Shown here: positions 1 through 64,000 of the stretch, piece by piece | Layout: every line of letters begins with the position of its first letter | Position numbering within the stretch: the stretch's first letter is position 1 | The notes under the pieces: model-generated | What the model was told of the DNA's origin: nothing | What the model saw: only the letters and a program-made list of their open reading frames with translations | Database searches by the model: none | Source of the DNA: Dehalococcoidia bacterium | GTDB lineage: Bacteria; Chloroflexota; Dehalococcoidia; UBA2979 | Direction: 5' to 3' | Length of the DNA: 64,000 bases | NCBI GenBank assembly: GCA_965220125.1 | Contig: CBDCPB010000004.1 | Coordinates: forward strand, 1,580,775 to 1,644,774 | Translations under genes and position numbers: made by a program

Positions 1-58
1 GGCCCGGCACCTCGCCACCGGACGGCTCCGAGAGCATCCAGTGATGGACGTGGCTCAT
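1..58 (-). CDS. 5' end of a small hypothetical protein (MSHVHHWMLSEPSGGEVPG...), runs off the window
   Basis: ATG at 58 on the minus strand preceded by a GAGGAG RBS; HxHHW motif; frame open to the window edge. Confidence 0.55.
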   Translation of the reverse strand, partial: MSHVHHWMLSEPSGGEVPG

Positions 59-352
59 GCCGGTCCCACTCCTCGCCTCTGATGTCATCCGCGCCCCCTC
101 GCACGATGCATCAGCCCGCCAATCGGCGGACCCTGGGACTCGAACGCCGGCAGCCCATGCCGCGAGGGCACCCAGCGCCTTCTCCCGCATAGTGCCACAC
201 CGTGTCCAGTCCGCGCAGCGCACCGCCACGATGCCGCCGCCACGCGAACGCCGTCTCTACCCAACCCGCAAGCAAGATCAGGTACCGGGAACGCGCCTCC
301 GGCGAGGCGCTCCAGCGGCGCTTCGCTACGTTGGCGACTCGGCGCGCGCTCA

Positions 353-1495
353 TCAAGGCGCAGCCGGGACGAGGCTGGAGGACTCGGCGATGCGCAGCAG
401 TTCTTCGAAGGACACGGAGTCCGTTTCGAGGAGGGCGACGATGTCGCCGTCGCGCCAGAGGAGGCTGAGGACGCCGTCTGCCGAGTGGCGGTAGGCGTCA
501 TCAAGGCTGGCGCCGACGGGTTGCCAGGAGCGCGCCGCCCGGGGGACACCGCCGGGACGGAGGCGCTGGCGGAGGAGGATGTAGCCGCCATCCGCGGATT
601 CGAACCGGGCGGAGACGGCTACCGGACCGCAGCCGCCGGTGGCGTCGCCCTCGTAGCTCACGCCGACGCGGTCAAAGCCGGGTGGCCGGTACGAGGGGCT
701 GAGGAAGCCGGGCTCGCCGAGGTATCCCGCTCCGCCGGGGGCAGGCGGGATGCCGCACGCGGGAGTCTTGAGCGGCAGGGTGACAACCTCGCGGGCGCCG
801 GGAGGCGGGTCGAAGGTGAATCGGCTGACGTCGATTTCGGTGTCGTAGTCGAGCGCCGTGACCTCGGAGCTGTAGGACTGGCCGACGCCTTCGCCATCTG
901 CGACCGAGCGCATGATGAACATACGCTCCGGGTCGACGAACGCGCGGACGACGCCGCCGGCGGAGGGGCGGACTTCGACGATCTGCGTGCGACGGCCGAG
1001 CAGCGTCGCCTCGCCGGCAAGGCCGACGTCGGGGTCGTCGCCGCGCTCGCGCCACTGTTCGATGAGCGCGTCGATGCTCTCGGCGTCGGCCGGGCCGACG
1101 CGCGCGCTGAAGGTCGGGAGGAGCCCCACCCAATCCGGGACTACGACGAGGGTGCGCCGCCGGTAGCTGTTCGAGCGATCGTCGTACTCCCAGGAGTCCA
1201 TCTCGTTGACGACCGTCAGGACCATGCCGTCGTCGATGATGGTGCCGACGGTTTCGATTTCCCAGCGCCAGCGAGCCGGGTCGCGCGCGTACCACCAGCG
1301 GATGGCGTGCCGGCGCTCAGCGGAACCAAGGCGAGCGACCGGGCTGTCGGGTGCGTGCTCGACCTCGACAGCGACTTCGGCGTAGAAGCCGAGGGCGGTC
1401 GGTGGCTTGTCCCCCGATGTGCAGGCGAGGGCGACGGTCGTCGCGAGCAGAAGAGGGAGCAGGATCGCGATCTGGCGCTGGGCCGCGATGAGCAT
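353..1495 (-). CDS. LolA/RseB-like fold lipoprotein
   Basis: Start reassigned to MLIAAQRQ; hydrophobic signal with lipobox VALAC; 'GEATLLGR...VDPE...SRFTFDPPPGA' LolA-like pattern. Confidence 0.65.
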   Translation of the reverse strand: MLIAAQRQIAILLPLLLATTVALACTSGDKPPTALGFYAEVAVEVEHAPDSPVARLGSAERRHAIRWWYARDPARWRWEIETVGTIIDDGMVLTVVNEMDSWEYDDRSNSYRRRTLVVVPDWVGLLPTFSARVGPADAESIDALIEQWRERGDDPDVGLAGEATLLGRRTQIVEVRPSAGGVVRAFVDPERMFIMRSVADGEGVGQSYSSEVTALDYDTEIDVSRFTFDPPPGAREVVTLPLKTPACGIPPAPGGAGYLGEPGFLSPSYRPPGFDRVGVSYEGDATGGCGPVAVSARFESADGGYILLRQRLRPGGVPRAARSWQPVGASLDDAYRHSADGVLSLLWRDGDIVALLETDSVSFEELLRIAESSSLVPAAP

Positions 1496-1533
1496 GATTG
1501 CCGGATGTCTGTACCGGGCGCGCGGGATGCTCG

Positions 1534-2595
1534 CTACTCTACGCCCGCGTCCGCCATCGCCGCCTTGACGCGATCGAGGATCGGCGTCGGCAGCGGGTCG
1601 ACGCCGTGCAGCAGCGCGACGTAGTAGGAGACCCAGTCGCCCAGCTGGCAGGCCTCGAGGACCGCGCCGAGCGGATCGTCCGCCTCGATCCCCACGATCT
1701 CGCAATCCACGCCCGCGGCGGCGAGCTCGGCGGCGGTCAGCTGCGCACGCAGGCGGTTGCGCGCGTCCACGGCGGCGCCATCGAGGAGCACGACGTGCAA
1801 CGCACGCGAGGCCTCCTGCCGCCGGTCGAGCGCAACGATGGTGTTGTGGTCGAACTCGGGGAGCGCGCCGGCGAAGGCCCACTGCTTCGCGTTCTCGGCC
1901 AGCTGCCCCGCCCAGCGGCGCGCAGCCACCGCGAGCACGTCGCCGCCGACGATGTACGGCAGCCGATCGCGCAGGCGCAGCGCGATCTGCTTCGCCGTGT
2001 TCGAGACGGTCGGCTGCTGCGGGCCCCACGCCTCGGCGCGGCGTTCGAGACCGCCCAGCGCGCGCTCGACGGCGTCGTCGTCGAGGTCCACCGCGCCGAG
2101 GCGTCGCAGCACCTCGAGCAGCGGGAGCACGCTGTAGCCGAACGCGGTGCGGGGCGGGCCCTCGAAGTCGTAGGCGATCAGCGGCACGTCGTGCGCCTCG
2201 GCGAGCGCGGCCAGCGAGCCGCCGGTCGTCAGCGCCAGCCGCATCCCGGGGCCGCCGAGTTGCGCCGAGAAGGCCGCGATCACCTCCTCGGTATTGCCGG
2301 AGAAGGAGCAGGCGATCAGCAGCGCGTCCTCGCCGACCAGGGGCGCGGCGTAGTCGCGCACGACCTCGACCGGCGTCGAGCCGAGCCGCCCGGCGACCGT
2401 CGCGGCGACATCGCCGCCGATCGCCGATCCGCCCATGCCGAGGACCACGACGCGCTCCGGGCGAGTGAAGCCCTCCGGCAGCGTCCAGCCGCGGCCCAGT
2501 TCACAGGCCGCCCGCGCCTGCCGCGGCAGATCGGCGATCAACCGCCAGAAGCCGCTCGCGTCGACGCGATCGCGCAGGGCGGGGTCGTCGAGCAT
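1534..2595 (-). CDS. Bifunctional phosphoglucose/phosphomannose isomerase (SIS domain)
   Basis: GMGGSAIGG, SFSGNTEE, ENAK, PEFDHN motifs; start at MLDDPA. Confidence 0.9.
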   Translation of the reverse strand: MLDDPALRDRVDASGFWRLIADLPRQARAACELGRGWTLPEGFTRPERVVVLGMGGSAIGGDVAATVAGRLGSTPVEVVRDYAAPLVGEDALLIACSFSGNTEEVIAAFSAQLGGPGMRLALTTGGSLAALAEAHDVPLIAYDFEGPPRTAFGYSVLPLLEVLRRLGAVDLDDDAVERALGGLERRAEAWGPQQPTVSNTAKQIALRLRDRLPYIVGGDVLAVAARRWAGQLAENAKQWAFAGALPEFDHNTIVALDRRQEASRALHVVLLDGAAVDARNRLRAQLTAAELAAAGVDCEIVGIEADDPLGAVLEACQLGDWVSYYVALLHGVDPLPTPILDRVKAAMADAGVE

Positions 2596-2768
2596 GCTCG
2601 CGCCTCTCTCGTCCTGCGCCGCGCCGCGACGCCCTATCCTGTCCGCATCGTGTGCACGACGGCATAGGGCGCTGTTCAGCACCTCGACGCCGGGCCACAG
2701 GGTAGCCACCGGCGGGCGCGAGCACGAATGCGGCGCCGTCAGGAACCATTCGCACAGATGGAGCAGAC

Positions 2769-3713
2769 GTGAGCACTGGACGGCCAGGGAGCGCGCTCGT
2801 CACCGGATCGTCGGGCTTCGTCGGCGGCCATCTCGTGCGCCGGCTGGCCGCCGACGGCTGGAGCGTCAGCGGCCTCTCGCTCGCGCCGCCCGCCGCAGCG
2901 GGCGAGCCATCGCCGGACGGCGTGAGCGAGCACCTCGCCGACATCCGCGACCTCGAGGCGACGCGCGCAATCGTCGCCGAGGCGCAGCCGGAGGTCGTCT
3001 TCCACCTCGCCGCGCAGGCCTCGGTGCCCGTCTCGATGCGCGACCCGGCGACGGACGTGCTGATCAACGTGCTGGGCAGCGTGCACGTCGCGCAGGCGGC
3101 GGCCGAGGCGGGCGCGCGGCGCATCGTCTTCTTCTCGACCGGCGGGGCGCTTCACGGCGCGCCGCGCTCGCTCTCCGCGAACGAGGACACGCCGATCGCG
3201 CCGGACGCCGTCTACGGCGCCTCGAAGATCGCCGCCGAGCACGAACTCGGGGCGCTCTGCCGCCACCTCGGCCTCGAGCTGTCCGTGCTGCGACCGGGGA
3301 ACATCTACGGGCCGGGGCAGGACGCGGCGGGCGAGTCCGGCGTGGTCGCGATCTTCACCTCGCGCATGCTCGCCGGCGAGCCGGTGACGATCTTCGGCGA
3401 CGGCAGCCAGCAGCGTGACTACGTCTACGTCGACGACGTCGTCGAGGCCGCCCTGCTCGCCGCCGAACGCGAGCCGGCCACCTGCGTCATCGGCACCGGC
3501 GAAGGCACGTCCACGCAGCGCATCTTCGACACGCTCGCGGCGCTCACGGGCTACGGGCAGCCTCCCGTCTACGCCGCGGAGCGCCCCGGCGACCACGCCG
3601 CGATCTACCTCGACCCCTCACGCGCCCGCCAGCTCTGGGGCTGGGCGCCGCGCACCGCCCTCGAGGAGGGGATGGCGCGCACGGTCGAGTGGTTCCGCGA
3701 GGCGTCCGGGTAG
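2769..3713 (+). CDS. NAD-dependent epimerase/dehydratase (UDP-glucose 4-epimerase-like)
   Basis: GSSGFVG, HLAAQ, YGASK, NIYGPGQ, RDYVYVDD. Confidence 0.9.
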   Translation: MSTGRPGSALVTGSSGFVGGHLVRRLAADGWSVSGLSLAPPAAAGEPSPDGVSEHLADIRDLEATRAIVAEAQPEVVFHLAAQASVPVSMRDPATDVLINVLGSVHVAQAAAEAGARRIVFFSTGGALHGAPRSLSANEDTPIAPDAVYGASKIAAEHELGALCRHLGLELSVLRPGNIYGPGQDAAGESGVVAIFTSRMLAGEPVTIFGDGSQQRDYVYVDDVVEAALLAAEREPATCVIGTGEGTSTQRIFDTLAALTGYGQPPVYAAERPGDHAAIYLDPSRARQLWGWAPRTALEEGMARTVEWFREASG

Positions 3714-3761
3714 ATGGCCATGCTCACCGTGGTGCGGACAAGCATCGGGTAGAGTCGCGAG

Positions 3762-4238
3762 ATGCCATCGCCGACGCCCGAGTCCGTCGTGACGTTGCGG
3801 GAGATCACCTCCGGGAACGTCAATGCGATCCTCGCGCTGTCGGTACGCGACTCGCAGAAGCACCTGGTGGCGTCGAACGAGCGCTCCCTCGCGCAGGCGC
3901 ACTTCGAGGAGGCGGCCTGGTTTCGGGCGGTGTACGCCGACGAGGAGCCGGTCGGGTTCGCCCTGCTGCATGACGAGAGCCTGCGCGCCGCGCCGCGCGA
4001 GCGCGGCTACCTCTTCCTGTGGCGGATGATGATCGACCAGCGGTTCCAGGGCATGGGCTTCGGCTGGAGCGCCATGCAGCTCCTCATCGCGCACGCGCGG
4101 ACGCACCCGGAGGCGACGCGGCTGCACACGAGCTGGGATCCCGGCGAGGGAACCGCCGAGGGCTTCTACCTGAAACTCGGGTTCACGGCCACAAGCGTTG
4201 ACGGTGAAGGCGAGATGCACGCGTACCTCGACCTCTGA
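3762..4238 (+). CDS. GNAT N-acetyltransferase (polyamine acetyltransferase-like)
   Basis: MIDQRFQGMGFG acetyl-CoA motif; FYLKLGF. Confidence 0.85.
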   Translation: MPSPTPESVVTLREITSGNVNAILALSVRDSQKHLVASNERSLAQAHFEEAAWFRAVYADEEPVGFALLHDESLRAAPRERGYLFLWRMMIDQRFQGMGFGWSAMQLLIAHARTHPEATRLHTSWDPGEGTAEGFYLKLGFTATSVDGEGEMHAYLDL

Positions 4239-4316
4239 GCGTGAGTGCTGGAGGCGCAGCCCCTGCAGCTCGCGGGTGACGGTTCCGGCGGCAGCGCTGA
4301 GCGGGCGGCGTCCTCG

Positions 4317-5213
4317 CTACTCGTACCAGCCGGAGCCGAACAGCAGGCCGCCGCCGCGGATCGCCCAGGTGTGCTTGGTCTGCTGCTCTCCCGTCGCCGG
4401 GTTGTGGAAGACGTACGTCAGCCAGCGGCCGGTCTCCGAGGTGCTGTTGAGGACATCACCGTAGTAGTAGCCGCTGTCATCGGTCCGCAGCTCACGATTC
4501 TGGATGTGCGTCCCGATCCGCTCCGGACGGGTCGGGTGCGCCACCATCATGCCGTCCTCGTCGAAGATGAAGACGTACCAGGAACCGTCGATGCTCTCCG
4601 GGGAGTTGTAGTAGTCGATCGTCGCCTGCGGCCCCTCCGCCTCAAGGCGGTCGAGCGCCTGCTGGATGACGTACTTCGTGTAGATGTCGGGCTGCACCCT
4701 GGAGGGCACATGGGCGCCCACGCCCGGCGTCACCTCGTACCAGCCGGAGCCGAACAGCAGGCCGTCGCGGCGGACTGCCCAGGAGTGCTTGGTCTCCTCC
4801 TGGTTGCTCTCGGGGTTGCGGTAGACGTAGCTCACCCAGCGCCCGGACTCGCTCGCGGCGACCAGCACCGGTCCGTAGGCGTAGCCGGTGCTGTCGACGC
4901 CCACCTCGCCGACCAGCGACTCCCCGAGGAGCTGCGGCGCCGCCGCGTGCGCGAGGAACAGGTCGTTCTCGTCGAGGATGAAGACGTACCACTGGCCGTC
5001 GATGCTTTCGGGGGAGTTGTAGTAGTCGAGCGTCGCCTGCAACCCGTCGTCCTCGTAGCGGTCGAGGGCCTCCTGGACGAAGTGCTTCGTATGGGCGTCG
5101 GGCTCGTCTTTCGAGGCTCCCCCGCCGCAGCCGATGGAGACGAGCAGGACGAGCAGCGCCGCGGCGATTGCGGCGCCCCGGAACAGCGAAGCCTTGCGCA
5201 ATGGACTGAGCAC
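4317..5213 (-). CDS. Lipoprotein with two tandem single-Cache domains
   Basis: Signal peptide and lipobox (VSIGC); two internal repeats 'YYNSPESIDG.WYVFI.DE...W..YV..NP...KH.WA.R..GLLFGSGWYE'. Confidence 0.8.
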   Translation of the reverse strand: MLSPLRKASLFRGAAIAAALLVLLVSIGCGGGASKDEPDAHTKHFVQEALDRYEDDGLQATLDYYNSPESIDGQWYVFILDENDLFLAHAAAPQLLGESLVGEVGVDSTGYAYGPVLVAASESGRWVSYVYRNPESNQEETKHSWAVRRDGLLFGSGWYEVTPGVGAHVPSRVQPDIYTKYVIQQALDRLEAEGPQATIDYYNSPESIDGSWYVFIFDEDGMMVAHPTRPERIGTHIQNRELRTDDSGYYYGDVLNSTSETGRWLTYVFHNPATGEQQTKHTWAIRGGGLLFGSGWYE

Positions 5214-5290
5214 GGGCCTGGCCCTTCCTCGCGCGTAACGGGAATGTTGCAGTTGCCGGATTCAGTTCCCCGGCGGGTTGCCAGATGCGA

Positions 5291-5312
5291 TCTTATCTCA
5301 GTCTTATCCCAG
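5291..5312 (-). promoter_or_regulatory. 11-bp tandem direct repeat, possible OmpR-type regulator site upstream of the Cache gene
   Basis: TCTTATCTCAG TCTTATCCCAG (one mismatch) in an AT-richer intergenic stretch. Confidence 0.4.
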
Positions 5313-5981
5313 TGTGATCTCACGTACATCCGCGGCTATGGCCAGTTCGACGCCGGTGATCGCTTGGATCTGCTCGACGGTCCAGCCCGGCGCGAACTCG
5401 AGCAGCGTGACGCGGCCGTCCGCGATCTCGAACAGCCCCACGTCCGTCACCACGCGATCGACGCAGCCGAGGGCGGTCAGCACCATGTCGCAGCGCTCGA
5501 CGATCTTCGGATCGCCGTTGGGGGCGGTGTGGTGCATCACCACCAGCACCTGCTTCGCGCAGGTCGCGAGGTCCTGGCCGCCGCCGAGGCCGGGCGCGGG
5601 CTTGCCGGGCACGAGCGCGTTCGCGAGGTTGCCCTGCGCGTCGACCTGCAGCGCGCCCAGCGCGGAGACGTCGATGTGGCCGCCGCGGATCATCGCGAAC
5701 GACTCGTCGTGGCTCATGTAGCAGATGCCCGGCGGGCGCGTGACCGGCTCGCCGCCCGCGTTCATGATCAGCAGGTCGACATCGGCGGGATCTTCGACGC
5801 GTGGACCGAAGCCGAGGACGCCCTGCTCCGAGTGCAGCAGCACCTCGCGGTCCGGCGGGATGCAGTCGGCGATCGCGAGCGGCAGGCCAAGCCCGAGGTT
5901 GACGACCGCGCCGTCCGGCAGATCGCGCGCCGCCAGCAGCGCCATCACGGACTCGTCGAGGCGCTCCGGGGTCTCGCTCAT
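5304..5981 (-). CDS. 3-oxoacid CoA-transferase subunit B
   Basis: VNLGLGLP, HSEQG catalytic Glu, IRGGHID, GGGQDLA. Confidence 0.9.
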   Translation of the reverse strand: MSETPERLDESVMALLAARDLPDGAVVNLGLGLPLAIADCIPPDREVLLHSEQGVLGFGPRVEDPADVDLLIMNAGGEPVTRPPGICYMSHDESFAMIRGGHIDVSALGALQVDAQGNLANALVPGKPAPGLGGGQDLATCAKQVLVVMHHTAPNGDPKIVERCDMVLTALGCVDRVVTDVGLFEIADGRVTLLEFAPGWTVEQIQAITGVELAIAADVREITLG

Positions 5982-6736
5982 GCGGGCGCCCTCCAGTCGT
6001 CGTGCGGCGTCGAGGGCCGCACCACCACGCGCTGCACGTAGACGCCGGGTGTGTGGATCTGGTCCGGGCCGAGGTCACCGAGCGGGACGACCTCGTCGAC
6101 CTCGGCGACGGTGACCTCGGCGGCGCCGGCCATGGTCTCGTTGAAGGTGCGCGGGCCGCGGTAGACGAGGTTGCCGAAGCGGTCGGCGCGGTGCGCGCGG
6201 ATCAGCGCGAAGTCCGCCCGCAGCGCCGTCTCGAGCAGATGCGGAACGCCGTCGAAGTCCCGCACCTCCTTGCCCTCGGCGACGAAGGTGCCCACGCCGA
6301 CGGGCGTGTAGAAGGCGGCGATGCCGGCGCGGGCGCAGCGGATGCGCTCCGCGATCGAGCCCTGGCCCAGCACTTCGACCTCGGCCTCCCCGCGCCACAG
6401 CACGTGCTCGAAGGGGTAGAGCAGCTCGCGCGAGTTGCCGTTGGGGAAGCTGGTGATCAGCTTGCGCAGCCGCCCCAGGCCCGCGATGAGACCGAGATCC
6501 CAGCCGTCGACCGGGAACGGGAGGCCGCGCCGTTCGGTGAGCGCGCGCAGCACCTCCTCACCGTAACCGGCGAAGGTGCTCACGCCGGTCAGTTCGTCCG
6601 CGCCCTGGCGGGCGAGCGCGGCGAAGAGGTAGTTGGGCGTGTTGTGCGGATTCGCGAAGCCACCGAAGTGGACCATCGCGCCGGGCGGCACGTCCGCCAC
6701 GGCCTCGTCGAACGATGCGACGACCTTGTTGATCAT
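5978..6736 (-). CDS. 3-oxoacid CoA-transferase subunit A
   Basis: Start MINKVV; QGSIAERIRC..AGIAAFYTPVG, ADRFGNL, IHTPGVYV; 4-nt overlap with subunit B. Confidence 0.9.
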   Translation of the reverse strand: MINKVVASFDEAVADVPPGAMVHFGGFANPHNTPNYLFAALARQGADELTGVSTFAGYGEEVLRALTERRGLPFPVDGWDLGLIAGLGRLRKLITSFPNGNSRELLYPFEHVLWRGEAEVEVLGQGSIAERIRCARAGIAAFYTPVGVGTFVAEGKEVRDFDGVPHLLETALRADFALIRAHRADRFGNLVYRGPRTFNETMAGAAEVTVAEVDEVVPLGDLGPDQIHTPGVYVQRVVVRPSTPHDDWRAPA

Positions 6737-6902
6737 CTCGCCTCCGCGCGCCGCCGCGGACCGCCCGCGCCCCTGCGAGGATGGTACGTCCGCGGCTGCA
6801 CTGACAACCCCGCTACGGCCGGCGCTGCGGGGCATTCGTACCAGCGGGCTGGATGTGCTAGATTTCCCCGCGCCGACACAAGAGACAACACAAAGGAACG
6901 CC

Positions 6903-7682
6903 ATGACCGATTACACCTTCGTGAAGACCGAGAAAGTCGGTCACATCTTCCGGATGATCCTCAACCGCCCCGAGCGCCTCAACGCGCAGGGCGCGCAGAT
7001 CAGCTGGGACCGCCGCCGTGCCTGGCACGAGGCGATGACCGACCCGGACGTGCGCGTCGTGGTGCTCTCCGGCGAGGGCCGCATCTTCTGCGCGGGCCGC
7101 GACATCCGCGAGCAGGCCGGCGGCGCCCCCGAGATCGTGGGCGCGGGCGAGCCGGTCGCCGACCTCGGCTTCTACAGCGTGCCGGAGACCGACATCCCGC
7201 TGATCACGGCGGTGCAGGGCGGGGCCTGGGGCCTCGGCTTCTACATGGTCTGCGCCTCGGACATTTGCGTCGCCGCCGAAGGCGCGCGCTTCGCGATGTC
7301 GGAGATCCCGACGGGCATCATCGGCCCGGCGCTGTTCCCGATCCTGAACAACCTGCCCTGGCTGCCGGGTTCGGAGATCGTGATTCGCGGTCACCAGTTC
7401 GACGCGCAGCGCGCGTACGAGCTCGGCCTCGCCAACCACGTCGTCCCGGCCGACCAGCTGGAGTCGACGGCGATGGACCTCGCCGAGGAGATCGCGGGCC
7501 TGCCGCCGGTGCACGTGCGCGTGACCAAGCAGCAGTTGATGATGGCGCGACCGCGCCCGAACACCTACCAGAGCGCGATCGGCTTCCCGCAGGCGATGGC
7601 CGGCCTCCGCCAGCTGGACGACACGATGGAGGCCGCGAAGGCCTTCGCCGAGAAGCGGACGCCCGTCTTCAAGGGCCGCTAG
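6903..7682 (+). CDS. Enoyl-CoA hydratase/isomerase family protein
   Basis: LNRPERLNA, FCAGRD, EAAKAFAEKRTPVF; AAGGA RBS before ATG 6903. Confidence 0.88.
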   Translation: MTDYTFVKTEKVGHIFRMILNRPERLNAQGAQISWDRRRAWHEAMTDPDVRVVVLSGEGRIFCAGRDIREQAGGAPEIVGAGEPVADLGFYSVPETDIPLITAVQGGAWGLGFYMVCASDICVAAEGARFAMSEIPTGIIGPALFPILNNLPWLPGSEIVIRGHQFDAQRAYELGLANHVVPADQLESTAMDLAEEIAGLPPVHVRVTKQQLMMARPRPNTYQSAIGFPQAMAGLRQLDDTMEAAKAFAEKRTPVFKGR

Positions 7683-7720
7683 CGCAGTACGCATTCGGGG
7701 CCTCTAGCGAAGGCCGCAAG

Positions 7721-7762
7721 CACAAGAAAACCGGCCACCATCAGGTGGCCGGTTTTCTTGTG
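7721..7762. terminator. Bidirectional intrinsic terminator
   Basis: Perfect 19-bp inverted repeat CACAAGAAAACCGGCCACC-ATCA-GGTGGCCGGTTTTCTTGTG between convergent genes. Confidence 0.85.
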
Positions 7763-7819
7763 TCGGAATGCAGCGCCGCCCGGGCCATACCCGGCTCCGG
7801 CGACGCTGGCTGATGTGGG

Positions 7820-8080
7820 CTAGCTGCCCACGCGCTTCCAGAGCAGCACGCGCTGGTTCTTGTCCTCCCACGTGGAGCGGACACGAATCCCGGTCTCCTT
7901 CGAGGCCTCGGCAAGCAGGCGCTTGATGCGGGAGGCCTTCTCGCCGCGCGACAGCTCGATCGTACCTGCGTTAGAACCCTGCAATGCCTCCGCGTACGTC
8001 TGACGCTCCTGCGCCGACGCACGCTCGCGTCCGATCAGCACCTCGGATGCTTCTTTGGGAGTGAAGATCGCCACGTTCAA
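7820..8080 (-). CDS. Small basic hypothetical protein (86 aa)
   Basis: TTG start with GAAAGG RBS; protein-like composition; terminator downstream. Confidence 0.7.
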   Translation of the reverse strand: MNVAIFTPKEASEVLIGRERASAQERQTYAEALQGSNAGTIELSRGEKASRIKRLLAEASKETGIRVRSTWEDKNQRVLLWKRVGS

Positions 8081-8274
8081 CTAGCCTTTCATCCGCAACT
8101 CATGCTCTGGACAAGCATACTCTAACCGCATCCAAAGAATCGATCCAGAGTGCCACGTTAGAGTCCTCCATCGCGAACTACGATATGCGTTGATATCGAG
8201 ACTGCGTTCCGGACCAGTGGATCGACGCCCCGGAGGCGCTGCACCGCCCGCGGGAAGCGGCTAGGATAGCTCCC

Positions 8275-9072
8275 ATGACAGTCGATGCCGGAGCACTGGC
8301 GCGAGCCACCGATCTGCTCGCAAGTTCCTCGTACGCTATCGCGCTCACCGGCGCAGGCGTTTCGCACGAGTCCGGCGTACCCACCTTCCGAGGCAAGAGC
8401 GGACTCTGGACCAAGATCGGCGAGCCCCGCAGCGACGGCTTCGAGCGCTTCCTCAGCGACCCGGAGGGGTGGTGGAAGGAACGGCTCTTCGGCGAGCGCG
8501 ATCCCGACATCCAGGACCTCATGGACAAGCTCCACGCCGCCAAACCGAACGCCGGCCACTACGCCATGGCCGAACTCGAGGCGCTCGGCGTGCTGCGCCA
8601 CGTCATCACCCAGAACGGCGACGACCTGCACCGCCAGGCAGGCACCACCTCCCTGACCGAGATCCACGGCAACATCTACTGGCTGCGCTGCCCCCACTGC
8701 GGCGGACGCTGGCACGAGGACGACCTCATCGTCGACCCGGAGGCGCTGCCGCCATGGTGCCCGGAGCCCGGCTGCCCGAGCCCCCTGAAGACGGACAGCG
8801 TCGGCTTCGGCGAGCCGGTCCCGAGGTCGCACCTGGAACGCTGCGAACGGGAGACCTCGAAGGCGGACGTCTTCCTGCTCGCCGGCACCTCGGCGGTCGT
8901 GTACCCCGTCGCCCACTACCCGCGACTCGCCGCGCAGCGCGGCGTCCCGCTGATCGAGATCGACCCGGAGCCGACGGCGCTGAGCGAACTCGCCACCGTG
9001 ATCCTGCGCGGGCCCTCCGGCGAGGTGCTGCCGCAGCTGGCCGAGGCCGTGCGCGAGCGCCGCGCCGCCTGA
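8275..9072 (+). CDS. cobB: NAD-dependent protein deacylase, Sir2 family
   Basis: TGAGVSHESGVPTFRG, ITQNGDDLH, EIHGN, CxxC zinc ribbon, GTSAVVYP. Confidence 0.9.
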   Translation: MTVDAGALARATDLLASSSYAIALTGAGVSHESGVPTFRGKSGLWTKIGEPRSDGFERFLSDPEGWWKERLFGERDPDIQDLMDKLHAAKPNAGHYAMAELEALGVLRHVITQNGDDLHRQAGTTSLTEIHGNIYWLRCPHCGGRWHEDDLIVDPEALPPWCPEPGCPSPLKTDSVGFGEPVPRSHLERCERETSKADVFLLAGTSAVVYPVAHYPRLAAQRGVPLIEIDPEPTALSELATVILRGPSGEVLPQLAEAVRERRAA

Positions 9073-9091
9073 CGCGGCCCGCACGCGGATC

Positions 9092-9808
9092 ATGACCGAC
9101 AACCCGCTGCGGCTCCTCGACGAGCAGAAGGCCTACTACCACGCCCGCGCCCCCGAGTACGACGAGTGGTGGCTGCGCAGCGGACGCCACGACCGCGGCC
9201 CCGAGTTCCGCCGCCGCTGGATCGCCGAGACCAACGAGGTGCGCGCCGCCCTCGCCGCCTTCGGCGCCTACGGCCGCATCCTCGAGATCGCCTGCGGCAC
9301 CGGCTGGTGGACGCAGCAGCTCGCCGAGGGCGCGAAGGAGGTGACGGCGCTCGACGCATCGAGCGAGATGCTCGAGCGCTGCCGCGCGCGCGTCGAGACC
9401 GCCGGGCTGGGCGCGGAGCGCGTGCGCTACCTCCTCGCCGACGTCTGGGAGTGGACGCCGGAGCGGCGCTACGACGAGGTCTGCTTCGGCTTCTGGCTCT
9501 CGCACGTCCCGGACGAGCGCTTCGATGCCTTCTGGGCGCTGGTCGACGCGGCGCTCGCGCCGGGCGGGCGCGTCTTCTTCGTCGACTCCGCCTCGCCGGG
9601 AGGGTCGAGCGGCGCCAGCGGGCAGGGCGACACGCAGGAGACGGAGCAGCGCGAACTCTCCGGCGGACGCCGCTTCGAGATCGTGAAGCGCTACTACGAG
9701 CCTCGGGAGTTGCGCGAGCGGCTCGCCGGGCTCGGCTGGGACTTCGAGGTGCGGACAACGGCGGAGTTCTTCCTCTACGCGCAGGGACGGCGCGCGGCGG
9801 AGGCGTGA
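9092..9808 (+). CDS. Class I SAM-dependent methyltransferase
   Basis: ILEIACGTG motif I; FWLSHVP; LAPGG. Confidence 0.88.
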   Translation: MTDNPLRLLDEQKAYYHARAPEYDEWWLRSGRHDRGPEFRRRWIAETNEVRAALAAFGAYGRILEIACGTGWWTQQLAEGAKEVTALDASSEMLERCRARVETAGLGAERVRYLLADVWEWTPERRYDEVCFGFWLSHVPDERFDAFWALVDAALAPGGRVFFVDSASPGGSSGASGQGDTQETEQRELSGGRRFEIVKRYYEPRELRERLAGLGWDFEVRTTAEFFLYAQGRRAAEA

Positions 9809-9819
9809 CCGCCAGGCCC

Positions 9820-9846
9820 TTAGCACTCTCGCGTGGAGAGTGCTAA
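9820..9846 (+). promoter_or_regulatory. CIRCE element (HrcA operator) overlapping a probable leaderless promoter
   Basis: Exact consensus TTAGCACTC-N9(TCGCGTGGA)-GAGTGCTAA; -10-like TAAGAT at 9844-9849, ATG at 9856. Confidence 0.92.
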
Positions 9847-9855
9847 GATCAGCGC

Positions 9856-10806
9856 ATGAGCGACCTCGTCCGTTACGAAGAGCAAATGCCGGACCTGTCC
9901 GCGCTGCGCGATCCCCTGCTGATCGCCGCATTCGGCGGCTCCTGGGGCACGAGCGCGGCCGCCGCCTTGCGCGAGCTCGTGGAGCACTGGGAGGCGGAAC
10001 CCCTCGCCTCCATCGATCCGCAGCTCTTCTTCGACTTCAGCGTGCGCCGCCCTCGCGTCCGCATCGCCGACGACGATGACGCGGAGCCCGGCGTGCGCGC
10101 GATCGACTGGCCGGGCAACGAGTTCTACCTCGCGCGCCCCGAGGGCGCCGATCGCGACCTCGTGCTGCTGGTCGGCGCGGAGCCGCAACTGCGCTGGCGC
10201 CAGTTCATCGACGCGGTCGTCGAGGTGATGGAGCGCGTCGGCGTGAGCGAGTCGCTGATGCTCGGCGCCTACCGGGCGGCGACGCCGCACTCGCGCCCGC
10301 TGCCCGTGCAGCTCTACTCGCGCGACGCCGAGCTGGCGGCGCGCTTCGGGCTCGTGCCCGAGCAGTGGAGCTACGAGGGCCCGGCCGGGATCACGACGCC
10401 GCTGGCCGTGGCCTGCGAGGAGCGCGGCTGGGGCAGCTCCAGCCTGCTGACCGCCGCACCGTTCTACGTGTCGGTGGAGCCGCACCCGTTCGCCGCCCGT
10501 GCGCTGATCAAGGCCCTCGGCGATGGCCTCGGCTCCGAAGTCGACCTCGCCGTCTTCGACGACCAGATCGAGGAGCTGTACGACGAGGCCGAGGACGCAC
10601 GCGGTCGCTCGGACGAGTTCGGGCGCTTCATCGAGACCCTCGAGCAGAACTACGACGAGACGCACCCCGCCCTCGATGCGATCGACACATCCGAGGTGCC
10701 GGAGGCGCCGGAACTGGTCGAGTCCGTCGAGTCCTTCCTGCGCCAGTTGCGCAACCCCGACGACAGCGGCCAGCCGCCGAGCGAAGCGGCCTCCGGCTCC
10801 TCGTAG
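9856..10806 (+). CDS. PAC2 family protein (proteasome assembly chaperone-like)
   Basis: FFDFSVRRP, GAEPQLRW, TPHSRP, YEGPAGI, PFYV motifs of bacterial PAC2 proteins. Confidence 0.85.
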   Translation: MSDLVRYEEQMPDLSALRDPLLIAAFGGSWGTSAAAALRELVEHWEAEPLASIDPQLFFDFSVRRPRVRIADDDDAEPGVRAIDWPGNEFYLARPEGADRDLVLLVGAEPQLRWRQFIDAVVEVMERVGVSESLMLGAYRAATPHSRPLPVQLYSRDAELAARFGLVPEQWSYEGPAGITTPLAVACEERGWGSSSLLTAAPFYVSVEPHPFAARALIKALGDGLGSEVDLAVFDDQIEELYDEAEDARGRSDEFGRFIETLEQNYDETHPALDAIDTSEVPEAPELVESVESFLRQLRNPDDSGQPPSEAASGSS

Positions 10807-10821
10807 GCGGCTTCGGGAACC

Positions 10822-11430
10822 TCAGACTCGCCCGGACGGTGTGCGCTGGTGCTGGAACTGGCTCACGCCCCGCGTAGGTTCCCCGGTGACTTCCTCGATG
10901 ATCAGTTGGCATATCGGGAGGCCGGGGTAGAGCTTCAACGGCATCGCTCCGAGGCACATCATCTCCAGCGTGATGCGACCATCCCAGCCGGCGTGGATCG
11001 TCGGCGCGGTGAAGTGCACCAGCAGACCGAAGCGCGCCCGGGAGCTTTTCCCTTCGACTCGCGCAGCGAGCGCCGGCTTGCCGGCCGCACTGCCGCCCAG
11101 CTCCGCGGGCAGGGGCAGCCTCACAACCTCAAGTGTCTGGCCGAGGATGAAGTGCTCCGGGCCTGGCTCCAGCTCGTAGCCGCGAGCGTCGATCTCGAAC
11201 TGCTCCGTCACGGCGTCGAGCGTGGCTCCGATGCTGCCCGGCCGTCCGAGATCGATCACCGCGTGCGGCATCCGCCTCGGCTTCGACAGTAGGGGGCCAA
11301 GGTGCAGATCGACCGCTGTCGTCGAGTACGGGCTGCCCCGCAGGTCTCCGCGCTCACGCGGCGGCTCGGGGTCGATGACGATCCGGCCATCGTCGAGCGC
11401 TTCGACGATGGTTGTGTTGCTGAGGATCAT
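10822..11430 (-). CDS. dcd: dCTP deaminase (dUTPase fold)
   Basis: MILS start, EGKSSRARFGLLVH.TAPTIHAGW.G.ITLE, ICQL, SQFQHQ. Confidence 0.85.
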   Translation of the reverse strand: MILSNTTIVEALDDGRIVIDPEPPRERGDLRGSPYSTTAVDLHLGPLLSKPRRMPHAVIDLGRPGSIGATLDAVTEQFEIDARGYELEPGPEHFILGQTLEVVRLPLPAELGGSAAGKPALAARVEGKSSRARFGLLVHFTAPTIHAGWDGRITLEMMCLGAMPLKLYPGLPICQLIIEEVTGEPTRGVSQFQHQRTPSGRV

Positions 11431-11684
11431 GCCGAGACGAGGTCTTCCTCGCTCACCCAGGCAAAGCCGTTACCGAACAGGTGCTCACCAGGGACGAACA
11501 CGAGCGCGCGACCGTCCGAGCGTTCGAGCAGCACCACGTGAACCGTGGGGCGGCCGTCCCGTTCCTCCACGGAACCATCGGGCACGATCACGCAGTCGGG
11601 TTCCCCCTCCTCGCCCGCGTGTTCGACGAGGAACACTCGCTCGTTCGAGAACATCCCCGGCTTGATCTGCCCGCGGAGCCTCAT
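11427..11684 (-). CDS. Hypothetical 85-aa protein translationally coupled to dcd
   Basis: ATGA overlap with dcd; ATG lies at the IS junction. Confidence 0.7.
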   Translation of the reverse strand: MRLRGQIKPGMFSNERVFLVEHAGEEGEPDCVIVPDGSVEERDGRPTVHVVLLERSDGRALVFVPGEHLFGNGFAWVSEEDLVSA

Positions 11685-13305
11685 GTCGTTGAGCAGCGAT
11701 TCGGTCAGTAGTTAACGGAGCAGCGATTCTGTCAGTCCCCAGCCAGCGAGCAGGGGGTGACAGGTGCAGCAGTCCGAAGAAGCACGACGCTACGTACTCG
11801 AAGGGGTGATGGCCGGAGATCTGCGGGCCGCGCAGGCCGCCGAGATCCTGGGCCTCAGCGAGCGACACGCGTGGCGGCTCCTCGCCGCCTACCGCGCGCG
11901 CGGAGCGGCGGCGCTGGAGCACGGCAACCGGAGGCGCCGTCCGCACAACGCCGTCCCGGCCGATGTCGCCTCGGCCGTGGTGCGCTTCGCCAGCACCCGC
12001 TACCCGGGAGCGAACCACACCCACCTCGCCGAGCTGCTCTGGGAGCACGAGGGCCTGGACGTGAGCAATTGGACGGTCCGCCGGATCCTGGCGCGGGCCG
12101 GCATCGCGAGTCCCCGCCGCCGCCGGCCCCCCGAGCACCGTGTCCGGCGTGAGCGCATGCCCCGCGAGGGGATGCTGCTGCAGATCGACGGCAGCCACCA
12201 CGCCTGGCTCGAGGAGCGCGGCCCGCGCTTCGCCTTGCTGCTCGCCGTCGACGATGCGACCGGCGCAGCCGTGCACGCCCTCTTCCGCCCCGTCGAGGAC
12301 GCGCGCGGCTACTTCCTGCTGCTGGAGGAGATCGTCCGGCGCTGCGGCATCCCGCTCGCCCTCTACAGCGACCGCCACGGCGTCTTCAAAGCCTCCTCCG
12401 ACGGACGGCGGGGCCTGAAGGTCGCAACCCAATTCGCACGGGCGATGCGGGAACTCGGGATCACCCAGATCTTCGCCCGCTCACCACAGGCCAAGGGCCG
12501 CGTGGAACGTGCCGCAGGGACGTTCCAGGACCGCCTGGTGACCGAACTCAGCGACGCCTCGGCTTCCACCATCGCCGAGGCGCAGGCCGTGCTCGAGCGC
12601 TTCCTGCCGCGCTTCAATGCCCGCTTCCGGGTCCCGGCGGCAGAGCCCGAGCCGGCCTACCGCCCGCTCGACCCCGCGCTCGACCTCGGCGCCGTCCTCG
12701 GCTTCCGGCACCCGCGCACCGTCGCGCGCGACAACACGGTCAAGTACCGCTGGCGCACGCTCCAGCTGCTGCCCGGGCCCGAGCGGACCAGCTACGCCGG
12801 GGCGCAGGTCGAGGTGGTGGAACGGCCGGGCGGCGAGCTCTCCGTCCTGCATCAGGGGGAGACGATCCGTTCGCGCGAGGCGCCGCCGCGCGCCGGGGTG
12901 CTGAGAGCGGCGCGCTCCGAGCTGGCCCGGAACCCCGACCACGAGCGCATCGCCTCAGGGCTCGGCTCCGGAGGAGCACCCCGGCGGCTCCCCGTTGCCA
13001 CCGCGGCGGTGAAGGTGGCGAGCAACGGTGCTACCACCAGACCCGAGACCGGGAGCAAGCAGCTCCGCGCTCCCACACCCCGGCAGCTCGCCCGCTGGAA
13101 GGCGATCCAGCAGGCGCGACTGCAGGGGCTCTCGATGCGGGCGACCGCCAGGCTGCTGGGGATCTCCCGCGACACCGTGAGCAGCTACGTCCGGGCCAAC
13201 GGCGTGCCTGGACGCCGGAACGGCGCTGCGGCATCCTCCGACGGAGACGGCGGGACTGACAAAGTCGCTGCTCTCTTGCACTGACAAAATCGCTGCTCGT
13301 CGACA
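11684..13305 (+). mobile_element. Insertion sequence, ISNCY/IS1202-like
   Basis: TGT...ACA ends; inverted repeats TGTCGnnGAGCAGCGATT; two GAGCAGCGAyTnnGTCAGT sub-repeats at each end; flanking GCCTCA direct repeat (11678-11683 and 13308-13313). Confidence 0.88.
11764..13284 (+). CDS. DDE transposase (ISNCY/IS1202 family)
   Basis: N-terminal HTH, LQIDGS.H.W, VDDATG, YSDRHGVF, SPQAKGRVER...QDRL; extra C-terminal HTH. Confidence 0.92.
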   Translation: MQQSEEARRYVLEGVMAGDLRAAQAAEILGLSERHAWRLLAAYRARGAAALEHGNRRRRPHNAVPADVASAVVRFASTRYPGANHTHLAELLWEHEGLDVSNWTVRRILARAGIASPRRRRPPEHRVRRERMPREGMLLQIDGSHHAWLEERGPRFALLLAVDDATGAAVHALFRPVEDARGYFLLLEEIVRRCGIPLALYSDRHGVFKASSDGRRGLKVATQFARAMRELGITQIFARSPQAKGRVERAAGTFQDRLVTELSDASASTIAEAQAVLERFLPRFNARFRVPAAEPEPAYRPLDPALDLGAVLGFRHPRTVARDNTVKYRWRTLQLLPGPERTSYAGAQVEVVERPGGELSVLHQGETIRSREAPPRAGVLRAARSELARNPDHERIASGLGSGGAPRRLPVATAAVKVASNGATTRPETGSKQLRAPTPRQLARWKAIQQARLQGLSMRATARLLGISRDTVSSYVRANGVPGRRNGAAASSDGDGGTDKVAALLH

Positions 13306-13462
13306 ATGCCTCATGGCCGGGTTCTGTGCCACACTCGTCCCCCAATAGCACACAGCTGTGTCATGCCAATCGCACCCTACATGGCCCAGGAGTAGAACAC
13401 AAGTGCCCCTGACCTGCCCCGGCCGCTGCCGGTGTAGCATTCGCTGGTGCGAAGGAGCGACC

Positions 13463-13999
13463 ATGACCACCGCCGAACGCGACTCCGCCGCCGCGGACAT
13501 GAGCCAGCCGGGGATCATCGGCATCTTCGTGGCGACCGAGGCCGGCGCGCCGATGCAGCAGCGCCAGTGGGTCGAGGTCGTCCCGGACGTCGGTATCCTC
13601 GGCGATCGCTACGCGACCCGCCGCGGGCACTGGAGCGACCCGCGCTGGCGCGAGCAGCAGCTCACGATCATCGAGGCGGAGACCGCCGACGACCTCGAAG
13701 TGGAGCCGCATCTGCTGCGCCGCAACCTCGTGACGCGCGGCGTGCAGCTGCAGGGCCTGCTCGGCCTCGAGTTCCGCATCGGCGGCGCGCGGCTGGCGGG
13801 GATGCTGCCCTGCGACCCCTGCAACTACCTGCAAGACCTGCTGGAGCGGCCGGGGCTGCTGCGCGCGCTCGCCGGGCGCGGCGGGATCCGCGTGCGCGTG
13901 CTCGAGGGCGGACGAATCAGCGCCGGCGACGAGATCGTCGTGCTCGGCGTGCACGAGCCCTCGCTCGTGTTCGACGACGAGGCGGACGCCGGCTCGTGA
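13463..13999 (+). CDS. MOSC domain protein
   Basis: GILGDRY, LRRNLVTRG, PCDPC, GRGG.R.RVLEGGRI..GD; AAGGAG RBS. Confidence 0.85.
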   Translation: MTTAERDSAAADMSQPGIIGIFVATEAGAPMQQRQWVEVVPDVGILGDRYATRRGHWSDPRWREQQLTIIEAETADDLEVEPHLLRRNLVTRGVQLQGLLGLEFRIGGARLAGMLPCDPCNYLQDLLERPGLLRALAGRGGIRVRVLEGGRISAGDEIVVLGVHEPSLVFDDEADAGS

Positions 14000-15282
14000 G
14001 CCGCGAGGCGGACATCGCCGCAGCGGCGGCGCGCCTCTGGGCCAGCCGCGACCCCGAGGCGCTGCTCAGCAGCGGCGCGCGCGAGCTGAAGCCCGGCACG
14101 GCGACCGACTGGGGCCTGCCCGCCAGCGCCTGGCAGCTGGCCGCCAGCGGCACGGCGATCAGCCTCGCGGGCGGCATCCCGGACCCCTCGACACTGCCGA
14201 AGGCCGCGCTGCTGGAGGCGCTGGGCGAGGCGCTCACGAGCGACGACGACGGCGCGCTCACCTACGGCGGGGGACTCGGCTTCGAGGGCCTGCGCGAGCA
14301 GCTCGCCGAACGCTCGACGCACGAGCTGGGCCTGCCCGCGACGGCGGCGCACTTCATGCTCAGCAACGGCTCGGCGGGCGGGATCGCGATCGTCTGCGCG
14401 GCGCTGCTCGACCGCGGCGACATCGTCGTCAGCGAGTCGCCGACGTTCTCAGGCACGATGCGCACGTTCCGCGGCCACGGGGCCGCCCTCGTGACCGTGC
14501 CGGTGGACGAGGACGGCTGCCGCACGGACGCGCTCGCCGAGGCGCTGGCGAGGCTCGAGTCGGAGGGCCGCCGCGCCAAGCTGATCTACACGATCCCCAA
14601 CTTCCACAACCCGACCGGCAGCTCGCTCGTCCTCGAGCGGCGGCGCGAGCTGGTGCGGCTCGCCGCGGAGCACGGCGCGCTGCTGCTTGACGACGATCCC
14701 TACGGCGACATCCACTTCGACGAGGCGCGGCCGCCCGCGCTGGCGGCCCTCGCGGGCGGCCGCGGCGTGATCACCGTCGGGACGTTCTCCAAGACGATCG
14801 CGACCGGGCTGCGCGTCGGCTGGATCGAGGCCGAACCGGAGCTGATCGAGCGCTTCACGCGCGTGCGCTTCGACATGGGCGGCAGCCCGCTGCTGCACCG
14901 CATGATCGCCGGGTTCATCGAGAGCGGCGGCTACGCCGAGCACGTCGCGCGCATGCGCCCGCTCTACGCGCGCAAGGCCGAGGCGCTGCAACGGGGGTTG
15001 CGCGAGTACGCGGAGCCGTACGCGGACTTCCGCGCTCCCCGCGGCGGGTTCTTCCTCTGGGTGCGGCTGCGCGGCAGTCTGACCGCCGGCGCGGTGCAGC
15101 GCGAGGCGCTGCACGAGGGCGCCGTCTTCCCCGTCGGGCGCGCCTTCTTCCCGGACCACGCGGAACGCGGCGACGATCCCGGAGGCGACTACATCCGTCT
15201 CGCCTACTCGACCGCGAGCGTCGCGGATCTCGAGGAAGCGGCGGCGCGGATCGCGCGCGCCTGCGAGCGCGCCGCGGGGTAG
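13996..15282 (+). CDS. PLP-dependent aminotransferase class I/II (2-aminoadipate transaminase-like)
   Basis: YTIPNFHNPTG, DDPYG, TFSKTIATGLRVGW; GTGA overlap with the MOSC gene. Confidence 0.88.
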   Translation: MSREADIAAAAARLWASRDPEALLSSGARELKPGTATDWGLPASAWQLAASGTAISLAGGIPDPSTLPKAALLEALGEALTSDDDGALTYGGGLGFEGLREQLAERSTHELGLPATAAHFMLSNGSAGGIAIVCAALLDRGDIVVSESPTFSGTMRTFRGHGAALVTVPVDEDGCRTDALAEALARLESEGRRAKLIYTIPNFHNPTGSSLVLERRRELVRLAAEHGALLLDDDPYGDIHFDEARPPALAALAGGRGVITVGTFSKTIATGLRVGWIEAEPELIERFTRVRFDMGGSPLLHRMIAGFIESGGYAEHVARMRPLYARKAEALQRGLREYAEPYADFRAPRGGFFLWVRLRGSLTAGAVQREALHEGAVFPVGRAFFPDHAERGDDPGGDYIRLAYSTASVADLEEAAARIARACERAAG

Positions 15283-15307
15283 TCGCGCCGCGCGCCCGGC
15301 GCGGCGG

Positions 15308-16390
15308 CTAGTCCATCATCATCACCTGCCGCGTGACCTCGCCGCCCTTCATGATCTCCAGGAAGTCGTTGACGTCCTCGAGCGAGCCGCGGGTGGTGAT
15401 CATCTCGTCGAGCTTGAGCCGGCCCTGCATGTAGAGGTCGATGAGCATCGGCAGGTCCATGCGGAAGCGGTTCGAGCCCATCATGCAGCCCTGGATCCGC
15501 TTCTCGCCGCTCAGCCGCCGCCAGCCGAAGTTGAGCGGCTGATCCTCCGGGATCACGCCGATCAGCGTCGCGGTGCCCTGCGGCCGCAGGCAGTCGAGCG
15601 CCTGCATCGCCACGCTCGCCAGCCCGATCGCGTCGAACGAGTAGTGGACGCCCTCGCCGTCCGCGATCGCGCGGATCGCGGCGACGGGGTCCTCGTTCGC
15701 CCCGTTCACGGTGTGCGTCGCGCCGAACTCGCGCGCGACCTCGAGCTTGCTGTCCAGCAGGTCGACCGCGATCACGCGCTGGCAGCCGGAGACGACGCCG
15801 CCCTGGATCGCGGACAGCCCGATGCCACCGCAGCCGAAGACCGCGATCGAGGAGCCCGCCTCGACGTGCGCGGTGCGCATCACCGCGCCGAAGCCGGTGA
15901 TCACCGCGCAGCCGAGCAGCGCGGCCGCGTCGAGCGGCATCTCATCGGCGATCTTCACCACGCCGTTCTCGTGCAGCAGCATCTGCTCCGACCAGCCGAA
16001 GATGTTGGAGCCCCACTGGTTGAGGCGCTGGCCGTTCCAGGACATCACCGGCGGGTCGTCCGCACTGCGGCCGGGGCGGCTCGTGCAGACGTTGAGGTGC
16101 CCCGTCAAGCACATCTCGCAGTGGCCGCAGAACGTACCGCGCGCGATCACGTGGTCGCCCGGCTGCACGTAGCGGACGCGGCTCCCGACGCGCTCGACGA
16201 CGCCCGCGGACTCGTGGCCGAGCACGGCGGGCGGGGGCACGGGCGAGTGGCCCTCGACCATATGCAGCTCGGAGTGGCACACGCCCGCGGCGGCGGTGCG
16301 GACCAGCACCTCGTAGTCGCCCGGCTCGTCCACCTCGATGTTCTCGATGGTCAGCGGCTGGTTCACGCCGTGGAAGACGGCTGCTTTCAT
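15308..16390 (-). CDS. Zn-dependent alcohol dehydrogenase
   Basis: CHS, GHESAG, CGHCEMC...C, GCGGIG. Confidence 0.92.
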   Translation of the reverse strand: MKAAVFHGVNQPLTIENIEVDEPGDYEVLVRTAAAGVCHSELHMVEGHSPVPPPAVLGHESAGVVERVGSRVRYVQPGDHVIARGTFCGHCEMCLTGHLNVCTSRPGRSADDPPVMSWNGQRLNQWGSNIFGWSEQMLLHENGVVKIADEMPLDAAALLGCAVITGFGAVMRTAHVEAGSSIAVFGCGGIGLSAIQGGVVSGCQRVIAVDLLDSKLEVAREFGATHTVNGANEDPVAAIRAIADGEGVHYSFDAIGLASVAMQALDCLRPQGTATLIGVIPEDQPLNFGWRRLSGEKRIQGCMMGSNRFRMDLPMLIDLYMQGRLKLDEMITTRGSLEDVNDFLEIMKGGEVTRQVMMMD

Positions 16391-16579
16391 CCCGTACCCC
16401 TCTCGATGCGCGCGATCGGGCGCGGGCGGACGCTACACGACGCCAGCCGCCGATGCCACACGGCAGGCCGGTTGGAGCGAGGGCAATCCGGTCCCGCTCG
16501 GAGGTGAGGGGGCTCCGGGGCCGAGCGCGTCTCTCCTGTGGGGGGCCCTGCGAGGTTTCCTCGCGTCCTGAGCGAAGCA

Positions 16580-16680
16580 GCCCCCCACACCCCCATCCCG
16601 GACGAGCGCGCTGCGCGCGACTCGACCCACCCACCCGCCCTCGGATTTTCTCTCTGTGGGGGCTACGCCCCCACGCCCCC
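16580..16680. repeat. Dispersed palindromic repeat module (second copy at 22678-22783)
   Basis: GCCCCCCACACCCCCATCCCGGACGAGC...GACCCACCCACCCGCCC...GGATTT...CTGTGG..GGCT.CGCCCCCACGCCCCC shared by both loci. Confidence 0.8.
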
Positions 16681-16773
16681 ACCGGAGCGGATGCGAGAGG
16701 CGCGGGCTCGCGGACGAGGGTGGTCCGCTCTCGGGCCTCACCCCTCGCGCGCCCGACATCGAGAGGGCCGAGG

Positions 16774-17034
16774 CTACTCGTGCGGGTGGTGCGGATGTTC
16801 GTGGTGGTCCGCCGAGCCCTCACGGGGCTCCTCGGAGTCGCTTCAGCAGCCGGGCTCGCCGAGGTTGCCGCAGCAGAGCGAGAGCGTGCGCGCCATGGTC
16901 CACTTGTTGCGGGCGAAGAGCCGGAGCTTGACCGGGAACGGCGCGTCGTAGCGCTGGAAGTTGAGGTAGGTGGTGCGCCAGCTCCCGACGAAGCCGGCGA
17001 CGAGACCGCACAGCCAGTGCCAGCCGTTCGCCAC
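16774..17034 (-). CDS. Small Cys-rich protein, candidate selenoprotein (TGA at 16843-16845 read as Sec; 86 aa with read-through, 63 aa without)
   Basis: GTG start with GGAGGG RBS; ...CCGNLGEPGC-TGA-SDSEEPREGSADHHEHPHHPHE-TAG; hairpin right after the TGA. Confidence 0.65.
16808..16836 (-). promoter_or_regulatory. Candidate bacterial SECIS hairpin
   Basis: mRNA UCCG-AG-GAGCCC-CGUGA-GGGCUC-GG-CGGA starting 7 nt after the UGA; apical loop 18-19 nt from the UGA with G in its first two positions. Confidence 0.55.
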
Positions 17035-17237
17035 GCCTCGCCCTCCCGGTCCGCCGATGCACCCACAGGATACCGCGCGAGGAGCGCTCGACGCCGCGCT
17101 TGATCGCTCCGCGCAGGTACCCGACCGAAACGCCGTCTGCTGGTATGCTCCCCTCTGCGCGCCGGAGCGGCGGCGCAGGCCGCCAGCCCGAGGTCCGGCG
17201 AGCGGTCACGGGGCGAGCACCGAACGGGGAACCGCCG

Positions 17238-18566
17238 ATGTTCATCATGTACTTCACCGAGCAGCCGATGTCCGCCTACCCGGAGGAGGAGGCGCGAGAG
17301 CGCGACGGCCTCACGGTGCTCCGCTTCTCCAACGAGTTCTATGACTCCGATGCGGGCAGCGCGATCTACCAGGACCGCCTGGCCGAGTACAAGCTCGTCG
17401 ACGAGGTCGGCTTCGACGGCATCATGCTCAACGAGCACCACAACGCGCCGTTCTGCATGCAGCCGCAGATCCAGATCTGGGCCTCGATCCTCGCGGCCGT
17501 CACCAACAACGTGAAGATCGTGCTGCTCGGCGTGCCCCTGCCGCTGCGCGACAACCCCGTCGCGACCGCCGAGGAACTCGGCATGATCGACATGATCTCG
17601 CAGGGCCGCCTCGTGCCCGGCCTGATCCGCGGCGGCGGCACCGAGCAGTTCGCGATGAACGCCAACCCCGCCTACAACCGCGACCGCCTCGAGGAAGCGC
17701 ACGACCTGATCATCAAGACCTGGACGGAGCCCGGCCCGTTCCGCTGGGAAGGCGACCAGTACCACTTCCGCGTGGTCAACCCGTGGGCGCTGCCCGTGCA
17801 GAAGCCGCACCCGCGCATCTGGGTGCCCGGCACGTCCAGCCTCGAGACCGTGCAATGGGCGGCGGCGCACCGCTACCCCTACATCGGCCTCGGAACGGAC
17901 GAGCGGGCGCAGAAGCGGATCATGGGCACCTACAAGGAGGTCGCCGCCGAGAAGGGCTACGAGGTCGGCACCTGGAACTTCGGCCAGACCATCCACTTCC
18001 ACGTGCAGGACACGATGGAGCACGCGATGCGCAACGCGCGCGAGTTCATGTGGATGGCGGGCGAGTTCACCGGTCTCGGGCACCCCGTGTGGAGTTCGCC
18101 CTCGGGCTACCTCTGGGGCGCGCCGGACTCCCCGGCCGCGATCGCGCGGCGGCGCGGCGCCGTGGCCCGCAACAACCAGCGCACCGGCGCCAAGGGCCTC
18201 AAGTCCGCCGGCGGCGGCGCCGACTCCGGCGCGACGCTGCAGAAGCACCTCGACGACCTGACCTGGATCATGGGCGACCCGGACCACGCGATCGCGCAGC
18301 TGCGCAAGGTGCTCGAGCAGACGCGGCCCGGCATCGTCAGCTTCTACGCCACCGACGGCCACATCAGCCACCGCGACAACATGCGCAACATCGAACTGAT
18401 CGGGAAGGAGGTCATCCCGGCCATGCGCGAGATGGCCAAGGAACTCGACCTCAAGAGCCCCTTCGATGTCGACGTGCCGATCAGCCTCGCGACGACCCCG
18501 CCCGAGGATCTCAAGCCATACGAGTACTCGCTCGAGGACGACCCGATGTTCGCGAACATCGCCTAG
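17238..18566 (+). CDS. LLM-class flavin-dependent oxidoreductase
   Basis: GFDGIMLNEHH, AEELGMIDMISQGRL, PVQKPHPRIW. Confidence 0.9.
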   Translation: MFIMYFTEQPMSAYPEEEARERDGLTVLRFSNEFYDSDAGSAIYQDRLAEYKLVDEVGFDGIMLNEHHNAPFCMQPQIQIWASILAAVTNNVKIVLLGVPLPLRDNPVATAEELGMIDMISQGRLVPGLIRGGGTEQFAMNANPAYNRDRLEEAHDLIIKTWTEPGPFRWEGDQYHFRVVNPWALPVQKPHPRIWVPGTSSLETVQWAAAHRYPYIGLGTDERAQKRIMGTYKEVAAEKGYEVGTWNFGQTIHFHVQDTMEHAMRNAREFMWMAGEFTGLGHPVWSSPSGYLWGAPDSPAAIARRRGAVARNNQRTGAKGLKSAGGGADSGATLQKHLDDLTWIMGDPDHAIAQLRKVLEQTRPGIVSFYATDGHISHRDNMRNIELIGKEVIPAMREMAKELDLKSPFDVDVPISLATTPPEDLKPYEYSLEDDPMFANIA

Positions 18567-18617
18567 TACGCGGCGCGCGGCCGTTCAGACGATCGGGCGG
18601 AAGTTGGGCAACCGGGT

Positions 18618-21068
18618 ATGACGGGCGCCGTCGCCGGCCTGCGCGTTGTCGAGGTCGGCGGAGGCAAGGCCATCGCCTACGCGGGCAGGTTGCTGCGCGG
18701 CCTCGGCGCCACGGTGATCAAGATCGAGCCGCCCGAGGGCGGCACGCTGCGCCGGCACGGCCCCTTCCCCGGCGACCAGGCGAACCCTGAGCACAGCGGG
18801 CAGTTCATCTACCTCAACGGCGGCAAGGACGGGGCGCGCCTCGATCTGACGACCGAGGGCGGACGCGCCGCCCTCGAGGCGCTGCTCGCCGACGCCGACG
18901 TGCTGCTGCACTCCTTCCGCCCGCGGGAGGCGCAGACGCTGGGCCTCGACGACGAGCGGCTGCGGACGGCGCACCCGCGGCTCGTCGTCACGGCCGTGAC
19001 CACCTTCGGCCACAGCGGGCCCTACGCCGGCTGGAAGGGCGCCCCGCTGCTCGCCTACTGCGGCGCGGGCGTCGCCTACCGCATCGGCGACCCGGAGCGC
19101 GAGCCGCTGACCGCGCCGCTCGACGCGGCCGACGTGCAGCACGCCGGGGTGCAGGCGACGCTGGCGACGCTGCTCGCGCTGCATCACCGCGATCGCATCG
19201 GTCGCGGGCAGTTCGTCGACATCAGCGCGCTCGTGGCGGTGAACGTCGCCGTCTGGGGGCACGGCATCCCGCAGGCGATCTACCTCGGCAACCCGATCCC
19301 GCAGCGCAACGGGCCGGGGCTCAGCGGCGGCGTCTGGGGCGTCTACCCGGTCAAGGACGGCCACCTCGCGATGATGACGCAGGTGGGCCGCCACTGGACC
19401 GCGTTCGTCGACGGCCTCGGCAACCCCGAGTGGGCACAGGACGAACTGATCCGCAGCCTCGGCCAGCCGCACGTCCGCCGCAACCTCGATCCCGAGCAGG
19501 CGGAGCGGGTGCGGCGCGTCCTGCGCGAGGACATGGTCGCGCACTTCGCGCAGCTGACGAAGGCCGAGATCTGGGAGATCACGCGTCGCGAGCGCATCCC
19601 CTTCCAGCCCGTGCTCACGATCCCCGAGGTCTGCGAGTCCGACCACGCCGCCGAGCGCGGCCTGCTCGTCGAGGCGCCGGGCGATCACCCGCCGCTGCGC
19701 ACGCCGGGCGCGCCCTACCGCATGGCCCGGACGCCCTGGGCCGCGCCCGCCCCGCCGCCGCGCCTCGACGGGCCGAACGCCGAGGGCTGGCGCGAGCCGC
19801 CCTGGCCGCACGCGCGCGAGGACGCCTGGCGTCCGGCGAGCGCCTCGGACTTCCCCGGCGCCGCCGACCCGCGGAACGCCCCTCTGGCCGGGCTGCGCGT
19901 GCTCGATCTCGGCCAGGTCTGGGCGGGGCCGCTCGTCAGCCGCTACCTCGCCGACTACGGCGCGGACGTGATCAAGGTCCAGACCACGAAGCGCCCCTGG
20001 GGCTCCGGCGTGCCGGGCAGCTTCGACCCCTCCGAGCCAGTGGCCTGGGAGTGGATCCTGCGCAACCGCCGCTCGATCGCGCTCGACCTCAAGGAGCCCG
20101 AGGGCCTCAAGCTGTTCGAGCGCCTCTGCGGCGTCGTCGATGTGGTGGTCGACAACTACGCGCCGAGGGTGATGCGCTCGTTCGGCGTCGACTACGCGCG
20201 TCTGACGGCCGAGCACCCGCGGCTGATCATGATGGCGATGCCCTCGGCGGGCCTCGACGGGCCGTGGGCGAACCTCGTCAGCTACGGTCCCTCGCTGACC
20301 GGGCTGTTCGGGATGAAGAGCCTCAACGGCTACCCGGAGGACCGGTCGGTGATGGAGGAGGCCGCCGAGCTCGACCCGATCGCCTCCGCCTACGGGGCGC
20401 TCGCGGTCCTCGCCGCGCTCGCCTCGCGCTCTCGCACCGGGCGCGGCCAGTTCATCGAACTGGCGCAGGGCGAAGCGGGCTTCGCGGGCCTGGCCGAGGC
20501 GGTGATCGACTACACCTGGAACGGCCGCGACCTCGGGCCCGTCGGCAACTCCCACCGCTACCTCGCGCCGCACGGGATCTACCGCTGCGCGGGCGAGGAC
20601 CAGTGGATCGGCATCGCCTGCGAGACGGATGAGGAGTGGCGCGCCCTCGCGCACGCCGCCGGTCGCGAGGACTGGCTCGCGCGCGAGGACTTCGCGACGC
20701 GCGAAGGCCGCATCGCGGCACGCACGGCGCTCGACCGCGAGATCGGCGCCTGGACCGCCTCGCAGGACAAGCGCGAGCTGACCGAGGCCCTGCAAGCGGA
20801 GGGCATCGCCGCGTTCCCGGTCCTCGATGCTGCCGAGGTGATCGCGGACCCGCACCTCGCCGAGCGCCGCCGCCGCTTCGTGCTGCACGAGGACTACCCC
20901 GGCAGCGAGCTGCTCAACGGCAACCCGTGGAGCCTCTCCGAAGCCCCGCCACGGCTGCGCCTGCCCGCGCCCGTCTTCGGCGCGCACAACGTCGAGGTGC
21001 TCGGCGAGTACCTCGGCATGTCCGAGGCGGAGGTGCGGCGGCTCGAGGAGGCGGGGGTGCTCGAATAG
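18618..21068 (+). CDS. Family III CoA-transferase with two fused CaiB/BaiF domains
   Basis: Two 'LAGLRV...GA.VIK(I/V)' starts and two 'G.GQF(V/I)(D/E)' motifs. Confidence 0.9.
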   Translation: MTGAVAGLRVVEVGGGKAIAYAGRLLRGLGATVIKIEPPEGGTLRRHGPFPGDQANPEHSGQFIYLNGGKDGARLDLTTEGGRAALEALLADADVLLHSFRPREAQTLGLDDERLRTAHPRLVVTAVTTFGHSGPYAGWKGAPLLAYCGAGVAYRIGDPEREPLTAPLDAADVQHAGVQATLATLLALHHRDRIGRGQFVDISALVAVNVAVWGHGIPQAIYLGNPIPQRNGPGLSGGVWGVYPVKDGHLAMMTQVGRHWTAFVDGLGNPEWAQDELIRSLGQPHVRRNLDPEQAERVRRVLREDMVAHFAQLTKAEIWEITRRERIPFQPVLTIPEVCESDHAAERGLLVEAPGDHPPLRTPGAPYRMARTPWAAPAPPPRLDGPNAEGWREPPWPHAREDAWRPASASDFPGAADPRNAPLAGLRVLDLGQVWAGPLVSRYLADYGADVIKVQTTKRPWGSGVPGSFDPSEPVAWEWILRNRRSIALDLKEPEGLKLFERLCGVVDVVVDNYAPRVMRSFGVDYARLTAEHPRLIMMAMPSAGLDGPWANLVSYGPSLTGLFGMKSLNGYPEDRSVMEEAAELDPIASAYGALAVLAALASRSRTGRGQFIELAQGEAGFAGLAEAVIDYTWNGRDLGPVGNSHRYLAPHGIYRCAGEDQWIGIACETDEEWRALAHAAGREDWLAREDFATREGRIAARTALDREIGAWTASQDKRELTEALQAEGIAAFPVLDAAEVIADPHLAERRRRFVLHEDYPGSELLNGNPWSLSEAPPRLRLPAPVFGAHNVEVLGEYLGMSEAEVRRLEEAGVLE

Positions 21069-21130
21069 CCGGCGAGCCGCCCGCGGCCGCGCCGCTCTGG
21101 CGCAACGACCCCGCGCTGCCGCTGCCGTAC

Positions 21131-22663
21131 GTGCTGGCGGAGCCGCCGGGCGAGCCACGCGAGGGCGGCGTGCTGCGCATCGGCTGGCACCAGGATCTCG
21201 TCTCGTTCGACCCGACGTTCTCGACGAGCGCGGGCACGCTGATGTTACCCAACCTGGTCGCGAACCGGCTGCTGCGCTTCGCGGGCGGGGCCGCCTTCGA
21301 CCCCTTCGAGCGACGCCTCGAACCGGAGCTGGCGCGCTCCTGGGAGCGCTCGCCGGACGGGCTGACCTACACCTTCCACCTCACGGACGAGGCGCGCTGG
21401 CAGGACGTGCCGCCGCTCGACGGCCGCCCGCTTGTCGCCGAGGACGCGCGCTGGGCGATCGAGCGCTACGCGCGCGAGGGCGCGCACCGCGGCTACCTCG
21501 CGGCGATGGCGCGCTGCGAGGCGCTCGACGAGCACACGCTCGCGCTCACGCTGCGCCGCCCGCAGGCCGACTTCGACCTGCCGCTCGGCAGCCGCTCGTT
21601 CTCGATCTACCCGCGCGAGCTGCACGAGAGCGGCGCGCTCGAGGCGATGCGTGGCCTCGCCGGCAGCGGCCCGCTGATCCTCGAGCAGGCCACGCCCGGC
21701 AGCCGCCTGCGGCTGCGTCGCAACCCGGCGTACTGGGAGGGGCCGGTCCACCTCGACGGCCTCGACGTGGAGATCGAGCCGGACCCGGCGCGACGCCGCG
21801 AGGGGTTCCGCGCGGGCGAGTTCGACTACGTCAGCAACCCGCTGGAGCGGCTGAGCGAGGCGCACGCGCTGATCGAGGAGCGGCCCGGGACGCGGATGCA
21901 CCTCGTGCCCGCCTTCAGCTCGCAGTGGGGCATCGCGCTCGACCTCGCCGACCCGCGCTTCGCCGACGAGCGCGTGCGCCAGGCGCTGATGCTGGCGATC
22001 GACCGCAACGCGCTGGCCGAGGAGCTGCACGAGGGCCTCGCGAAGGTGCTGCCGAGCACGCCCTGGGTCTATCTCTTCGACCGCGAGCCGGAGGGCGAGG
22101 CGCTGGGCCCGTGGCTGCGCCACGACCCGCGGGAGGCGCAGCGCATGCTCGAGGCCGCGGACGCCCTCCCGCTCGCCTTCGAGCTGCGCTACCGCAACTA
22201 CCACGACGTCACGAACCGCCGCGCCAACGAGCGGATCGCGGAGCAGTTCGCCGCCCTCGGCGTGACGATGACGCTGCATGAGCTGGACATGACCGCGTTC
22301 AACCGCAGCTGGAGCGGGAACGACTACGGCGCGGCCGCCGACGGCTACGCGCCGGCCGGCTTCACGACCGACGCCTACTTCCACGACTCGCTGGTCACGG
22401 GCGGCGCGCTCAACCGCTGGGGCATCAGCGACCCGCAGATCGACGGCTGGGCGGAACGCCAGTCGCGCGAGCTGGACCCCGCGGCGCGCCGCGAGCTGCT
22501 GCGCCGCATCTGGGACCGCGTGCTGGAGCGCGCCTACCGCGTCGAGAAGGTGGGCGCGCTGCGCTTCGAGGTCTACCAGCCGTGGCTGCGCAACCTGCGG
22601 CTCTACGACGCCACCGGCGACCTCGGCCTGCAGATCGCCCGCGTCTGGCTCGACCGCGATTAG
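21131..22663 (+). CDS. ABC transporter substrate-binding protein, family 5 (start uncertain; possibly ATA at 21065)
   Basis: PELARSWERSPDGLTYTFHL, GSGP, RNPAYW, DERVRQALMLAIDR; no signal peptide seen. Confidence 0.8.
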   Translation: MLAEPPGEPREGGVLRIGWHQDLVSFDPTFSTSAGTLMLPNLVANRLLRFAGGAAFDPFERRLEPELARSWERSPDGLTYTFHLTDEARWQDVPPLDGRPLVAEDARWAIERYAREGAHRGYLAAMARCEALDEHTLALTLRRPQADFDLPLGSRSFSIYPRELHESGALEAMRGLAGSGPLILEQATPGSRLRLRRNPAYWEGPVHLDGLDVEIEPDPARRREGFRAGEFDYVSNPLERLSEAHALIEERPGTRMHLVPAFSSQWGIALDLADPRFADERVRQALMLAIDRNALAEELHEGLAKVLPSTPWVYLFDREPEGEALGPWLRHDPREAQRMLEAADALPLAFELRYRNYHDVTNRRANERIAEQFAALGVTMTLHELDMTAFNRSWSGNDYGAAADGYAPAGFTTDAYFHDSLVTGGALNRWGISDPQIDGWAERQSRELDPAARRELLRRIWDRVLERAYRVEKVGALRFEVYQPWLRNLRLYDATGDLGLQIARVWLDRD

Positions 22664-22664
22664 C

Positions 22665-23416
22665 CGTGGGGGGCTGCGCCCCCCACACCCCCATCCCGGA
22701 CGAGCACGCGCTGCGCGCGGCTCGGACCCACCCACCCGCCCCGGATTTCTTTTCCTGTGGTGGGCTTCGCCCCCCACGCCCCCTCGGCTCCGCCGCCTCC
22801 GTCATTCCGCCCCCCCTTCCCGTCATTCCGGCGAAAGCCGGAATCCAGCCGGGGCATCGGCGGGGCGCGCCCCCCTCCCCCTGGCCGAGGGCGAGGGCGA
22901 GGGCCGAGGATGAGGGCGGAGGGTGGGGGGAGCGGGCGACAGCCCGCCACGCTACTCCGAGGAGCAGCGGAGCCTCGTTGCCAGGCGCGCGTCTGCTGTG
23001 GGGGGCTGCGCCCCCCACGCCCCCTCGGCTCCGCCGCCTCCGTCATTCCGCCCCCCCTTCCCGTCATTCCGGCGAAAGCCGGAATCCAGCCGGGGCATCG
23101 GCGGGGCGCGCCCCCTCCCCCTGGCCGAGGGCGAGGGCCGAGGATGAGGGCGGAGGGTGGGGGGAGCGGGCGACAGCCCGCCACGCTACTCCGAGGAGCA
23201 GCGGAGCCTCGTTGCCAGGCGCGCGTCTGCTGTGGGGGGCTGCGCCCCCCACACACCCTCGGCTCCGCCGCCTCCGTCATTCCGGCTCCCCCTTCCCGTC
23301 ATTCCGGCGAAAGCCGGAATCCAGCCGGGGCATCGGCGGGGCGCGCCCCCCTCCCCCTGGCCGAGGGCGAGGGCGAGGGCGGTGGGGGTGGGGGGAGCGG
23401 GCGACAGCCCGCCACT
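22665..23416. repeat. Tandem array of three ~235-240 bp units built from several REP-like palindromes
   Basis: Units start at ~22755, 22996 and 23230; each has CGTCATTCCGGCGAAAGCCGGAATCC, a GGGGGCTGCGCCCCCC-type palindrome and GCGGGCGACAGCCCGC; third unit truncated. Confidence 0.92.
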
Positions 23417-23444
23417 CCGGTACGCGGCGGGCGGAGCCGCAGGG

Positions 23445-24332
23445 CTACCGCGAGTGGGGCGCGATGCCCGTGACCGCCGTCTCCACGCGGTAGATCGAGG
23501 TGTTCGCCGTGAGGTAGAGCGTCGACCAGTCCGGGCCACCGAAGGCGAGGTTGGCGGCGTGCTCGGCGGTCTCGAAGACGCCGAGCAGCTCGCCCTCGGG
23601 CGTGAGCACCCAGACGCCGCCGGCGCCCGTGGTCCAGAGCCGCCCGTCCGTGTCCACCTTCATCCCGTCCGGGACGCCGCGGCGCTCGTCGTGCTCCATG
23701 TCCGCGAAGAGCGTGCGATCGCCGAGGCCGCCGTCGGCGTTGACCTCGTAGCGCCAGACCTGGCGCGCCGCGCTCGAGTCCGCGATGTAGAGCAGCGACT
23801 CGTCGGGCGAGAAAGTCAGCCCGTTCGGCTTGGCGATGCCGTCCTCGACGACGCTCACCGATCCGTCCGGCGCGACGCGGTAGACGCCCTGGAAGTCCAG
23901 TTCGCGGACGGCGTCCGGGTGACGGTTGTAGCCGTAGTCCGGGTCCGTGAAGTACACCGCGCCGGAGCTGTGCACGACGATGTCGTTCGGGCTGTGCAGG
24001 CGCTTGCCCTCGAAGGAGTCGATCAGCGTCTCGGTCCCGCCCCCGTAGGCCGTCTTCGCGATGCGGCGGCCGAGGTGCTCGCAGGTGAGCACGTTGCCGT
24101 CGAGGTCGAGCGTGTTGCCGTTGCCGTGGTTGCTGGGCTCGCGGAAGACCTCGGCGGTCTCGCTGCCCGGCCGCCAGCGCTGGGTGCGGTTGGACTGGAT
24201 ATCGCTGAACACGAGGCAGTTGTCGGAGGCGATCCAGACCGGGCCCTCCGTGAAGATGAAGCCGGTGCAGACGCGCTCCTCCTCGTGCGAAACGAGCAGC
24301 GCCGAAAGCCCGTTGTCCTGCTGGATGTCCAT
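23445..24332 (-). CDS. SMP-30/gluconolactonase family protein
   Basis: FTEGPVW, SPNDIVV, YFTDP, PNGLTFSPD, PDGMKVD. Confidence 0.92.
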   Translation of the reverse strand: MDIQQDNGLSALLVSHEEERVCTGFIFTEGPVWIASDNCLVFSDIQSNRTQRWRPGSETAEVFREPSNHGNGNTLDLDGNVLTCEHLGRRIAKTAYGGGTETLIDSFEGKRLHSPNDIVVHSSGAVYFTDPDYGYNRHPDAVRELDFQGVYRVAPDGSVSVVEDGIAKPNGLTFSPDESLLYIADSSAARQVWRYEVNADGGLGDRTLFADMEHDERRGVPDGMKVDTDGRLWTTGAGGVWVLTPEGELLGVFETAEHAANLAFGGPDWSTLYLTANTSIYRVETAVTGIAPHSR

Positions 24333-24362
24333 CGTCTGCCTCCTTCGACGTTCGCGGCGTCT

Positions 24363-25205
24363 CTAGATCTGCGCGTAGCCCGAGCCGGGCTCGTCCGCCA
24401 TGTGTCCTCGAGGGTTCTCGAGCCGCCCGTACTCGGCGAGCAGCTGCTGGCTGTAGCAGACCCGCCCGGCGACCTGCTCGACGGGCTCGGTCGCGAGCAG
24501 CACGACGCAGTCCGCCATGTAGCTCCCCGGCTCCGAGTCGGGGTGGCCCTCGCTGATCACGTTGTGCAGCACCGTGCCGGGCGTGGCGACCGGCAGCGAG
24601 GGCGCGACGGCGGAGACAGCGACGCCGAAGCGCGTCACCTCCTGCGCCAGGCCCTGCGTGAAGCGCTCCAGCGCGGCCTTCGTCGATCCGTACTCGACGC
24701 GGCCCTTCGGCGGCGGACCGGGGTAGGGCGCGCGGCCCGGCCCGATCGCCGAGCCGGACGAGATGTTGACGATCGCCCCGCCGCCGCGCTCGATCATCGA
24801 GGGCAGCACGGCCTGGCTGAGCAGGAACGGCGCGTGGACGTTGACCTGGAAGGCGCGCAGCCAGCGGTGCAGCGGGTAGTCGACGAGCTGCGTGAAGTAG
24901 GTCAGCACGGCGTTGTTGACCAGCACGTCGATCGGCCCGTAGGCCTCGACGGCCCGCTCGGCGAGGCTCAGGCACTCGTCCGGGTCGGAGAGGTTCGCGG
25001 TCAGCGCGGTCGCCTCGCCGCCCGCGTCGCGGATGTTGCCGACGGTGCGTTCGAGGGAGCCCTCGAGCATGTGGTCGCCCTCGCTGAGCGTGCGGGCGGC
25101 GCAGGCGATGCGCCCGCCCTCGGCGCCGAGCCGCTCGGCGATCGTCTGGCCGATGCCGCGGCTTGCCCCGGTCACGAGCACGCTCTTGCCGTCGAGCAGA
25201 CCCAC
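24363..25205 (-). CDS. Short-chain dehydrogenase/reductase
   Basis: TGASRGIG, VLVNNA, NISS, YGSTK. Confidence 0.9.
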   Translation of the reverse strand: MGLLDGKSVLVTGASRGIGQTIAERLGAEGGRIACAARTLSEGDHMLEGSLERTVGNIRDAGGEATALTANLSDPDECLSLAERAVEAYGPIDVLVNNAVLTYFTQLVDYPLHRWLRAFQVNVHAPFLLSQAVLPSMIERGGGAIVNISSGSAIGPGRAPYPGPPPKGRVEYGSTKAALERFTQGLAQEVTRFGVAVSAVAPSLPVATPGTVLHNVISEGHPDSEPGSYMADCVVLLATEPVEQVAGRVCYSQQLLAEYGRLENPRGHMADEPGSGYAQI

Positions 25206-25226
25206 GCTGTCCTCCTTACGGATGTC

Positions 25227-26000
25227 CTACGGATGCCGCGCGAGGAAGTCCGCGACGGCGGCGTTGAAGCCCTCGGGATTCTCAAAGTAGACGGAGTGCC
25301 CGCAGTCGGCGAACTCGCGGAACTCGGAGCCGGGAATCGCCTCGTGCAGCTCGCGCATCGTCGCGGGCGGCGTCAGCGGATCGTCGCTGCCGACGATCAG
25401 CAGCGTCGGCACGCCGAAGCGGTCGAGGTCGGCGCGCGTGGCCGGGCCTCGAGCGACGGTGCGCGCGGTCGCGGCGGCGTCGGGCGGGTTGAGGCCGGAG
25501 ATCTGGCGGTAGAGGAACGTGCGCTCCCGGTCGCGCTGCTGGAACTTCTCGCCCAGCGCCGCCACCACGAGCGGCCCCTGCGCGAGCCCGATCGCGGCCC
25601 GCTGCTCCTGGAGGCGCGCGTTGAACTCGGGCCAGTCGACCGCGGCCGAGGTGTCGCCCAGCACGAGCGCGCTCACGCGCTGCGGATGGCGCACCGCGAA
25701 GCCGAGCGCCGTCCGCCCCCCCATCGACTGCGAGACGAGCGCCGTGCGCTCGATGCCGAGCGTGTCGAGCAGCGCCTCGAGGTCATCGACGAAGCGCGCC
25801 GCGCTCTCGCCCGCCGGGTCGGTCGAGCGGCCGAAGCCGCGGTGGTCGATGGAGATGCAGCGGGAGCGGTCGCGGAAGGCGGGCAGCTGCTGCCACCAGG
25901 AGATGTGGTTGCCCGCCGCGCCGTGGAGGAAGACGAGGCCGGGGCCCTCGCCCTGCTCCTCGTAGACCAGTTCGATGCCGTTGATCTCCGCTACAGGCAC
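25227..26000 (-). CDS. Alpha/beta hydrolase
   Basis: FLHG, DHRGFGRS, SQSMGG nucleophile elbow, GSDD, GHS. Confidence 0.88.
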   Translation of the reverse strand: MPVAEINGIELVYEEQGEGPGLVFLHGAAGNHISWWQQLPAFRDRSRCISIDHRGFGRSTDPAGESAARFVDDLEALLDTLGIERTALVSQSMGGRTALGFAVRHPQRVSALVLGDTSAAVDWPEFNARLQEQRAAIGLAQGPLVVAALGEKFQQRDRERTFLYRQISGLNPPDAAATARTVARGPATRADLDRFGVPTLLIVGSDDPLTPPATMRELHEAIPGSEFREFADCGHSVYFENPEGFNAAVADFLARHP

Positions 26001-26098
26001 GCGCTTATCCGTTCCGCAGGTCCACGGATGGGCTCCGTGTGTCCGGTCGCGGATGATACACGCGAGACCGGCGGGACGACCGGCAAGCCGACCGGCGC

Positions 26099-27007
26099 CT
26101 ACCCCGCGTGGTAGGCGTCGTGGAAGGCGCGCAGCGCCTCGAGGTGCTCGTCGAGCTCCTCCATGCCGGCGCGGGTGGTGCGCAGCGCCAGGTGCGTCGC
26201 CCCGCGCGCCTCCCACTGGCGCGCCAGCGTGACCTGCTGCTCCAGCGTGTTCCCCACCACGTCGATCGCCGCGCCGAGGTCGATCTCCGAGGGGTCACGG
26301 CCGACCGAGCGCGCGGCCGAATGCACCGCCTCCAGCCGCTCCGCGAAGTGGGCGTCGGCGTCCTCGGGCGAGAGTTCGGTGTAGAAGGTGCGCTGGATGC
26401 TCCAGCCATCGCAGACGCGCCCGATGCGGTCGAGCACCGGCTCGCTCATGCCGCCGGCCCAGATCGGGATCGATGCGGTCGGGCGCGGGTTGAGGCCTCC
26501 GCTCTGGATGCGGTGGAAGCGGCCCTCGTAGTCGACGAGCGGCTCGGTCCAGAGCCGGCGCATCAGATCGATCTGCTCCTCGGCGCGCCGTCCGCGCGTG
26601 CGGAAGTCCTCGTTCATCGCCTCGAACTCCAGCCCGCTCCAGCCCACGCCGATGCCGAGGATGAGGCGTCCGCCGGAGAGCACGTCGACCTCGGCGGCCT
26701 GCTTGGCGACGAGGGCGGTCTGGCGGATCGGGAGCACCATCACGCTGGGCATGAACTTGATGCGCTCGGTGACCGCGGCGAAGTAGCCGAAGAGCACGAG
26801 CGGCTCGTGCCAGACCCAGTCGGGGGTGTAGGGGCGGGGCTCCTCGCGCGTCTGCGGCGCCTGCGTCGAGGCGTCGTGGCTGAGGATGTGCTCGCCCATG
26901 ATCAGGTAGTCGTAGCCGATTGCCTCGGCGCCGACCACGTAGTCGCGCAGTGCGGGCACGTTGTCGCCGAACTCGTTCTGCGGAAGGTGCGCGCCAAGCT
27001 GCAGCAT
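26099..27007 (-). CDS. LLM-class F420-dependent oxidoreductase
   Basis: HEPLVLFGY.AA.T, RQTALVAKQAAEVD.LSGGRL.LG.G.GW. Confidence 0.9.
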   Translation of the reverse strand: MLQLGAHLPQNEFGDNVPALRDYVVGAEAIGYDYLIMGEHILSHDASTQAPQTREEPRPYTPDWVWHEPLVLFGYFAAVTERIKFMPSVMVLPIRQTALVAKQAAEVDVLSGGRLILGIGVGWSGLEFEAMNEDFRTRGRRAEEQIDLMRRLWTEPLVDYEGRFHRIQSGGLNPRPTASIPIWAGGMSEPVLDRIGRVCDGWSIQRTFYTELSPEDADAHFAERLEAVHSAARSVGRDPSEIDLGAAIDVVGNTLEQQVTLARQWEARGATHLALRTTRAGMEELDEHLEALRAFHDAYHAG

Positions 27008-27116
27008 CGTCTCGCCTCCGTCCTTGCCTGCCCTCGCGGGCCTGCGTGTCGGGGCCGATGGTAGCGGCGGCGCAGGCTACAATGCGCGCGCGAGCCAGAT
27101 TCGGAAGGCGGGCGGC

Positions 27117-28349
27117 ATGACCTACCGGCCGGAACACATGAAGTTCGGCATCTTCCTCGCCCCCTTCCACCGGGTCGGGGAGAACCTCACGCTCGCGCTG
27201 CAGCGCAACCTGCGGCTGATCGATCACCTCGACGAACTCGGCTTCGACGAAGCCTGGATCGGCGAGCACCACAGCGGCGCGAGAGAGACGATCGCGGACC
27301 CCGTCGCCTTCATCGCGGCCGCCGCCGAGCGCACACGCCGCATCCGCCTCGGTACCGGCGTGCTCAGCCTGCCCTACCACCACCCGCTGATGGTCGCCGA
27401 CCGGATGCAGATGCTGGACCACCTCACCCACGGCCGCGCGATGCTCGGCGTCGGCCCCGGCGCGCTCACCTCGGACGCCTACATGATGGGCATCGACCCG
27501 ACCGAGCAGCGGCGCATGATGTACGAGTCGATCGAGGCGATCCTCGGGCTGCTGCGCGGCGTCGAGCCGGTCACGATGGAGACCGACTGGTTCACGCTGC
27601 GCGATGCGCGCCTGCAGATGCCCAACTTCACCCAGCCGCACCTCGAGGTGGCCGTCACCACCACCTTCACGCCCTCCGGCGCGACCGCCTCGGGTCGCTT
27701 CGGCATCGGCCTGCTCTCCGTCGCGGGCGCCAGCCACGACGGCTTCACGCGCACCTGGGGCTGGGTCGAGGAAGCCGCCGCCGAGCACGGCAACGAGGCC
27801 GACCGCGGCGGCTGGCGCGTGGTGCTGCCGATCCACATCGCGCCCACCCGCGAGCAGGCGATCGCCGAGGTCGAGGACGGTTACGGCCGCCGCGCCTACA
27901 TCGGCGACCTCGCCGAGGAGCACAAGAGCAAGGCGTTCGGCGAGGCCTTCGGCGCGACCGGTCTGGACGTCCGCGCGGCGATCGACGACGGCGGGCTCGC
28001 GATCGGCACGCCGGACGACGTGATCGAGCAGATCGAGGGCGTGCTGGAGCGATCGGGCGGCCTCGGCGGCATCCTCTGCCTCGCGCACGAGTGGGCGGAC
28101 ACGCAGGCGACGTTCCGCAGCTACGAGCTGCTCGCGCGCTACGTGATGCCGCACTTCCAGGGCCAGCTGCCGCGCGTGCTGCAGAGCCGCGACTGGTTCG
28201 AGGCGAGCTTCGAGCACGCCTTCGGCGGTGGCGGCGCGGCCACCCGCCGCGCCTTCGAGGACGCCGGCCAGGAGCTGCCCGAGGAGCTGTGGTCGCGCGC
28301 CGAGCGCTTCGAGCGCTCCGGCGCGAGCGCGGACGGCGGCTCGGCGTGA
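27117..28349 (+). CDS. LLM-class flavin-dependent monooxygenase (limonene monooxygenase-like)
   Basis: MKFGIFLAPFH, GFDEAWIGEHHS, LPYHHP, SYELLARYVMPHFQG. Confidence 0.9.
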   Translation: MTYRPEHMKFGIFLAPFHRVGENLTLALQRNLRLIDHLDELGFDEAWIGEHHSGARETIADPVAFIAAAAERTRRIRLGTGVLSLPYHHPLMVADRMQMLDHLTHGRAMLGVGPGALTSDAYMMGIDPTEQRRMMYESIEAILGLLRGVEPVTMETDWFTLRDARLQMPNFTQPHLEVAVTTTFTPSGATASGRFGIGLLSVAGASHDGFTRTWGWVEEAAAEHGNEADRGGWRVVLPIHIAPTREQAIAEVEDGYGRRAYIGDLAEEHKSKAFGEAFGATGLDVRAAIDDGGLAIGTPDDVIEQIEGVLERSGGLGGILCLAHEWADTQATFRSYELLARYVMPHFQGQLPRVLQSRDWFEASFEHAFGGGGAATRRAFEDAGQELPEELWSRAERFERSGASADGGSA

Positions 28350-28362
28350 GCGGCGCCGCCCG

Positions 28363-30048
28363 GTGAGCGAGACCGTCGGCGCCCGGCTCGCGTGCATCCT
28401 CGCGGATGGCGAGGTCGGCGCGGTCTTCGGCGTGCCGGGCGGGCAGACATTGCCCTTCTACGCCGCCGTCGAGGACGCCGGACTGCAGCACGTGCTGATG
28501 CGCGACGAACGAGCCGCCGCCTGCGCGGCCGACGCCCATGCGCGGCTCTCGGGCAGCGTCGGCTTCTGCGACGCGACGGTCGGTCCCGGCGCGACGAACC
28601 TCGTCTCCGGCCTCGCCGAGGCGCTCGGCTCCTCGATCCCCGTGATCGCGATCGTCGCCGACATCCGGCGCGATCGCGCCCACCTGCGGCGGCGCGCCGC
28701 GGCCTCACAGGCACTCGACCAGGCGGCGCTGCTCGCGCCGGTCACGAAGTGGGTCGGCCGCGTCGAGACGGCCGACAGCCTCGAGCCCGTGCTCGCGCAG
28801 GCGCTGCGCGTCGCGACCGGCGGCCGGCCCGGCCCCGTCGTCCTCGAGATCCCCGAGGACGTCTTCTCCGCCGAGGCGGTCGATCCGCCCTCGGGCTCAC
28901 CGGCCTGGAGTCCGGCGGACTTCGCCTACCCGCGCCACCGCAGCGCCCCGCCTCCCGACGCCGTCGAGCAGGCCGCCGCGCTGCTCGCCGCCGCCCAACG
29001 GCCGCTGATCCTCGCCGGCGGCGGCGTGACCTTCAGCGACGCCTCGATGGCGGTCCGCGAGCTGGCGGAGGCGCAACAGATCCCGGTTACGACCTCGATC
29101 AGCGGCAAGGGCACGATCGACGAGACGGGCGCGCTGGCGGCCGGGGTGGCTGGACAGTTCGGGACGGTGCGCGGCAACGCCGCGCTGCGGGCTGCCGACG
29201 TGGTGCTCGTCCTCGGCTGCAAGCTCGGCTCGCTGACGACGCACGCCTGGCAGCTGCCCGGACCCGGCCAGGCCGTGATCCACGCCGACGTGGACGGCGA
29301 GGAGATCGGACGCACCGGGCCGGTCGCGCTCGGCATCGTCGCCGATGCGCGCGAGACGGCGACCGCCCTCGCGCGAGCCCTCGAGAGTCACGCGCCACGC
29401 GCCAACTGGCTCGAGTCGATCGAGGGCGAGGGCGGGGCGGCGCAGCCGGACCCGGCGGGCGCGATACCGCCGCACCTGCTCGCCGACGTGCTCGGCGAGG
29501 CGCTGCGCGAGGACGACGTACTGGTCTGCGACGCCTCGCTCTCGTCCGGCTGGGGCGCGGCCTTCGTGCCCGTGCGCCGGCCCCGCTCCTTCATCGCGCC
29601 GCGCGGCCTCGCGGGCATCGGCTGGGGCGGCGGCGGCGCGGTCGGCGCGCGGCTCGCGACGCCACCCGATCGGCGCATGGTGCTGCTCACCGGCGACGGC
29701 GCCTGGGGCTACTGCCTGAGCGAGTTCGAGACGGCCGCCCGGCTCGGCCTGGACCTCACCTACATCGTGCTCAACAACGCCGCGCTCGCCTGGATCACGC
29801 ACATCGAGGCGCGCCGCGAGCAGCCGTTGCGCTCGCTCTTCTCCGATGTCGACTTCTCCGGCGTCGCGCGCGCGATGGGCGGCGGGGGCGAGCGCGTCAC
29901 TAACCTCGAGGCCTTCGAGGAGGCGCTGCAGACGGGGCTGAACTCGTCCGGGCCGTACCTGATCGACGCGCTCACGGCGCAGGACGCCTCGCCGATCCTC
30001 TCGCTGGCGGACCTGCCCGACGCGGGCGCGCGCGACGCGTACACTTAG
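28363..30048 (+). CDS. Thiamine pyrophosphate-binding protein (acetolactate synthase large subunit-like)
   Basis: FGVPG, RDE..A, GPGATNL, GRPGPV, GDG...NN TPP motif. Confidence 0.88.
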   Translation: MSETVGARLACILADGEVGAVFGVPGGQTLPFYAAVEDAGLQHVLMRDERAAACAADAHARLSGSVGFCDATVGPGATNLVSGLAEALGSSIPVIAIVADIRRDRAHLRRRAAASQALDQAALLAPVTKWVGRVETADSLEPVLAQALRVATGGRPGPVVLEIPEDVFSAEAVDPPSGSPAWSPADFAYPRHRSAPPPDAVEQAAALLAAAQRPLILAGGGVTFSDASMAVRELAEAQQIPVTTSISGKGTIDETGALAAGVAGQFGTVRGNAALRAADVVLVLGCKLGSLTTHAWQLPGPGQAVIHADVDGEEIGRTGPVALGIVADARETATALARALESHAPRANWLESIEGEGGAAQPDPAGAIPPHLLADVLGEALREDDVLVCDASLSSGWGAAFVPVRRPRSFIAPRGLAGIGWGGGGAVGARLATPPDRRMVLLTGDGAWGYCLSEFETAARLGLDLTYIVLNNAALAWITHIEARREQPLRSLFSDVDFSGVARAMGGGGERVTNLEAFEEALQTGLNSSGPYLIDALTAQDASPILSLADLPDAGARDAYT

Positions 30049-30140
30049 CGCCGCGAGGCGTCCGCCCGGACGCCGCACTGGCAAGGCAACGCGCCGCAAC
30101 CCCGGCCGCGAGCCGCCGGAACGCGAGGGCGAGGGTCACG

Positions 30141-31022
30141 ATGCAACTCGGCGCGGTGTTCCCACAGACGGAGATCGGCAGCGACCCGGGAGCGGTGCGC
30201 GATTTCGCCGTCACCGCCGAAGCGCTCGGCTACGACTACCTGCTCGCCTTCGACCACGTGATCGGCGCGGACCCCTCGAAGCACACGCTGGTCGGCCCCT
30301 ACACGCACGAGTCGATGTTCCACGAGCCGTTCGTGCTGTTCGGCTACCTGGCGGCGATCACGGAGCGGATGGACCTGGTGACGGGCATCCTGATCCTGCC
30401 GCAGCGCCAGACCGCCCTCGTCGCCAAGCAGGCCGCCGAGGTCGACCTGCTCTCCGGCGGGCGTCTGATCCTCGGCGTCGGCGTCGGCTGGAACCAGGTC
30501 GAGTTCGAGGTGCTGGGCGAGGACTTCCACCGTCGCGGGCGCCGCAACGAGGAGCAACTCGAGCTGCTGCACCGGCTCTGGACCGAGGAGCTCGTCACCT
30601 TCGAGGGGCGCTTCGACACGGTGCGCCACGCAGGCATCAACCCGCGGCCGGAGCGCGAGATCCCGATCTGGTTCGGCGGCATGTCCAGCCCCGTGCTGCG
30701 CCGCTGCGGCCGCTACGGCAGCGGCTGGATCCCGCGCGACCAGTTCCCCGACGACCACGAGCGCAACCGCGACGACATCCTCTGGCGCCTCGATCGCATC
30801 CGCGGCCACGCCCGCGAGGCGGGCCGCGATCCCGACGCGATCGCCCTCTGCGCCCGCGCCGCCGTCCTCGACGGCGACCTCGACGCGCAGCTCGCGATGG
30901 CGCAGAACTGGGAGGACGCGGGCGCGACCCACGTCTCGTTCAACACGATGAACGCCGGGCTGGCCTCGCCGCAGCAGCACATCGACGCGATCACGAACTT
31001 CATCGAGGGCTACCGCGGGTAG
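30141..31022 (+). CDS. LLM-class F420-dependent oxidoreductase
   Basis: MQLGAVFPQTE; paralog of 26099-27007. Confidence 0.9.
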   Translation: MQLGAVFPQTEIGSDPGAVRDFAVTAEALGYDYLLAFDHVIGADPSKHTLVGPYTHESMFHEPFVLFGYLAAITERMDLVTGILILPQRQTALVAKQAAEVDLLSGGRLILGVGVGWNQVEFEVLGEDFHRRGRRNEEQLELLHRLWTEELVTFEGRFDTVRHAGINPRPEREIPIWFGGMSSPVLRRCGRYGSGWIPRDQFPDDHERNRDDILWRLDRIRGHAREAGRDPDAIALCARAAVLDGDLDAQLAMAQNWEDAGATHVSFNTMNAGLASPQQHIDAITNFIEGYRG

Positions 31023-31059
31023 CGCCCGGCAGCGAGAACCACGACCGGAAGGAGACGCA

Positions 31060-31662
31060 ATGGACCTCTTCGAGGCGATGGACACAAACCGCGCGATGCG
31101 GCGGCTCAAGCCGGACCCGGTGCCGCGCGAGCTGCTCGAGCAGCTCGTACACGCCGCGACGCGCGCGCCCTCGGCGGGCAACACGCAGCACTGGAGCTAC
31201 GTGGTCGTCACCAACCGCGAGGACATGCGCTTCCTCGGGGACATCCTGCAGCGCCGCCTCGACCAGTTCAGCAGGCCCGCGGAGGACGACGCGCAGGGCC
31301 GGATGATGCGCGCCGTGCGCTACCTGATCGCGCACTTCCACGAGACACCCGCCGTGATCTTCTGCTGCATCCGCAACGCCTACCCGAACGCCGAAGCCCC
31401 GATCCGGGCGACCATGTGGTCCACGATCTTCCCCGCGACCCAGAACCTGCTGCTGGCCGCGCGCGCCCTCGGCCTCGGCGCGGCGATGACCACCTTCCAG
31501 GCCGGCGCCGAGGACGAGATCAAGGCCCACTTCGGCATCCCCGACGACGTCTACATCGGCTCGACCATCCCGGTCGGCTACCCGATGGGCCGCTTCGGCC
31601 CGCTCGGGCGCAAGCCGATCGACGAGGTCCTGCACTGGGAGCGCTGGGGAGGCGAAGCATGA
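31060..31662 (+). CDS. Nitroreductase family protein
   Basis: RAMRR, APSAGNTQHW, QNLLLAARALGLG, PVGYP. Confidence 0.9.
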   Translation: MDLFEAMDTNRAMRRLKPDPVPRELLEQLVHAATRAPSAGNTQHWSYVVVTNREDMRFLGDILQRRLDQFSRPAEDDAQGRMMRAVRYLIAHFHETPAVIFCCIRNAYPNAEAPIRATMWSTIFPATQNLLLAARALGLGAAMTTFQAGAEDEIKAHFGIPDDVYIGSTIPVGYPMGRFGPLGRKPIDEVLHWERWGGEA

Positions 31663-32441
31663 GCGACTCACCGCGATACGCGCGCACCGAGGTCCGCGAC
31701 GGCGTCGCCGTCGTCACCATCGACCGCCCCGAGCGGCTCAACGCCTGGGGCAGCGAGGTCAGCGCGCAGACCGTCGAGGAGCTGCGCGCCGCCGAGTCCA
31801 ACCCGGACGTCGGCGGCGTCGTGCTCACCGGCGCGGGCCGCGCCTTCTCCGCCGGCGCCGACCTCAAGGAGGAGTCCACGCACAGCGTGGACGACGCCGA
31901 GCGCTACCTGGAGGAGCACCAGGGCAGCCCGATCTTCGACGTGCTCGGGGCCTACACGAAGCCGGTGATCGCGGCCGTCAACGGCTTCGCGATCGGGGTC
32001 GGCTGCCTGATGTGCTGCTGCACGGACTTCATCCTCGCCAGCACCGAGGCGAGCTTCCGGCTGCCGCAGACCAGCCTCGGCATCCTGCCCGCCTACGGCG
32101 GCACGCTGCGCCTCGCGCGCTTCGTGGGGCGCGGCAACGCGCTGCACATGGCGCTCACCGGACGCGCGGTCGGCGCCGAGGAGGCACGGCGCATCGGCCT
32201 CGTCGTCTCCGTGCACGAGCCGGACGAGCTGCTGCCGGTGGCGCGCGCGACGATGCAGGAGATCATCGCCTACCCGCCGCAGGCGCTGCGCCTCGCGCGC
32301 GAGTCGCTGCGCTACGGCTACGACGCCGGCCTCGCCGCCACGGAGCAGGCCGACCTCTTCCGCCAGATGATGCTCTACCAGACGCAGGGCAGCGCGAAGC
32401 AGCACGAGCCCTGGCGCGGGCGCTCGGAGGGTGGCGCGTGA
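31659..32441 (+). CDS. Enoyl-CoA hydratase/isomerase family protein
   Basis: IDRPERLNA, AFSAGADL, KPVIAAVNGFAIG. Confidence 0.88.
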   Translation: MSDSPRYARTEVRDGVAVVTIDRPERLNAWGSEVSAQTVEELRAAESNPDVGGVVLTGAGRAFSAGADLKEESTHSVDDAERYLEEHQGSPIFDVLGAYTKPVIAAVNGFAIGVGCLMCCCTDFILASTEASFRLPQTSLGILPAYGGTLRLARFVGRGNALHMALTGRAVGAEEARRIGLVVSVHEPDELLPVARATMQEIIAYPPQALRLARESLRYGYDAGLAATEQADLFRQMMLYQTQGSAKQHEPWRGRSEGGA

Positions 32442-33721
32442 GCGGAGCGCTCGCCGGCGTCCGCGTCCTCGAGTTCTCGCAGGTGGTGGCGGCCCCGTTC
32501 CTCGGCTGCGTGCTCGCCGACCTCGGCGCGGACGTCGTCAAGGTGGAGCCGCCGGACGGCGACCAGCACCGCCGCTGGGGCGCGATCGTCCCCAACGAGG
32601 GCAAGCGCTTCCAGTCGCTCAACCGCAACAAGCGCGGCATCGCGATCGACCTCGGCCGGCCCGCCGGGGCCGACCTCGCGCGGCGGCTCGTCCCGCACTT
32701 CGACGTGGTGACGCAGAACCTGCGGCCCGGCGCGGCCGCGCGCTACGGGCTCGACTACGAGACGCTGCGCGAGCTGCGCGCGGACCTCGTCTACTGCGAG
32801 ATCACGGGCTGGGGCCACGGCGGCCCGCTCAGCGACCGCACCGCGACAGACCCGACGATGACCGCCTACGCCGGCCTGATCGCCGCCGGCGCGAAGATCG
32901 GGGCCGAGGGCGAACCGCTGCACCTCGCCGCCTCGGCGCTGGCGGACTACTCGGCGGGGTTCTCCGCCGCCGCAGGCATCCTGGCGGCGCTCTTCCACCG
33001 CGAGCGCACGGGCGAGGGCCAGCGCGTCGAAGCCTCGCTGCTGCGCGCCTCGCTCGCGATCCAGGACACCGTCGTGATGCGCGAGCCGGTCAGCGACGCG
33101 CGGATGCGCGACCCGATGATCGAGGAGGTGCGCGCGATCCGCGCGCGCGGCGGAAGCTACGAGGAGATCCTCGACGCGCGGGCGGGGCAGCGGCAGTCGG
33201 ACACGGCGGCGCTGCGCGGCTTCAGTCACGCCTACCGCACCACCGACGGCCTGATCATGCTCGGCGCGATCACGCCCCGCACTCGCGCGCTGGTGCGCGA
33301 GGCGCTGGAGATCACGGACGACCACGCCGACGACCCGGACTACGACGCCTCGGAGCCGGCGAGCATCGCCTACGGCGACGCACGCGTCGCCTACATGACG
33401 GCTCGCTTCGCCGAGCGCACTACTGCCGAGTGGATGGACGCCCTCGGCGCGGCGGGCGTCCCGATCGCCCCCGTCCTGCTCCCCGAGGAGCTCGCCGACG
33501 AGCCGCAGGTCGTGGCCGCCGCCCACATGCGCGAGATCGAGCACGAGATCACCGGCCCGCAGCGCGTCGTCGCCCCCGTCGTCGAGCTCTCCGCGACGCC
33601 AACCACGATCGAGCGCGCCTCGCCCCCGATCGGCGCCCACACCGCCGAGGTGCTCTCCGAGGCGGGCGTGCCGCCCTCGGAGATCGCCGCGCTGCGGCGG
33701 GACGGGGTGATCGGGGGGTAG
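32438..33721 (+). CDS. Family III CoA-transferase (CaiB/BaiF)
   Basis: LAGVRVLE, LADLGADVVKVEPPDGD, NRNKR, RTGEGQ. Confidence 0.9.
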   Translation: MSGALAGVRVLEFSQVVAAPFLGCVLADLGADVVKVEPPDGDQHRRWGAIVPNEGKRFQSLNRNKRGIAIDLGRPAGADLARRLVPHFDVVTQNLRPGAAARYGLDYETLRELRADLVYCEITGWGHGGPLSDRTATDPTMTAYAGLIAAGAKIGAEGEPLHLAASALADYSAGFSAAAGILAALFHRERTGEGQRVEASLLRASLAIQDTVVMREPVSDARMRDPMIEEVRAIRARGGSYEEILDARAGQRQSDTAALRGFSHAYRTTDGLIMLGAITPRTRALVREALEITDDHADDPDYDASEPASIAYGDARVAYMTARFAERTTAEWMDALGAAGVPIAPVLLPEELADEPQVVAAAHMREIEHEITGPQRVVAPVVELSATPTTIERASPPIGAHTAEVLSEAGVPPSEIAALRRDGVIGG

Positions 33722-33770
33722 GGCATAAACTTGCTAGACTACGCGAACGACGCGGGCGGGGGAGCGAGCG

Positions 33771-34280
33771 TTGGCCAGCGACGAGCCGCAACCAGCACTG
33801 GAGTACGAGGGGGCAGCCGCTTCCCTCGAATTCGCCATCTGGAGCCTGGACGAGCAACTCCAGACGACTAAGGACATCGACGCAAAGGCCGAACGAGCGC
33901 TGACCCTCGCCGTCGCCATCCTCGCGCTTTTCTCCGGAGCCAGCACGTTCCAGTGGGGTGAGGTGGGGGACCGGTGGTGGCTCGTCGCGGCTGCAGCAGC
34001 CGTGACGGGAGTCTTCCTGATCACCGTCGTCCTGTACTTCCGCTGCCAGGCTTTCGCCAATCTCTATCTCGGCCCCGACAGCGACCGGCTGCTCAGGGTG
34101 TCCGCCGGTCATGCCGATGCCCGCACCAGACAGTGGATGGCAGAGGCGATCCTCCGGTCCGTCGACGCCAACGCCGGACCAATCCAGGCGAAGAACTCCC
34201 GCTACAAGCGCCTCGCTGCTGCCGTTATCGTCGAGGCCGTCGCGGCCAGCGTCACGGTGGCGAGCATCGCGATGGTGTAG
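33771..34280 (+). CDS. Hypothetical 3-TM membrane protein (Pycsar-effector-like topology)
   Basis: 'IDAKA' before TM1, TM2, soluble loop, 'N...IQAK' then TM3; TTG start with GGGGAG RBS. Confidence 0.6.
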   Translation: MASDEPQPALEYEGAAASLEFAIWSLDEQLQTTKDIDAKAERALTLAVAILALFSGASTFQWGEVGDRWWLVAAAAAVTGVFLITVVLYFRCQAFANLYLGPDSDRLLRVSAGHADARTRQWMAEAILRSVDANAGPIQAKNSRYKRLAAAVIVEAVAASVTVASIAMV

Positions 34281-34299
34281 GGCGGCGGAGCGCGGGTGG

Positions 34300-34575
34300 C
34301 TACGGCCGCCGCTCGACGCGCAAGGGGCCTGCCGGGATGCCCGAGGGCCCCGGCGGCACGATCTCATCCGGATCAGGAGCCGGACGCAGCCTCGCGCCGG
34401 GTCCCCGCACGCGCAGCAGTGCGGGAGGAATGCCGGACGGCCCGGGCTCCGGGAGGCGCGGCGGCAAATCCGGCTCCGCAACCGACTCATCCGCGCTCGC
34501 CGGCGGACGCAAGACGATCCTGCGCAACGAAGCCAGGAAGCCAAAGGGGTGAAGCAGCTTCTCGTTCGTACTCAT
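34300..34575 (-). CDS. Pro-rich hypothetical protein (91 aa)
   Basis: ATG with GGAG upstream; internal repeat PGPSGIP twice. Confidence 0.45.
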   Translation of the reverse strand: MSTNEKLLHPFGFLASLRRIVLRPPASADESVAEPDLPPRLPEPGPSGIPPALLRVRGPGARLRPAPDPDEIVPPGPSGIPAGPLRVERRP

Positions 34576-34676
34576 GCTCCGAGTATACCGCCACCGCGCC
34601 ACCGCGCCGCCTGACACCGTAGCGCCGCCCACCCGCCCCTCGCGCCCGGCGCGCTGCGCGATAGACTGGGCGGGAC

Positions 34677-36338
34677 GTGATTCGCGAAGAGCTGCGGGAA
34701 CTGGTCGAACGGGCGCTCGTCGCCGCACAGGAGGCGGGCGACCTGCCCGCGTTCGCCGCGCCCGAGGTCACACTCGAACACCCCCAGCGCCCCGAGCACG
34801 GCGACTTCGCCGCCAACCTGCCGCTGCGCATCCAGGGCCTCGCCCGCATGCGCGCGCTCGACGTCGCCGAGGCGCTGCGCGCGCGCATGCCCGTGCACCC
34901 CGCTGTCGGCAAGGTCACCGTCGCCCCGCCCGGCTTCCTCAATCTCTACCTCGACCCCGGCTGGGCCGCCGATCAGGCGCGCGCGATCGCCGAGGCCGGC
35001 GAGGCATGGCCGCAACTCGACCTCGGCGGCGGGAGCAAGACACAGGTCGAGTACGTCTCCGCCAACCCGACCGGGCCGATCCACGTCGGCAACGGGCGCG
35101 GCGCCGCCATCGGCTCCACGCTCGCCGCCGTGCTGCGCGCCACCGGCCACGAGGTGGAGGAGGAGTACTACATCAACGACGCGGGCCAGCAGGTCGCGAT
35201 CTTCGCCCGCACCCTCTACGCCCGCTACCAGCAGCTCTTCGGCCGCGACACCGAGATCCCCGAGAACGGCTACCCCGGCGAGTACGTGCGCGAGATCGCC
35301 GAGCGCATCCAGCGCGACCACGGCGACGCCTTCCTGCGCCCCGAGGGCGAGGAGCCCGACGCCCGCCTCGGCGACGAGGGCATCCGCCTCATGGTCGAGC
35401 AGATCCGCGAGGACCTCGAGGCGATGGGCGTGCGCTACGACCGCTGGTTCGCCGAGCGCTCGCTGCAGGTCGAGGGCGGCCCCTACGACCGCGTGCTCTC
35501 GCTGCTGCGCGAGGAGGGCCACGTCGTCGAGCGCGAGGGCGCGGTCTGGTTCGCCTCCTCGCAGCTCGGCGAGTCGAAGGACAACGTGCTGATCCGCTCG
35601 GACGGGCAGCCGACCTACTTCGCCACGGACATCGCCTACCACTACGACAAGTTCATCGAGCGCGGCTTCGACCGCGTGATCGACGTCTGGGGCGCGGACC
35701 ACCAGGGCCACGTCTCGCGCGTCAAGGCGGGCGTGACGGCGACGGGCGGCGACGGCGACGCGCTCGACGTGCTGCTCTACCAGCTCGTCACGCTCAAGCG
35801 TGACGGGGTGGTGGTGCCGCTCTCCAAACGCGCCGGCGAGATCATCACCCTGCGCGAGGTGGTCGGCGAGGTCGGCCGCGACGCGGCGCGCTTTTTCTTC
35901 CTGCTCTCCTCGGCGGGCTCGGCGATGGACTTCGACCTGGAGCTGGCGAAGCAGCAGTCCGACGAGAACCCCGTCTACTACGTGCAGTACGCACACGCGC
36001 GCATCGCCGGGGTGCTGCACAACGCCGAGGCGCAGGGGCTGTCCGCCGAGGGCGCGCAGCCCTCGCTGCTGACGCACGAGGCGGAGCAGGCGCTGATCCG
36101 CAAGCTGCTGCTGCTGCCCGAGGTGATCGAGGAGGTCGTCGACGAACTCGCGCCGCACCGCCTCCCGCACTACGCGCAGGAGCTGGCGCAGTCGTTCCAC
36201 GTCTTCTACACGCAGTGCCGCGTGCTCGGCGACGACGAGGCGCTGAGCCGCGCGCGCCTCCTGCTCCTCGAGGCCACACGCCTCACCCTCGCGCGCACGC
36301 TCGGCCTGATGGGCATCTCGGCGCCGGAGCGAATGTAG
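34677..36338 (+). CDS. argS: Arginine--tRNA ligase
   Basis: VEYVSANPTGPIHVGNGR (HIGH), WGADHQG, LSKRAG, YYVQYAHAR, C-terminal APERM. Confidence 0.97.
   Translation: MIREELRELVERALVAAQEAGDLPAFAAPEVTLEHPQRPEHGDFAANLPLRIQGLARMRALDVAEALRARMPVHPAVGKVTVAPPGFLNLYLDPGWAADQARAIAEAGEAWPQLDLGGGSKTQVEYVSANPTGPIHVGNGRGAAIGSTLAAVLRATGHEVEEEYYINDAGQQVAIFARTLYARYQQLFGRDTEIPENGYPGEYVREIAERIQRDHGDAFLRPEGEEPDARLGDEGIRLMVEQIREDLEAMGVRYDRWFAERSLQVEGGPYDRVLSLLREEGHVVEREGAVWFASSQLGESKDNVLIRSDGQPTYFATDIAYHYDKFIERGFDRVIDVWGADHQGHVSRVKAGVTATGGDGDALDVLLYQLVTLKRDGVVVPLSKRAGEIITLREVVGEVGRDAARFFFLLSSAGSAMDFDLELAKQQSDENPVYYVQYAHARIAGVLHNAEAQGLSAEGAQPSLLTHEAEQALIRKLLLLPEVIEEVVDELAPHRLPHYAQELAQSFHVFYTQCRVLGDDEALSRARLLLLEATRLTLARTLGLMGISAPERM
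36304..36338 (+). repeat. argS 3' end, directly repeated at 40774-40808
   Basis: 35 bp with one synonymous mismatch (CGA/CGG). Confidence 0.92.
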
Positions 36339-36490
36339 CCCTCCGGGCTGACACCCTTCATCGGCCCGTCTTGCGCGTCCTCGTCGCCTTCTGCGCGGTA
36401 GTTGTCCACAACATATACAAGCCGAAGCCGATTTTCGTCCGTGAGAGCACAGTTTCCGTGCTGGGCTCTCAGAGTAATCGCTTGTTCGCC

Positions 36491-36519
36491 TTGACAAACA
36501 ATGGTGCTCTCTTCAGGAT
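36491..36519 (+). promoter_or_regulatory. Sigma70-type promoter
   Basis: TTGACA-17 nt-CAGGAT upstream of GGAGG RBS and GTG 36540. Confidence 0.55.
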
Positions 36520-36539
36520 CAAGTCTAGTGGAGGTCAGA

Positions 36540-36992
36540 GTGGTCACAGCAGCAGACACGGTGATCGAGTCAATTGAACGGCCAAGCGAACGCATTGAGT
36601 GGTTCGAGGGAAGCGCACGAGGTGCCCGCTCGTTCCCAACTTGCTCCGTCACGAGGTCAGGATCCATGACCTTGAACGACGTGGCAGTGCGCGAACTTGG
36701 CAGTCCCCCTGCAGTGGCACTTGGATACGACGCGCAAGGGATGCAAATCGCACTGCGCGCATGTCTGAGTACCGGCGCTGGGGCGATGCAGCTCAAGCCA
36801 TCGCGAACAGCGGAAGGTCAGGCGACGGGCAGTTGTTCCATATTCGCCCGGAGCTTCCTGAGCTATCACGGCATTGAGCCAGCGGAGAACAATGTCTTCC
36901 GACTGGAGGAGATCGGCGATGGTGTGTACGTGCTGTCGCTGGACGGGCCGTTGCCGAAGGGCAGACCCGCTCGCCGCGAGGCAGGCCCGTAG
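36540..36992 (+). CDS. Hypothetical protein (lower GC, accessory)
   Basis: GGAGG RBS, own promoter and downstream hairpin; beta-rich 'LGSPPAVALGYD...IALR' pattern. Confidence 0.7.
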   Translation: MVTAADTVIESIERPSERIEWFEGSARGARSFPTCSVTRSGSMTLNDVAVRELGSPPAVALGYDAQGMQIALRACLSTGAGAMQLKPSRTAEGQATGSCSIFARSFLSYHGIEPAENNVFRLEEIGDGVYVLSLDGPLPKGRPARREAGP

Positions 36993-37021
36993 CATTTGGG
37001 CCTACAGGATGGCCAAACACA

Positions 37022-37051
37022 GGAAGGGGGCTGAGTAACCAGCCCCCTTCC
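37022..37051. terminator. Hairpin, probable terminator
   Basis: GGAAGGGGGCTG-AGTAAC-CAGCCCCCTTCC perfect 12-bp stem. Confidence 0.55.
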
Positions 37052-37318
37052 GGCAGAAACGGAGGCGCCAGCGACCCCTGGATTCGGAGAGGCCAGCGCA
37101 TGCACCGCATCAACGTGGCGCATGATGGCCAAGTGTTTGGCGGTGGTCAAATCTCCGAGTGACGGTCGACCGGGGCGAGGCGTCGCAGTCAAGGGATCGA
37201 TTCGTGAGATCACTCCAGACTGTCAATCGCCAGGGTCTATGGACCACCCGTCGCCACAGTCATTAGACCACCCGGGCAGCCGGTAGGGCGGCTTGGTATC
37301 AGTGAGCAGTACGTCTCG

Positions 37319-38092
37319 TCAATCAGCTCCTTCCTGGGCGTCGAGCAGGGCGCGGTGCGGTGAGAGTCGCTGGCGGTAGCTCTCGCCCTCGATCACGATC
37401 TGGTAGCTGGCGTTGGCGAGCCGGTCGAGTGCGCTGTTGCCGAGGATCGGGTCGTCGAAGAGGCCGAGCCACTCCTCGACCGCGCGGTTCGAGGTGATGA
37501 CGAAGCTGGAGCTGCGGTGGCGCCCGATAATCAGCTCGTAGAGGTCGATCGACTGCTGCGCGCTGAGCCGGTGCAGCCCGAGGTCGTCGAGGATCAGCAG
37601 GTCGGGGGCGAGGAAGGCGCGGAACGTCTTCTCGGTGGAGTGGTCGACCCTTGCCTGCGCCAGCTCGCGGAAGTACTGGTCGGCGGTCACGAAGCGCACG
37701 CTGCGCCCCGAGCGGACGGCGGCGTAGCCGAGCGCCTGGGCGAGGAAGCTCTTGCCGACGCCGACGGGGCCGACGAGCAGGACGTGCTCGCGGCGGTCGA
37801 GGAAGCGCAGCGAGCAGGCGGCGTCGAGCAGCCTGCGGTCGAGCCGGATGCCGGCCGACCAGTCGAAGTCCTCGAGCCTGCAGAGCTGCTCGAAGCCGGC
37901 CTGGCGCAGGCGCAGTTCGAGGCGCCCATGGTCGCGGCGGCTCACCTCGTCGGCGAGGACGATCTGCAGGAAGTCGGCGTAGTCGAGCCCGTCGCGGCGG
38001 GCGAGGGCGATGCGCTCGGGCAGGGTGTCGAGCATCGGGCCGAGCTTGAGGCGCTTGAGCAGCGGGCGCAGCTCGGCGGTCGTGGCGGTCAT
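37319..38092 (-). CDS. istB: IS21 helper ATPase
   Basis: GPVGVGKS Walker A, LLILDDLG Walker B, ITSN, SALDRL, GESYR. Confidence 0.95.
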   Translation of the reverse strand: MTATTAELRPLLKRLKLGPMLDTLPERIALARRDGLDYADFLQIVLADEVSRRDHGRLELRLRQAGFEQLCRLEDFDWSAGIRLDRRLLDAACSLRFLDRREHVLLVGPVGVGKSFLAQALGYAAVRSGRSVRFVTADQYFRELAQARVDHSTEKTFRAFLAPDLLILDDLGLHRLSAQQSIDLYELIIGRHRSSSFVITSNRAVEEWLGLFDDPILGNSALDRLANASYQIVIEGESYRQRLSPHRALLDAQEGAD

Positions 38093-39669
38093 CGTGACGC
38101 TCCTGTCGTGGTCTGCGTGGCGGTCAGTGCGAAGACGGCGCCGGGGCGGGCGAAGCGGCCCGGCGGCGGGGGCAGCGGCTGCTGGGGCGGCGTGGTCTCC
38201 TGCTCGAGGGCCTCGACGAGGATGCGCTCGAGGCGGCGCACGTCGATCAGGTCGACCTCGAGCGCGCGGCGGCAGGCGGCGTCGAGGCGGGCGGGGGAGT
38301 AGCGCTCGGCGAGCCTGAGCAGCTTGTGGCCCTGCCGCAGCTTGGCCCAGGGCAGCGGCCCCTCGAAGAGCCGCTCGGCGAAGGCGCCGGTGGCCTCGCC
38401 GAGTTCGGCCGCGCGCCGCTGCAGCTGCTCGGGCGCGCGCAGCGTGTAGGGGCTGAGCTCGGCCGGGTAGTCGTTGCGGTCGGTGGCGCGTCCGCCGCGG
38501 GGCTGGCGCGGGTGGACCTTGAGCAGCGCGCCGCGGTGGTAGATGCGCACCAGCTTCGCGCCGAGCTGCACCTCGACCTGCTGCCCCGGCGGGCAGAGCG
38601 CCGACGGCACCGAGTAGAGCGCGTATTGGCAGGCGACGTGGTGGTCGGCATGGACCTTCGCCGTGCGCCAGTCGGGGACCTCGTAGGGCTCCCCGTCCCA
38701 GGGGGCGAGCAGCGGGCGCTCCTCCTGCTCGAAGACCTCGAGCGGCCGCCTGCGGGTCGTCCCGTGGATGCGTTGCCCCGCCACCTCGAGCGACCAGCGC
38801 CGGGCGGCGTCGCGCAGCTCGGCGAGGTCGCGAAACTGCGCGCCCTTGAAGAGGCGCTCGCGCACGTACGGGACGCTGCGCTCGACCCGAGGCTTGTCGC
38901 GAGGCTTGCGCACGCGCGCGGGGTCGCTGATGAAGCCACGCTGGCGGGCGTACTCGAGGAAGCCCCGCGTGAAGCGCGGGTGCAGCGCGTCGGCCCCGGC
39001 CACGGCGGCCGGGAAGTTGTCGATCACGAGGTAGCGGGGCACGCCCTCGAAGCACGCCCAGGCCGCCTCCAGGCCCTCGACCACCGCGTGCAGCGTCTGG
39101 CTGGTGGTGGGCCAGACGAAGCAGTGCCGCGAGTAGCGCCAGACCACGATCAGCGCCCAGACCGTGCGGCGCCGCCCGCTCTCGGGGTCCGCGATGAGGC
39201 CGAGCCGGCCGAAGTCCAGCTCCGCGACCTCGCCCGGCGGCCCATCCTCCATGCGCACGGTCAGAGGCTGCCGGCGACCCCAGCCGCGGCGGGCGATGAA
39301 GCGCCGCAGCGTGCTGTAGGAGACCTCGCAGCCGCGCTCGGCGAGCAGTTCATGGATCCGCGTGACCTGCAGGCGCTCGGCCTGCAGCCAGCGCTCGATC
39401 TGCTCCGCCCAGGGCGAGAGCAGCTGCTCGCTCGGTACCTCCGCGCGGCGCGGGCCGGTGCGGCTCAGCGTCGCCAGCCGGGCGAGTTGCTGCTCACTCG
39501 GCTCGGGGCCACCTGGCTGGAGCCCGGCCGCCTCGGCCGCCGCGATGTAGCGCCGCACCGTCACGCGCGACAGCCCCGTGCCGCTGGCGATGCGACGCTG
39601 GCTGAATCCCGCCTGCCAGCGGCGGATGACTTCCCTGATCTCCACTCGATGCACCTCCCGGTAGGCCAT
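38089..39669 (-). CDS. istA: IS21 transposase
   Basis: N-terminal HTH, PGEVAELDFG, IDN, PRDKPRVER, RIHGTT; ATGA overlap with istB. Confidence 0.95.
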   Translation of the reverse strand: MAYREVHRVEIREVIRRWQAGFSQRRIASGTGLSRVTVRRYIAAAEAAGLQPGGPEPSEQQLARLATLSRTGPRRAEVPSEQLLSPWAEQIERWLQAERLQVTRIHELLAERGCEVSYSTLRRFIARRGWGRRQPLTVRMEDGPPGEVAELDFGRLGLIADPESGRRRTVWALIVVWRYSRHCFVWPTTSQTLHAVVEGLEAAWACFEGVPRYLVIDNFPAAVAGADALHPRFTRGFLEYARQRGFISDPARVRKPRDKPRVERSVPYVRERLFKGAQFRDLAELRDAARRWSLEVAGQRIHGTTRRRPLEVFEQEERPLLAPWDGEPYEVPDWRTAKVHADHHVACQYALYSVPSALCPPGQQVEVQLGAKLVRIYHRGALLKVHPRQPRGGRATDRNDYPAELSPYTLRAPEQLQRRAAELGEATGAFAERLFEGPLPWAKLRQGHKLLRLAERYSPARLDAACRRALEVDLIDVRRLERILVEALEQETTPPQQPLPPPPGRFARPGAVFALTATQTTTGASR

Positions 39670-40044
39670 CGCTGCTCCCTCCCCTGGGGATGCAGCCGAT
39701 GGTGGCCCTACCGGCGACCGGGTGGTCAAAAGACCCTGGCGGGGGTGGATCAATGATCCTGGCGAAGTGGATCAATGACCCTGGCGATCTCGCCGTTTTC
39801 CGGTCTATAGATCCTGGTGATTCACAAAGACACGGACCATCCGCATCCCCATCAGGGTTACGGTGAAAGCACGCACATCCGTCCGCACAACGCGGACGGC
39901 GAGGGTGCTCCAGCGGCGCACTGTCGTGCGGAGGCGGATCAAGCCGTAGCAGGTAGCTCGGTAGCCAGCCGACCATTCGCTGGTGGGCTGGCTACCGACC
40001 ACCACCGGAGGACATCGCGAACCGGCCCTTGGGAGACTCTGGCC

Positions 40045-40242
40045 ATGGCTGAACGGGATACCTATCGGTATCACTACATCAAGAGCAGGACAATCGTTCA
40101 CCGGGGCATCACGAACGACCTCGGACGTCGAGAGCAGGAGCATCACCAGAACTACGGTGACGGCTCGATAAAGCAGATCGGCCCCAAGGTCACGCGTGAT
40201 TCCGCTCTCAACTGGGAGCGGGACGGCGGGAAGCGAATCTAG
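40045..40242 (+). CDS. Minimal GIY-YIG-like protein (65 aa)
   Basis: TYRY...VHRGITNDL.RREQEH...ALNWE matches the GIY-YIG core; GGGAG RBS. Confidence 0.7.
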   Translation: MAERDTYRYHYIKSRTIVHRGITNDLGRREQEHHQNYGDGSIKQIGPKVTRDSALNWERDGGKRI

Positions 40243-40254
40243 GCTGTCGCCTAC

Positions 40255-40283
40255 GAGGCGGGGGCGGCGTCCGCCCCCGCCTC
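40255..40283. terminator. GC hairpin between convergent genes
   Basis: GAGGCGGGGGCGG-CGT-CCGCCCCCGCCTC. Confidence 0.5.
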
Positions 40284-40335
40284 CCGCTCCCGTCCTTGGA
40301 CGTGGCGAGGAGGCAATAGCCAGCGCGGGGCCACG

Positions 40336-40808
<473 letters not shown>

Positions 40809-40823
40809 GGGCGCGCCGCTCCG

Positions 40824-41147
40824 ATGCCGGGCGAGGAAACCGAACCACCCCTCTACGAGATCCGGCTCCGCCGCCGGGACCGGGCGGAACTCCGATCGTG
40901 GAACGAACGTGAGAGGGAAGTGACTCTCGCGTTCCTGCGAGACTACGCGAGCCGCACGCCGACTGCTCCGATTCCCGGCAGGCTCAAGCAGCTCAATGCG
41001 CCGTTCGAGGACCACTACCAACTGCGCGTGAGCCGACGCCGCAGGCTCATCTATCGCGTGGATGAGGAACGCAGGAGGGTGCGAGTCGTCTACCTCGGCC
41101 CGCACCCGGATTGGCGGCAGAGCCGACCCGGGAGCATCACTCGGTGA
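40824..41147 (+). CDS. RelE/ParE-superfamily toxin-like protein
   Basis: Basic 107 aa; LKQL....YQLRV...RRLIYRVDE..RRVRVVYLGPH. Confidence 0.78.
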   Translation: MPGEETEPPLYEIRLRRRDRAELRSWNEREREVTLAFLRDYASRTPTAPIPGRLKQLNAPFEDHYQLRVSRRRRLIYRVDEERRRVRVVYLGPHPDWRQSRPGSITR

Positions 41148-41439
41148 ACTCAGACAGCGGCGCGTACTCGCGCTCGTCGATGGGCCGCGTGAGCGCCGCG
41201 ATCATCTCGGGGGAAGACATGACCTCGGCCGTCGCTTCCCAGCTCTCGATCACCCGGCACAGCGGGCGATCGTCGCCGGTGATCAACGCGGTCTTGAGCG
41301 TGTCGGAAAGCTCGACTGCGAAGAGGCGCAGTTGCAGCGGGTTGAGATCGGCGACCCACCACAGGGCCTCCGGCAGTTCCTCCTCGCGGAAGTACTGGAT
41401 CGCCGCTTCCCGCAGTTGCTCCGGCGCCTCGGCAACCAT
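41137..41439 (-). CDS. Antitoxin-like protein (DUF6247-like)
   Basis: Acidic 100 aa resembling the 'W...L...F..EL...W..TAEV..PE' antitoxin C-terminal domain; convergent with the toxin gene with an 11-nt overlap. Confidence 0.7.
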   Translation of the reverse strand: MVAEAPEQLREAAIQYFREEELPEALWWVADLNPLQLRLFAVELSDTLKTALITGDDRPLCRVIESWEATAEVMSSPEMIAALTRPIDEREYAPLSEFTE

Positions 41440-41573
41440 GATTCGCCCTCCGGCGCGCGGCGGCGGCCCGCGGCCCCATCGCCACTCGCACGCCCTCGCA
41501 GCAGTCTAGCATCTCCACCCTCGCCCGCCGGCCCCACTCGCGGTACCTTCTGCGTGAGCACGGGAGGGGCATC

Positions 41574-42209
41574 ATGGCGACGAACAACTCGGGTGCGCCC
41601 GCGCCGGGCGCACACCGGCAGTACGAGATCCTGATCGCCCTTGTCGATGCCGGCCTGGATATTGAACGGCGCGTGGTGATCCCGGACCAGACCACGCTCG
41701 CCGACCTCCATCTAGTCATCCAGGCCGCCATGGGCTGGACCAACTCGCACCTGCATGCGTTCACCACGCCCGATGGAGTCACGTACGGTGACTCCAGCCT
41801 CGATGAGCTTGGCTATGCCGACGAGTCCGATGTGGTCGTGGCGGACGTCCTGCGCGCGCCCCGCGACACGCTCCGCTACGAGTACGATTTCGGTGACTCC
41901 TGGGAACACCATATCGAGCTCATGGCGGTCCGGACCGGCGAGCAATCGCGACCGGACACGCCTGCCTGCATCGCCGGACGCGGCGCGTGTCCGCCGGAAG
42001 ATTGCGGAGGCGTCTACGGTTACGACGAGTTGCGTGAGGCGCTGACCAACCCTTCCTCGGAGCACGACGCGGAACTGAGGGAGTGGGCCGAAGAGTTCAT
42101 CGACCTCCCGCTCGACGTGGACGCCTTCGATCTCGCCGCGGCGGATGCCGCGGTGCGCAGCCTCGTCGGAGACGACGGCCGCATGCACTGGCCCGATCCC
42201 GGCATGTAG
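41574..42209 (+). CDS. Plasmid pRiA4b ORF-3 family protein
   Basis: TLADLHLVIQAAMGW.NSHLH.F, YEYDFGDSWEH, CPPEDCGG..GY. Confidence 0.9.
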   Translation: MATNNSGAPAPGAHRQYEILIALVDAGLDIERRVVIPDQTTLADLHLVIQAAMGWTNSHLHAFTTPDGVTYGDSSLDELGYADESDVVVADVLRAPRDTLRYEYDFGDSWEHHIELMAVRTGEQSRPDTPACIAGRGACPPEDCGGVYGYDELREALTNPSSEHDAELREWAEEFIDLPLDVDAFDLAAADAAVRSLVGDDGRMHWPDPGM

Positions 42210-42383
42210 GTCCGCGCCTCGCGATCACGGGCGCCGGCGAGAGGACCGGCGTTCACCGGCTAGCCGGCGCCCGGCAGCGATCGGCAGCTGCGGCGCACCA
42301 CCACCCACCCCCTCCCTCGCCCCCCTCCCCCACTCGCGATACCCTCGACGGCACGAGGCGCAACGACACCGCGAGGCGAGGCG

Positions 42384-43457
42384 ATGAGCGAGGCGGACGG
42401 CGAGCGGCGGCGGATTCTGACCGGGGTGCGGCCCACCGGGGCGCTGCACCTTGGGCACTACGCGGGCGCGCTCGAGAACTGGCTCCGCCTCCAGGATGAG
42501 TACGAGTGCTTCTTCCTCATCGCCGACTACCAGGTCTCCGACCACGCCGACGACATCGATCGCGTCCGCTCGGCCGTGCTCGAGGTCGCCACCGACTGGC
42601 TCGCCGTCGGGCTCGACCCGGAGCGCTCGCACTTCGTGATCGAGAGCATGGTGCCGGAGCACGCCGAGCTGACGACCCTGCTCAGCTGGTTCATCGGCCT
42701 CGGACGGCTCGAACGCAACCCCACGCTCAAGGCCGAGATGGACGAGCTCGAGGAGCGCGGGATGTCGTTCGAGGACACCGAGCGCACGGGCAAGCGGCAG
42801 GTGGTGCGCGAGCGCGGCGCGGTGCCCGTCGCCTTCTTCACCTACCCGATCATGCAGGTCGCCAACATCCTGATGCCGCGCGCGCACCTGGTGCCAACCG
42901 GCGGGGACCAGCTGCCGCACATCGAGATGACGCGCGAGGTCGCACGCCGCTTCAACCGCCGCTTCGGCGAGGTCTTCCCCGAGCCCGACGGCCTCGTCGG
43001 CCGCGTCCCGCGCCTCGCCGGCACCGACGGCAACGCGAAGATGAGCAAGTCGCTCGGCAACACGATCGATCTCAAGGACGACGCCGAGACGGTCGAGCGC
43101 AAGGTGATGCGCATGTACACGGACCCGACGCGGCTGCGCGCCACCGACCCCGGCCACGTCGAGGGCAACCCGGTGTTCATGTACCACGACGCCTTCAACC
43201 CGGACACGGCGGAGGTCGACGACCTCAAGGAGCGCTACCGCGAGGGGCGCGTCGGCGACGTGGAGGTGAAGCGCACGCTGGCGGCCGCGCTCAACGCCTT
43301 CCTCGACCCGATCCGTGAGCGGCGCGCGTATTACGAGGCGAACCCGCGCGAGGTGCGCGCGGCGCTCGCGCGCGGCACGGAGCACGCCCGCGGCGTCGCG
43401 CAGGCGACGATGGTGGACGTGCGCTCCGCGCTGGGCCTCAACTACCTCGACGACTGA
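42384..43457 (+). CDS. trpS: Tryptophan--tRNA ligase
   Basis: [13 protein letters not shown] (HIGH), YPIMQVANI, GDQLPHIE, KMSKSLGN. Confidence 0.97.
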   Translation: MSEADGERRRILTGVRPTGALHLGHYAGALENWLRLQDEYECFFLIADYQVSDHADDIDRVRSAVLEVATDWLAVGLDPERSHFVIESMVPEHAELTTLLSWFIGLGRLERNPTLKAEMDELEERGMSFEDTERTGKRQVVRERGAVPVAFFTYPIMQVANILMPRAHLVPTGGDQLPHIEMTREVARRFNRRFGEVFPEPDGLVGRVPRLAGTDGNAKMSKSLGNTIDLKDDAETVERKVMRMYTDPTRLRATDPGHVEGNPVFMYHDAFNPDTAEVDDLKERYREGRVGDVEVKRTLAAALNAFLDPIRERRAYYEANPREVRAALARGTEHARGVAQATMVDVRSALGLNYLDD

Positions 43458-43466
43458 CGCCGGGCG

Positions 43467-44432
43467 CTACTCGCCGTCGCCATCCTGGGGCGGCAGCGAG
43501 CGAAGGAACGCCTCGATCTGGTCGAGGCGGGCGTCGAGTTCGGCGCCGGCGAAGTGCGCTCGCGGATCGTAGGGACCGATGGCGGCCGTGGCTGCGGCCT
43601 CACCCAGCGGGGGGAAGAACTCGGCGAACTCGGCGGGGCCTGCGTGCATGTGGATGCCGCCTCGTTCGGGCTTGGCGAGCATCAGGTAGCGATTGCGTTT
43701 CGAGGGTGGCGCAATCATCACAGCGAGCTTGTACGGGCGCACTGCGAGCCCGGCTTCCCGCGACATCTCAAGGAAGCGGTCGAACTCCACCGCGACACCA
43801 GCGTCGCGAGCGCGCTGGCGGATGGTGTCAACACTATGCCCCGGTCCCCTTGCCTGACGTTCAGTCTGTTCCTCCGTTACCTCGCGGATCAGGAGACGCG
43901 GGCCGCCACCATGGAGCTCGAACACCTCGAAGCTGACGATGGTGATTGGCACGCCGTACGTCCCACCGAGGTGCGCAACGATCCGCTCCAGCCCTGCGTC
44001 GACGCCGACGCCAGCGAGAAGGACAGCCACCTCACGTGGCCCGTCCTCGCCCGCCAGTTGTCGATGCACGGTGCTCGCCAACTCCTCCGCGTCGCCGAGC
44101 GGCGCGAGGCCGGGGCGCAGCAGTGCTTCGAGATCCTCGGAGGCCATCTGCGCGATTGACGATGCGTAGTCGAGTGCCTGAGTGATCGCGTCGCGGTACA
44201 GCCGCTCGCGCTTGAGCTCGATCACCACCCAGCGGTCCTGCCAGTCGATCGCGAGGAGATCGAGCGGCCCACCATCGAGCCAGACCTGGCGGCCTACAAC
44301 CGTGAGTCCGTCTGCGAGCAGCGAGGCGTCGACCGCGATCCAGTCCTCGAGGTTCTTCTCGAGGTCGACGCCGGAACGACCCACGCGCCGTGGCGCATCG
44401 CCGTCCACCGTCCAGACGCCCAGATCAGCCAT
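43467..44432 (-). CDS. NucS/DUF91-type PD-(D/E)xK endonuclease domain protein
   Basis: EKNLEDWI, VGRQV, LDLLAID, VVIELKR, QALDYA. Confidence 0.82.
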   Translation of the reverse strand: MADLGVWTVDGDAPRRVGRSGVDLEKNLEDWIAVDASLLADGLTVVGRQVWLDGGPLDLLAIDWQDRWVVIELKRERLYRDAITQALDYASSIAQMASEDLEALLRPGLAPLGDAEELASTVHRQLAGEDGPREVAVLLAGVGVDAGLERIVAHLGGTYGVPITIVSFEVFELHGGGPRLLIREVTEEQTERQARGPGHSVDTIRQRARDAGVAVEFDRFLEMSREAGLAVRPYKLAVMIAPPSKRNRYLMLAKPERGGIHMHAGPAEFAEFFPPLGEAAATAAIGPYDPRAHFAGAELDARLDQIEAFLRSLPPQDGDGE

Positions 44433-44558
44433 CGCTCGACCTCATTCCGCATCACGTGCGTGCACGACCTTAGCAGCGACCTCGTTCCGGAGGTATCGTT
44501 GCGGGCGCTCCGCACGGCCCGCGAGTTCCTCGCGCGCCGCGAGGGGAAGGACGGCCCG

Positions 44559-45302
44559 GTGGCCAGCAGCGAGGCGATGATCGTCATCCCCCGGCGCTTT
44601 CGCGGCCCGCCGCAGTCCGGCAACGGCGGCTACACCTGTGCGCTGCTCGCACGGCATGTCGACGCCCCCACCGCCGAGGTGACGCTGCGCAGCCCGCCCC
44701 CGCTCGAGCGGGCGATGGAGGTGCGCCACGAGGGCAATCGCGCGCTGCTGTTCGACGGAGCGCACCTGGTGGCGGAGGCCGCGCCCGCCACGCTCGAACC
44801 GGCGGCGCCGCCGCGAGTGAGTCCAGTCGAGGCGATTAAGGCGGCGCGCCGCTTCCGCGGGTTCGATCAGCATCCATTCCCCAGCTGCTTCGCGTGCGGC
44901 CCCGAACGCGCGGCTGGCGACGGGCTGCGCATCTTCACGGGCCCTGTCCCCGATGGCTCCGAGGTCGTCGCCGCACCGTGGACGCCCGCGGCCGACCTCG
45001 CCGGCGCGGACGGCATCGTGGCGGAGCCCATCGTCTGGGCCGCGATCGACTGCCCGAGCGGCTGGGCGCACGTGGACGACCGCCTGAGCGCGGTGCTGGG
45101 GCGGATGGCCGCGCGCATCCTCGAGCCGGTGCGCGCCGGTCAGGAGTACGTCGCCGTGGCGCGCCGGACCGGCGCCGAGGGCAACCGCCGCCTCGCGGAG
45201 TCGGCGCTGCTCGCGCCGGGCGGGCACGCGGTCGCGATCGCGCGTGCGACCTGGATCGTGGTGGAGTCGCCCGAGGCGATCACGCCGCTCGGGGGCGTCT
45301 AG
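44559..45302 (+). CDS. Hotdog-fold (thioesterase-like) protein
   Basis: RFRGPPQSGNGGY, HPFPSCFACG, WAAIDCP; start uncertain. Confidence 0.75.
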   Translation: MASSEAMIVIPRRFRGPPQSGNGGYTCALLARHVDAPTAEVTLRSPPPLERAMEVRHEGNRALLFDGAHLVAEAAPATLEPAAPPRVSPVEAIKAARRFRGFDQHPFPSCFACGPERAAGDGLRIFTGPVPDGSEVVAAPWTPAADLAGADGIVAEPIVWAAIDCPSGWAHVDDRLSAVLGRMAARILEPVRAGQEYVAVARRTGAEGNRRLAESALLAPGGHAVAIARATWIVVESPEAITPLGGV

Positions 45303-45351
45303 AAGGCCGGACGCGCTTCGGGAGCGGCGCCCGTTCTGACGCGCGCAGCCT

Positions 45352-46050
45352 TTACGCCGGTCCCGGCTCCCCGAGGTCGCCGGCGGCGTCGCTGATGAAG
45401 TCCGTGAGCAGGGTGTGGACGTCGGCGGCGACCTCGCGCAGGGAGTGGCCGCCGCCTTCGAGGATCACGAGGCGCTTCGGTTGGAGCGCGCGCTCGTAGA
45501 TGTCCTCGGAGGCCTGGGGCAGCAACACCGTGTCGTCCGAACCGTGGATTAGCAGCAGCGGCTTGCCGAGGCGCTCGACGGTCTGCGTGCCGAAGCGCTG
45601 CGGCGAGAGCGCCGCGACGGCGCTCGCCAGCGGCGCCAGCTCGCCCGCCCTGATTGCCACCGCCCCGCCGAAGGAGTGCCCGACGATCACCGCCCGCTCC
45701 GCGCCGAGGCCACGCAGGAAGGAGCAGGCGGCGAGCGCGTCCAGCACGCACTCGTCGAACTCGCCTGCGTCGCGGTAGCCGACGCGCAGCGAGGTGACGC
45801 CCAGCGCGACGAGTTCGCGGCTGAGGCGCAGGTAGACGCCCTCGGCGGGTCCATCGCCGCCGCCCATCGCGCCACCGAGGAAGATCGCGCAGCCGGTCTT
45901 GCCCTCGCAGGGACTCAGCGCGGCCAGGATCGTGCCGCGCGTGGTGTCGATCTCCAGCGCCAGCTCGCCGGGTTCGTCGGCTGGCTGCGCGCGCACATCG
46001 CGGATCGAGAGGACGAGGTCGTCCGGACTGCCGGCGGCGGGCTCGCTCAC
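45352..46050 (-). CDS. Alpha/beta hydrolase
   Basis: GHSFGG, LLIHGSDD, GGGH. Confidence 0.85.
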   Translation of the reverse strand: MSEPAAGSPDDLVLSIRDVRAQPADEPGELALEIDTTRGTILAALSPCEGKTGCAIFLGGAMGGGDGPAEGVYLRLSRELVALGVTSLRVGYRDAGEFDECVLDALAACSFLRGLGAERAVIVGHSFGGAVAIRAGELAPLASAVAALSPQRFGTQTVERLGKPLLLIHGSDDTVLLPQASEDIYERALQPKRLVILEGGGHSLREVAADVHTLLTDFISDAAGDLGEPGPA

Positions 46051-46066
46051 CGCCGCTCTGCTCGCG

Positions 46067-47302
46067 CTACTTCGGGCCCGGGGCGGCGAACCGTCGCGCG
46101 ACGAAGCGCTCCGTGCGGTTCATCGCCTCCTCGATGTCGTCGTAGTCGGCGGCGTAGCAGATGCGCACGTAGCCGCGCCCGCTCTCGCCGAAGGCGGAGC
46201 CGGGCACCATCGCGACGCGCTCCTCCTCGAGCAGCGCCTCGGCGAAGGCGAGGTCGTCGAGGCCGGTCGGGCGGATGTCGGGGAAGGCGTAGAAGGCGCC
46301 GCGCGGCTCCACCGTGGGGAGGCCCATCGCGCGCAGCCGGACGACCACCATGCGCCGGCGGCGGTCGTACTCGGCGACCATCCCGCGCACGTCTTCCTCG
46401 GCCGAGGCGAGCGCCTCGACGGCGGCGTACTGGGCGGCGGTGGGAGCGCTCATCATCACGTACTGGTGGATCTTCATCATCGCCTCGAGCAGGTGCGGCG
46501 GGGCCGCCACCCAGCCGAGCCGCCAGCCCGTCATCGCGTAGGCCTTGGAGAAGCCGCCGAGCAGGATAGTGCGCTCGTGCATTCCCTCGATCGAGGGGAA
46601 GCAGACGTGCTCGGCGCCGTAGATCAGCCGATCGTAGAGCTCGTCGGAGATCACGAACAGGTCGTGCGCCTCGGCGAGCGCCGCGATGTCCTCGAGCGTC
46701 TCGCGGTCCAGCACCGCGCCCGTGGGGTTCGAGGGGTAGCCGAGCAGGATCGCCTTGGTGGCGGGCGTGATTCGCTCCTCGATCGCCTCGGCGGTCACCA
46801 TGAACGCGTCCTCGGCGTAGGTCGGCACGGGCACGTAACGCGCGCCGGCCATGAGCACCACCGGCTGATAGGCGACGTAGGCCGGCTCGGGGGTGAGCAC
46901 CTCGTCGTCGTGATCGACGAGCGCGCGCATCGCGATGTCGAGTGCCTCGGAGACGCCGGTGGTCAACATCAGTTCGCTGGCCGGGTCGTAGTGGACGCCG
47001 TAGAGGCGCTCGAGCTGGCTGCTCAGCATCTCGCGCAGCTCGGGCAGGCCGTAGTTGCTGGTGTAGCCGGTGTGCCCGGCCAGCATCGCCTCGGCGGCGG
47101 CGTTGGTGATCTGCGCCGGAGTGGCGAAGTCCGGCTGCCCGACGGCCAGCGAGATCACGCCCTGCGCCTTGTCCAGCAGCTCGAAGAAGCGGCGGATGCC
47201 GGAGGCCGGGAGACCGGCGACCGTCTCCGAGTGCAGCCCGCGCCTCGCCTGGTGGCCGTCGCTCAAGCCAGCCGCAAATCCGGAGTGACCGTCGCTCGTC
47301 AC
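46067..47302 (-). CDS. Aminotransferase class I/II
   Basis: GQPDF, PSNPTG, SDELY, GFSKAYAMTGWRLG. Confidence 0.92.
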   Translation of the reverse strand: MTSDGHSGFAAGLSDGHQARRGLHSETVAGLPASGIRRFFELLDKAQGVISLAVGQPDFATPAQITNAAAEAMLAGHTGYTSNYGLPELREMLSSQLERLYGVHYDPASELMLTTGVSEALDIAMRALVDHDDEVLTPEPAYVAYQPVVLMAGARYVPVPTYAEDAFMVTAEAIEERITPATKAILLGYPSNPTGAVLDRETLEDIAALAEAHDLFVISDELYDRLIYGAEHVCFPSIEGMHERTILLGGFSKAYAMTGWRLGWVAAPPHLLEAMMKIHQYVMMSAPTAAQYAAVEALASAEEDVRGMVAEYDRRRRMVVVRLRAMGLPTVEPRGAFYAFPDIRPTGLDDLAFAEALLEEERVAMVPGSAFGESGRGYVRICYAADYDDIEEAMNRTERFVARRFAAPGPK

Positions 47303-48807
47303 GAGGGCGCTCCGATCCCGGCCGCGGGCGGGCGGCGCGTGCGCCAGTCGGTCAGCGCCTCGCAGGCGTGCGCGGCGCCGAGCAGCGTCGACTCCTCGAA
47401 GGGGCGCGCGATCAACTGGATGCCGACGGGCAGGCCCTCGGAGAAGCCGCCGGGGATGCTGATCGCCGGGTTGCCGGAGATGTTGACGGGAATCGTCAGC
47501 AGGTCGTTGAGGTACATCGCGAGCGGATCGCCGAGCTTCGCGCCGAGCGGGAAGGCGACCGTCGGCGCGGTCGGCGTCAGCAGCAGGTCGTTGTCGGCGA
47601 GGGCGGTTTCGAACTCGGCGCGGACCAGCGTCCGCACCTGCTGCGCCTTGCGGTAGTAGGCGTCGTAGTAGCCGGCCGAAAGCGCGTAGGCGCCGATCAT
47701 GATGCGGCGCTTCACCTCGTCGCCAAAGCCGTTACCGCGGGTCCGTTCCATCTCGTCCCACATGCCTTCGCCGCCCCTGAAGCGATAACCGTACTTGACG
47801 CCGTCGTAGCGGGCGAGGTTCGCCGAGGCCTCGGCGGGCGCGATGATGTAGTAGGCGGACAGCGCGACCTCCAGCGAGGGCAGCGTGACCGAGCGATCGA
47901 TGACCGCACCCTCGCGCTCGAACAGCGCCACCGCCTGCTCGAACGCCTCGCGCACGCCGTCCTCGAGGCCCGTGGCGAACACCTCGGCGGGGACGCCGAC
48001 CCGCAGGCCTTCGAGGCCGCGATCGAAGCGCTCGGTGTAGTCGGGCACGGGCTCGGGCGCGGTGGTCGCGTCGTGCGGATCGTGCCCGGCGATCGCCTGC
48101 AGCAGCGTGGCCGCGTCGCGGGCGTCGCGGGCGAAGGGCCCGACCTGCTCCAGCGAGGAGGCGAAGGCGACGACGCCGTAGCGGCTGACGCGGCCGTAGG
48201 TCGGCTTGAGCCCGACGATGCCGGTGAGCGCGGCTGGCTGCCGGATCGAGCCGCCCGTGTCGGTGCCGAGGGCGATCGCCACGCCTCGCGCCGCGACGGT
48301 GGCCGCGGAGCCGCCCGAGGAGCCGCCGGGCACGCGCGTCAGATCCCACGGATTGCGCGTCGCGCCGTAGCCGGAGTGCTCCGTCGAGGAGCCCATCGCG
48401 AACTCATCGAGGTTCGTCTTGCCGACGAAGACCGCGCCCTGCTCGCGCAGCCGCGCGACGACCGTGCAGTCGATGATCGGCGTGAAGCCCTCGAGGATGC
48501 GCGAGCCGGCGGTGGTCTCGACGCCGCGCGTGGAGAGCACATCCTTGAGCGCGACGGGGATGCCGGTCAGCGGCGCGGCCTCGCCCGCGCGCAGCCGCTC
48601 GTCGGCGGCGTCCGCCTGGGCGAGGGCCTGCTCGGGCGTGACGCGGATGTAGGCGTTGAGATCGGGCTCCTGCGCGCTCACCCGCGCGAGCGTCGCCTCG
48701 GCCAGGGCGCGCGCGCTGTACTCACCGGCGCGCAGCGCCGCCGCATGCTCGTGCGCGCTGCGATCTCCGTTGATCGCCGGTCCGCCGGACAGTGCGGAGT
48801 CAGCCAT
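47299..48807 (-). CDS. gatA: Asp-tRNA(Asn)/Glu-tRNA(Gln) amidotransferase subunit A
   Basis: [40 protein letters not shown]. Confidence 0.96.
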
Positions 48808-49102
48808 CGAGACCCTGGTCGAGCACCGCGCGGACGCGGATGTAGTCGCCCTCGCGGTCGGGCGAGTTCGCGAGCACCTCGGAGACGTCCTGCGAGGGGC
48901 GAGGCTCGTCGGAACGCTCGACGTTGACGAGGGAGAACGACTGCGCCGTCGGCGGCACGCCGGAGGTGTCGATCGCGCTGAGCGCCTGGCAATGCCCGAG
49001 GATGCTCGACAGCTCGCCGCGGAGGCGCTCCGTCTCCTCGTCCGTGAGGGCGATGCGGGCGAGCCGGGCGATGTGGCGGACCTCGTCGCTGCTCAGATCC
49101 AC
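48800..49102 (-). CDS. gatC: Amidotransferase subunit C
   Basis: EVRHIARLARI...IDTSGVPPT...YIRVRAVL directly upstream of gatA. Confidence 0.93.
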   Translation of the reverse strand: MDLSSDEVRHIARLARIALTDEETERLRGELSSILGHCQALSAIDTSGVPPTAQSFSLVNVERSDEPRPSQDVSEVLANSPDREGDYIRVRAVLDQGLDG

Positions 49103-49375
49103 GGGAACCTCCGGCCGCCGCGCGGCGTCTGAATGAATGGCGGCGATTGCGCCTCGCGGGCCGTGTCGCCCGCTCTTCGCCCAATGAGTACGCACTATAT
49201 GTGCGGTCGGGCGCGTCGCACCACAGGATCGCGGTCCGGGGCAGCGGAACGCGCGGCAGGATTTGAACCGCCCCCGGTAGCCGCGGGGCGAGCGAAACGG
49301 ATACGATCGAGACGTGCGGAATCCTGACGCACCTGCAGGCAGCATGATCCGAAGCAGCAGCGCTGAGGGCTCCTC

Positions 49376-52300
49376 GTGACCCTCAGCCAGCGCGCCCGGC
49401 TGCGGCGGGCGCGCCGGCGCCGGCAAGCGCCCTCGGCGAACGGGGGCCACCACGTCGGCCGCTGGCTGCTGCTCTTCGTCGGCCTGTTCGCCGTGACGCT
49501 GATCGCGAGTGGCGCGGCGGCGGCCACGGGGGCGCTCTACGGCAAGCAGAAGTACGACGAGTTCATCGCCAACGTCGTGCCGCCGGAGGAACTGCTCGCC
49601 TCGCTGCCGCGCGGCGGAGCGCGCATCTACGACCGCAACGGCGTGCTGCTCTACGAGTTCGTCGACGAGTTCGGCGGACTGCGCCGGCCGGTACCGATCG
49701 AGGAGATCTCCGACTGGTTGATCGCCGCGACGATTGCGACCGAGGACGCGAGCTTCTACACGAACAACGGCCTCAACGTGCGCGGCCTCGCTCGCGCCGG
49801 CGTCGAGAACTTCAGCCCGTTCGGAGACACCGAGTTCCTCGAGGGCTCGGGTGGATCCTCGATCACGCAGCAGCTGGCCAAGAACGTCTACATCCCGAAG
49901 GAGCAGCGGACCGCGCGCACGGTGGAGCGCAAGCTGCGGGAGGCGGCGATCGCGCTCGAACTGACGGAGCGCTACGCGAAGGACCAGATCCTCGGGTGGT
50001 ACCTCAACTCGATCTCCTACGGCGGCATCTACGTCGGCATCCAGGCCGCATCCGAGGGCTACTTCGGCAAGCAGGCAAGCGAGCTCACACTCGCCGAGGC
50101 TGCGCTGCTGGCCGGCATCCCGCAGTCGCCCTCGCTCTACAACCCGCTGCAGAATCCCACCGCGGCGCTCATCCGCCAGCGCGTCGTGCTGGACCTGATG
50201 GTGCGCCACGGCTTGATCACCCCGGTCGAGGCCGCCGCGGCGCGGCGCGAGCAGCTCGTCTTCAAGGCCAATCGCTTCGACATCGAGGCGCCGCACTTCG
50301 TGCTCGGCCGCATCGCCGAGGAGATCACGCTGCGCTTCGGCGAGCGCGCCCTCTACGAGGACGGCCTCGAGGTCGTCACGACCCTCGATCTCGCCCTGCA
50401 GCACGAGGCGCAGCGCATCCTGGAACGCCGCATCGCCGATGTGGAGGAGGATGTCGAGGGCCACAACGGCGCGTTCTACGCCCTGGACCCACACACGGGC
50501 CAGATCCTCGTCTACGTCGGGAGCCGCGACTACTTCCGCGAGGACATCGAGGGCCGCAACGACAACGTGATCGCGGAGAACTCGCCGGGATCGACACTGA
50601 AGCCGTTCACCTACATGTCCGCCTTCATGAAGGGCTGGAGCACGGGCGCGGGCATCCTCGACACGCCCGTCAAGGTGATTGACGCGGCGACCGGCGAGTT
50701 CTTCGAGCCGACCAACCCGGGCGGCGGCTTCGTCGGCACGATCAGCGCCGCGGACGCCCTCGGCAACTCGCTCAACATCCCGGCGTTCAAGACGATCCAG
50801 TTCGCCGGCGTCGGTGACACCACGACACTGATGCGGCAGGTGGGGCTGACCACGCTCGACTCGACGCGCGGCTACGGCCCGGCGCTCACGCTCGGCGGCG
50901 CGGACATCACCCTCGAGGATCTGACGTACGCCTACAGCGTGCTCGCCAACGGGGGCGTGATGCGCGGGCAGGAGGCGCTGGAGCCGCATGGCGCGGGCGA
51001 GCGCCCGCTCGATCCGGTCGCGCTGCTGCGCGTCACCGACGCCGAGGGCACGGTGCTCTACGACTTCCAGGCGCCGTCCGAGCGTCGCGTGGTCGGGGAG
51101 AACTTCGCCTACCTCGTGACCTCGATCATCTCGGACCCGGACACGCAGTGCATCATCTTCGGCTGCGGGAGGCTGGAACTGGAGGACCGGCCGTCGGCGA
51201 AGAAGACCGGGACGAGCGAGCCCTTCGAGGACTCGAAGGAGATCGGCGAGACCTGGACCTTCGGCTACACACCAGACCTCGTCGCCGGGATCTGGGCGGG
51301 CAACTCCGACAACTCGCCGATGGTGAACATCTTCTCGACGACGATCGCCTGGCGCGCCTGGCGCGACTTCATGGAGTACGCGCACCCGTACTACGGCCTG
51401 GAGCCGAAGAACTTCGTTCAGCCGCCCGGCATCGAGTCGCGCGAGCTGTGCTGGCCCTCCGGCCAGCTTCCCAGCGCGCTCTGCCCGGAGATCTATCGCT
51501 ACAACGGCCTCTACGCCCTGGACGTGCTCGCGACGCAAGAGGTGGAGGCGTTGCAGGACGACTGGTGGCAGGTGATCGAGCTCGACTCCCGCAGCGGGCT
51601 GCGCGCGACGCCGGATACCCCTGCGGCCTTCGTCACCCGCGAGCTGCGGCTCGTGCTTCCCGAGGAGGAGATCGAAGAGTGGGATGACATCGCCGGGTGG
51701 GCCCGGCAATACGGCGTCACACACCTGCTCGCCCCCTCCCACGACAGCGCCGCCGCGGCCGACCTGCTCCGGGTCTCCTCGCCCGCGGCAGGACAGACGG
51801 TCTCCGGCTCGGTGGAGGTGATCGGGCGCGCCGATTCGCCCGACCTCGAGCGCTGGGTGGTGGAGTGGGGCCGCGGCGCCAACCCGCCCTCCTGGGTCGC
51901 GTTTGCGAGTTCGACGCAGGTGCTCGCGGACGGCGCGCTGGCGAGCTGGGACACGACGCGGCTGGCGGACGGCGCCTACACGCTGCGCGTGCGCCTCGAG
52001 GACTCGGAGCTGGGCGCGCTGCGCTTCGAGGTTCCGGTCGTCATCGACAACGATCAGGCCGCGGCTCAGCAGGACGCCGCGCCGATCGCGCGAATCACCA
52101 GACCGACGATGGACCAGGTGGTGAGCGGCAACGTGCCGATCGACGGCTTCGCCTCCTCCGGCCGGTTCGAGGGCTTGGTGATCGAGGTGGGCGCAGGCGC
52201 CCAGCCGGACAGCTGGAGCGAGGAAGACAGCTCCGGGACGCCCGCCATCAGCGGCGCGCTCACCTATTGGGACACGACCGGCCTCAGCAACGGGATCTAC

Positions 52301-52384
52301 ACGATCCGGCTCACCGTCAGCGACGAACAGTTTGGTGATGCCGTCGCGACCGTGCGGGTGCGGGTCGACAACGGCGCCGAATGA
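49376..52384 (+). CDS. Class A penicillin-binding protein (transglycosylase + transpeptidase) with two C-terminal Ig-like repeats
   Basis: TEDASF, GSSITQQLAKN, RKLRE, YLN; SxxK (STLK), SxN (SLN), KTG; repeated 'VSG.V...G.A...WDTT.L..G.YT.R..'. Confidence 0.9.
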   Translation: MTLSQRARLRRARRRRQAPSANGGHHVGRWLLLFVGLFAVTLIASGAAAATGALYGKQKYDEFIANVVPPEELLASLPRGGARIYDRNGVLLYEFVDEFGGLRRPVPIEEISDWLIAATIATEDASFYTNNGLNVRGLARAGVENFSPFGDTEFLEGSGGSSITQQLAKNVYIPKEQRTARTVERKLREAAIALELTERYAKDQILGWYLNSISYGGIYVGIQAASEGYFGKQASELTLAEAALLAGIPQSPSLYNPLQNPTAALIRQRVVLDLMVRHGLITPVEAAAARREQLVFKANRFDIEAPHFVLGRIAEEITLRFGERALYEDGLEVVTTLDLALQHEAQRILERRIADVEEDVEGHNGAFYALDPHTGQILVYVGSRDYFREDIEGRNDNVIAENSPGSTLKPFTYMSAFMKGWSTGAGILDTPVKVIDAATGEFFEPTNPGGGFVGTISAADALGNSLNIPAFKTIQFAGVGDTTTLMRQVGLTTLDSTRGYGPALTLGGADITLEDLTYAYSVLANGGVMRGQEALEPHGAGERPLDPVALLRVTDAEGTVLYDFQAPSERRVVGENFAYLVTSIISDPDTQCIIFGCGRLELEDRPSAKKTGTSEPFEDSKEIGETWTFGYTPDLVAGIWAGNSDNSPMVNIFSTTIAWRAWRDFMEYAHPYYGLEPKNFVQPPGIESRELCWPSGQLPSALCPEIYRYNGLYALDVLATQEVEALQDDWWQVIELDSRSGLRATPDTPAAFVTRELRLVLPEEEIEEWDDIAGWARQYGVTHLLAPSHDSAAAADLLRVSSPAAGQTVSGSVEVIGRADSPDLERWVVEWGRGANPPSWVAFASSTQVLADGALASWDTTRLADGAYTLRVRLEDSELGALRFEVPVVIDNDQAAAQQDAAPIARITRPTMDQVVSGNVPIDGFASSGRFEGLVIEVGAGAQPDSWSEEDSSGTPAISGALTYWDTTGLSNGIYTIRLTVSDEQFGDAVATVRVRVDNGAE

Positions 52385-52406
52385 CGGACCGCCACCAATC
52401 GGGCCG

Positions 52407-53597
52407 CTACTGCGAGCGCCCCGCCGGGGCCTCCAGCAACGCCTCCACCTCGGCCCGGGTCGTCACGCCGCGCACGAGTTCGAGGAAGCGCGCGAGCGAA
52501 CCGGCGCGCTCGCGCAGCTCGCGCAACTGGTCGCCAAGCGGGTCCACCGCGTCGGCGCGGGCGGCGTACGTGCCGAACCAGGCGAAGTACGCCTGGTTGA
52601 TGCGGCGGATCGAGATACCGTGATCCGCGAGCATCAGCCGCACCTCCTCCATCCGCCGCTCGGCATCCTCCACCTTGCCCTGCTCGAGCAGCGCGTCCAC
52701 CTCCAGGCGCAGCGCGCGCAGCACGATGGCGCGGTCGATGTCCGGCGCCGGGGCGGACGCGGGAGCGGGCGCGAGAGGCGGCGTCGGGTCGCCGAAGCGC
52801 TCGATCACGGCGTCGCGCAACTCCCGGCCGACGAGGCTGGCGACGGTCTCGTTGATCGTCTGCGCGTCGTCGTCCGTGAAGTAGGCGCGCCCGAGCGGAT
52901 AGAAGGTGAGGTAGTGGTGCACCCACTCGTGCGCCGCCGTGCCGACCGCGCCGCGGTAGCTGCTCGCATCGCTGACGATCGCGGGGTAGAACGCCACGCC
53001 GCCCGTCGGCGCCACGAAGGCGGCGATCGAGGCGTCGCGCTCCTCCGCCTCCCGCTCGATCTCGAGCAACTCGTCGCGTCCGAGGTCGAACTGCAGGACG
53101 CGCTGTTCCTGGCGGCGGATCTCGGTGCGCGGCGAGATCACCAGCACGTGCGGCGAGGCGGTCAGCTCGATGTCCAGCGGCGGCCAGACCTTGAGCGCGC
53201 CCGGCAGCGGCAGCGGGAAACTCAGCCCCTGCTCCCGGACCGCGGCGTCAACGCGGCCCTCGATCGCGGCCTCGGCGACGTTCTCGAGGCGCCGCCCCTC
53301 GGCATCGCGGCGGTCGCCGAGCGCGAACCAGGCAGCGAGCGCCTCGTCCGGCTGCGGGTCGTCGCGCAGCGGCGCGCCGGCGGCGAACAGCCACTTGTTG
53401 GCGAGGGCGCCCAGCTCCCAGCGAACGAGCTGCGCGACGCCGAACTCCTCGTGCGCTTCCGCCTCGCGCAGCGCGAACAGCGCGGCCCAGAGCAGGAAGG
53501 CCGCGAGCAGGACCACAGCGAACGCCGCGAACGAGGTCGCCGAGGCGCCCGCTTGCCTCGCCACCGGGACGTCAGCCGGTTGAGCGCTCGATCTCAC
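52407..53597 (-). CDS. Membrane-anchored zincin-like (aminopeptidase-like) protein
   Basis: N-terminal TM; AHEWVHH...NETVA gluzincin-like motif; start uncertain. Confidence 0.65.
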   Translation of the reverse strand: MRSSAQPADVPVARQAGASATSFAAFAVVLLAAFLLWAALFALREAEAHEEFGVAQLVRWELGALANKWLFAAGAPLRDDPQPDEALAAWFALGDRRDAEGRRLENVAEAAIEGRVDAAVREQGLSFPLPLPGALKVWPPLDIELTASPHVLVISPRTEIRRQEQRVLQFDLGRDELLEIEREAEERDASIAAFVAPTGGVAFYPAIVSDASSYRGAVGTAAHEWVHHYLTFYPLGRAYFTDDDAQTINETVASLVGRELRDAVIERFGDPTPPLAPAPASAPAPDIDRAIVLRALRLEVDALLEQGKVEDAERRMEEVRLMLADHGISIRRINQAYFAWFGTYAARADAVDPLGDQLRELRERAGSLARFLELVRGVTTRAEVEALLEAPAGRSQ

Positions 53598-53647
53598 CAG
53601 GGATCCAGCGTAATCGTTGACCGGATGCCGTCGTATAGTCGGAGCCG

Positions 53648-54202
53648 ATGAGCAGCGACGGCGGCGAGCGGCGGGCGGGGCTGCTCGTGCGGCTGTTCGC
53701 CGTCGTGGTCGATTTCGTGACGCTGCTGCTGCCGCTCGTGGCCGGGCTGGCCGTGGCGTTCGCCTGGCTGCTGGTCCGCAGTTCGGCCGGCCGCTACGAC
53801 GCGGAGACGGGAGACACGCTGATCGCCGCCTCACTGGTCGGAGCGACCATTCCCGCATGGACAGCCTGGCAAGGCACGCGGCTCTACCGTCTCGGCGCGA
53901 CGTTCGGCCAGGCGCGTTTCGGCCTCGCCGTCGAGGGCGCCCCGTGGCGGCGCACGCTGCGACTGCTGGCGCATCCGCTTTCGATGCCGCTCTGGACGTG
54001 GCTGGTGCTCACGCTGCTCATCGCGGGTGCACCGCCCTGGTGGCTGCTCGTGCCGCCCCTCGCCTGGCTGGCGCTTCTCATCTGGGGGCTGGCGAAGGTA
54101 GTGACGGACGCATGGCAGGAGCGCTCCTGGCGCGCAGTGCTGCGCGGCAAGCCGCTGCCGCACGACTGGCTGGTCAAGACGCGCCTGGTGCGGCGCCCAT
54201 GA
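53648..54202 (+). CDS. RDD-like membrane protein
   Basis: R..A..VD, G.TFG....GL, HDWLVKTRLV. Confidence 0.6.
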   Translation: MSSDGGERRAGLLVRLFAVVVDFVTLLLPLVAGLAVAFAWLLVRSSAGRYDAETGDTLIAASLVGATIPAWTAWQGTRLYRLGATFGQARFGLAVEGAPWRRTLRLLAHPLSMPLWTWLVLTLLIAGAPPWWLLVPPLAWLALLIWGLAKVVTDAWQERSWRAVLRGKPLPHDWLVKTRLVRRP

Positions 54203-55122
54203 GCCACATCGATCCACCCGCGCGGAGGGAGACGGCCCCGGTGGTGAGCAGGGGCGGTCCCTGGAACGCGATCCCGGACCCCTTCGACGAGTTCAGCGCG
54301 ACCGCCGGCATCCGGGACTTCGCCTTCGGCGCGGCCAGCCTGCTGCTCATCGCCGCGCTCACCGCCTGGCTCGCCGCCTTCAGCCTCGCGCAGGCCACCA
54401 CTCCCGAGACCGCACTGCCCGCCATCAGGCGCGCGGTGATCGTGATCACCGGCATCGACGGCCTGCTCGACGTGCACGCCGCGGACCTCGAGGAGCAGGC
54501 GAGCAGCGGCGAGCCGATCACCGTGCCCGGCTACTCCCTCGACGTGTCCGTCCCCGCAGCAGACGTGACCAGCGGCGCTGGCGCCCTCGATCGACAGCTG
54601 CTGCGCGACGAGATCGTCGAGCGCAGCACGCTGCTGATCCGCGAGGAGGGCCTCGCCGCCTTCCGCGACCCCGACGGCGAGGTCACGGCGCCCTCGCGCT
54701 TCTCGAGTGCCGGGCTGATCGACCAGCTGATCGTGCGCCTCCGGGAGAGCGAGCACGACCGCTGGAGCTCACTCCTTACGCCGCTCGGCTACGCCTCGCT
54801 GGCGCTGGCGGCGGCGGTGCTGCTGCTGGGCGTGGGCTTCACTCGGCTGATCCGCCTCGGCGGCGCGATCCTGATTCCGGGAGCGCTCGTGCTCGTCGGG
54901 GCGCTGCTGATCCGCTTCGTGTTCGGCCTGCTCGGAGACGACGGCGCGATTGGTGACGAGGCGCGCGCGATCGCGAACACGCTCGCCGGCGCTCCGATCC
55001 GCAACGGGCTGCTGATGCTGATCGGCGGATTGGCTATCTATCTCCCCGCGCTCGCGCTCGACCGCCTCTTCGAGAGCTCCGACCGGCGCTCCGCCCGCCG
55101 CGCCGCCAGAGTCGACCAGTAG
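54199..55122 (+). CDS. Hypothetical membrane protein
   Basis: ATGA overlap with the upstream gene; four hydrophobic segments. Confidence 0.7.
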   Translation: MSHIDPPARRETAPVVSRGGPWNAIPDPFDEFSATAGIRDFAFGAASLLLIAALTAWLAAFSLAQATTPETALPAIRRAVIVITGIDGLLDVHAADLEEQASSGEPITVPGYSLDVSVPAADVTSGAGALDRQLLRDEIVERSTLLIREEGLAAFRDPDGEVTAPSRFSSAGLIDQLIVRLRESEHDRWSSLLTPLGYASLALAAAVLLLGVGFTRLIRLGGAILIPGALVLVGALLIRFVFGLLGDDGAIGDEARAIANTLAGAPIRNGLLMLIGGLAIYLPALALDRLFESSDRRSARRAARVDQ

Positions 55123-55264
55123 GACGGCGGAGCGGCGAGCGACACCCGCGGGCGCGGCTCTGACCGCTGGCGTGCCGCAGCCGCCCCGGCTAGGCTGACG
55201 CGCGACGCCTCGACGGGTCCGGCAGTCTGGACGGGAACGCAGCCTTGAACACCGCGAGCTACCG

Positions 55265-56326
55265 ATGAGCGCGACACGTACGCCCCGCGAATGGCGCAAG
55301 CCGCTGGCGCTCGGCGCACCCACGCCGCCCAACGAAATCCCCGTCACGCCGACGCGGATGCTGCACTTCTTCGACCCCTCCAACGAGCGCATGCGCGCGC
55401 GCGTCGCGGGCATGGCCGCCCAGGTCGACGTACTGGTCGGCAATCTCGAGGACGCGATCCCGTCCGACAAGAAGCTCGAAGCGCGCGCCGGGCTGATCGA
55501 GGTCGGCCAGAGCGGCGACCTCGGCGAGACGGCGCTGTGGACGCGCGTGAACAGCCTCGACAGCCCCTGGGTGCTCGACGACTTGATCGAGCTGACGGCC
55601 GCGCTCGGCGACCGCCTCGAGGTGATCATGCTGCCCAAGGTCACGGGGCCGTGGGACATCCACTACGCGGACCAGTTGCTCGCGCAGCTGGAGGGGAAGC
55701 ACGGGATCACGCGGCCCTACCTGATCCACGCCGTGCTGGAGACCGCGGGCGGCGTCAACCTCGTGAAGGAGATCGCGCAGGCGAGCCCGCGCGTGCAGGG
55801 CATGAGCCTCGGACCTGCCGACCTCGCCGCCTCGCGGCGGATGAAGACCACGCGCGTCGGCGGCGGCCACCCGGGCTACCTCGTGCGCAGCGATCCCGTC
55901 CCCGATGACGACGAGGCTCCGCGCCCGACGGCGCAGCAGGATCTCTGGCACTACACGCTCGCGCGCATGGTCGACGCCTGCGTCGAGGCGGGCGCGCTGC
56001 CCTACTACGGGCCGTTCGGGGACATCGCGGACCCGCTGGCCTGCGAGGACCAGTTCCGAGGCGCGTTCCTGATGGGCTGCGTGGGCGCCTGGACGCTGCA
56101 CCCCAACCAGATCGAGATCGCCAGGCGCGTCTTCAGCCCTCCGCCGGACGAGGTCGCCTTCGCCCGCCGCATCGTCGAGGTGATGGGCGACGGCTCCGGC
56201 GTGGTCATGCTGGACGGCAAGATGCAGGACGACGCGACCTACAAGCAGGCCCTCGTGATGCTCGACCTCGCGGAGCTGCTGGCCTCCAAGGATCCGGAGC
56301 TGGCGGAGGCCTACGGGCTGGAGTAG
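55265..56326 (+). CDS. mcl: Malyl-CoA/beta-methylmalyl-CoA lyase (CitE-like family)
   Basis: [52 protein letters not shown] recognised from Chloroflexus aurantiacus Mcl. Confidence 0.88.
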
Positions 56327-56450
56327 CGCGCTCGGGGCTCGTCGCTCCCAGCCTCCTTCGCCAGCGCGCTCCGCACCCCCACCCCTGCCCCCGTAGCCCG
56401 CGCCGTGGCATAGTGCGCGTCGAGGCGAGACTGGACCGGAGGAGCGGCAG

Positions 56451-57665
56451 ATGCGCTTCTACGAGCACGAGGCGAAGGAACTGCTGGCGCGGCACGGCGT
56501 TCCGCTGCCGCAGCGCCGCGTCGCCCTCGACGCCGCGGAGGCCGCCAGCGCCGCGAGCGACCTCGGCGGGGCCGTCGTGCTCAAGTCGCAGGTGCTCAGC
56601 GGCGGGCGGATGAAGGCCGGGGGCGTCCGCTTCGCCGACACGCCCGAGGAAGCCGCCGCGGCCGCCGAGGCGATCCTCGGCATCGAGATCAACGGGCAGC
56701 AGCCGATGGGCGTGCTCGTCGAGGAGCGCGGCGCGGTCGAGCAGGAATACTACGCCGCCGTCACCTGGGACGCCGCCGCGCGCCGCCCGGTGGTGATCTT
56801 CAGCGACATGGGCGGCATCGACATCGAGGAGGTCGCGGAGCAGCACCCCGAGCACCTCTCGCGCACGCACCTCTCCAACCTGCGCCCCGTCTCGGACTTC
56901 GAGGCGAAGCTGGCGGTCTCGCGCACCGGGGTGACGGGCAACGACCTCAACCGCCTCAGCCGCATCGTCGGCGCGCTCGTGCAGGTCTTCCTCGCGTACG
57001 ACCTGACGCTCGCCGAGATCAACCCGATCGGCCGCCTCGCCGGGGGCGCCTTCGTCGCCCTCGACTCGCACATCGACATGGAGGAGGAGGCGCGCGGCAC
57101 GCACGCGCGGCTGCTCGCCGAGCTCGGCATCCCCGAGGAGGACACGCGCCAGGCGCGCCCGCCGACACCGTTCGAGATCGCCGGCGCGCAGGTGGACGCC
57201 GCGGACACCCGCGGCGTCGCCGGTCGCGTCGTCGAGTTCGACGGCAACCTCGGACTGATCATCGGCGCGGGCGGAGGCTCGCTGACGCTCTTCGACGCGG
57301 TGCGCGCGGCCGGCGGCAGTCCCGCGAACTACTGCGAGATCGGCGGCAACCCCTCGGTGGCGAAGGCCGCCGCGCTGACGAAGCTGGTGATGTCCAAGCC
57401 CGGTGTCGAGAAGATCGCCGTGATGATGAACGTCGTCTCCAACACCCGCGTCGACATCATGGCGCGCGGCGTGATCAAGGGCGTGATCGAGGCCGGACGC
57501 GACCCCGCCGAGGCGATCGCGATCTTCCGCATCCCCGGCTCCTGGGAGGACGAGGGCGTCAAGATCCTCGAACGCTACGGCGTCGAGTACGTGGACCGCT
57601 CCGTCTCGATGCACGAGGCGGCGCAGCGCGCGGTCGAGAAGGCCGCCGGACGGACGGACGGGTAA
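56451..57665 (+). CDS. ADP-forming acyl-CoA ligase beta subunit (SucC/MtkA/citryl-CoA synthetase-like)
   Basis: YEHEAKELL, K.QV..GGR.KAGG, GGIDIE ATP-grasp; atypical GAGGGS and PANYCEIGGNP. Confidence 0.85.
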   Translation: MRFYEHEAKELLARHGVPLPQRRVALDAAEAASAASDLGGAVVLKSQVLSGGRMKAGGVRFADTPEEAAAAAEAILGIEINGQQPMGVLVEERGAVEQEYYAAVTWDAAARRPVVIFSDMGGIDIEEVAEQHPEHLSRTHLSNLRPVSDFEAKLAVSRTGVTGNDLNRLSRIVGALVQVFLAYDLTLAEINPIGRLAGGAFVALDSHIDMEEEARGTHARLLAELGIPEEDTRQARPPTPFEIAGAQVDAADTRGVAGRVVEFDGNLGLIIGAGGGSLTLFDAVRAAGGSPANYCEIGGNPSVAKAAALTKLVMSKPGVEKIAVMMNVVSNTRVDIMARGVIKGVIEAGRDPAEAIAIFRIPGSWEDEGVKILERYGVEYVDRSVSMHEAAQRAVEKAAGRTDG

Positions 57666-57669
57666 CCCA

Positions 57670-58587
57670 ATGTCCATCCTGATCGACGCCGACAGCACCT
57701 TCATCATCCAGGGCATCACCGGCCGCGAGGCCGTGACGATGACCCGCGAGCTGCTCGACTACGGCGCGCGCGTCGTGGGCGGCGTGACGCCCGGCCGCAA
57801 GGGCCGCGACGTGCACGGCGTGCCCGTCGAGGACACCGTGCGCGCGCTCGCGGAGCAGACGCGCGTGGACGGCTCGATCGTCGCGGTGCCGCCCGCCTTC
57901 GCGGCCGACGCCGTGCTCGAGGCGATCGAGGCGGGCGTGAAGCTGATCGTGGTCGTGACGGAGCGCATCCCGCGCGCGCAGGTCGCGCGCGCCATCGAGT
58001 ACGCCTCGCAGGAGGGCGCGCGGATCATCGGCCCCAACTGCCTGGGGCTGATCTCGCCGGGCAAGTCGAAGATGGGCGGCATCGGCGGGGCCGCCGACGC
58101 CACCCGCCGCGCCTTCCAGCCCGGCGTCGTCGGCGTGATGTCGCGATCCGGCGGCATGACGACGGAGATCGCGAACGCGCTCTCCGAGGCCGGCCTCGGC
58201 GTCTCGACCGCCGTCTCGATCGGCGGCGACGCGATGATCGGCTCCACCTACGCCGAGCTGATGCCACTGTTCGAGGCCGACGCGGAAACACAGGGCATCG
58301 CGATCTACTCGGAGCCGGGCGGGCCGATGGAGGCGCAGCTTGCGGCGCACATCGCCGAGCACGGCTCGCGGCTGCCTGTCGTGGCGTTCATGGCGGGGCG
58401 CTTCATGGACGAGATGCCCGGCATGCGCTTCGGCCACGCCGGCACGATCGTCGAGGGCCGCGCCGACACGACCGCCGACAAGATCGCGCGCCTCGAGGCG
58501 GCCGGCATCGCCGTCGCCGAGCGCATCGAGGAGATCCCGGCGCTGCTGCGCGAGCGACTGGACGCCTCGGACGGGGGAGCAGCGTAG
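57670..58587 (+). CDS. ADP-forming acyl-CoA ligase alpha subunit (SucD-like)
   Basis: QGITG, GPNCLG, SRSGG, SIGGD, FGHAG phospho-His. Confidence 0.9.
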   Translation: MSILIDADSTFIIQGITGREAVTMTRELLDYGARVVGGVTPGRKGRDVHGVPVEDTVRALAEQTRVDGSIVAVPPAFAADAVLEAIEAGVKLIVVVTERIPRAQVARAIEYASQEGARIIGPNCLGLISPGKSKMGGIGGAADATRRAFQPGVVGVMSRSGGMTTEIANALSEAGLGVSTAVSIGGDAMIGSTYAELMPLFEADAETQGIAIYSEPGGPMEAQLAAHIAEHGSRLPVVAFMAGRFMDEMPGMRFGHAGTIVEGRADTTADKIARLEAAGIAVAERIEEIPALLRERLDASDGGAA

Positions 58588-58589
58588 CC

Positions 58590-58805
58590 ATGGCGATGTT
58601 CATCCGCGTCGACATCGACGACTCCGTACAGCAGGACGCAGACCTGCGCGCGCGCCTCGCCGAGGTCTGCCCCGTCGACATCTTCGCCCTCGAGGGCGAA
58701 CGCCTCGAAACCGTCGAGTCCAACCTCGACGAGTGCACCCTCTGCGACCTCTGCATCGAGGCCGCGGGCGACGCGGTGCGGGTGGTCAAGCTGTACGAGG
58801 AGTGA
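58590..58805 (+). CDS. Ferredoxin-like protein
   Basis: CPVDIF...CTLCDLC (single 4Fe-4S site). Confidence 0.8.
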   Translation: MAMFIRVDIDDSVQQDADLRARLAEVCPVDIFALEGERLETVESNLDECTLCDLCIEAAGDAVRVVKLYEE

Positions 58806-58936
58806 GGGCGGGCGCGCGGCGGCGCCCCTGACCTGTCTCGTGTGGGACTTGCGAGTACGTATGCCCCATGCACCACGGCTCATGCCGCAACGAGGATGAC
58901 AACGGCGAATTCGAAGCTAGTCATTCCGGCGCGCGG

Positions 58937-59362
58937 TCAAGGGCGGTGCGCAGCACCGGTGTGCTCGGCGCGGAGTTCGGCCTCGTGTGTGGCAAGGGCA
59001 TGCGCGATGACGAAGATCAACATCTGCGTCGTCCTCGGGAGTTCCTCCGCCGTGCCGCGCACCTCGAAGCTCTCATCGAGCGTCCGGCCCGCGAACGCCT
59101 TGAGCTCCGTGAGCGCAGGGATGGTCACACGTGACAGGGCCCTGCTGCCGGCGAAGGCACGACTGAGCCCGTGCACCTCTATGCCGACGACGTTACCGCC
59201 GTCCTCGCGCAGGTAGATGCCGCCGTCGACCTCGAGCGTGAAGGCGCTGCGGCGCTCGTTGATGTGGATGCACGCGATATCGTCATCCCGCCCCCAGTAG
59301 GAGAAGATGATCGCGCGGATCATCTGCGGGTCGAAGGTTGGCGTGAGCACGTCGGTTTCCAT
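58937..59362 (-). CDS. Hypothetical protein, DUF2283-like N-terminus (possible antitoxin)
   Basis: DDIACIH...TLEVDGGIYLR...NVVGIEV. Confidence 0.65.
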   Translation of the reverse strand: METDVLTPTFDPQMIRAIIFSYWGRDDDIACIHINERRSAFTLEVDGGIYLREDGGNVVGIEVHGLSRAFAGSRALSRVTIPALTELKAFAGRTLDESFEVRGTAEELPRTTQMLIFVIAHALATHEAELRAEHTGAAHRP

Positions 59363-59365
59363 GGC

Positions 59366-59764
59366 TCAGTCCTTGTTTCGAATATACAGCGCGGTGTCTC
59401 CCGTACGCAGTCGGCGGTGGATGAACGCTGTGAGCACGCTACCCTGTTCCCGGCCCGAACGTGGGTCCGACTCGTAGTCCACCACGACCTTGAGCCACTG
59501 ACCGGCTGGCGTGCGGGTCATGTGGTGCTTGCGACCAGCGTGATCGCGGTCTTGCAGCACCATCGCCGGCCGCTCGATCGCATCCGCCACGTCCTGCTCC
59601 CGGCGCGCCACGTCTGGATGATCGCGCGCGATCTTCGATGTCCAGTGCTCGTGACTACAACGGACCTCCACGCCCTCATAGTCGAGCACCTGGAATAGCA
59701 GGGCGCCTGGAAGTTCGTCGTCCACCACGGCTCGACGGTACAGGGAGTGACACCTCTCTGCCAT
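59366..59764 (-). CDS. BECR-fold nuclease/toxin-like hypothetical protein (start uncertain)
   Basis: W..KI..DHPD...I..P..V...WLKVVV...G.VLTAF; 3 nt upstream of the DUF2283-like gene. Confidence 0.6.
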   Translation of the reverse strand: MAERCHSLYRRAVVDDELPGALLFQVLDYEGVEVRCSHEHWTSKIARDHPDVARREQDVADAIERPAMVLQDRDHAGRKHHMTRTPAGQWLKVVVDYESDPRSGREQGSVLTAFIHRRLRTGDTALYIRNKD

Positions 59765-59859
59765 GCAAGGGTTGGCACCCGCTTACCGGTCGGAGCACGG
59801 TTCCTGTACCAGTCAGACGCCGTATCATTAGCTGTGTGACCGAGCGATTGGAGCATCCG

Positions 59860-60366
59860 ATGCTGATCTCCGAACGGATGGCGAAGGCGCTCAGCGAGCA
59901 ACTGATCAACGAGTACTGGGCCGCGATCCAGTACACGATGATCTCCTCCTACTTCAGCCGCGAGGCGCTCCCACAGCTCGCCGCGCTGTTCCGCGTCCAG
60001 GTCGCCGAGGAGCTGACGCACGCCCAGAAGATCGTCGACTACGTGACGGAGACGGGCGGCGTCGTCGCGGTCCCCGCCATCCCGCAGGGGCAGGCGGACT
60101 TCGACTCCATCGAGGCGGCAGTGGAGCTGGCGCGCGACGCCGAACTGCGCGTCGCCGGGGCCTTCGACGACCTCATGGACCTCGCCATCGAGGAGCGCGA
60201 CCACCTCGCGCGCGGCTTCCTCCAGTGGTTCGTCGACGAGCAGCTCGAGGAGGTCTCGACGATGGACGACCTGCTCAAGGTCATCCGCCGCGCCGGTGAC
60301 AACCTGCTCTACGTCGAGGACTACGTCTCGAACCGGCCACCGCCTGTGGTGCCGCCCCCCGCGTAA
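59860..60366 (+). CDS. Ferritin
   Basis: QLINEYWA...Y, EE..HA.K, FLQWFVDEQLEE ferroxidase motifs. Confidence 0.9.
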   Translation: MLISERMAKALSEQLINEYWAAIQYTMISSYFSREALPQLAALFRVQVAEELTHAQKIVDYVTETGGVVAVPAIPQGQADFDSIEAAVELARDAELRVAGAFDDLMDLAIEERDHLARGFLQWFVDEQLEEVSTMDDLLKVIRRAGDNLLYVEDYVSNRPPPVVPPPA

Positions 60367-60387
60367 GCGCCGCTCAGCCCGCCCGCC

Positions 60388-61317
60388 CTACAGGCCACCC
60401 GCCGCGAGGTCGTCCGCCCCGGGATGTCGCGCTCGCGCGAGGTACTCCTCGTGGAAGCGATCGACGAGGGCGGCACGCCCGGCGATGTCCAGGAACTTGT
60501 CGCGGAACGCCTCGGCGGTCTCGTGGCCGATGCGGCGCGACCAGGCCGCCATCACGCGGCTCGCCTGGATCGCGACGGCCGTGAGCGGCTGCACCTGCGC
60601 CGCCGTCCACTCCAGCCGCGGCTCGAGGTCGCCCGCGTGCTCGGGCCTGCCGCGCAGGTGGTGGGTGTGCAGCTCGTTCCAGAGGCCGTGGATCGCGTCC
60701 GCGCCGAGCTGGTGCATGCGGTGCGCGTCCGGCTCGCCGATCGCCGCCAACTGCTCGCCCAGCGAGGGCCAGCCGGACTCGTCCGCCTCCGGCTCGTCCG
60801 GGTCGAGGCCCGCGAGCTCGAATGAGCGCGCGAGGCGCTCGCGCATGCGTTGCTCCATCGGCAGCGCCTCGCCGTCGCGCAGGTCGCGGTTGCCGTCGAG
60901 GTGCCTCCAGACGGCGCGGTCGGCGCGCAGGCCGTCGCGCACGAACGCCTCGAAGCGATCGCCGCCGCCGCGCAGCAGGTAGGCCATCGCCGCGGTCGAG
61001 ACGAAGATCTCGCGGTCGAGCAGCAGTTGCAGCTCGGCTCGGCCCTCGTAGGTCTCCGCCGCCAGGCGGCGCGTCAGCTTCACGATGCGCACCGCGAGCG
61101 CGCAGAGGATCGCCTCGTCGCGCGCGGACGCCCGGGCGGGCGGCGCCCAGGCCTGGACCAGCAGCGAGGCCAGCTCGCCGAACTCCGTCACCAGGCTCGC
61201 GGCGCCCTCGAGGAACGGGCGCTCGTCCTGCGCCACCTCGAGAAGCTCGCGCTCGATCAGCGTCCAGGTCGGCCACTCATCGGGGCCGGGGAGGTTCGGT
61301 CTGCGCGGCTCGGACAC
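60388..61317 (-). CDS. Hypothetical protein (DUF5677-like, HEPN-related)
   Basis: Helical; R..F.S, 'DAIHGLWNEL..HHL'. Confidence 0.6.
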   Translation of the reverse strand: MSEPRRPNLPGPDEWPTWTLIERELLEVAQDERPFLEGAASLVTEFGELASLLVQAWAPPARASARDEAILCALAVRIVKLTRRLAAETYEGRAELQLLLDREIFVSTAAMAYLLRGGGDRFEAFVRDGLRADRAVWRHLDGNRDLRDGEALPMEQRMRERLARSFELAGLDPDEPEADESGWPSLGEQLAAIGEPDAHRMHQLGADAIHGLWNELHTHHLRGRPEHAGDLEPRLEWTAAQVQPLTAVAIQASRVMAAWSRRIGHETAEAFRDKFLDIAGRAALVDRFHEEYLARARHPGADDLAAGGL

Positions 61318-61331
61318 GGCGGCGGCCCGGC

Positions 61332-61586
61332 TCAGGCCAGCGTGGGGTGGCCGTGCTCGGCGATCTCGGCGTCGCGTTCGGTCTCGCGACGCGCCTCGCC
61401 GGAGCAGCCAATAGCGCTCAACTGGCGCTCGAAGCGCTCACGCTCGTGGCGGGCCAGCAACTGCTGCTGGCGGCTGTAGCGGCCCGCCGGGTCGATCACC
61501 GCCGCGTGGTAGCGGCGCCACTCGAGGTAGAGCGCGTCGCACTCCTCGCCGTGCTCGTGCGCCGTCTCGGCCGCCTCGGCGCTCAC
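61332..61586 (-). CDS. Small hypothetical protein (84 aa)
   Basis: GTGA overlap with rpiB; protein-like composition. Confidence 0.65.
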   Translation of the reverse strand: MSAEAAETAHEHGEECDALYLEWRRYHAAVIDPAGRYSRQQQLLARHERERFERQLSAIGCSGEARRETERDAEIAEHGHPTLA

Positions 61587-62032
61587 GAGGTGTCTCCTGC
61601 GGGCACGCCGTCGATCTGGCCGATGCGGCGCGCGTGGCGGCCGCCGTCGAAGGGCGCCTCGAGCCAGGTGCGCACGATCGCGAGGGCGGTCTCCTCGCTG
61701 ACCATGCGCTGGCCGATCGAGATCACGTTGGCGTCGTTGTGGCGGCGCGCCAGCTCCGCCGACTCCACGCTCCAGCACAGCGCGCAGCGCACGCCGGGGA
61801 TGCGGTTCGCCGTGATCGCCTCGCCGTTGCCGGAGCCGCCGAGGACGATGCCGCGCTCGCACTCGCCGCGCGCGACGGCCTCCGCGGCGGGGCGGATGAA
61901 GAGCGGGTAGTCGCTCGGCTCTTCCGAGTCCGCACCGAAGTCGACGACCTCGTGGCCCTCGCCCGCGAGGAAGGCGCTGATCGACTGCTTGTAGCGAAAT
62001 CCGGCGTGGTCGGAGGCGACCGCAATCCGCAT
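61583..62032 (-). CDS. rpiB: Ribose-5-phosphate isomerase B
   Basis: ASDHAG, DYP, GGSGNG, RHNDANV, FDGGRHARR. Confidence 0.95.
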   Translation of the reverse strand: MRIAVASDHAGFRYKQSISAFLAGEGHEVVDFGADSEEPSDYPLFIRPAAEAVARGECERGIVLGGSGNGEAITANRIPGVRCALCWSVESAELARRHNDANVISIGQRMVSEETALAIVRTWLEAPFDGGRHARRIGQIDGVPAGDTS

Positions 62033-62055
62033 CGACGGCTCCCCTTATCCCGATG

Positions 62056-63723
62056 TCACCGGCCCGCGGCGGCCGCGAGCAGCTGGCGGCCGACGACCTT
62101 GAGTTCGAGGATCGGCTTCACGCCCTCGAAGATCGGGAGCACGAGCGCGTCCGAGACGTAGCGAGAGATCGGATCCTCCTCGGAGTAGCCCCAGCCGCCG
62201 TGCAGCTGCTGCGCGGCCTGCGAGACGCTGACCGCGACATCGCAGGCGAGGAGCTTCGCCATCGGCGCGGGCAGGCCGCGCGAGTCGAAGTTGTGCGCCG
62301 CCGCGTAGGTGAGCTGCCGGGCGGCGGCGAGGCGGGCGACCATCTCGCCGATGCGGTACTGCGTGAGCTGGTACTCGCCGATCGGCTTGCCGAACTGCTC
62401 GCGCTGCGCGACGTACTGGCAGGCCTTCTCCAGCGAGGCCTGCGCCACGCCGCAGGCGCGCCCGCCGGTTTGCAGCCGCCCGACGGCGAAGCCACCCATC
62501 TGCAGCGCGAAGCCGCGGCCCATCCCCGCGTCCTCGCCCACGAGGTTGGCGTGCGGGACGAAGTAGTTGTCGATCGCGACGGTGAAGGAGTGCATGCCGC
62601 GGTAGCCCGGCGTCGGGTTGGCGGTCGCGCTCATCGAGCCGCCCTCGGGCTGGGTCTGCGTCCACTCATGGCCGTAGTGCGAATCCTTGGGGACGATCAG
62701 CACGGAGAGCCCGCGGCCGGCGGCCTCGGGGTTCGGGTTCGTCCGCACGAGCATCGAGATCACGTTCGCGCGGCCGGAGAAGGTGCTCCAGGCCTTCGCG
62801 CCGTTGATGCGCCAGCCGCGCACGCCGTCGACGTCGGTGGGGGTGGCGCGCACCTGGAGGTTGGCGTTGTCCGAACCCACGTCCGGCTCCGTCACGCCGA
62901 TCGCGACCAGCACCTCGCCGGAGGCGAGCTTCGGCAGCCACTCCTCCTTCTGCGCGTCGGTCCCTCCCGCCTGCAGCGCGTGGGCGAGGATCTCGGGCCG
63001 CGTGTGCAGCGAGCCAGCCGCGCCGAGCGAGGCGGCCGACAGCTCCTCGGTCATCACCACCATCGGCAGGTAGCCCATGCCGGTGCCGCCGTACTGCTCC
63101 GGGATCGAGGCGCCGAAGAAGCCGAGGGCGGAGAAGCGCTCGATCAGGCTGTCGGGGACGAGCAGGTCCTGGCGGTGGATGTCCTGCGCGATCGGGGCGA
63201 CCTCGTTGCGCGCGAAGTCGCGCGCGGTCTCGCGCGTGAGCATCGCCGCGTCGTCGCGCAGATCGAGGTTGTTGACGCCCAGCGCGGCGATCGCGCGCCG
63301 CCCCAGCTCGCGCACGCGCGACTGGTCGAGGCCCGCGCGCACCGCGGCGCGCAGCTCGGCGTCGTCGAGCGCGTCCGCGGCGTCGTCGATGCGGAAGTCG
63401 TCGCGCGACGCCTCGATCGCCGAGCGCAGCGCGTGCGTCGCCTCGGCGGCGTAGACGAGGGAGGCGTCCTCCTGCTGCTCGTCGCGGACGCCGGCCTCGC
63501 GCAGGCCCTCGCTGGAGGCGACGAGCGCGCGGGCGGCGCGCACCTGCGTCGCGAGGTAGGCGATGCGCTCGGTGTGCACCTGGTGATCGTCGATGAGCGC
63601 GCCGCCCTCGGTGACCTCGGCCGCGTGCGCGACCGCCGCGTCGATGGCGTCCCCCGCCGCGTCGACGAGCCTCCGCGCGACGGCGACGGCGTCGATCCCG
63701 GTGCTCACTCCGCTGCTGGTCAC
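62056..63723 (-). CDS. mcd: Acyl-CoA dehydrogenase, (2S)-methylsuccinyl-CoA dehydrogenase-like
   Basis: 555 aa with N-terminal extension; TEPDVGSD, GYRGM, REQFGKPI, IFEG; directly downstream of a mesaconyl-CoA hydratase-like gene. Confidence 0.75.
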   Translation of the reverse strand: MTSSGVSTGIDAVAVARRLVDAAGDAIDAAVAHAAEVTEGGALIDDHQVHTERIAYLATQVRAARALVASSEGLREAGVRDEQQEDASLVYAAEATHALRSAIEASRDDFRIDDAADALDDAELRAAVRAGLDQSRVRELGRRAIAALGVNNLDLRDDAAMLTRETARDFARNEVAPIAQDIHRQDLLVPDSLIERFSALGFFGASIPEQYGGTGMGYLPMVVMTEELSAASLGAAGSLHTRPEILAHALQAGGTDAQKEEWLPKLASGEVLVAIGVTEPDVGSDNANLQVRATPTDVDGVRGWRINGAKAWSTFSGRANVISMLVRTNPNPEAAGRGLSVLIVPKDSHYGHEWTQTQPEGGSMSATANPTPGYRGMHSFTVAIDNYFVPHANLVGEDAGMGRGFALQMGGFAVGRLQTGGRACGVAQASLEKACQYVAQREQFGKPIGEYQLTQYRIGEMVARLAAARQLTYAAAHNFDSRGLPAPMAKLLACDVAVSVSQAAQQLHGGWGYSEEDPISRYVSDALVLPIFEGVKPILELKVVGRQLLAAAAGR

Positions 63724-63781
63724 GTGCGTGCTCCGTTCGCTGTGAGGGGCGCGGCGGCCCCTCGGAGTTCCTGTCCCGCGA

Positions 63782-64000
63782 TCATCGCGCGCTGGGCATG
63801 AGCACGGTGTAGTCGAGGTCGAGGACCACGTTCGGGTGATAGCGCTCGCGCCCGTCCTCGGAGGTCTGCTTCAGGTCGACGTCCTCGCTGGCCGGGTCGG
63901 CGTTCTTGACGCCGACGAGGCGCAGCCGCAGCGCGCCGCAGTCCGAGCGGCCGAGGTCGATGCGTTCCAGCACGTCCGTCCAGGCGAAGACCGTATCGCC
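63782..64000 (-). CDS. mch: 3' end of a MaoC-type dehydratase (mesaconyl-CoA hydratase-like), partial
   Basis: GDTVFAWTDVLE...GALRLRLVGVKN...YHPNVVLDLDYTVLMP C-terminus. Confidence 0.75.
   Translation of the reverse strand, partial: GDTVFAWTDVLERIDLGRSDCGALRLRLVGVKNADPASEDVDLKQTSEDGRERYHPNVVLDLDYTVLMPSAR

What the first reader, a model, noticed from the sequence alone, without database searches (positions are those of the whole stretch)
16774..17034. Candidate novel small selenoprotein: CCGNLGEPGC-U with a SECIS-like hairpin and His-rich tail
Seen: the 63-aa ORF stops at TGA directly after Cys. Read-through gives SDSEEPREGSADHHEHPHHPHE-TAG, an acidic/His-rich tail unlikely in random high-GC DNA. 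Immediately 3' of the UGA the mRNA folds into lower stem UCCG/CGGA, a 2x2 internal loop, upper stem GAGCCC/GGGCUC and a CGUGA loop 18-19 nt from the UGA. Established: this geometry fits the bacterial SECIS model, and adjacent Cys-Sec is a known redox motif. Inference: a CC...CU redox or metal-binding microprotein, divergently transcribed from the LLM/CoA-transferase cluster, that standard gene callers would truncate.
Basis: partly seen in the sequence, partly recalled or inferred. Interest (0 to 1): 0.82.

Follow-up and report, generated by a model that had tools for sequence, protein, structure and literature searches.

The report
New small selenoprotein family, CC…CU motif
The 63-codon gene that seems to stop at TGA is most likely a real selenoprotein, one of a widespread family of tiny proteins that public databases list only as truncated hypothetical proteins.

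Summary
The minus-strand ORF 17034..16846 ends CCGNLGEPGC-TGA. Reading through gives 22 more residues and a TAG.

- **Machinery:** the genome has selA, selB, a Sec-containing selD and tRNA-Sec(UCA).
- **Conserved codon:** of 78 distinct homologous genes read at DNA level in the class, 70 have TGA at this column and 8 have a Cys codon. None has TAA or TAG, although only 46% of this genome's putative genes stop with TGA.
- **Cys forms:** seven of the eight Cys-form genomes have no selA hit, and the Cys forms lack the hairpin.
- **Hairpin:** it sits at a fixed distance, with the G of a loop GU about 22-25 nt after the U of UGA. Six core pairs covary. The FdhA and UGSC-family selenoprotein genes of this genome show the same geometry.
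- **Tail:** His codons after the TGA lie in the read-through frame (230, against 28 and 21).
- **Range:** at least 403 loci in Chloroflexota, Actinomycetota and others.
- **Novelty:** no Pfam, NCBIfam or PDB match, and no matching row in a 2026 table of 119 selenoprotein families.
- **Function:** untested. My best guess is a metal-binding or redox CC…CU site on a helical hairpin.

The parts
16846..17034 (-). First 63 codons (GTG start to Cys63). Predicted helix 2-28, helix 33-50, then the loop CCGNLGEPGC.
   Evidence: The start is ATG at the same position in relatives L022, L024 and L025.
16843..16845 (-). TGA read as selenocysteine (residue 64).
   Evidence: TGA in 70 and a Cys codon in 8 of 78 distinct class homologues read at DNA level; never TAA or TAG. 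Sec machinery is present.
16777..16842 (-). 22-codon tail SDSEEPREGSADHHEHPHHPHE. Its first part encodes the SECIS hairpin; its second part is His-rich.
   Evidence: Cys-form database homologues also carry His-rich tails.
16774..16776 (-). True stop codon, TAG.
   Evidence: Second stops across 70 homologues: TAG 37, TAA 17, TGA 16.
16814..16830 (-). Conserved core of the SECIS element: stem GAGCCC/GGGCUC with loop CGUGA. The G of the GU lies 22 nt after the U of the UGA.
   Evidence: FdhA and the UGSC-family gene of this genome have the same offset.
16808..16836 (-). The lower stem is specific to the nearest relatives.
17041..17047 (-). Shine-Dalgarno-like GGGAGGG, 6 nt upstream of the GTG.
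   Evidence: Read directly.

Best explanation
This is a real gene for an 86-residue selenoprotein, not a 63-residue protein.

**Decoding (inferred from comparison).** The UGA at 16845..16843 is read as selenocysteine. SelB carrying Sec-tRNA(UCA) is recruited by the stem-loop that starts 12 nt after the UGA (GAGCCC-CGUGA-GGGCUC). Translation then runs 22 codons further to the TAG.

**The protein (partly predicted).** It belongs to an undescribed family built from three parts:

- a basic helical hairpin;
- an invariant loop CC-G-[NH]-x-G-[EQD]-P-G-C-[U/C];
- a variable tail that is His-rich in many lineages.

**Function (inference, about 45%).** The two vicinal pairs, Cys-Cys and Cys-Sec, lie seven residues apart around a Gly/Pro turn. 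I think they form a three-sulfur, one-selenium site that binds a soft or transition metal, with the His-rich tail adding capacity. That would make the protein a small metal buffer or chaperone.

The stated confidence is for the identity and the decoding mechanism, not for the function.
For: **1. The machinery is present.**
- selA scores 530 bits and selB 296 bits, over its cut-off.
- selD has an in-frame TGA.
- tRNA-Sec has anticodon UCA.

**2. The codon is conserved as TGA or Cys.**
- The family was found in 38 of 61 related genomes and in 157 of 401 genomes of the class, 83 of 222 genera.
- I read 78 distinct homologues at DNA level. 70 have TGA and 8 have TGT or TGC at the column; none has TAA, TAG or another sense codon.
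- Stop usage in 2241 putative genes of this genome is TAG 1076, TGA 1032 and TAA 133.
- Among the best 80 loci from 185,579 species genomes, 82 motif instances have TGA and 1 has TGC.

**3. Sec/Cys pairs exist.**
- Database proteins P0014, P0016, P0034, P0042, P0088, P0106, P0152 and P0156 read ...PGCC and continue, often with a His-rich tail.
- Seven of the eight Cys-form genomes of the class have no selA hit. selA was found in 301 of 401 genomes overall.

**4. The hairpin behaves as a SECIS.**
- 51 of 54 TGA forms carry it, against 1.7% of ordinary TGA stops.
- On 59 of 70 sequences aligned without gaps, the six core pairs are formed in nearly all of 53 distinct rows. Each pair shows changes on both sides in 3 to 27 rows.
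- The covariation score is 0.521, against 0.165 +/- 0.017 in shuffles (0 of 500 reach it) and 0.05-0.22 for slid partners.
- The first three Cys-form loci scanned lack the GC hairpin. None of the eight Cys-form loci given to the covariance model gave a hit.
- FdhA (TIGR01591, 661.8 bits) and a UGSC-family gene of the same genome have 8-9 bp stems with GUC or GUG loops at offset 22.

**5. The tail is in frame.**
- His codons in the 90 nt after the TGA number 230 in the read-through frame and 28 and 21 in the other two frames.
- 30 of 70 tails have three or more His.
- Actinomycetota copies have His-rich tails of up to 61 residues.

**6. Gene callers truncate it.** About 130 of the 150 listed database hits end exactly at the Cys before the TGA.

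**7. No terminator-like site** lies in 16350..17300.

**8. A weak sign of transcription.** A 287-nt metatranscriptome contig, 92% alike, spans 16783..17043 and so runs across the TGA.
Against: - There is no protein-level evidence of any kind. No selenium labelling or mass spectrometry is available.
- The folding energy of this single sequence is no better than that of shuffles (z 0.09).
- 11 of 70 hairpins do not fit the simple ungapped register and were left out of the covariation count. That count therefore leans towards the structure. Six of the 70 have no GU in the scanned stretch: five from the main scan and L099, whose loop reads CUUGA.
- One TGA-form genome (G383, 98% complete) showed no selA and no selB over the cut-off.
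- Kin are not independent. 23 of the 30 His-rich tails come from one genus.
- For the function:
  - the C-terminal 36 residues are modelled as coil with low confidence;
  - the tail is only 2-4 residues long in 10 of 70 members;
  - Cys forms can end CCE or CCD, so the His tail cannot be essential;
  - the gene neighbourhood in this genus gives no hint.
Confidence: 0.9

Rival explanations
1. Same selenoprotein, different chemistry. The C-terminal Cys-Sec pair is a redox centre that cycles between selenenylsulfide and selenolthiol, and the upstream Cys-Cys pair reduces it. The small protein would then be a mobile electron-carrying arm or a peroxide or disulfide reductant, not a metal binder.
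For: - Most known selenoproteins are thought to serve redox functions (review PMC13188914, section 7, read).
- The site sits on a flexible, unstructured C-terminus.
- Cys forms end ...GCCE or ...GCCD.
- From recall, not from a call: these endings resemble the GCUG and SCCS C-terminal redox tails of large thioredoxin reductases.
- Tails of only 2-4 residues occur in 10 of 70 members, so the His stretch is dispensable.
Against: - His-, Asp- and Gly-rich tails recur in many separate lineages and in Cys forms. A pure redox shuttle would not need them.
- No thioredoxin-like fold or partner reductase domain is present.
- No reductase gene is a conserved neighbour.
Confidence: 0.3
2. The ORF really ends at the TGA and gives a 63-residue protein. 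The conserved hairpin would be a terminator, an mRNA stabiliser or a regulatory element, and the downstream 'tail' would not be translated.
For: - TGA is a common stop in this genome (46%).
- GC-rich hairpins are frequent in DNA of 70% G+C.
- The folding energy is unremarkable.
- In some members the in-frame stop comes only 2-4 codons after the TGA.
- G383 has the TGA form, yet no selA or selB was found in it.
Against: - TAA or TAG never stands at this column in 78 class sequences, nor in the 83 motif instances from the wider collection.
- Cys codons stand at exactly this column in lineages without a selA hit, and those proteins run on.
- The hairpin is missing where Cys replaces TGA.
- His codons are roughly ten times commoner in the read-through frame.
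- There is no T-run and no terminator-like site.
- The hairpin's offset equals that of the FdhA and UGSC SECIS elements of this genome.
Confidence: 0.04
3. The selenoprotein works together with central-metabolism enzymes encoded beside it. One version: it protects or services the exposed [4Fe-4S] cluster of isopropylmalate isomerase (LeuCD) by capturing soft metals or by repairing the cluster.
For: - In 8 of 22 class loci the gene lies in or near a leu cluster, and in several of them in the order leuC-leuD-X-(aat)-leuB.
- In 15 of 79 loci from the wider collection an Aconitase_C gene ends right at its start on the same strand. By record title these come from Dehalococcoidia, Anaerolineae, Chloroflexia and Tepidiformaceae.
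- In 7 loci that I matched to Actinomycetota-titled records it lies among genes for malate dehydrogenase, an Iso_dh-family enzyme, citrate synthase and SdhA.
- From recall: dehydratase Fe-S clusters, including that of isopropylmalate isomerase, are targets of copper and other soft metals. For PMC9576991 I saw only the search listing and the start of its abstract.
Against: - The link is synteny only.
- It is absent in this window's genus, where the neighbours are an alcohol dehydrogenase and a luciferase-like monooxygenase, and in most of the loci examined.
- No binding test was run.
- Long-lived operon order could explain the pattern without any functional tie.
Confidence: 0.15

Closest known systems
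KCU-star / DUF466 (YbdD/YjiX-type) small selenoproteins (NF033934, PF04328)
   Same: A small protein of about 60-70 residues with a vicinal Cys-Sec (or Cys-Cys) pair at or near the C-terminus. Sec and Cys forms occur in different lineages, and the function is unknown. Source: Haft preprint 10.1101/2022.07.06.499078, passages read; review table.
   Different: No sequence relationship: neither the NCBIfam nor the Pfam model matches at E <= 1. That family ends K-C-U-stop and lies beside CstA-type transporters. This one has a second Cys-Cys pair, a Gly/Pro turn and usually a tail after the Sec, and it occurs in Chloroflexota and Actinomycetota.
SaoC, the Cys-Cys-COOH selenoprotein of the SAO system (NF040734)
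   Same: A CC or CU dipeptide at the C-terminal end. In some members the SECIS lies after the stop codon, as in this family's members with 2-4 residue tails. The authors read the CU motif as a likely heavy-metal ligand.
   Different: SaoC averages 158 residues, has a signal or lipoprotein peptide and occurs only in the nine-gene SAO neighbourhood. This family has no signal peptide-like N-terminus, no SAO genes as conserved neighbours, and no NF040734 match.
C-terminal redox tail of large thioredoxin reductases (GCUG; SCCS in insects). Recalled, not from a call.
   Same: A vicinal Cys-Sec (or Cys-Cys) pair preceded by Gly on a flexible C-terminal arm, with natural Sec-to-Cys replacement.
   Different: No flavoprotein domain is attached. 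This is a free-standing protein of 50-90 residues. The resemblance is one of chemistry only.
SECIS elements of FdhA and UGSC-family selenoprotein genes in the same genome
   Same: A GC-rich stem of 6-9 bp that starts 12-15 nt after the UGA. The apical loop is 3-5 nt and contains GU, with the G 22 nt after the U of the UGA.
   Different: The stem sequences are unrelated. The covariance model built from this family scores the UGSC element only weakly (14.8 bits, E 1.6) and did not list the FdhA element.
Metal-binding selenoproteins with CU or UxxU motifs (MbdU NF045648; MerT-type; HgcA) and His-rich metallochaperone tails. The latter are recalled.
   Same: Cys/Sec clusters read as metal ligands. 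His/Asp-rich tails are typical of Ni, Zn and Cu handling proteins (recalled).
   Different: No model of these families matches. No metal transporter or hydrogenase-maturation gene is a conserved neighbour.

Membership tests
Bacterial SECIS-dependent selenoprotein gene | Sec machinery (selA, selB, selD, tRNA-Sec with anticodon UCA) in the same genome | tested here: met
   selA 530 bits, selB 296 bits, selD 364 bits with an in-frame TGA, and tRNA-Sec at 73 bits, which ARAGORN reads with anticodon tca.
Bacterial SECIS-dependent selenoprotein gene | In-frame TGA conserved at one column across many homologues (the Haft preprint asks for 100% TGA and at least 10 examples) | tested here: met
   70 TGA and 8 Cys codons among 78 distinct class sequences, with no other stop. 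82 TGA and 1 TGC among the best 80 loci of the wider collection.
Bacterial SECIS-dependent selenoprotein gene | Cys-containing homologues aligned with the TGA | tested here: met
   DNA-verified TGT or TGC in L048, L049, L050, L084, L093-L095, L100 and L110. Eight database proteins read ...PGCC and continue.
Bacterial SECIS-dependent selenoprotein gene | Stem-loop just downstream of the UGA with a G-containing apical loop at a constrained distance | tested here: met
   51 of 54 TGA forms against 1.7% of ordinary TGA stops. Covariation 0.521 against 0.165 in shuffles. bSECISearch itself could not be run.
Bacterial SECIS-dependent selenoprotein gene | Protein-level conservation or coding signal continuing past the TGA | tested here: met
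   His codons 230, 28 and 21 by frame. His-rich tails occur in Cys forms. The tail is otherwise variable, and only 2-4 residues long in 10 of 70.
Bacterial SECIS-dependent selenoprotein gene | Selenium shown in the protein (75Se labelling or mass spectrometry) | not testable with these tools
   No proteomic data were reachable. RNA contigs show only that a 92%-alike copy is present in an RNA library.
KCU-star / DUF466 (NF033934, PF04328) | Match to the family model | tested here: not met
   No NCBIfam hit at E <= 1 for the window protein or for 10 homologues. No such Pfam hit in any of 78 members at E <= 0.1.
SaoC (NF040734) and other listed CU-motif families (SaoL, HgcA, MbdU) | Match to the family model | tested here: not met
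   no NCBIfam model matches, apart from one chance-level acyl-CoA synthetase row at E 0.17.
Intrinsic (rho-independent) terminator | GC-rich hairpin followed by a T-run | tested here: not met
   No terminator-like site in 16350..17300 on either strand. GGCGGACCACCAC follows the stem.

The most novel reading that the evidence does not exclude
A widespread family of selenium-containing microproteins has gone unrecognised. It was found at 403 or more loci in species-representative genomes of Chloroflexota, Actinomycetota and Dormibacterota. In this reading it is a bacterial seleno-metallothionein or metallochaperone. Its CC...CU site and His-rich tail would capture soft metals such as Cu(I). Where it is encoded between leuD and leuB, it would shield or service the exposed Fe-S cluster of isopropylmalate isomerase. 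That would be a new physiological use of selenocysteine.
Probability: 0.2. Interest if true: 0.8.

Novelty: new variant of a known kind. Interest (0 to 1): 0.62.

Why it matters
**Annotation.** Public databases hold this gene only as a truncated 'hypothetical protein' of about 50-63 residues. Every one of those entries lacks its likely key residue and its tail.

**A new family.** It would add a family to the 119 listed in 2026 (PMC13188914, Table 1). By record titles, the phyla are Chloroflexota, including SAR202-like sponge symbionts (my inference from one sponge RNA run, and recalled isolate names), and Actinomycetota.

**An unusual site.** Two vicinal chalcogen pairs, CC and CU, with a His-rich tail form an uncommon arrangement. 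The Haft preprint calls the CU motif relatively rare and links it to heavy-metal chemistry.

**Testability.** The protein is small, so the questions are cheap to test by peptide chemistry, metal titration and reporter read-through.

**SECIS models.** About 150 natural hairpins of this family (70 in the class, 82 in the wider collection, partly overlapping) form a clean comparative set for SECIS models in high-G+C bacteria.

Tried and rejected
**Searches that found nothing useful**

- **Single-sequence folding**: no signal, z 0.09. The case rests on comparison instead.
- **Pfam Shisa_N** (E 0.016, below its cut-off; 3 of 78 members): a chance match to the Cys-rich stretch.
- **Structure and annotation searches:**
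  - Foldseek against the PDB: no match at E <= 10.
  - PDB sequence profile: only chance rows at E 0.23 or worse.
  - ESM Atlas with the Cys form P0014: only unnamed clusters at 0.84, which is lead level.
  - Rfam on 16300..17300: nothing at E <= 1.
- **Covariance model R1** on the window and 11 loci. The other window hits score 18.5 bits or less, and the six I checked have no TGA upstream, so they are chance GC hairpins. The hits on the selD and UGSC elements are weak (E 1.6-2.3), so I give them little weight.

**Weak or unverifiable observations**

- **RNA runs**. All four are assembled contigs of metatranscriptomes with a small share of the sampled words. Only one record bridges the TGA with 31 or more letters on both sides. 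DNA carry-over cannot be excluded. Parts without cover mean nothing.
- **W, G or R at the Sec column** in P0013, P0079, P0139, P0146, P0157 and P0053. These are probably TGA read under another code by the source pipeline. I could not check this without their DNA.
- **P0037**, an 819-residue protein with 10 repeats. It matches only the N-terminal helix part of the profile and lacks the Cys motif, so I treated it as unrelated.

**Steps not taken or not possible**

- The metagenome-contig scan was not used.
- The look-up of encoding contigs was not called because it is closed.

**Basis for 'not found in print'**

- Searches.
- Table 1 of PMC13188914, read in full.
- Passages of BSepDB, PMC13326102.
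- Passages of deep-Sep, PMC12013277.
- Passages of the Haft preprint.
- Not seen: Haft and Tolstoy 2025 and Haft and Gwadz 2023 in their journal versions, which are not held, and BSepDB Table S2, because supplements are closed. These could list the family.

**Genomes flagged unpublished**

The selA tally (301 of 401) includes G271. The phylum tally (30 of 301) includes G658. No sequence was fetched from either, and no other claim rests on them.
Full report
**1. What is in the window.**

- On the minus strand a GTG at 17034 opens a 63-codon ORF. It ends ...TLSLCCGNLGEPGC and is followed by TGA at 16845..16843.
- A GGGAGGG lies 6 nt upstream of the GTG.
- Reading TGA as a residue adds SDSEEPREGSADHHEHPHHPHE before TAG at 16776..16774.
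The stem is GAGCCC/GGGCUC (16830..16825 and 16819..16814) and the loop is CGUGA. A weaker lower stem UCCG/CGGA flanks it.
- Taken alone the stretch folds no better than shuffles (z 0.09).
- The neighbours are a Zn-alcohol dehydrogenase downstream on the same strand, and, divergently, a luciferase-like monooxygenase and a double family III CoA-transferase.
- No Pfam or NCBIfam family matches either form of the protein.

**2. The genome can make selenoproteins.**

- The assembly holds 3.9 Mb in 4 contigs at 70% G+C.
- It carries selA (530 bits), selB (296 bits, over the cut-off) and a selD with an in-frame TGA.
- It also carries a tRNA with anticodon UCA that both Rfam's tRNA-Sec model and ARAGORN call tRNA-Sec.
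- Read through, a formate dehydrogenase alpha subunit (TIGR01591, 661.8 bits) and a UGSC-family domain (NF041046) also carry in-frame TGAs.

**3. The TGA is conserved as TGA or Cys, never as another stop.**

- A six-frame search with the read-through protein hit 38 of 61 related genomes. Nearly every good hit had one TGA inside, and the alignment ran past it.
- With a profile of 26 members (A1), 157 of 401 genomes of the class were positive, in 83 of 222 genera.
- I fetched and read loci from this sample.
  - 70 distinct sequences have TGA directly after ...PGC.
  - 8 have a Cys codon there: L048, L049, L084, L093-L095 and L100, plus the variant L050.
  - None has TAA, TAG or any other codon.
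- In this genome only 1032 of 2241 putative genes end in TGA, so conservation of an ordinary stop would not give this pattern.
- Record titles name the organisms as Dehalococcoidia.

**4. The family reaches well beyond the class.**

- Other classes of the phylum carry it: 30 of 301 genomes in the phylum sample. The sequences I read from that sample were 11 TGA forms, 1 TGC form (L110), one atypical locus (L111) and one without the motif (L112), 14 loci in all.
- The titles of the best 80 name Dehalococcoidia, Anaerolineae, Chloroflexia, Thermoflexus, Herpetosiphonaceae, Tepidiformaceae, Acidimicrobiia, Actinomycetes including Streptosporangiaceae, a Dormibacterota candidate, and one Hyphomicrobiales-labelled MAG.
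- In those 80 loci, 82 motif instances have TGA and 1 has TGC.

**5. Sec/Cys pairs and co-occurrence with the machinery.**

- In the library of 1.84 billion representatives the profile found 312 proteins at E <= 0.001.
- About 130 of the 150 listed end exactly at the Cys before the TGA. That is what truncation by a gene caller produces.
- Eight continue as ...PGCC plus a tail, often His-rich. Examples are P0014...GEPGCCISSGSHASGDAHPHDHQH, and P0156.
- selA was found in 301 of 401 class genomes. By my comparison of the two tables, 12 of the 157 family-positive genomes lack it.
  - Seven of the 12 are Cys forms: G047, G088, G291, G404, G130, G326 and G371.
  - Four are TGA forms in incomplete assemblies that do have selB over its cut-off: G053, G087, G105 and G402.
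  - One, G383, is 98% complete and has the TGA form, but no selA and no selB over the cut-off were found. This stays an unexplained exception.
- One Cys form (G072) sits in a selA-positive genome.

**6. The hairpin behaves as a SECIS.**

- Of the first 54 TGA forms, 51 have a stem of 5-8 bp closing a 3-5 nt loop that contains GU. In all 51 the loop starts 20-25 nt from the U of the UGA. All 54 have some hairpin there.
- The first three Cys-form loci do not have it, apart from one weak AT-rich 5-bp pairing.
- Among 1032 ordinary TGA stops of this genome, 18 (1.7%) meet the same criteria, and some of those are true selenoprotein genes.
- The stem sequences differ widely. Examples are GAGCCC/GGGCUC, GGCGUCCG/CGGACGCC, GGGACUG/CAGUCCC and CCUCCU/AGGAGG. 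The loop keeps GUG, GUC, GUU, GUA, CGUGA or CGUGC.
- For a formal count I aligned, without gaps and centred on the GU, the 59 of 70 distinct sequences that have at least 4 pairs in that register (A3).
- The other 11 were left out. Most have 4-nt GGUC loops or a bulge; six have no GU in the scanned stretch (five from the main scan, plus L099). Because of this selection the percentage of paired cells leans towards the structure.
- On A3 the six core pairs are formed in 46-53 of 53 distinct rows, with changes on both sides in 3-27 rows per pair.
- The covariation score is 0.521. Shuffles give 0.165 +/- 0.017 (0 of 500 reach it), and partners slid by 1-3 columns give 0.05-0.22.
- In the FdhA and UGSC-family genes of the same genome the loop (GUC, GUG) starts at offset 22 on stems of 8-9 bp. 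This matches the candidate, whose G of the GU is at offset 22.
- No terminator-like site and no T-run follows the hairpin.

**7. The tail.**

- Tails in the class run from 2 to 35 residues. The second stop is TAG in 37, TAA in 17 and TGA in 16.
- The stretch EP(R/G)(E/A)GS is the translation of the stem-loop (GAG CCC CGU GAG GGC UCG). Its conservation is therefore driven by the RNA.
- Where the tail is only 2-4 residues long, the hairpin lies partly or wholly beyond the true stop.
- Beyond the hairpin, 30 of 70 tails have three or more His. 23 of those come from the window's genus, and 7 come from loci outside that genus.
- His codons in the 90 nt after the TGA number 230 in the read-through frame, against 28 and 21 in the other frames.
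- Copies whose record titles name Actinomycetota have His-rich tails of up to 61 residues, and one Acidimicrobiia copy has an 83-residue tail that is not His-rich.
- Together with the His-rich tails of the Cys forms, this shows that the frame after the TGA is used.

**8. The protein.**

- The invariant columns over 78 members are the two Cys of the CC pair and the Gly-Cys before the Sec. The Asn residues, the Gly residues and the Pro of CCG[NH]xG[EQD]PGC are nearly invariant.
- AlphaFold2 on that alignment gives two helices, 2-28 and 33-50. Residues 51-86 are coil. Mean pLDDT is 68.7 and pTM 0.40.
- Nothing similar turned up in the PDB by fold or by sequence, in Pfam for any of the 78 members, or in NCBIfam for the window protein and 10 homologues. 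The ESM Atlas gave only unnamed clusters.
- Where database members carry a name at all, it is 'hypothetical protein'.

**9. Context.**

- In the window's genus the gene stands alone, and six congeneric genomes carry two tandem copies, each with its own TGA and hairpin.
- In 8 of 22 class loci it lies in or near a leucine-biosynthesis cluster. In several of these it sits directly behind leuD and before leuB, sometimes with a Leu/Phe-tRNA-protein transferase gene in between.
- In 15 of 79 loci from the wider collection an Aconitase_C gene ends at its start on the same strand.
- In 7 loci that I matched to Actinomycetota-titled records it lies among genes for malate dehydrogenase, an Iso_dh-family enzyme, citrate synthase and SdhA.
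- This is synteny only. I read it as a lead, not as evidence of a partner.

**10. How it most likely works.**

- **Supported by comparison:** the UGA is a conserved, SECIS-associated Sec codon in a Sec-competent genome.
- **Inferred:** SelB carrying Sec-tRNA binds the GU loop while the ribosome is at the UGA and inserts Sec. Translation then ends at the TAG.
- **Inferred with less confidence:** the two vicinal pairs CC and CU, seven residues apart around G-x-x-G-x-P-G, close on each other.
  - I put about 45% on a metal site, because the His/Asp-rich tails recur in separate lineages and because the Haft preprint links CU motifs to heavy metals.
  - I put about 30% on a redox relay of the thioredoxin-reductase-tail type (recalled).
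  - The rest covers other roles. The suggested link to LeuCD (about 15%, listed among the rivals) is a context that would go with either chemistry, not a fourth option.

**11. Known or new.**

- The 2026 review's table of 119 prokaryotic selenoprotein families (PMC13188914, section 7, read) has no row that fits. Nearly all rows carry Pfam or NCBIfam identifiers, and none of these models matches here.
- The CU-motif families (KCU-star/DUF466, SaoC, SaoL, HgcA, MbdU) are analogues in chemistry only.
- The deep-Sep families come from Desulfobacterota.
- BSepDB reports Dehalococcoidia MAGs with 46-49 selenoprotein genes, but it searches only for known families. I could not see its family list because supplements are closed.
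- My reading is therefore a new family of a known kind of gene.
- The family meets the Haft preprint's criteria of at least 10 examples and universal TGA at the site. Similarity running through the U residue is met in related lineages only. Cys forms are often shorter (some end one residue after the column), so equal lengths for Sec and Cys forms are not shown.

**12. Verdict.**

- It is a solid, publishable annotation-level discovery with an open and testable function.
- It does not change how selenoproteins are understood, hence a middling-to-good interest score.

Noticed in passing
window 16580-16687 (within the 16391-16773 spacer between the selenoprotein gene and the alcohol dehydrogenase gene): A repeated element of about 105 nt. 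BLAST of 16398-16767 against the genome gave 106 hits, most of them covering this stretch. The 40 rows I looked at are 74-93% identical. The spacer is also bounded by composite inverted repeats, 16398-16429 and 16743-16767. It looks like a REP- or MITE-like intergenic repeat.
   Followed up: partly
G000 C2 near 108983, 192970 and (minus strand) 595349; C4 (minus strand) 2687382; loci L109, L108, L010: Other likely selenoprotein genes in the same genome. Four paralogous large proteins have a D/N-U-G-[SG]-C motif, and one of them was checked as a UGSC family domain fused to about 460 further residues. There is also an FdhA with U in ...SCNRT-U-HAPS and a SelD with U in ...SCGG-U-AGK.
   Followed up: partly
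G000, seven places (for example C2 28527 and 550361; C4 2184590): A repeated ORF end ...CTAYNLKRAVRLLPA-TGA followed by an identical 9-bp hairpin (CCCGGGGCG/CGCCCCGGG). It is probably the end of a multi-copy insertion sequence, not a Sec site.
   Followed up: no
L026-L031 (genomes G001, G002, G005, G009, G010, G011): Six congeneric genomes carry two tandem copies of the gene about 60-70 nt apart. Each copy has its own TGA, hairpin and His-rich tail. The second type reads ...CU-RDVEEPREGS....
   Followed up: partly
L068, L069, L072, L073, L077, L078, L081 and 15 of L204-L282: The gene is embedded in leucine-biosynthesis clusters, in the order leuC-leuD-X-(Leu/Phe-tRNA-protein transferase)-leuB, in several Chloroflexota classes. 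In 7 Actinomycetota-titled loci it lies beside malate dehydrogenase, Iso_dh, citrate synthase and sdhA genes.
   Followed up: partly
G383:C34 (L091): A 98%-complete genome has the TGA form with a good CGUGA hairpin, here placed after a TAA four codons downstream. Yet no selA and no selB over the cut-off were found; only a 48.8-bit tRNA-Sec-like hit appeared. Either the machinery is unassembled or the Sec trait was lost recently.
   Followed up: partly
G072:C12 (L100): A Cys form (TGC-GAG-TGA, ending ...GCCE) in a selA-positive genome. Just after the stop it still shows a short pairing with a GU-containing loop like that of its TGA-form relatives L103 and L104. This suggests a recent Sec-to-Cys change.
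   Followed up: no
L142 / L221 (Acidimicrobiia MAG): After the TGA and hairpin the frame stays open for 83 residues of charged, helix-like sequence that is not His-rich. It may be a fusion of the family with a further domain.
   Followed up: no

Follow-up and report, generated by a model that had tools for sequence, protein, structure and literature searches.

Four described systems come closest to the locus presented here. Tandem duplications that form at microhomologies of 3-12 bp and capture a neighbouring promoter have been documented experimentally in E. coli (PMC6614815; TDAH method, PMC11111574). Integrase-free hotspots between core genes, which diversify by double homologous recombination, were described by Oliveira et al. 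2017 (PMC5635113). Displacement ('orphan') arrays, built from Rhs, CDI and T6SS effector-immunity modules, were described by Kirchberger et al. 2017 (PMC5361080); homology-facilitated illegitimate recombination (HFIR) has been proposed for orphan immunity-gene and Rhs arrays. The fourth is Campbell-type insertion, by a single crossover, of a circle with a gene-end fragment (PMC3240628).

Our locus lies in a window of 64,000 nucleotides, the whole stretch that was analysed, from an uncultured Dehalococcoidia bacterium. Two accessory blocks are joined there at an old duplication scar that is common to four related species. It illustrates that ordinary recombination, without an integrase, can stack small toxin-like genes between essential tRNA-synthetase genes, and can hand them a borrowed, putative promoter region.

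The original prediction gave the order as argS, a first cargo, the start of trpS fused to the end of argS, a second cargo and trpS. This order holds, and Pfam confirms argS, IS21 IstA/IstB, PRiA4_ORF3 and trpS. The left core anchor is argS (arginyl-tRNA synthetase; 34677-36338, plus strand; DALR_1 1e-34, tRNA-synt_1d, Arg_tRNA_synt_N). The right core anchor, trpS (tryptophanyl-tRNA synthetase; 42384-43457, plus strand; tRNA-synt_1b 5e-62), is intact and follows its resident upstream motif and leader (42305-42383, plus strand; alignments and motif scan).

Repeat search and pairwise alignment agree on the scar that joins the two units. The segment 42305-42490 has a copy at 40592-40777 (167 of 187 aligned columns identical; BLAST E 1e-64), and by pairwise alignment the argS end at 36304-36338 recurs at 40774-40808 with 34/35 positions identical. 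The predicted 35 bp of argS therefore stands, whereas the trpS part is about 186 nt, not 177, with 79 nt upstream and 107 nt of coding sequence. The two copies overlap by GCCT (40774-40777), the breakpoint microhomology, which sits in an imperfect 9-nt match, GCTC[C/G]GCCT (8/9 nt). Nucleotide 107 of trpS is joined to nucleotide -35 of argS in the same orientation, head to tail; a novel head-to-tail join with short breakpoint microhomology is what characterizes a microhomology-mediated tandem duplication. The resulting stub has three parts, all on the plus strand: a copy of the trpS upstream element and leader (40592-40670), holding a C-rich 37-45-nt motif with a TAnnnT-like box; trpS', the first 107 nt of the gene (40671-40777; alignment, and Pfam tRNA-synt_1b 1.6e-6 on the 45-aa fusion ORF); and 'argS, the last 35 nt including the stop codon (40774-40808). 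Seven codons differ in the alignment, of which three are synonymous, three non-synonymous (codons 2, 5 and 6) and one is the breakpoint codon. All of the synonymous differences originally listed are present (ATC/ATT, GCC/GCG and CTC/CTT in trpS', CGA/CGG in 'argS). The leaders of stub and resident copy are far more diverged than the coding part, with 58/79 ungapped positions identical. Logan unitigs end at the repeats. The fused trpS'/'argS junction between argS and trpS is confirmed as real.

We compared 19 species genomes of the genus, coded G000-G018, where G000 is the window genome. The identical breakpoint occurs in four of the 19 (G000, G004, G012 and G013), with 97-100% identity over 74-76 nt. 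These are independent megabase-scale assemblies, and the other three carry the junction on contigs of 1.3-3.6 Mb. G015 probably carries a deletion derivative of the scar. The scar dates back at least to the split of the four species. The original prediction went further and proposed a system in which synthetase gene ends act as landing pads that stack cassettes. This claims too much: a single breakpoint explains every junction-bearing genome, and the data do not support an active cassette-stacking system. As a general system, an integrase-free hotspot flanked by core genes was already described in PMC5635113, from which our locus differs in its internal stub scar.

A comparison of argS-trpS intervals across relatives had been suggested, and the cargo is indeed strongly variable. 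Both genes are present, on one contig, in 19/19 genomes. The spacers between these same two core genes range from 0.68 to 6.0 kb and have many distinct gene contents, including Fic, an unnamed 150-aa gene, RelE/ParE-like and DUF6247-like genes, PRiA4_ORF3 and a methylase. The spacer is a genus-specific accessory-gene hotspot without an integrase. In four of five other genera checked the argS-trpS distance is 0-380 nt, and the best explanation would be that the hotspot opened within a formerly tight gene pair. As predicted, Pfam scans of the ORFs at 20-56 kb found no integrase or resolvase family, the sole recombinase among them being the IS21 transposase; these scans and those of 31 relatives' spacer ORFs revealed no integrase, prophage or conjugative element. 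There is no tRNA at the locus. Two candidate classes were rejected: an integron, since the 20-56 kb scan shows no intI integrase and the repeats simply duplicate upstream and coding sequence of trpS, and an integrase-borne island at a gene end, since the same scan shows no tyrosine or serine recombinase and the repeats are 187 nt at 89%, as opposed to short exact att sites.

Unit 1 begins with the unnamed gene of about 150 aa, hyp (36501-36992, plus strand), with homology to relatives from near 36591. It is the commonest spacer gene across the genus, and has no match in Pfam, NCBIfam or PADLOC. Homologues with 67-71% nt identity are found in G003, G005, G007, G008, G013, G014, G015, G016 and G018, and one with 96.7% in G012. 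Its AF2 model (core pLDDT ~80) has weak matches to MraZ/B3 pseudobarrels (Z 6.1 and 4.1), a relation that we regard as a lead only. A GC-rich hairpin with a 13-bp stem (37022-37051; consensus scan, scored on the minus strand) lies 30 nt past the hyp stop and is a possible terminator. It is followed by an IS21-family element (37221-39827, minus strand), with istA (DDE transposase; 38089-39753) and istB (AAA+ helper; 37319-38125) in tandem, imperfect terminal inverted repeats and a 4-nt AGAC target duplication (Pfam IstB_IS21 6e-55, rve, Mu-transpos_C_2). G012 has the precise empty site, and the IS-free join 37217->39832 is present in sequencing run X2; the insertion is late and specific to the window genome. 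Next comes a gene for a 65-aa GIY-YIG-like mini protein (40045-40242, plus strand), convergent with AT1, a DUF6247-like gene (40336-40566, minus strand; Pfam E 2.6e-3, under the curated cut-off). The mini protein has no Pfam match; its Atlas feature score is 0.97 to 64-67-aa 'putative GIY-YIG' clusters and 0.91 to Tox-URI2. Among relatives only G012 has this gene (96% nt).

Unit 2 opens with a 107-aa RelE/ParE/YoeB-like gene (40824-41147, plus strand), which starts 15 nt past the 'argS stop. Collinearity places the same gene after argS in the single-spacer genomes G011 and G010. The window protein itself has no profile match in Pfam, NCBIfam or PADLOC; only the homologues of G016 and G014 match ParE_toxin (4e-4) and YoeB_toxin (7e-5), under cut-offs, and the family profile weakly matches YoeB in the PDB (7v6w, E 1.5e-3). 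A second DUF6247-like gene, AT2 (41137-41439, minus strand; coding-type GC3), is convergent with it and overlaps it by 11 nt. AT1 and AT2 are paralogues (55% aa and 69% DNA identity) that align with a conserved WEATAE block. The antitoxin of a type II toxin-antitoxin system is co-transcribed in the same operon, but this DUF6247-like partner is on the opposite strand, and no antitoxin ORF lies upstream of the RelE-like gene, which argS or the stub directly precedes. Last is a PRiA4_ORF3-family gene (41574-42209, plus strand; PF07929 8e-52), with orthologues in G004, G009, G011, G012, G013, G015 and G017. Of the cargo labels first given, PRiA4_ORF3 and IS21 are firm, while RelE-like, antitoxin-like and mini GIY-YIG are tentative on these weak matches.

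An older copy of the trpS upstream motif lies directly before PRiA4_ORF3 (41509-41554, plus strand; 30/37 core positions). The motif has three copies in the 3.9-Mb genome, all at the argS-trpS locus, and does not match the sigma-70 consensus in a consensus scan. It is conserved before PRiA4 in 8/8 PRiA4-bearing genomes, while the adjoining trpS codons are decayed or deleted; behind it, G012 and G004 retain ~63 nt of decayed trpS codons, and their leader before PRiA4 is of a short, ancestral type. This conservation would fit a promoter role, and the stubs probably persist as suppliers of transcription and translation starts for the plus-strand cargo genes.

Each unit was expected to exist as a spacer allele alone in relatives, and this was borne out. 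G011 is collinear with window positions 40769-42895 (87.9% over 2129 nt), so that unit 2, counting the 'argS piece, represents a full spacer allele, equal to the entire spacer of G011. Unit 1 resembles the single, hyp-containing spacers of other species. The three junction-bearing relatives have three different versions of unit 1. That of G004 matches the single spacer of G017 (Fic 91.9%, DUF6247-like 96.4%, PRiA4 94.1%). It also retains a truncated second RelE-like copy, 97% identical to that of unit 2, as would be expected after a true duplication, and its PRiA4 gene is 97% identical to the unit-2 gene of G000. In G000, G012 and G013 the two units are dissimilar (AT1/AT2 69% nt). Unlike units together with the G004 remnants would be compatible with duplication followed by replacement, or with the addition of a foreign unit.

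There are signals of recombination within the locus, i.e. low divergence of unit 2 in pairs with G004, and mosaic stubs. Between G004 and G000, unit 2 has 3/631 differences, against 98/2619 (3.7%) in argS and trpS, the two genes that form the core background of these tests (Fisher p 1.2e-6). Unit 2 is therefore less diverged than the core, and the scar-bearing block has moved between species. The G004-G012 and G004-G013 pairs also differ from the core (p 3.6e-4 and 8.7e-3); the other three pairs of junction-bearing genomes are not significant. A GACGGC variant is common to the resident copy of G000 and the stub of G004, both leaders are type 2 in G013 and type 1 in G004, and the G015 stub bears G015-specific bases. 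These reciprocal and homogenised variants point to repeat copies that were patchily homogenised, leaving mosaic stubs. The G000 stub has the long clade-I type of leader and two bases typical of clade II (ATGGGC, ATC). The original prediction derived one unit from a diverged relative. Exchange between species is seen, in unit 2 of G004, but synonymous divergence alone is no proof of a foreign source, since the scar goes back at least to the four-species split and the copies are patchily homogenised.

What history could produce this arrangement? We consider it reasonably probable that one microhomology-mediated head-to-tail spacer join was reshaped by homologous recombination, gene conversion and IS21 insertion, and four steps give the most economical account. 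First, an early duplication would have set the trpS upstream element and first codons before PRiA4_ORF3. Second, in an ancestor resembling clade I whose spacer was of G011 type (argS, RelE-like, DUF6247-like, PRiA4, trpS), illegitimate recombination at GCTC[C/G]GCCT would have joined trpS nt 107 to argS nt -35, as a tandem duplication or a formally equivalent excision and re-insertion, placing a second trpS upstream element and a 45-codon stub before the RelE-like gene. Third, the comparisons show that homologous recombination, with argS, the 187-nt stub and trpS as arms, swapped unit 1 for spacer alleles that differ between species, transferred the scar and unit 2 from one species to another and homogenised the repeat copies in patches. 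Fourth, IS21 inserted, in G000 only.

Some observations do not sit easily with this history. The G000 units are unlike (55% protein, 69% DNA for AT1/AT2), so that in-place duplication needs a later replacement of unit 1, while a foreign spacer could be added without a further step. Clade-II-typical bases occur in the G000 stub, and a sliding-window analysis of argS and trpS gave no clear imported tract or recombination in these flanks. G017, which belongs to clade I or lies beside it, has no scar, and this requires either a loss or horizontal spread. In G014 and G016, hyp is followed by a RelE-like gene with no scar, which the four steps leave unexplained.

The nearest competitor is the circle of the original prediction, in which a diverged relative's spacer was excised via GCCT and inserted by a single, Campbell-type crossover in the trpS 5' region, with repeated insertion into different spacers and looping out again. 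The arrangement matches the Campbell product A-X-A-Y exactly, unit 2 constitutes a full spacer allele of foreign type, near-identical copies of it adjoin differing unit-1 versions, and chimeric or recipient-type stubs are present in G004 and G015. In E. coli, single crossovers of circles with a gene-end fragment duplicated that end over 109-950 bp in 56/60 clones (PMC3240628). In G016 and G014, a similar A-X-A arrangement also occurs at the 3' end of trpS. However, the Logan unitigs, which end at the repeats, showed neither a circle nor a single-unit allele. The stub leader belongs to the long clade-I type rather than to that of a distant relative, and the spread is accounted for equally well by a linear fragment that has the stub and trpS as arms. 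We know of no route by which an integrase-free, non-replicating circle could move between cells. With 38 nt as the longest unbroken identity between the G000 repeats, looping out should now be inefficient. A circle step in the origin of the scar is possible, and circularisation is not demonstrable because intrachromosomal microhomology-mediated tandem duplication gives an identical structure; as a whole we rate the circle account as unlikely, and the original prediction as partly supported.

HFIR, with a linear donor anchored in trpS (or argS) and its other end joined illegitimately at GCCT, seems very unlikely. Microhomology, one-sided homology and stacked displaced modules resemble the Vibrio T6SS array model (PMC5361080), but the illegitimate end would have to join within the anchor-paired segment with no loss of recipient DNA, which would be geometrically awkward, and no foreign tract reaches into argS or trpS. 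HFIR is also reported to be rarer than homologous recombination by orders of magnitude (PMC5361080), and in E. coli conjugation single-crossover duplications far outnumbered it (PMC3240628). More improbable still is an integron-like system, with the C-rich motif as attachment site of an unlinked recombinase that inserts cassettes before trpS. Three direct motif copies (37-45 nt) each open a block and the cargo is toxin- or defence-like; against this, the breakpoint lies 107 nt inside trpS rather than at the motif, the copies run on into leader and coding sequence like ordinary duplications, the genome has no further copy of the motif, in which no inverted-repeat core was noticed, and neither an integrase (20-56 kb) nor a tRNA is present. 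A tandem co-assembly of two strains that differ in their spacers has a negligible chance of being correct, for although the source is a metagenome-assembled genome with 2.7% estimated contamination and related strains occur in the same sequencing runs, the identical breakpoint in three other species' assemblies argues against the chimera that the original prediction had named as its possible undoing, and assemblers make their joins at long overlaps rather than at 4 nt of microhomology within two genes.

Returning to the microhomology-mediated join, how does it compare with the known systems? Like the E. coli duplications, it has a short microhomology at a head-to-tail join (3-12 bp in PMC6614815), and sets a downstream gene's promoter region and 5' end before a gene without its own. 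Unlike them, the event is ancient and fixed in several species, its units are no longer alike, the promoter role is only putative, and a second, older similar event precedes PRiA4. Campbell insertion is similar in that a 100-950 bp direct duplication of a gene end flanks the insert and leaves the gene intact, although in PMC3240628 this concerns laboratory plasmids. With the hotspots of Oliveira et al. 2017 (PMC5635113) the locus shares variable accessory content between core genes, the lack of an integrase or tRNA, defence- or toxin-type cargo and exchange between species; it differs in its internal scar with stubs of both core genes, usable as a homology arm, and in having opened within a gene pair that is tight in sister genera. 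In orphan arrays (PMC5361080), too, modules stack beside a conserved gene, each event leaving its fragment, without an integrase, and homologous recombination spreads entire arrays. Their growth takes place at a polymorphic toxin gene, at its variable 3' end, and immunity genes are kept. In our locus an essential tRNA synthetase is the conserved gene, the duplication involves its 5' end and upstream element, and the cargo is of another kind than a C-terminal toxin domain.

The argS-trpS spacer of the host genome (G000) carries two accessory blocks, units 1 and 2 in that order, joined by a scar where a trpS start runs into an argS end. A repeat search and pairwise alignment show that 40592-40777 duplicates 42305-42490, a segment made up of 79 nt of trpS upstream sequence and the initial 107 nt of the trpS coding region, with 167 of 187 aligned columns identical. 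A copy of the last 35 nt of argS, including the stop codon, follows at 40774-40808 (34/35 identical). The trpS' and 'argS copies overlap in GCCT, in a wider context, GCTC[C/G]GCCT, that is an imperfect 9-nt match. Together, the trpS upstream copy, trpS 5' copy and argS-end copy form what we call the stub. In G000 the trpS'/'argS fusion is an open frame of 45 codons; a related species, G012, has a 1-nt deletion at the breakpoint and the fusion peptide is therefore not conserved. The trpS' copy differs from resident trpS at three synonymous and three non-synonymous codons, and the two leaders are far more diverged (58/79 ungapped identity). Since the longest uninterrupted identity between the repeat copies is now 38 nt, loop-out should be inefficient in G000. 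The original prediction described 36304..42490 as an array of this kind with no integrase, and our alignments bear out the array. Pfam scans of the ORFs from 20 to 56 kb detected neither integrase nor resolvase families. No tRNA genes were found between 25 and 55 kb, and Rfam at E<=1 gave no match over 33-45 kb, hence no T-box or other known leader.

The scar is neither an artefact nor unique to G000, whose 3.9-Mb genome is in 4 contigs, the window lying on one of 3.1 Mb. That the junction might be a chimeric co-assembly of two strains is not borne out, as three other species of the genus share the breakpoint: a 76-nt probe spanning the scar matches G004 at 100%, G012 at 98.7% (one gap) and G013 at 97.3% over 74 nt. 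This makes 4 of the 19 genus genomes, counting G000, on contigs of 1.3-3.6 Mb. In G015 a trpS 5' stub runs straight into remnants of the RelE-like gene, with ~70 nt missing, among them the expected 'argS piece. The G015 structure probably arose from the scar by deletion, an independent event being possible. A translated search found no additional trpS 5' fragments in the remaining 14 genus genomes. The sequencing runs containing the stretch are mostly sponge and coral metagenomes. Logan unitigs from four runs over 36000-42800 stop at the repeat boundaries (e.g. pieces from run X1 end at 40777 and start at 40774). None of those listed bridges or contradicts the scar, none joins the flanks of G000 around one unit only, and they carry no information on excision. 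The unitig joins 37217->39832 (run X2) and 41294->42308 (run X21) fit relatives that are IS-free and PRiA4-less, respectively. Exact scar strings (26-mer and 22-mer) gave 0 matches in metagenome contigs, the G012 and G013 variants being undetectable by these strings. In genome contigs only the G004 record has the exact string; G012 and G013 differ at the breakpoint base and hence cannot be found this way.

As a hotspot, the spacer is specific to this genus. Elsewhere in the family, the gap between argS and trpS is 0-35 nt in G022, G023 and G024 and ~370 nt in G019; of the other genera checked, only G020 has the two genes unlinked. Within the genus both genes lie on one contig in 19/19 species genomes, with argS inverted in G006. 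Spacer length ranges from 0.68 kb (G003) to 6.0 kb (G000), and the contents are mostly collinear combinations of Fic/DOC, a ~150-aa hypothetical gene (hyp), a pair of RelE-like and DUF6247-like genes, and PRiA4_ORF3 (PRiA4). The cargo is thus variable across relatives, not invariant, in the comparison that the original prediction had proposed. The argS match in G010 (G010:C5:1463108-1464767) is split into two parts that lie in different reading frames and share residues 213-214, which is a frameshift or assembly error in an essential gene. In the G017 spacer (locus L037, 1314-2759), a single frame of 481 aa combines an N6_N4 DNA methylase domain (Pfam 1e-47) with a C-terminal part that is weakly Mrr_cat-like; this could be a fused modification-restriction gene.

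The two units correspond to spacer alleles found elsewhere. The entire spacer of G011 is collinear with 40769-42895 (87.9% over 2129 nt), from the argS interior through the RelE-like gene, the DUF6247-like gene of unit 2 (AT2) and PRiA4 into trpS, and G010 has the same connection from the argS end to the RelE-like gene. Because of these matches, unit 2, including the 'argS piece, is a complete spacer type that exists alone, in line with the earlier claim of alternative cargo sets. Unit 1 varies among the species that bear the scar. In G000 and G012 it holds hyp, a GIY-YIG-like gene and a DUF6247-like gene (AT1); G012 lacks the IS21 element and has a precise empty site, AGAC being duplicated in G000. 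Unit 1 of G013 holds Fic and a hyp at 69% identity, while that of G004 holds Fic, a truncated RelE-like copy, a DUF6247-like gene and PRiA4. The one spacer unit of G017 corresponds to unit 1 of G004 (Fic 91.9%, DUF6247-like 96.4%, PRiA4 94.1%), which makes these two genomes look like a before/after pair.

Tandem duplications characteristically leave a head-to-tail join at a microhomology, as seen here. Spontaneous joins of this kind in E. coli (3-12 bp) capture a neighbouring promoter for a silent gene (PMC6614815; PMC11111574). A spacer circle inserted by a single crossover is a possible alternative whose product would look the same in sequence; for that route in E. coli, gene-end duplications of 109-950 bp are reported in 56/60 clones (PMC3240628). 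True duplication is favoured by G004, which has a second RelE-like copy in truncated form. Addition of a foreign unit is favoured by the dissimilarity of the two units in G000 and by two bases in its stub that are of the type found in clade II (one of three clades defined from argS and trpS). Homology-facilitated illegitimate recombination, proposed for T6SS immunity arrays (PMC5361080), fits the geometry less well as the origin of the join. A site-specific recombination system is disfavoured, as the breakpoint lies away from the motif (a C-rich element of 37-45 nt upstream of trpS), the motif is confined to the argS-trpS locus and no site-specific recombinase was found in the scan from 20 to 56 kb.

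The locus underwent recombination after the join. Clade I (G000, G004, G012, G013 and G017) shows 95-98% identity in argS and trpS. We compared divergence in unit 2 (631 nt) with that in these two core genes (2619 nt) by Fisher tests. Unit 2 is less diverged than the core for G000-G004 (3/631 versus 98/2619, p 1.2e-6), G004-G012 (9/631 versus 111/2619, p 3.6e-4) and G004-G013 (12/631 versus 106/2619, p 8.7e-3); the other three pairs (12-15/631 versus 62-81/2619) are not significant. The scar and unit 2 were therefore transferred into or out of the G004 lineage once the species had separated. The repeats are mosaic in sequence. A GACGGC variant is common to the G000 resident copy and the G004 stub, the two copies in G013 have the same leader type and those in G004 the alternative one, and the G004 stub combines a resident-type leader with codons of the G000-stub type. 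The G015 stub carries bases specific to that genome. Sliding-window identity against 18 relatives gave no clear imported tract in full argS or trpS. The scar-bearing block can be seen as an insertion at trpS nt 107, with the 187-nt stub as left arm and the trpS body as right arm. We infer that an ordinary double crossover could carry it into any relative's spacer, and the stub and trpS arms together with argS would allow unit 1 to be swapped.

A further, probably older stub precedes PRiA4. The motif has three copies only in the genome, at 40592, 41509 and 42305; the middle one precedes PRiA4, as it does in 8/8 genomes with that gene. In G012 and G004 it is followed by a short leader (clade II/III type) and ~63 nt of degenerate trpS coding sequence that no longer has its start codon, and in the other PRiA4 genomes the leader/codon part is deleted and the motif retained. 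The leader of the scar stub is of the long type, found in clade I only. As the leader types differ, the trpS'/'argS join would postdate the PRiA4 event and would have formed in a clade-I-like lineage. The RelE-like gene starts ~10 nt after argS in G011 and 15 nt after the stub stop codon in the array, where it sits behind the trpS upstream copy; PRiA4 has a copy of its own. Retention of the motif while the adjoining pseudo-codons decayed suggests that it may be selected as an expression signal for the cargo. A scan for sigma-70 promoters and terminators did not flag the motif, which is not sigma-70-like.

Pfam confirms argS, IS21 IstA/IstB, PRiA4_ORF3 and trpS. The RelE-like gene gives only sub-threshold ParE/YoeB signals, via homologues and a family profile, and the sole support for the mini GIY-YIG gene is an Atlas feature similarity of 0.97. 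AT1 and AT2 have weak DUF6247 matches and are convergent to their partner genes, sharing no operon with them. A DUF6247-like profile found nothing below E 0.1 in the PDB, and the literature searched held no mention of DUF6247. Both units have the same layout, a small plus-strand toxin-like gene (GIY-YIG-like in 40045-40566, RelE-like in 40824-41439) convergent with a minus-strand DUF6247-like gene, and this gene order suggests that one DUF6247-like partner family may be paired with exchangeable toxins. At the position of the 65-aa mini gene, unit 1 of G013 (locus L036, 2002-2442) has a different ORF of 146 aa with no Pfam match, in which a GIY-YIG-like 'YVW...LYAGEADSL..R' stretch can be seen by eye. 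Searches with hyp returned nothing from Pfam, NCBIfam, PADLOC or Atlas, and its predicted structure had no Foldseek match at E<=0.001. The best VIA-align rows, MraZ (Z 6.1, rmsd 8.6) and B3 domains (Z 4.1), are below the tool's own caution line; a possible resemblance of the model to MraZ / B3 pseudobarrels is a lead only. Over the IS21 copy (37221-39827), word depth is ~200-8000 in runs X19, X21 and X2, against ~10-40 in unique flanks; the element, or close relatives, is multi-copy in these samples. Directly after trpS, in a lower-GC patch, the minus-strand gene at 43467-44432 has a NucS_C-like nuclease domain (Pfam 1e-7) and a PADLOC PDC-S11 match (2e-32), and is a candidate defence nuclease.

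Gene-end stubs were also seen at other sites. In G016 (locus L049, ~3744-3880 and 4164-4300) a ~283-nt insert just after trpS sits between two direct copies (97.8%) of a 137-nt sequence, which comprises the final 92 nt of trpS and 44 nt beyond it, and G014 (locus L022) has a related insert. This stub is at the opposite end of the same gene, in another clade. In G000, ~61.5 kb past the window end (C4:1706304-1708207), there is a tandem array of DUF1640-like small genes. Its repeat unit starts within the moaD/moaE-like gene upstream, in the final ~130 nt, which gives the genome a second tandem duplication that carries a stub. A self-comparison of G000 for local direct repeats returned 246 pairs, unsorted, most of them repeat-protein or paralogue arrays.

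A more ambitious reading, which we consider rather doubtful, is that the stub serves as a portable kit of homology arms and expression start, for recurrent integrase-free stacking and spreading in sponge-associated Dehalococcoidia. Stub and trpS would act as two arms, so that ordinary recombination could bring the block into a relative's chromosome whatever the recipient spacer holds, and the stub would also let the cargo be transcribed and translated by supplying the start for both. Gene-end stubs would in this way repeatedly allow small toxin- or defence-like genes to be stacked and spread. This idea stays alive because stub-flanked duplications recur nearby: besides the two 5' stubs at this locus, there are the trpS 3' stub in G016/G014 and, at a distance of 61 kb, the array with moaE-end stubs.

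Integrases are missing from most hotspots of horizontal transfer, and how genes are added there, in contrast to being swapped, is mostly inferred. This locus retains the physical scar of one addition, and related species show its later fate: one unit replaced, the other moved between species, gene conversion, an IS hit and a partial deletion. It is likely the equivalent in nature of the promoter capture that tandem duplications bring about in the laboratory, and its value is that of a clean, datable example from an uncultured lineage, with several evolutionary stages across species. It reveals no new machine, and the element is of no new kind. Hotspots without integrases whose contents change through recombination at the core genes on either side are well documented (PMC5635113), as are displacement arrays and tandem duplications that form at microhomologies and capture a promoter; the argS-trpS locus is a clear example, from nature, in which all of these are combined.
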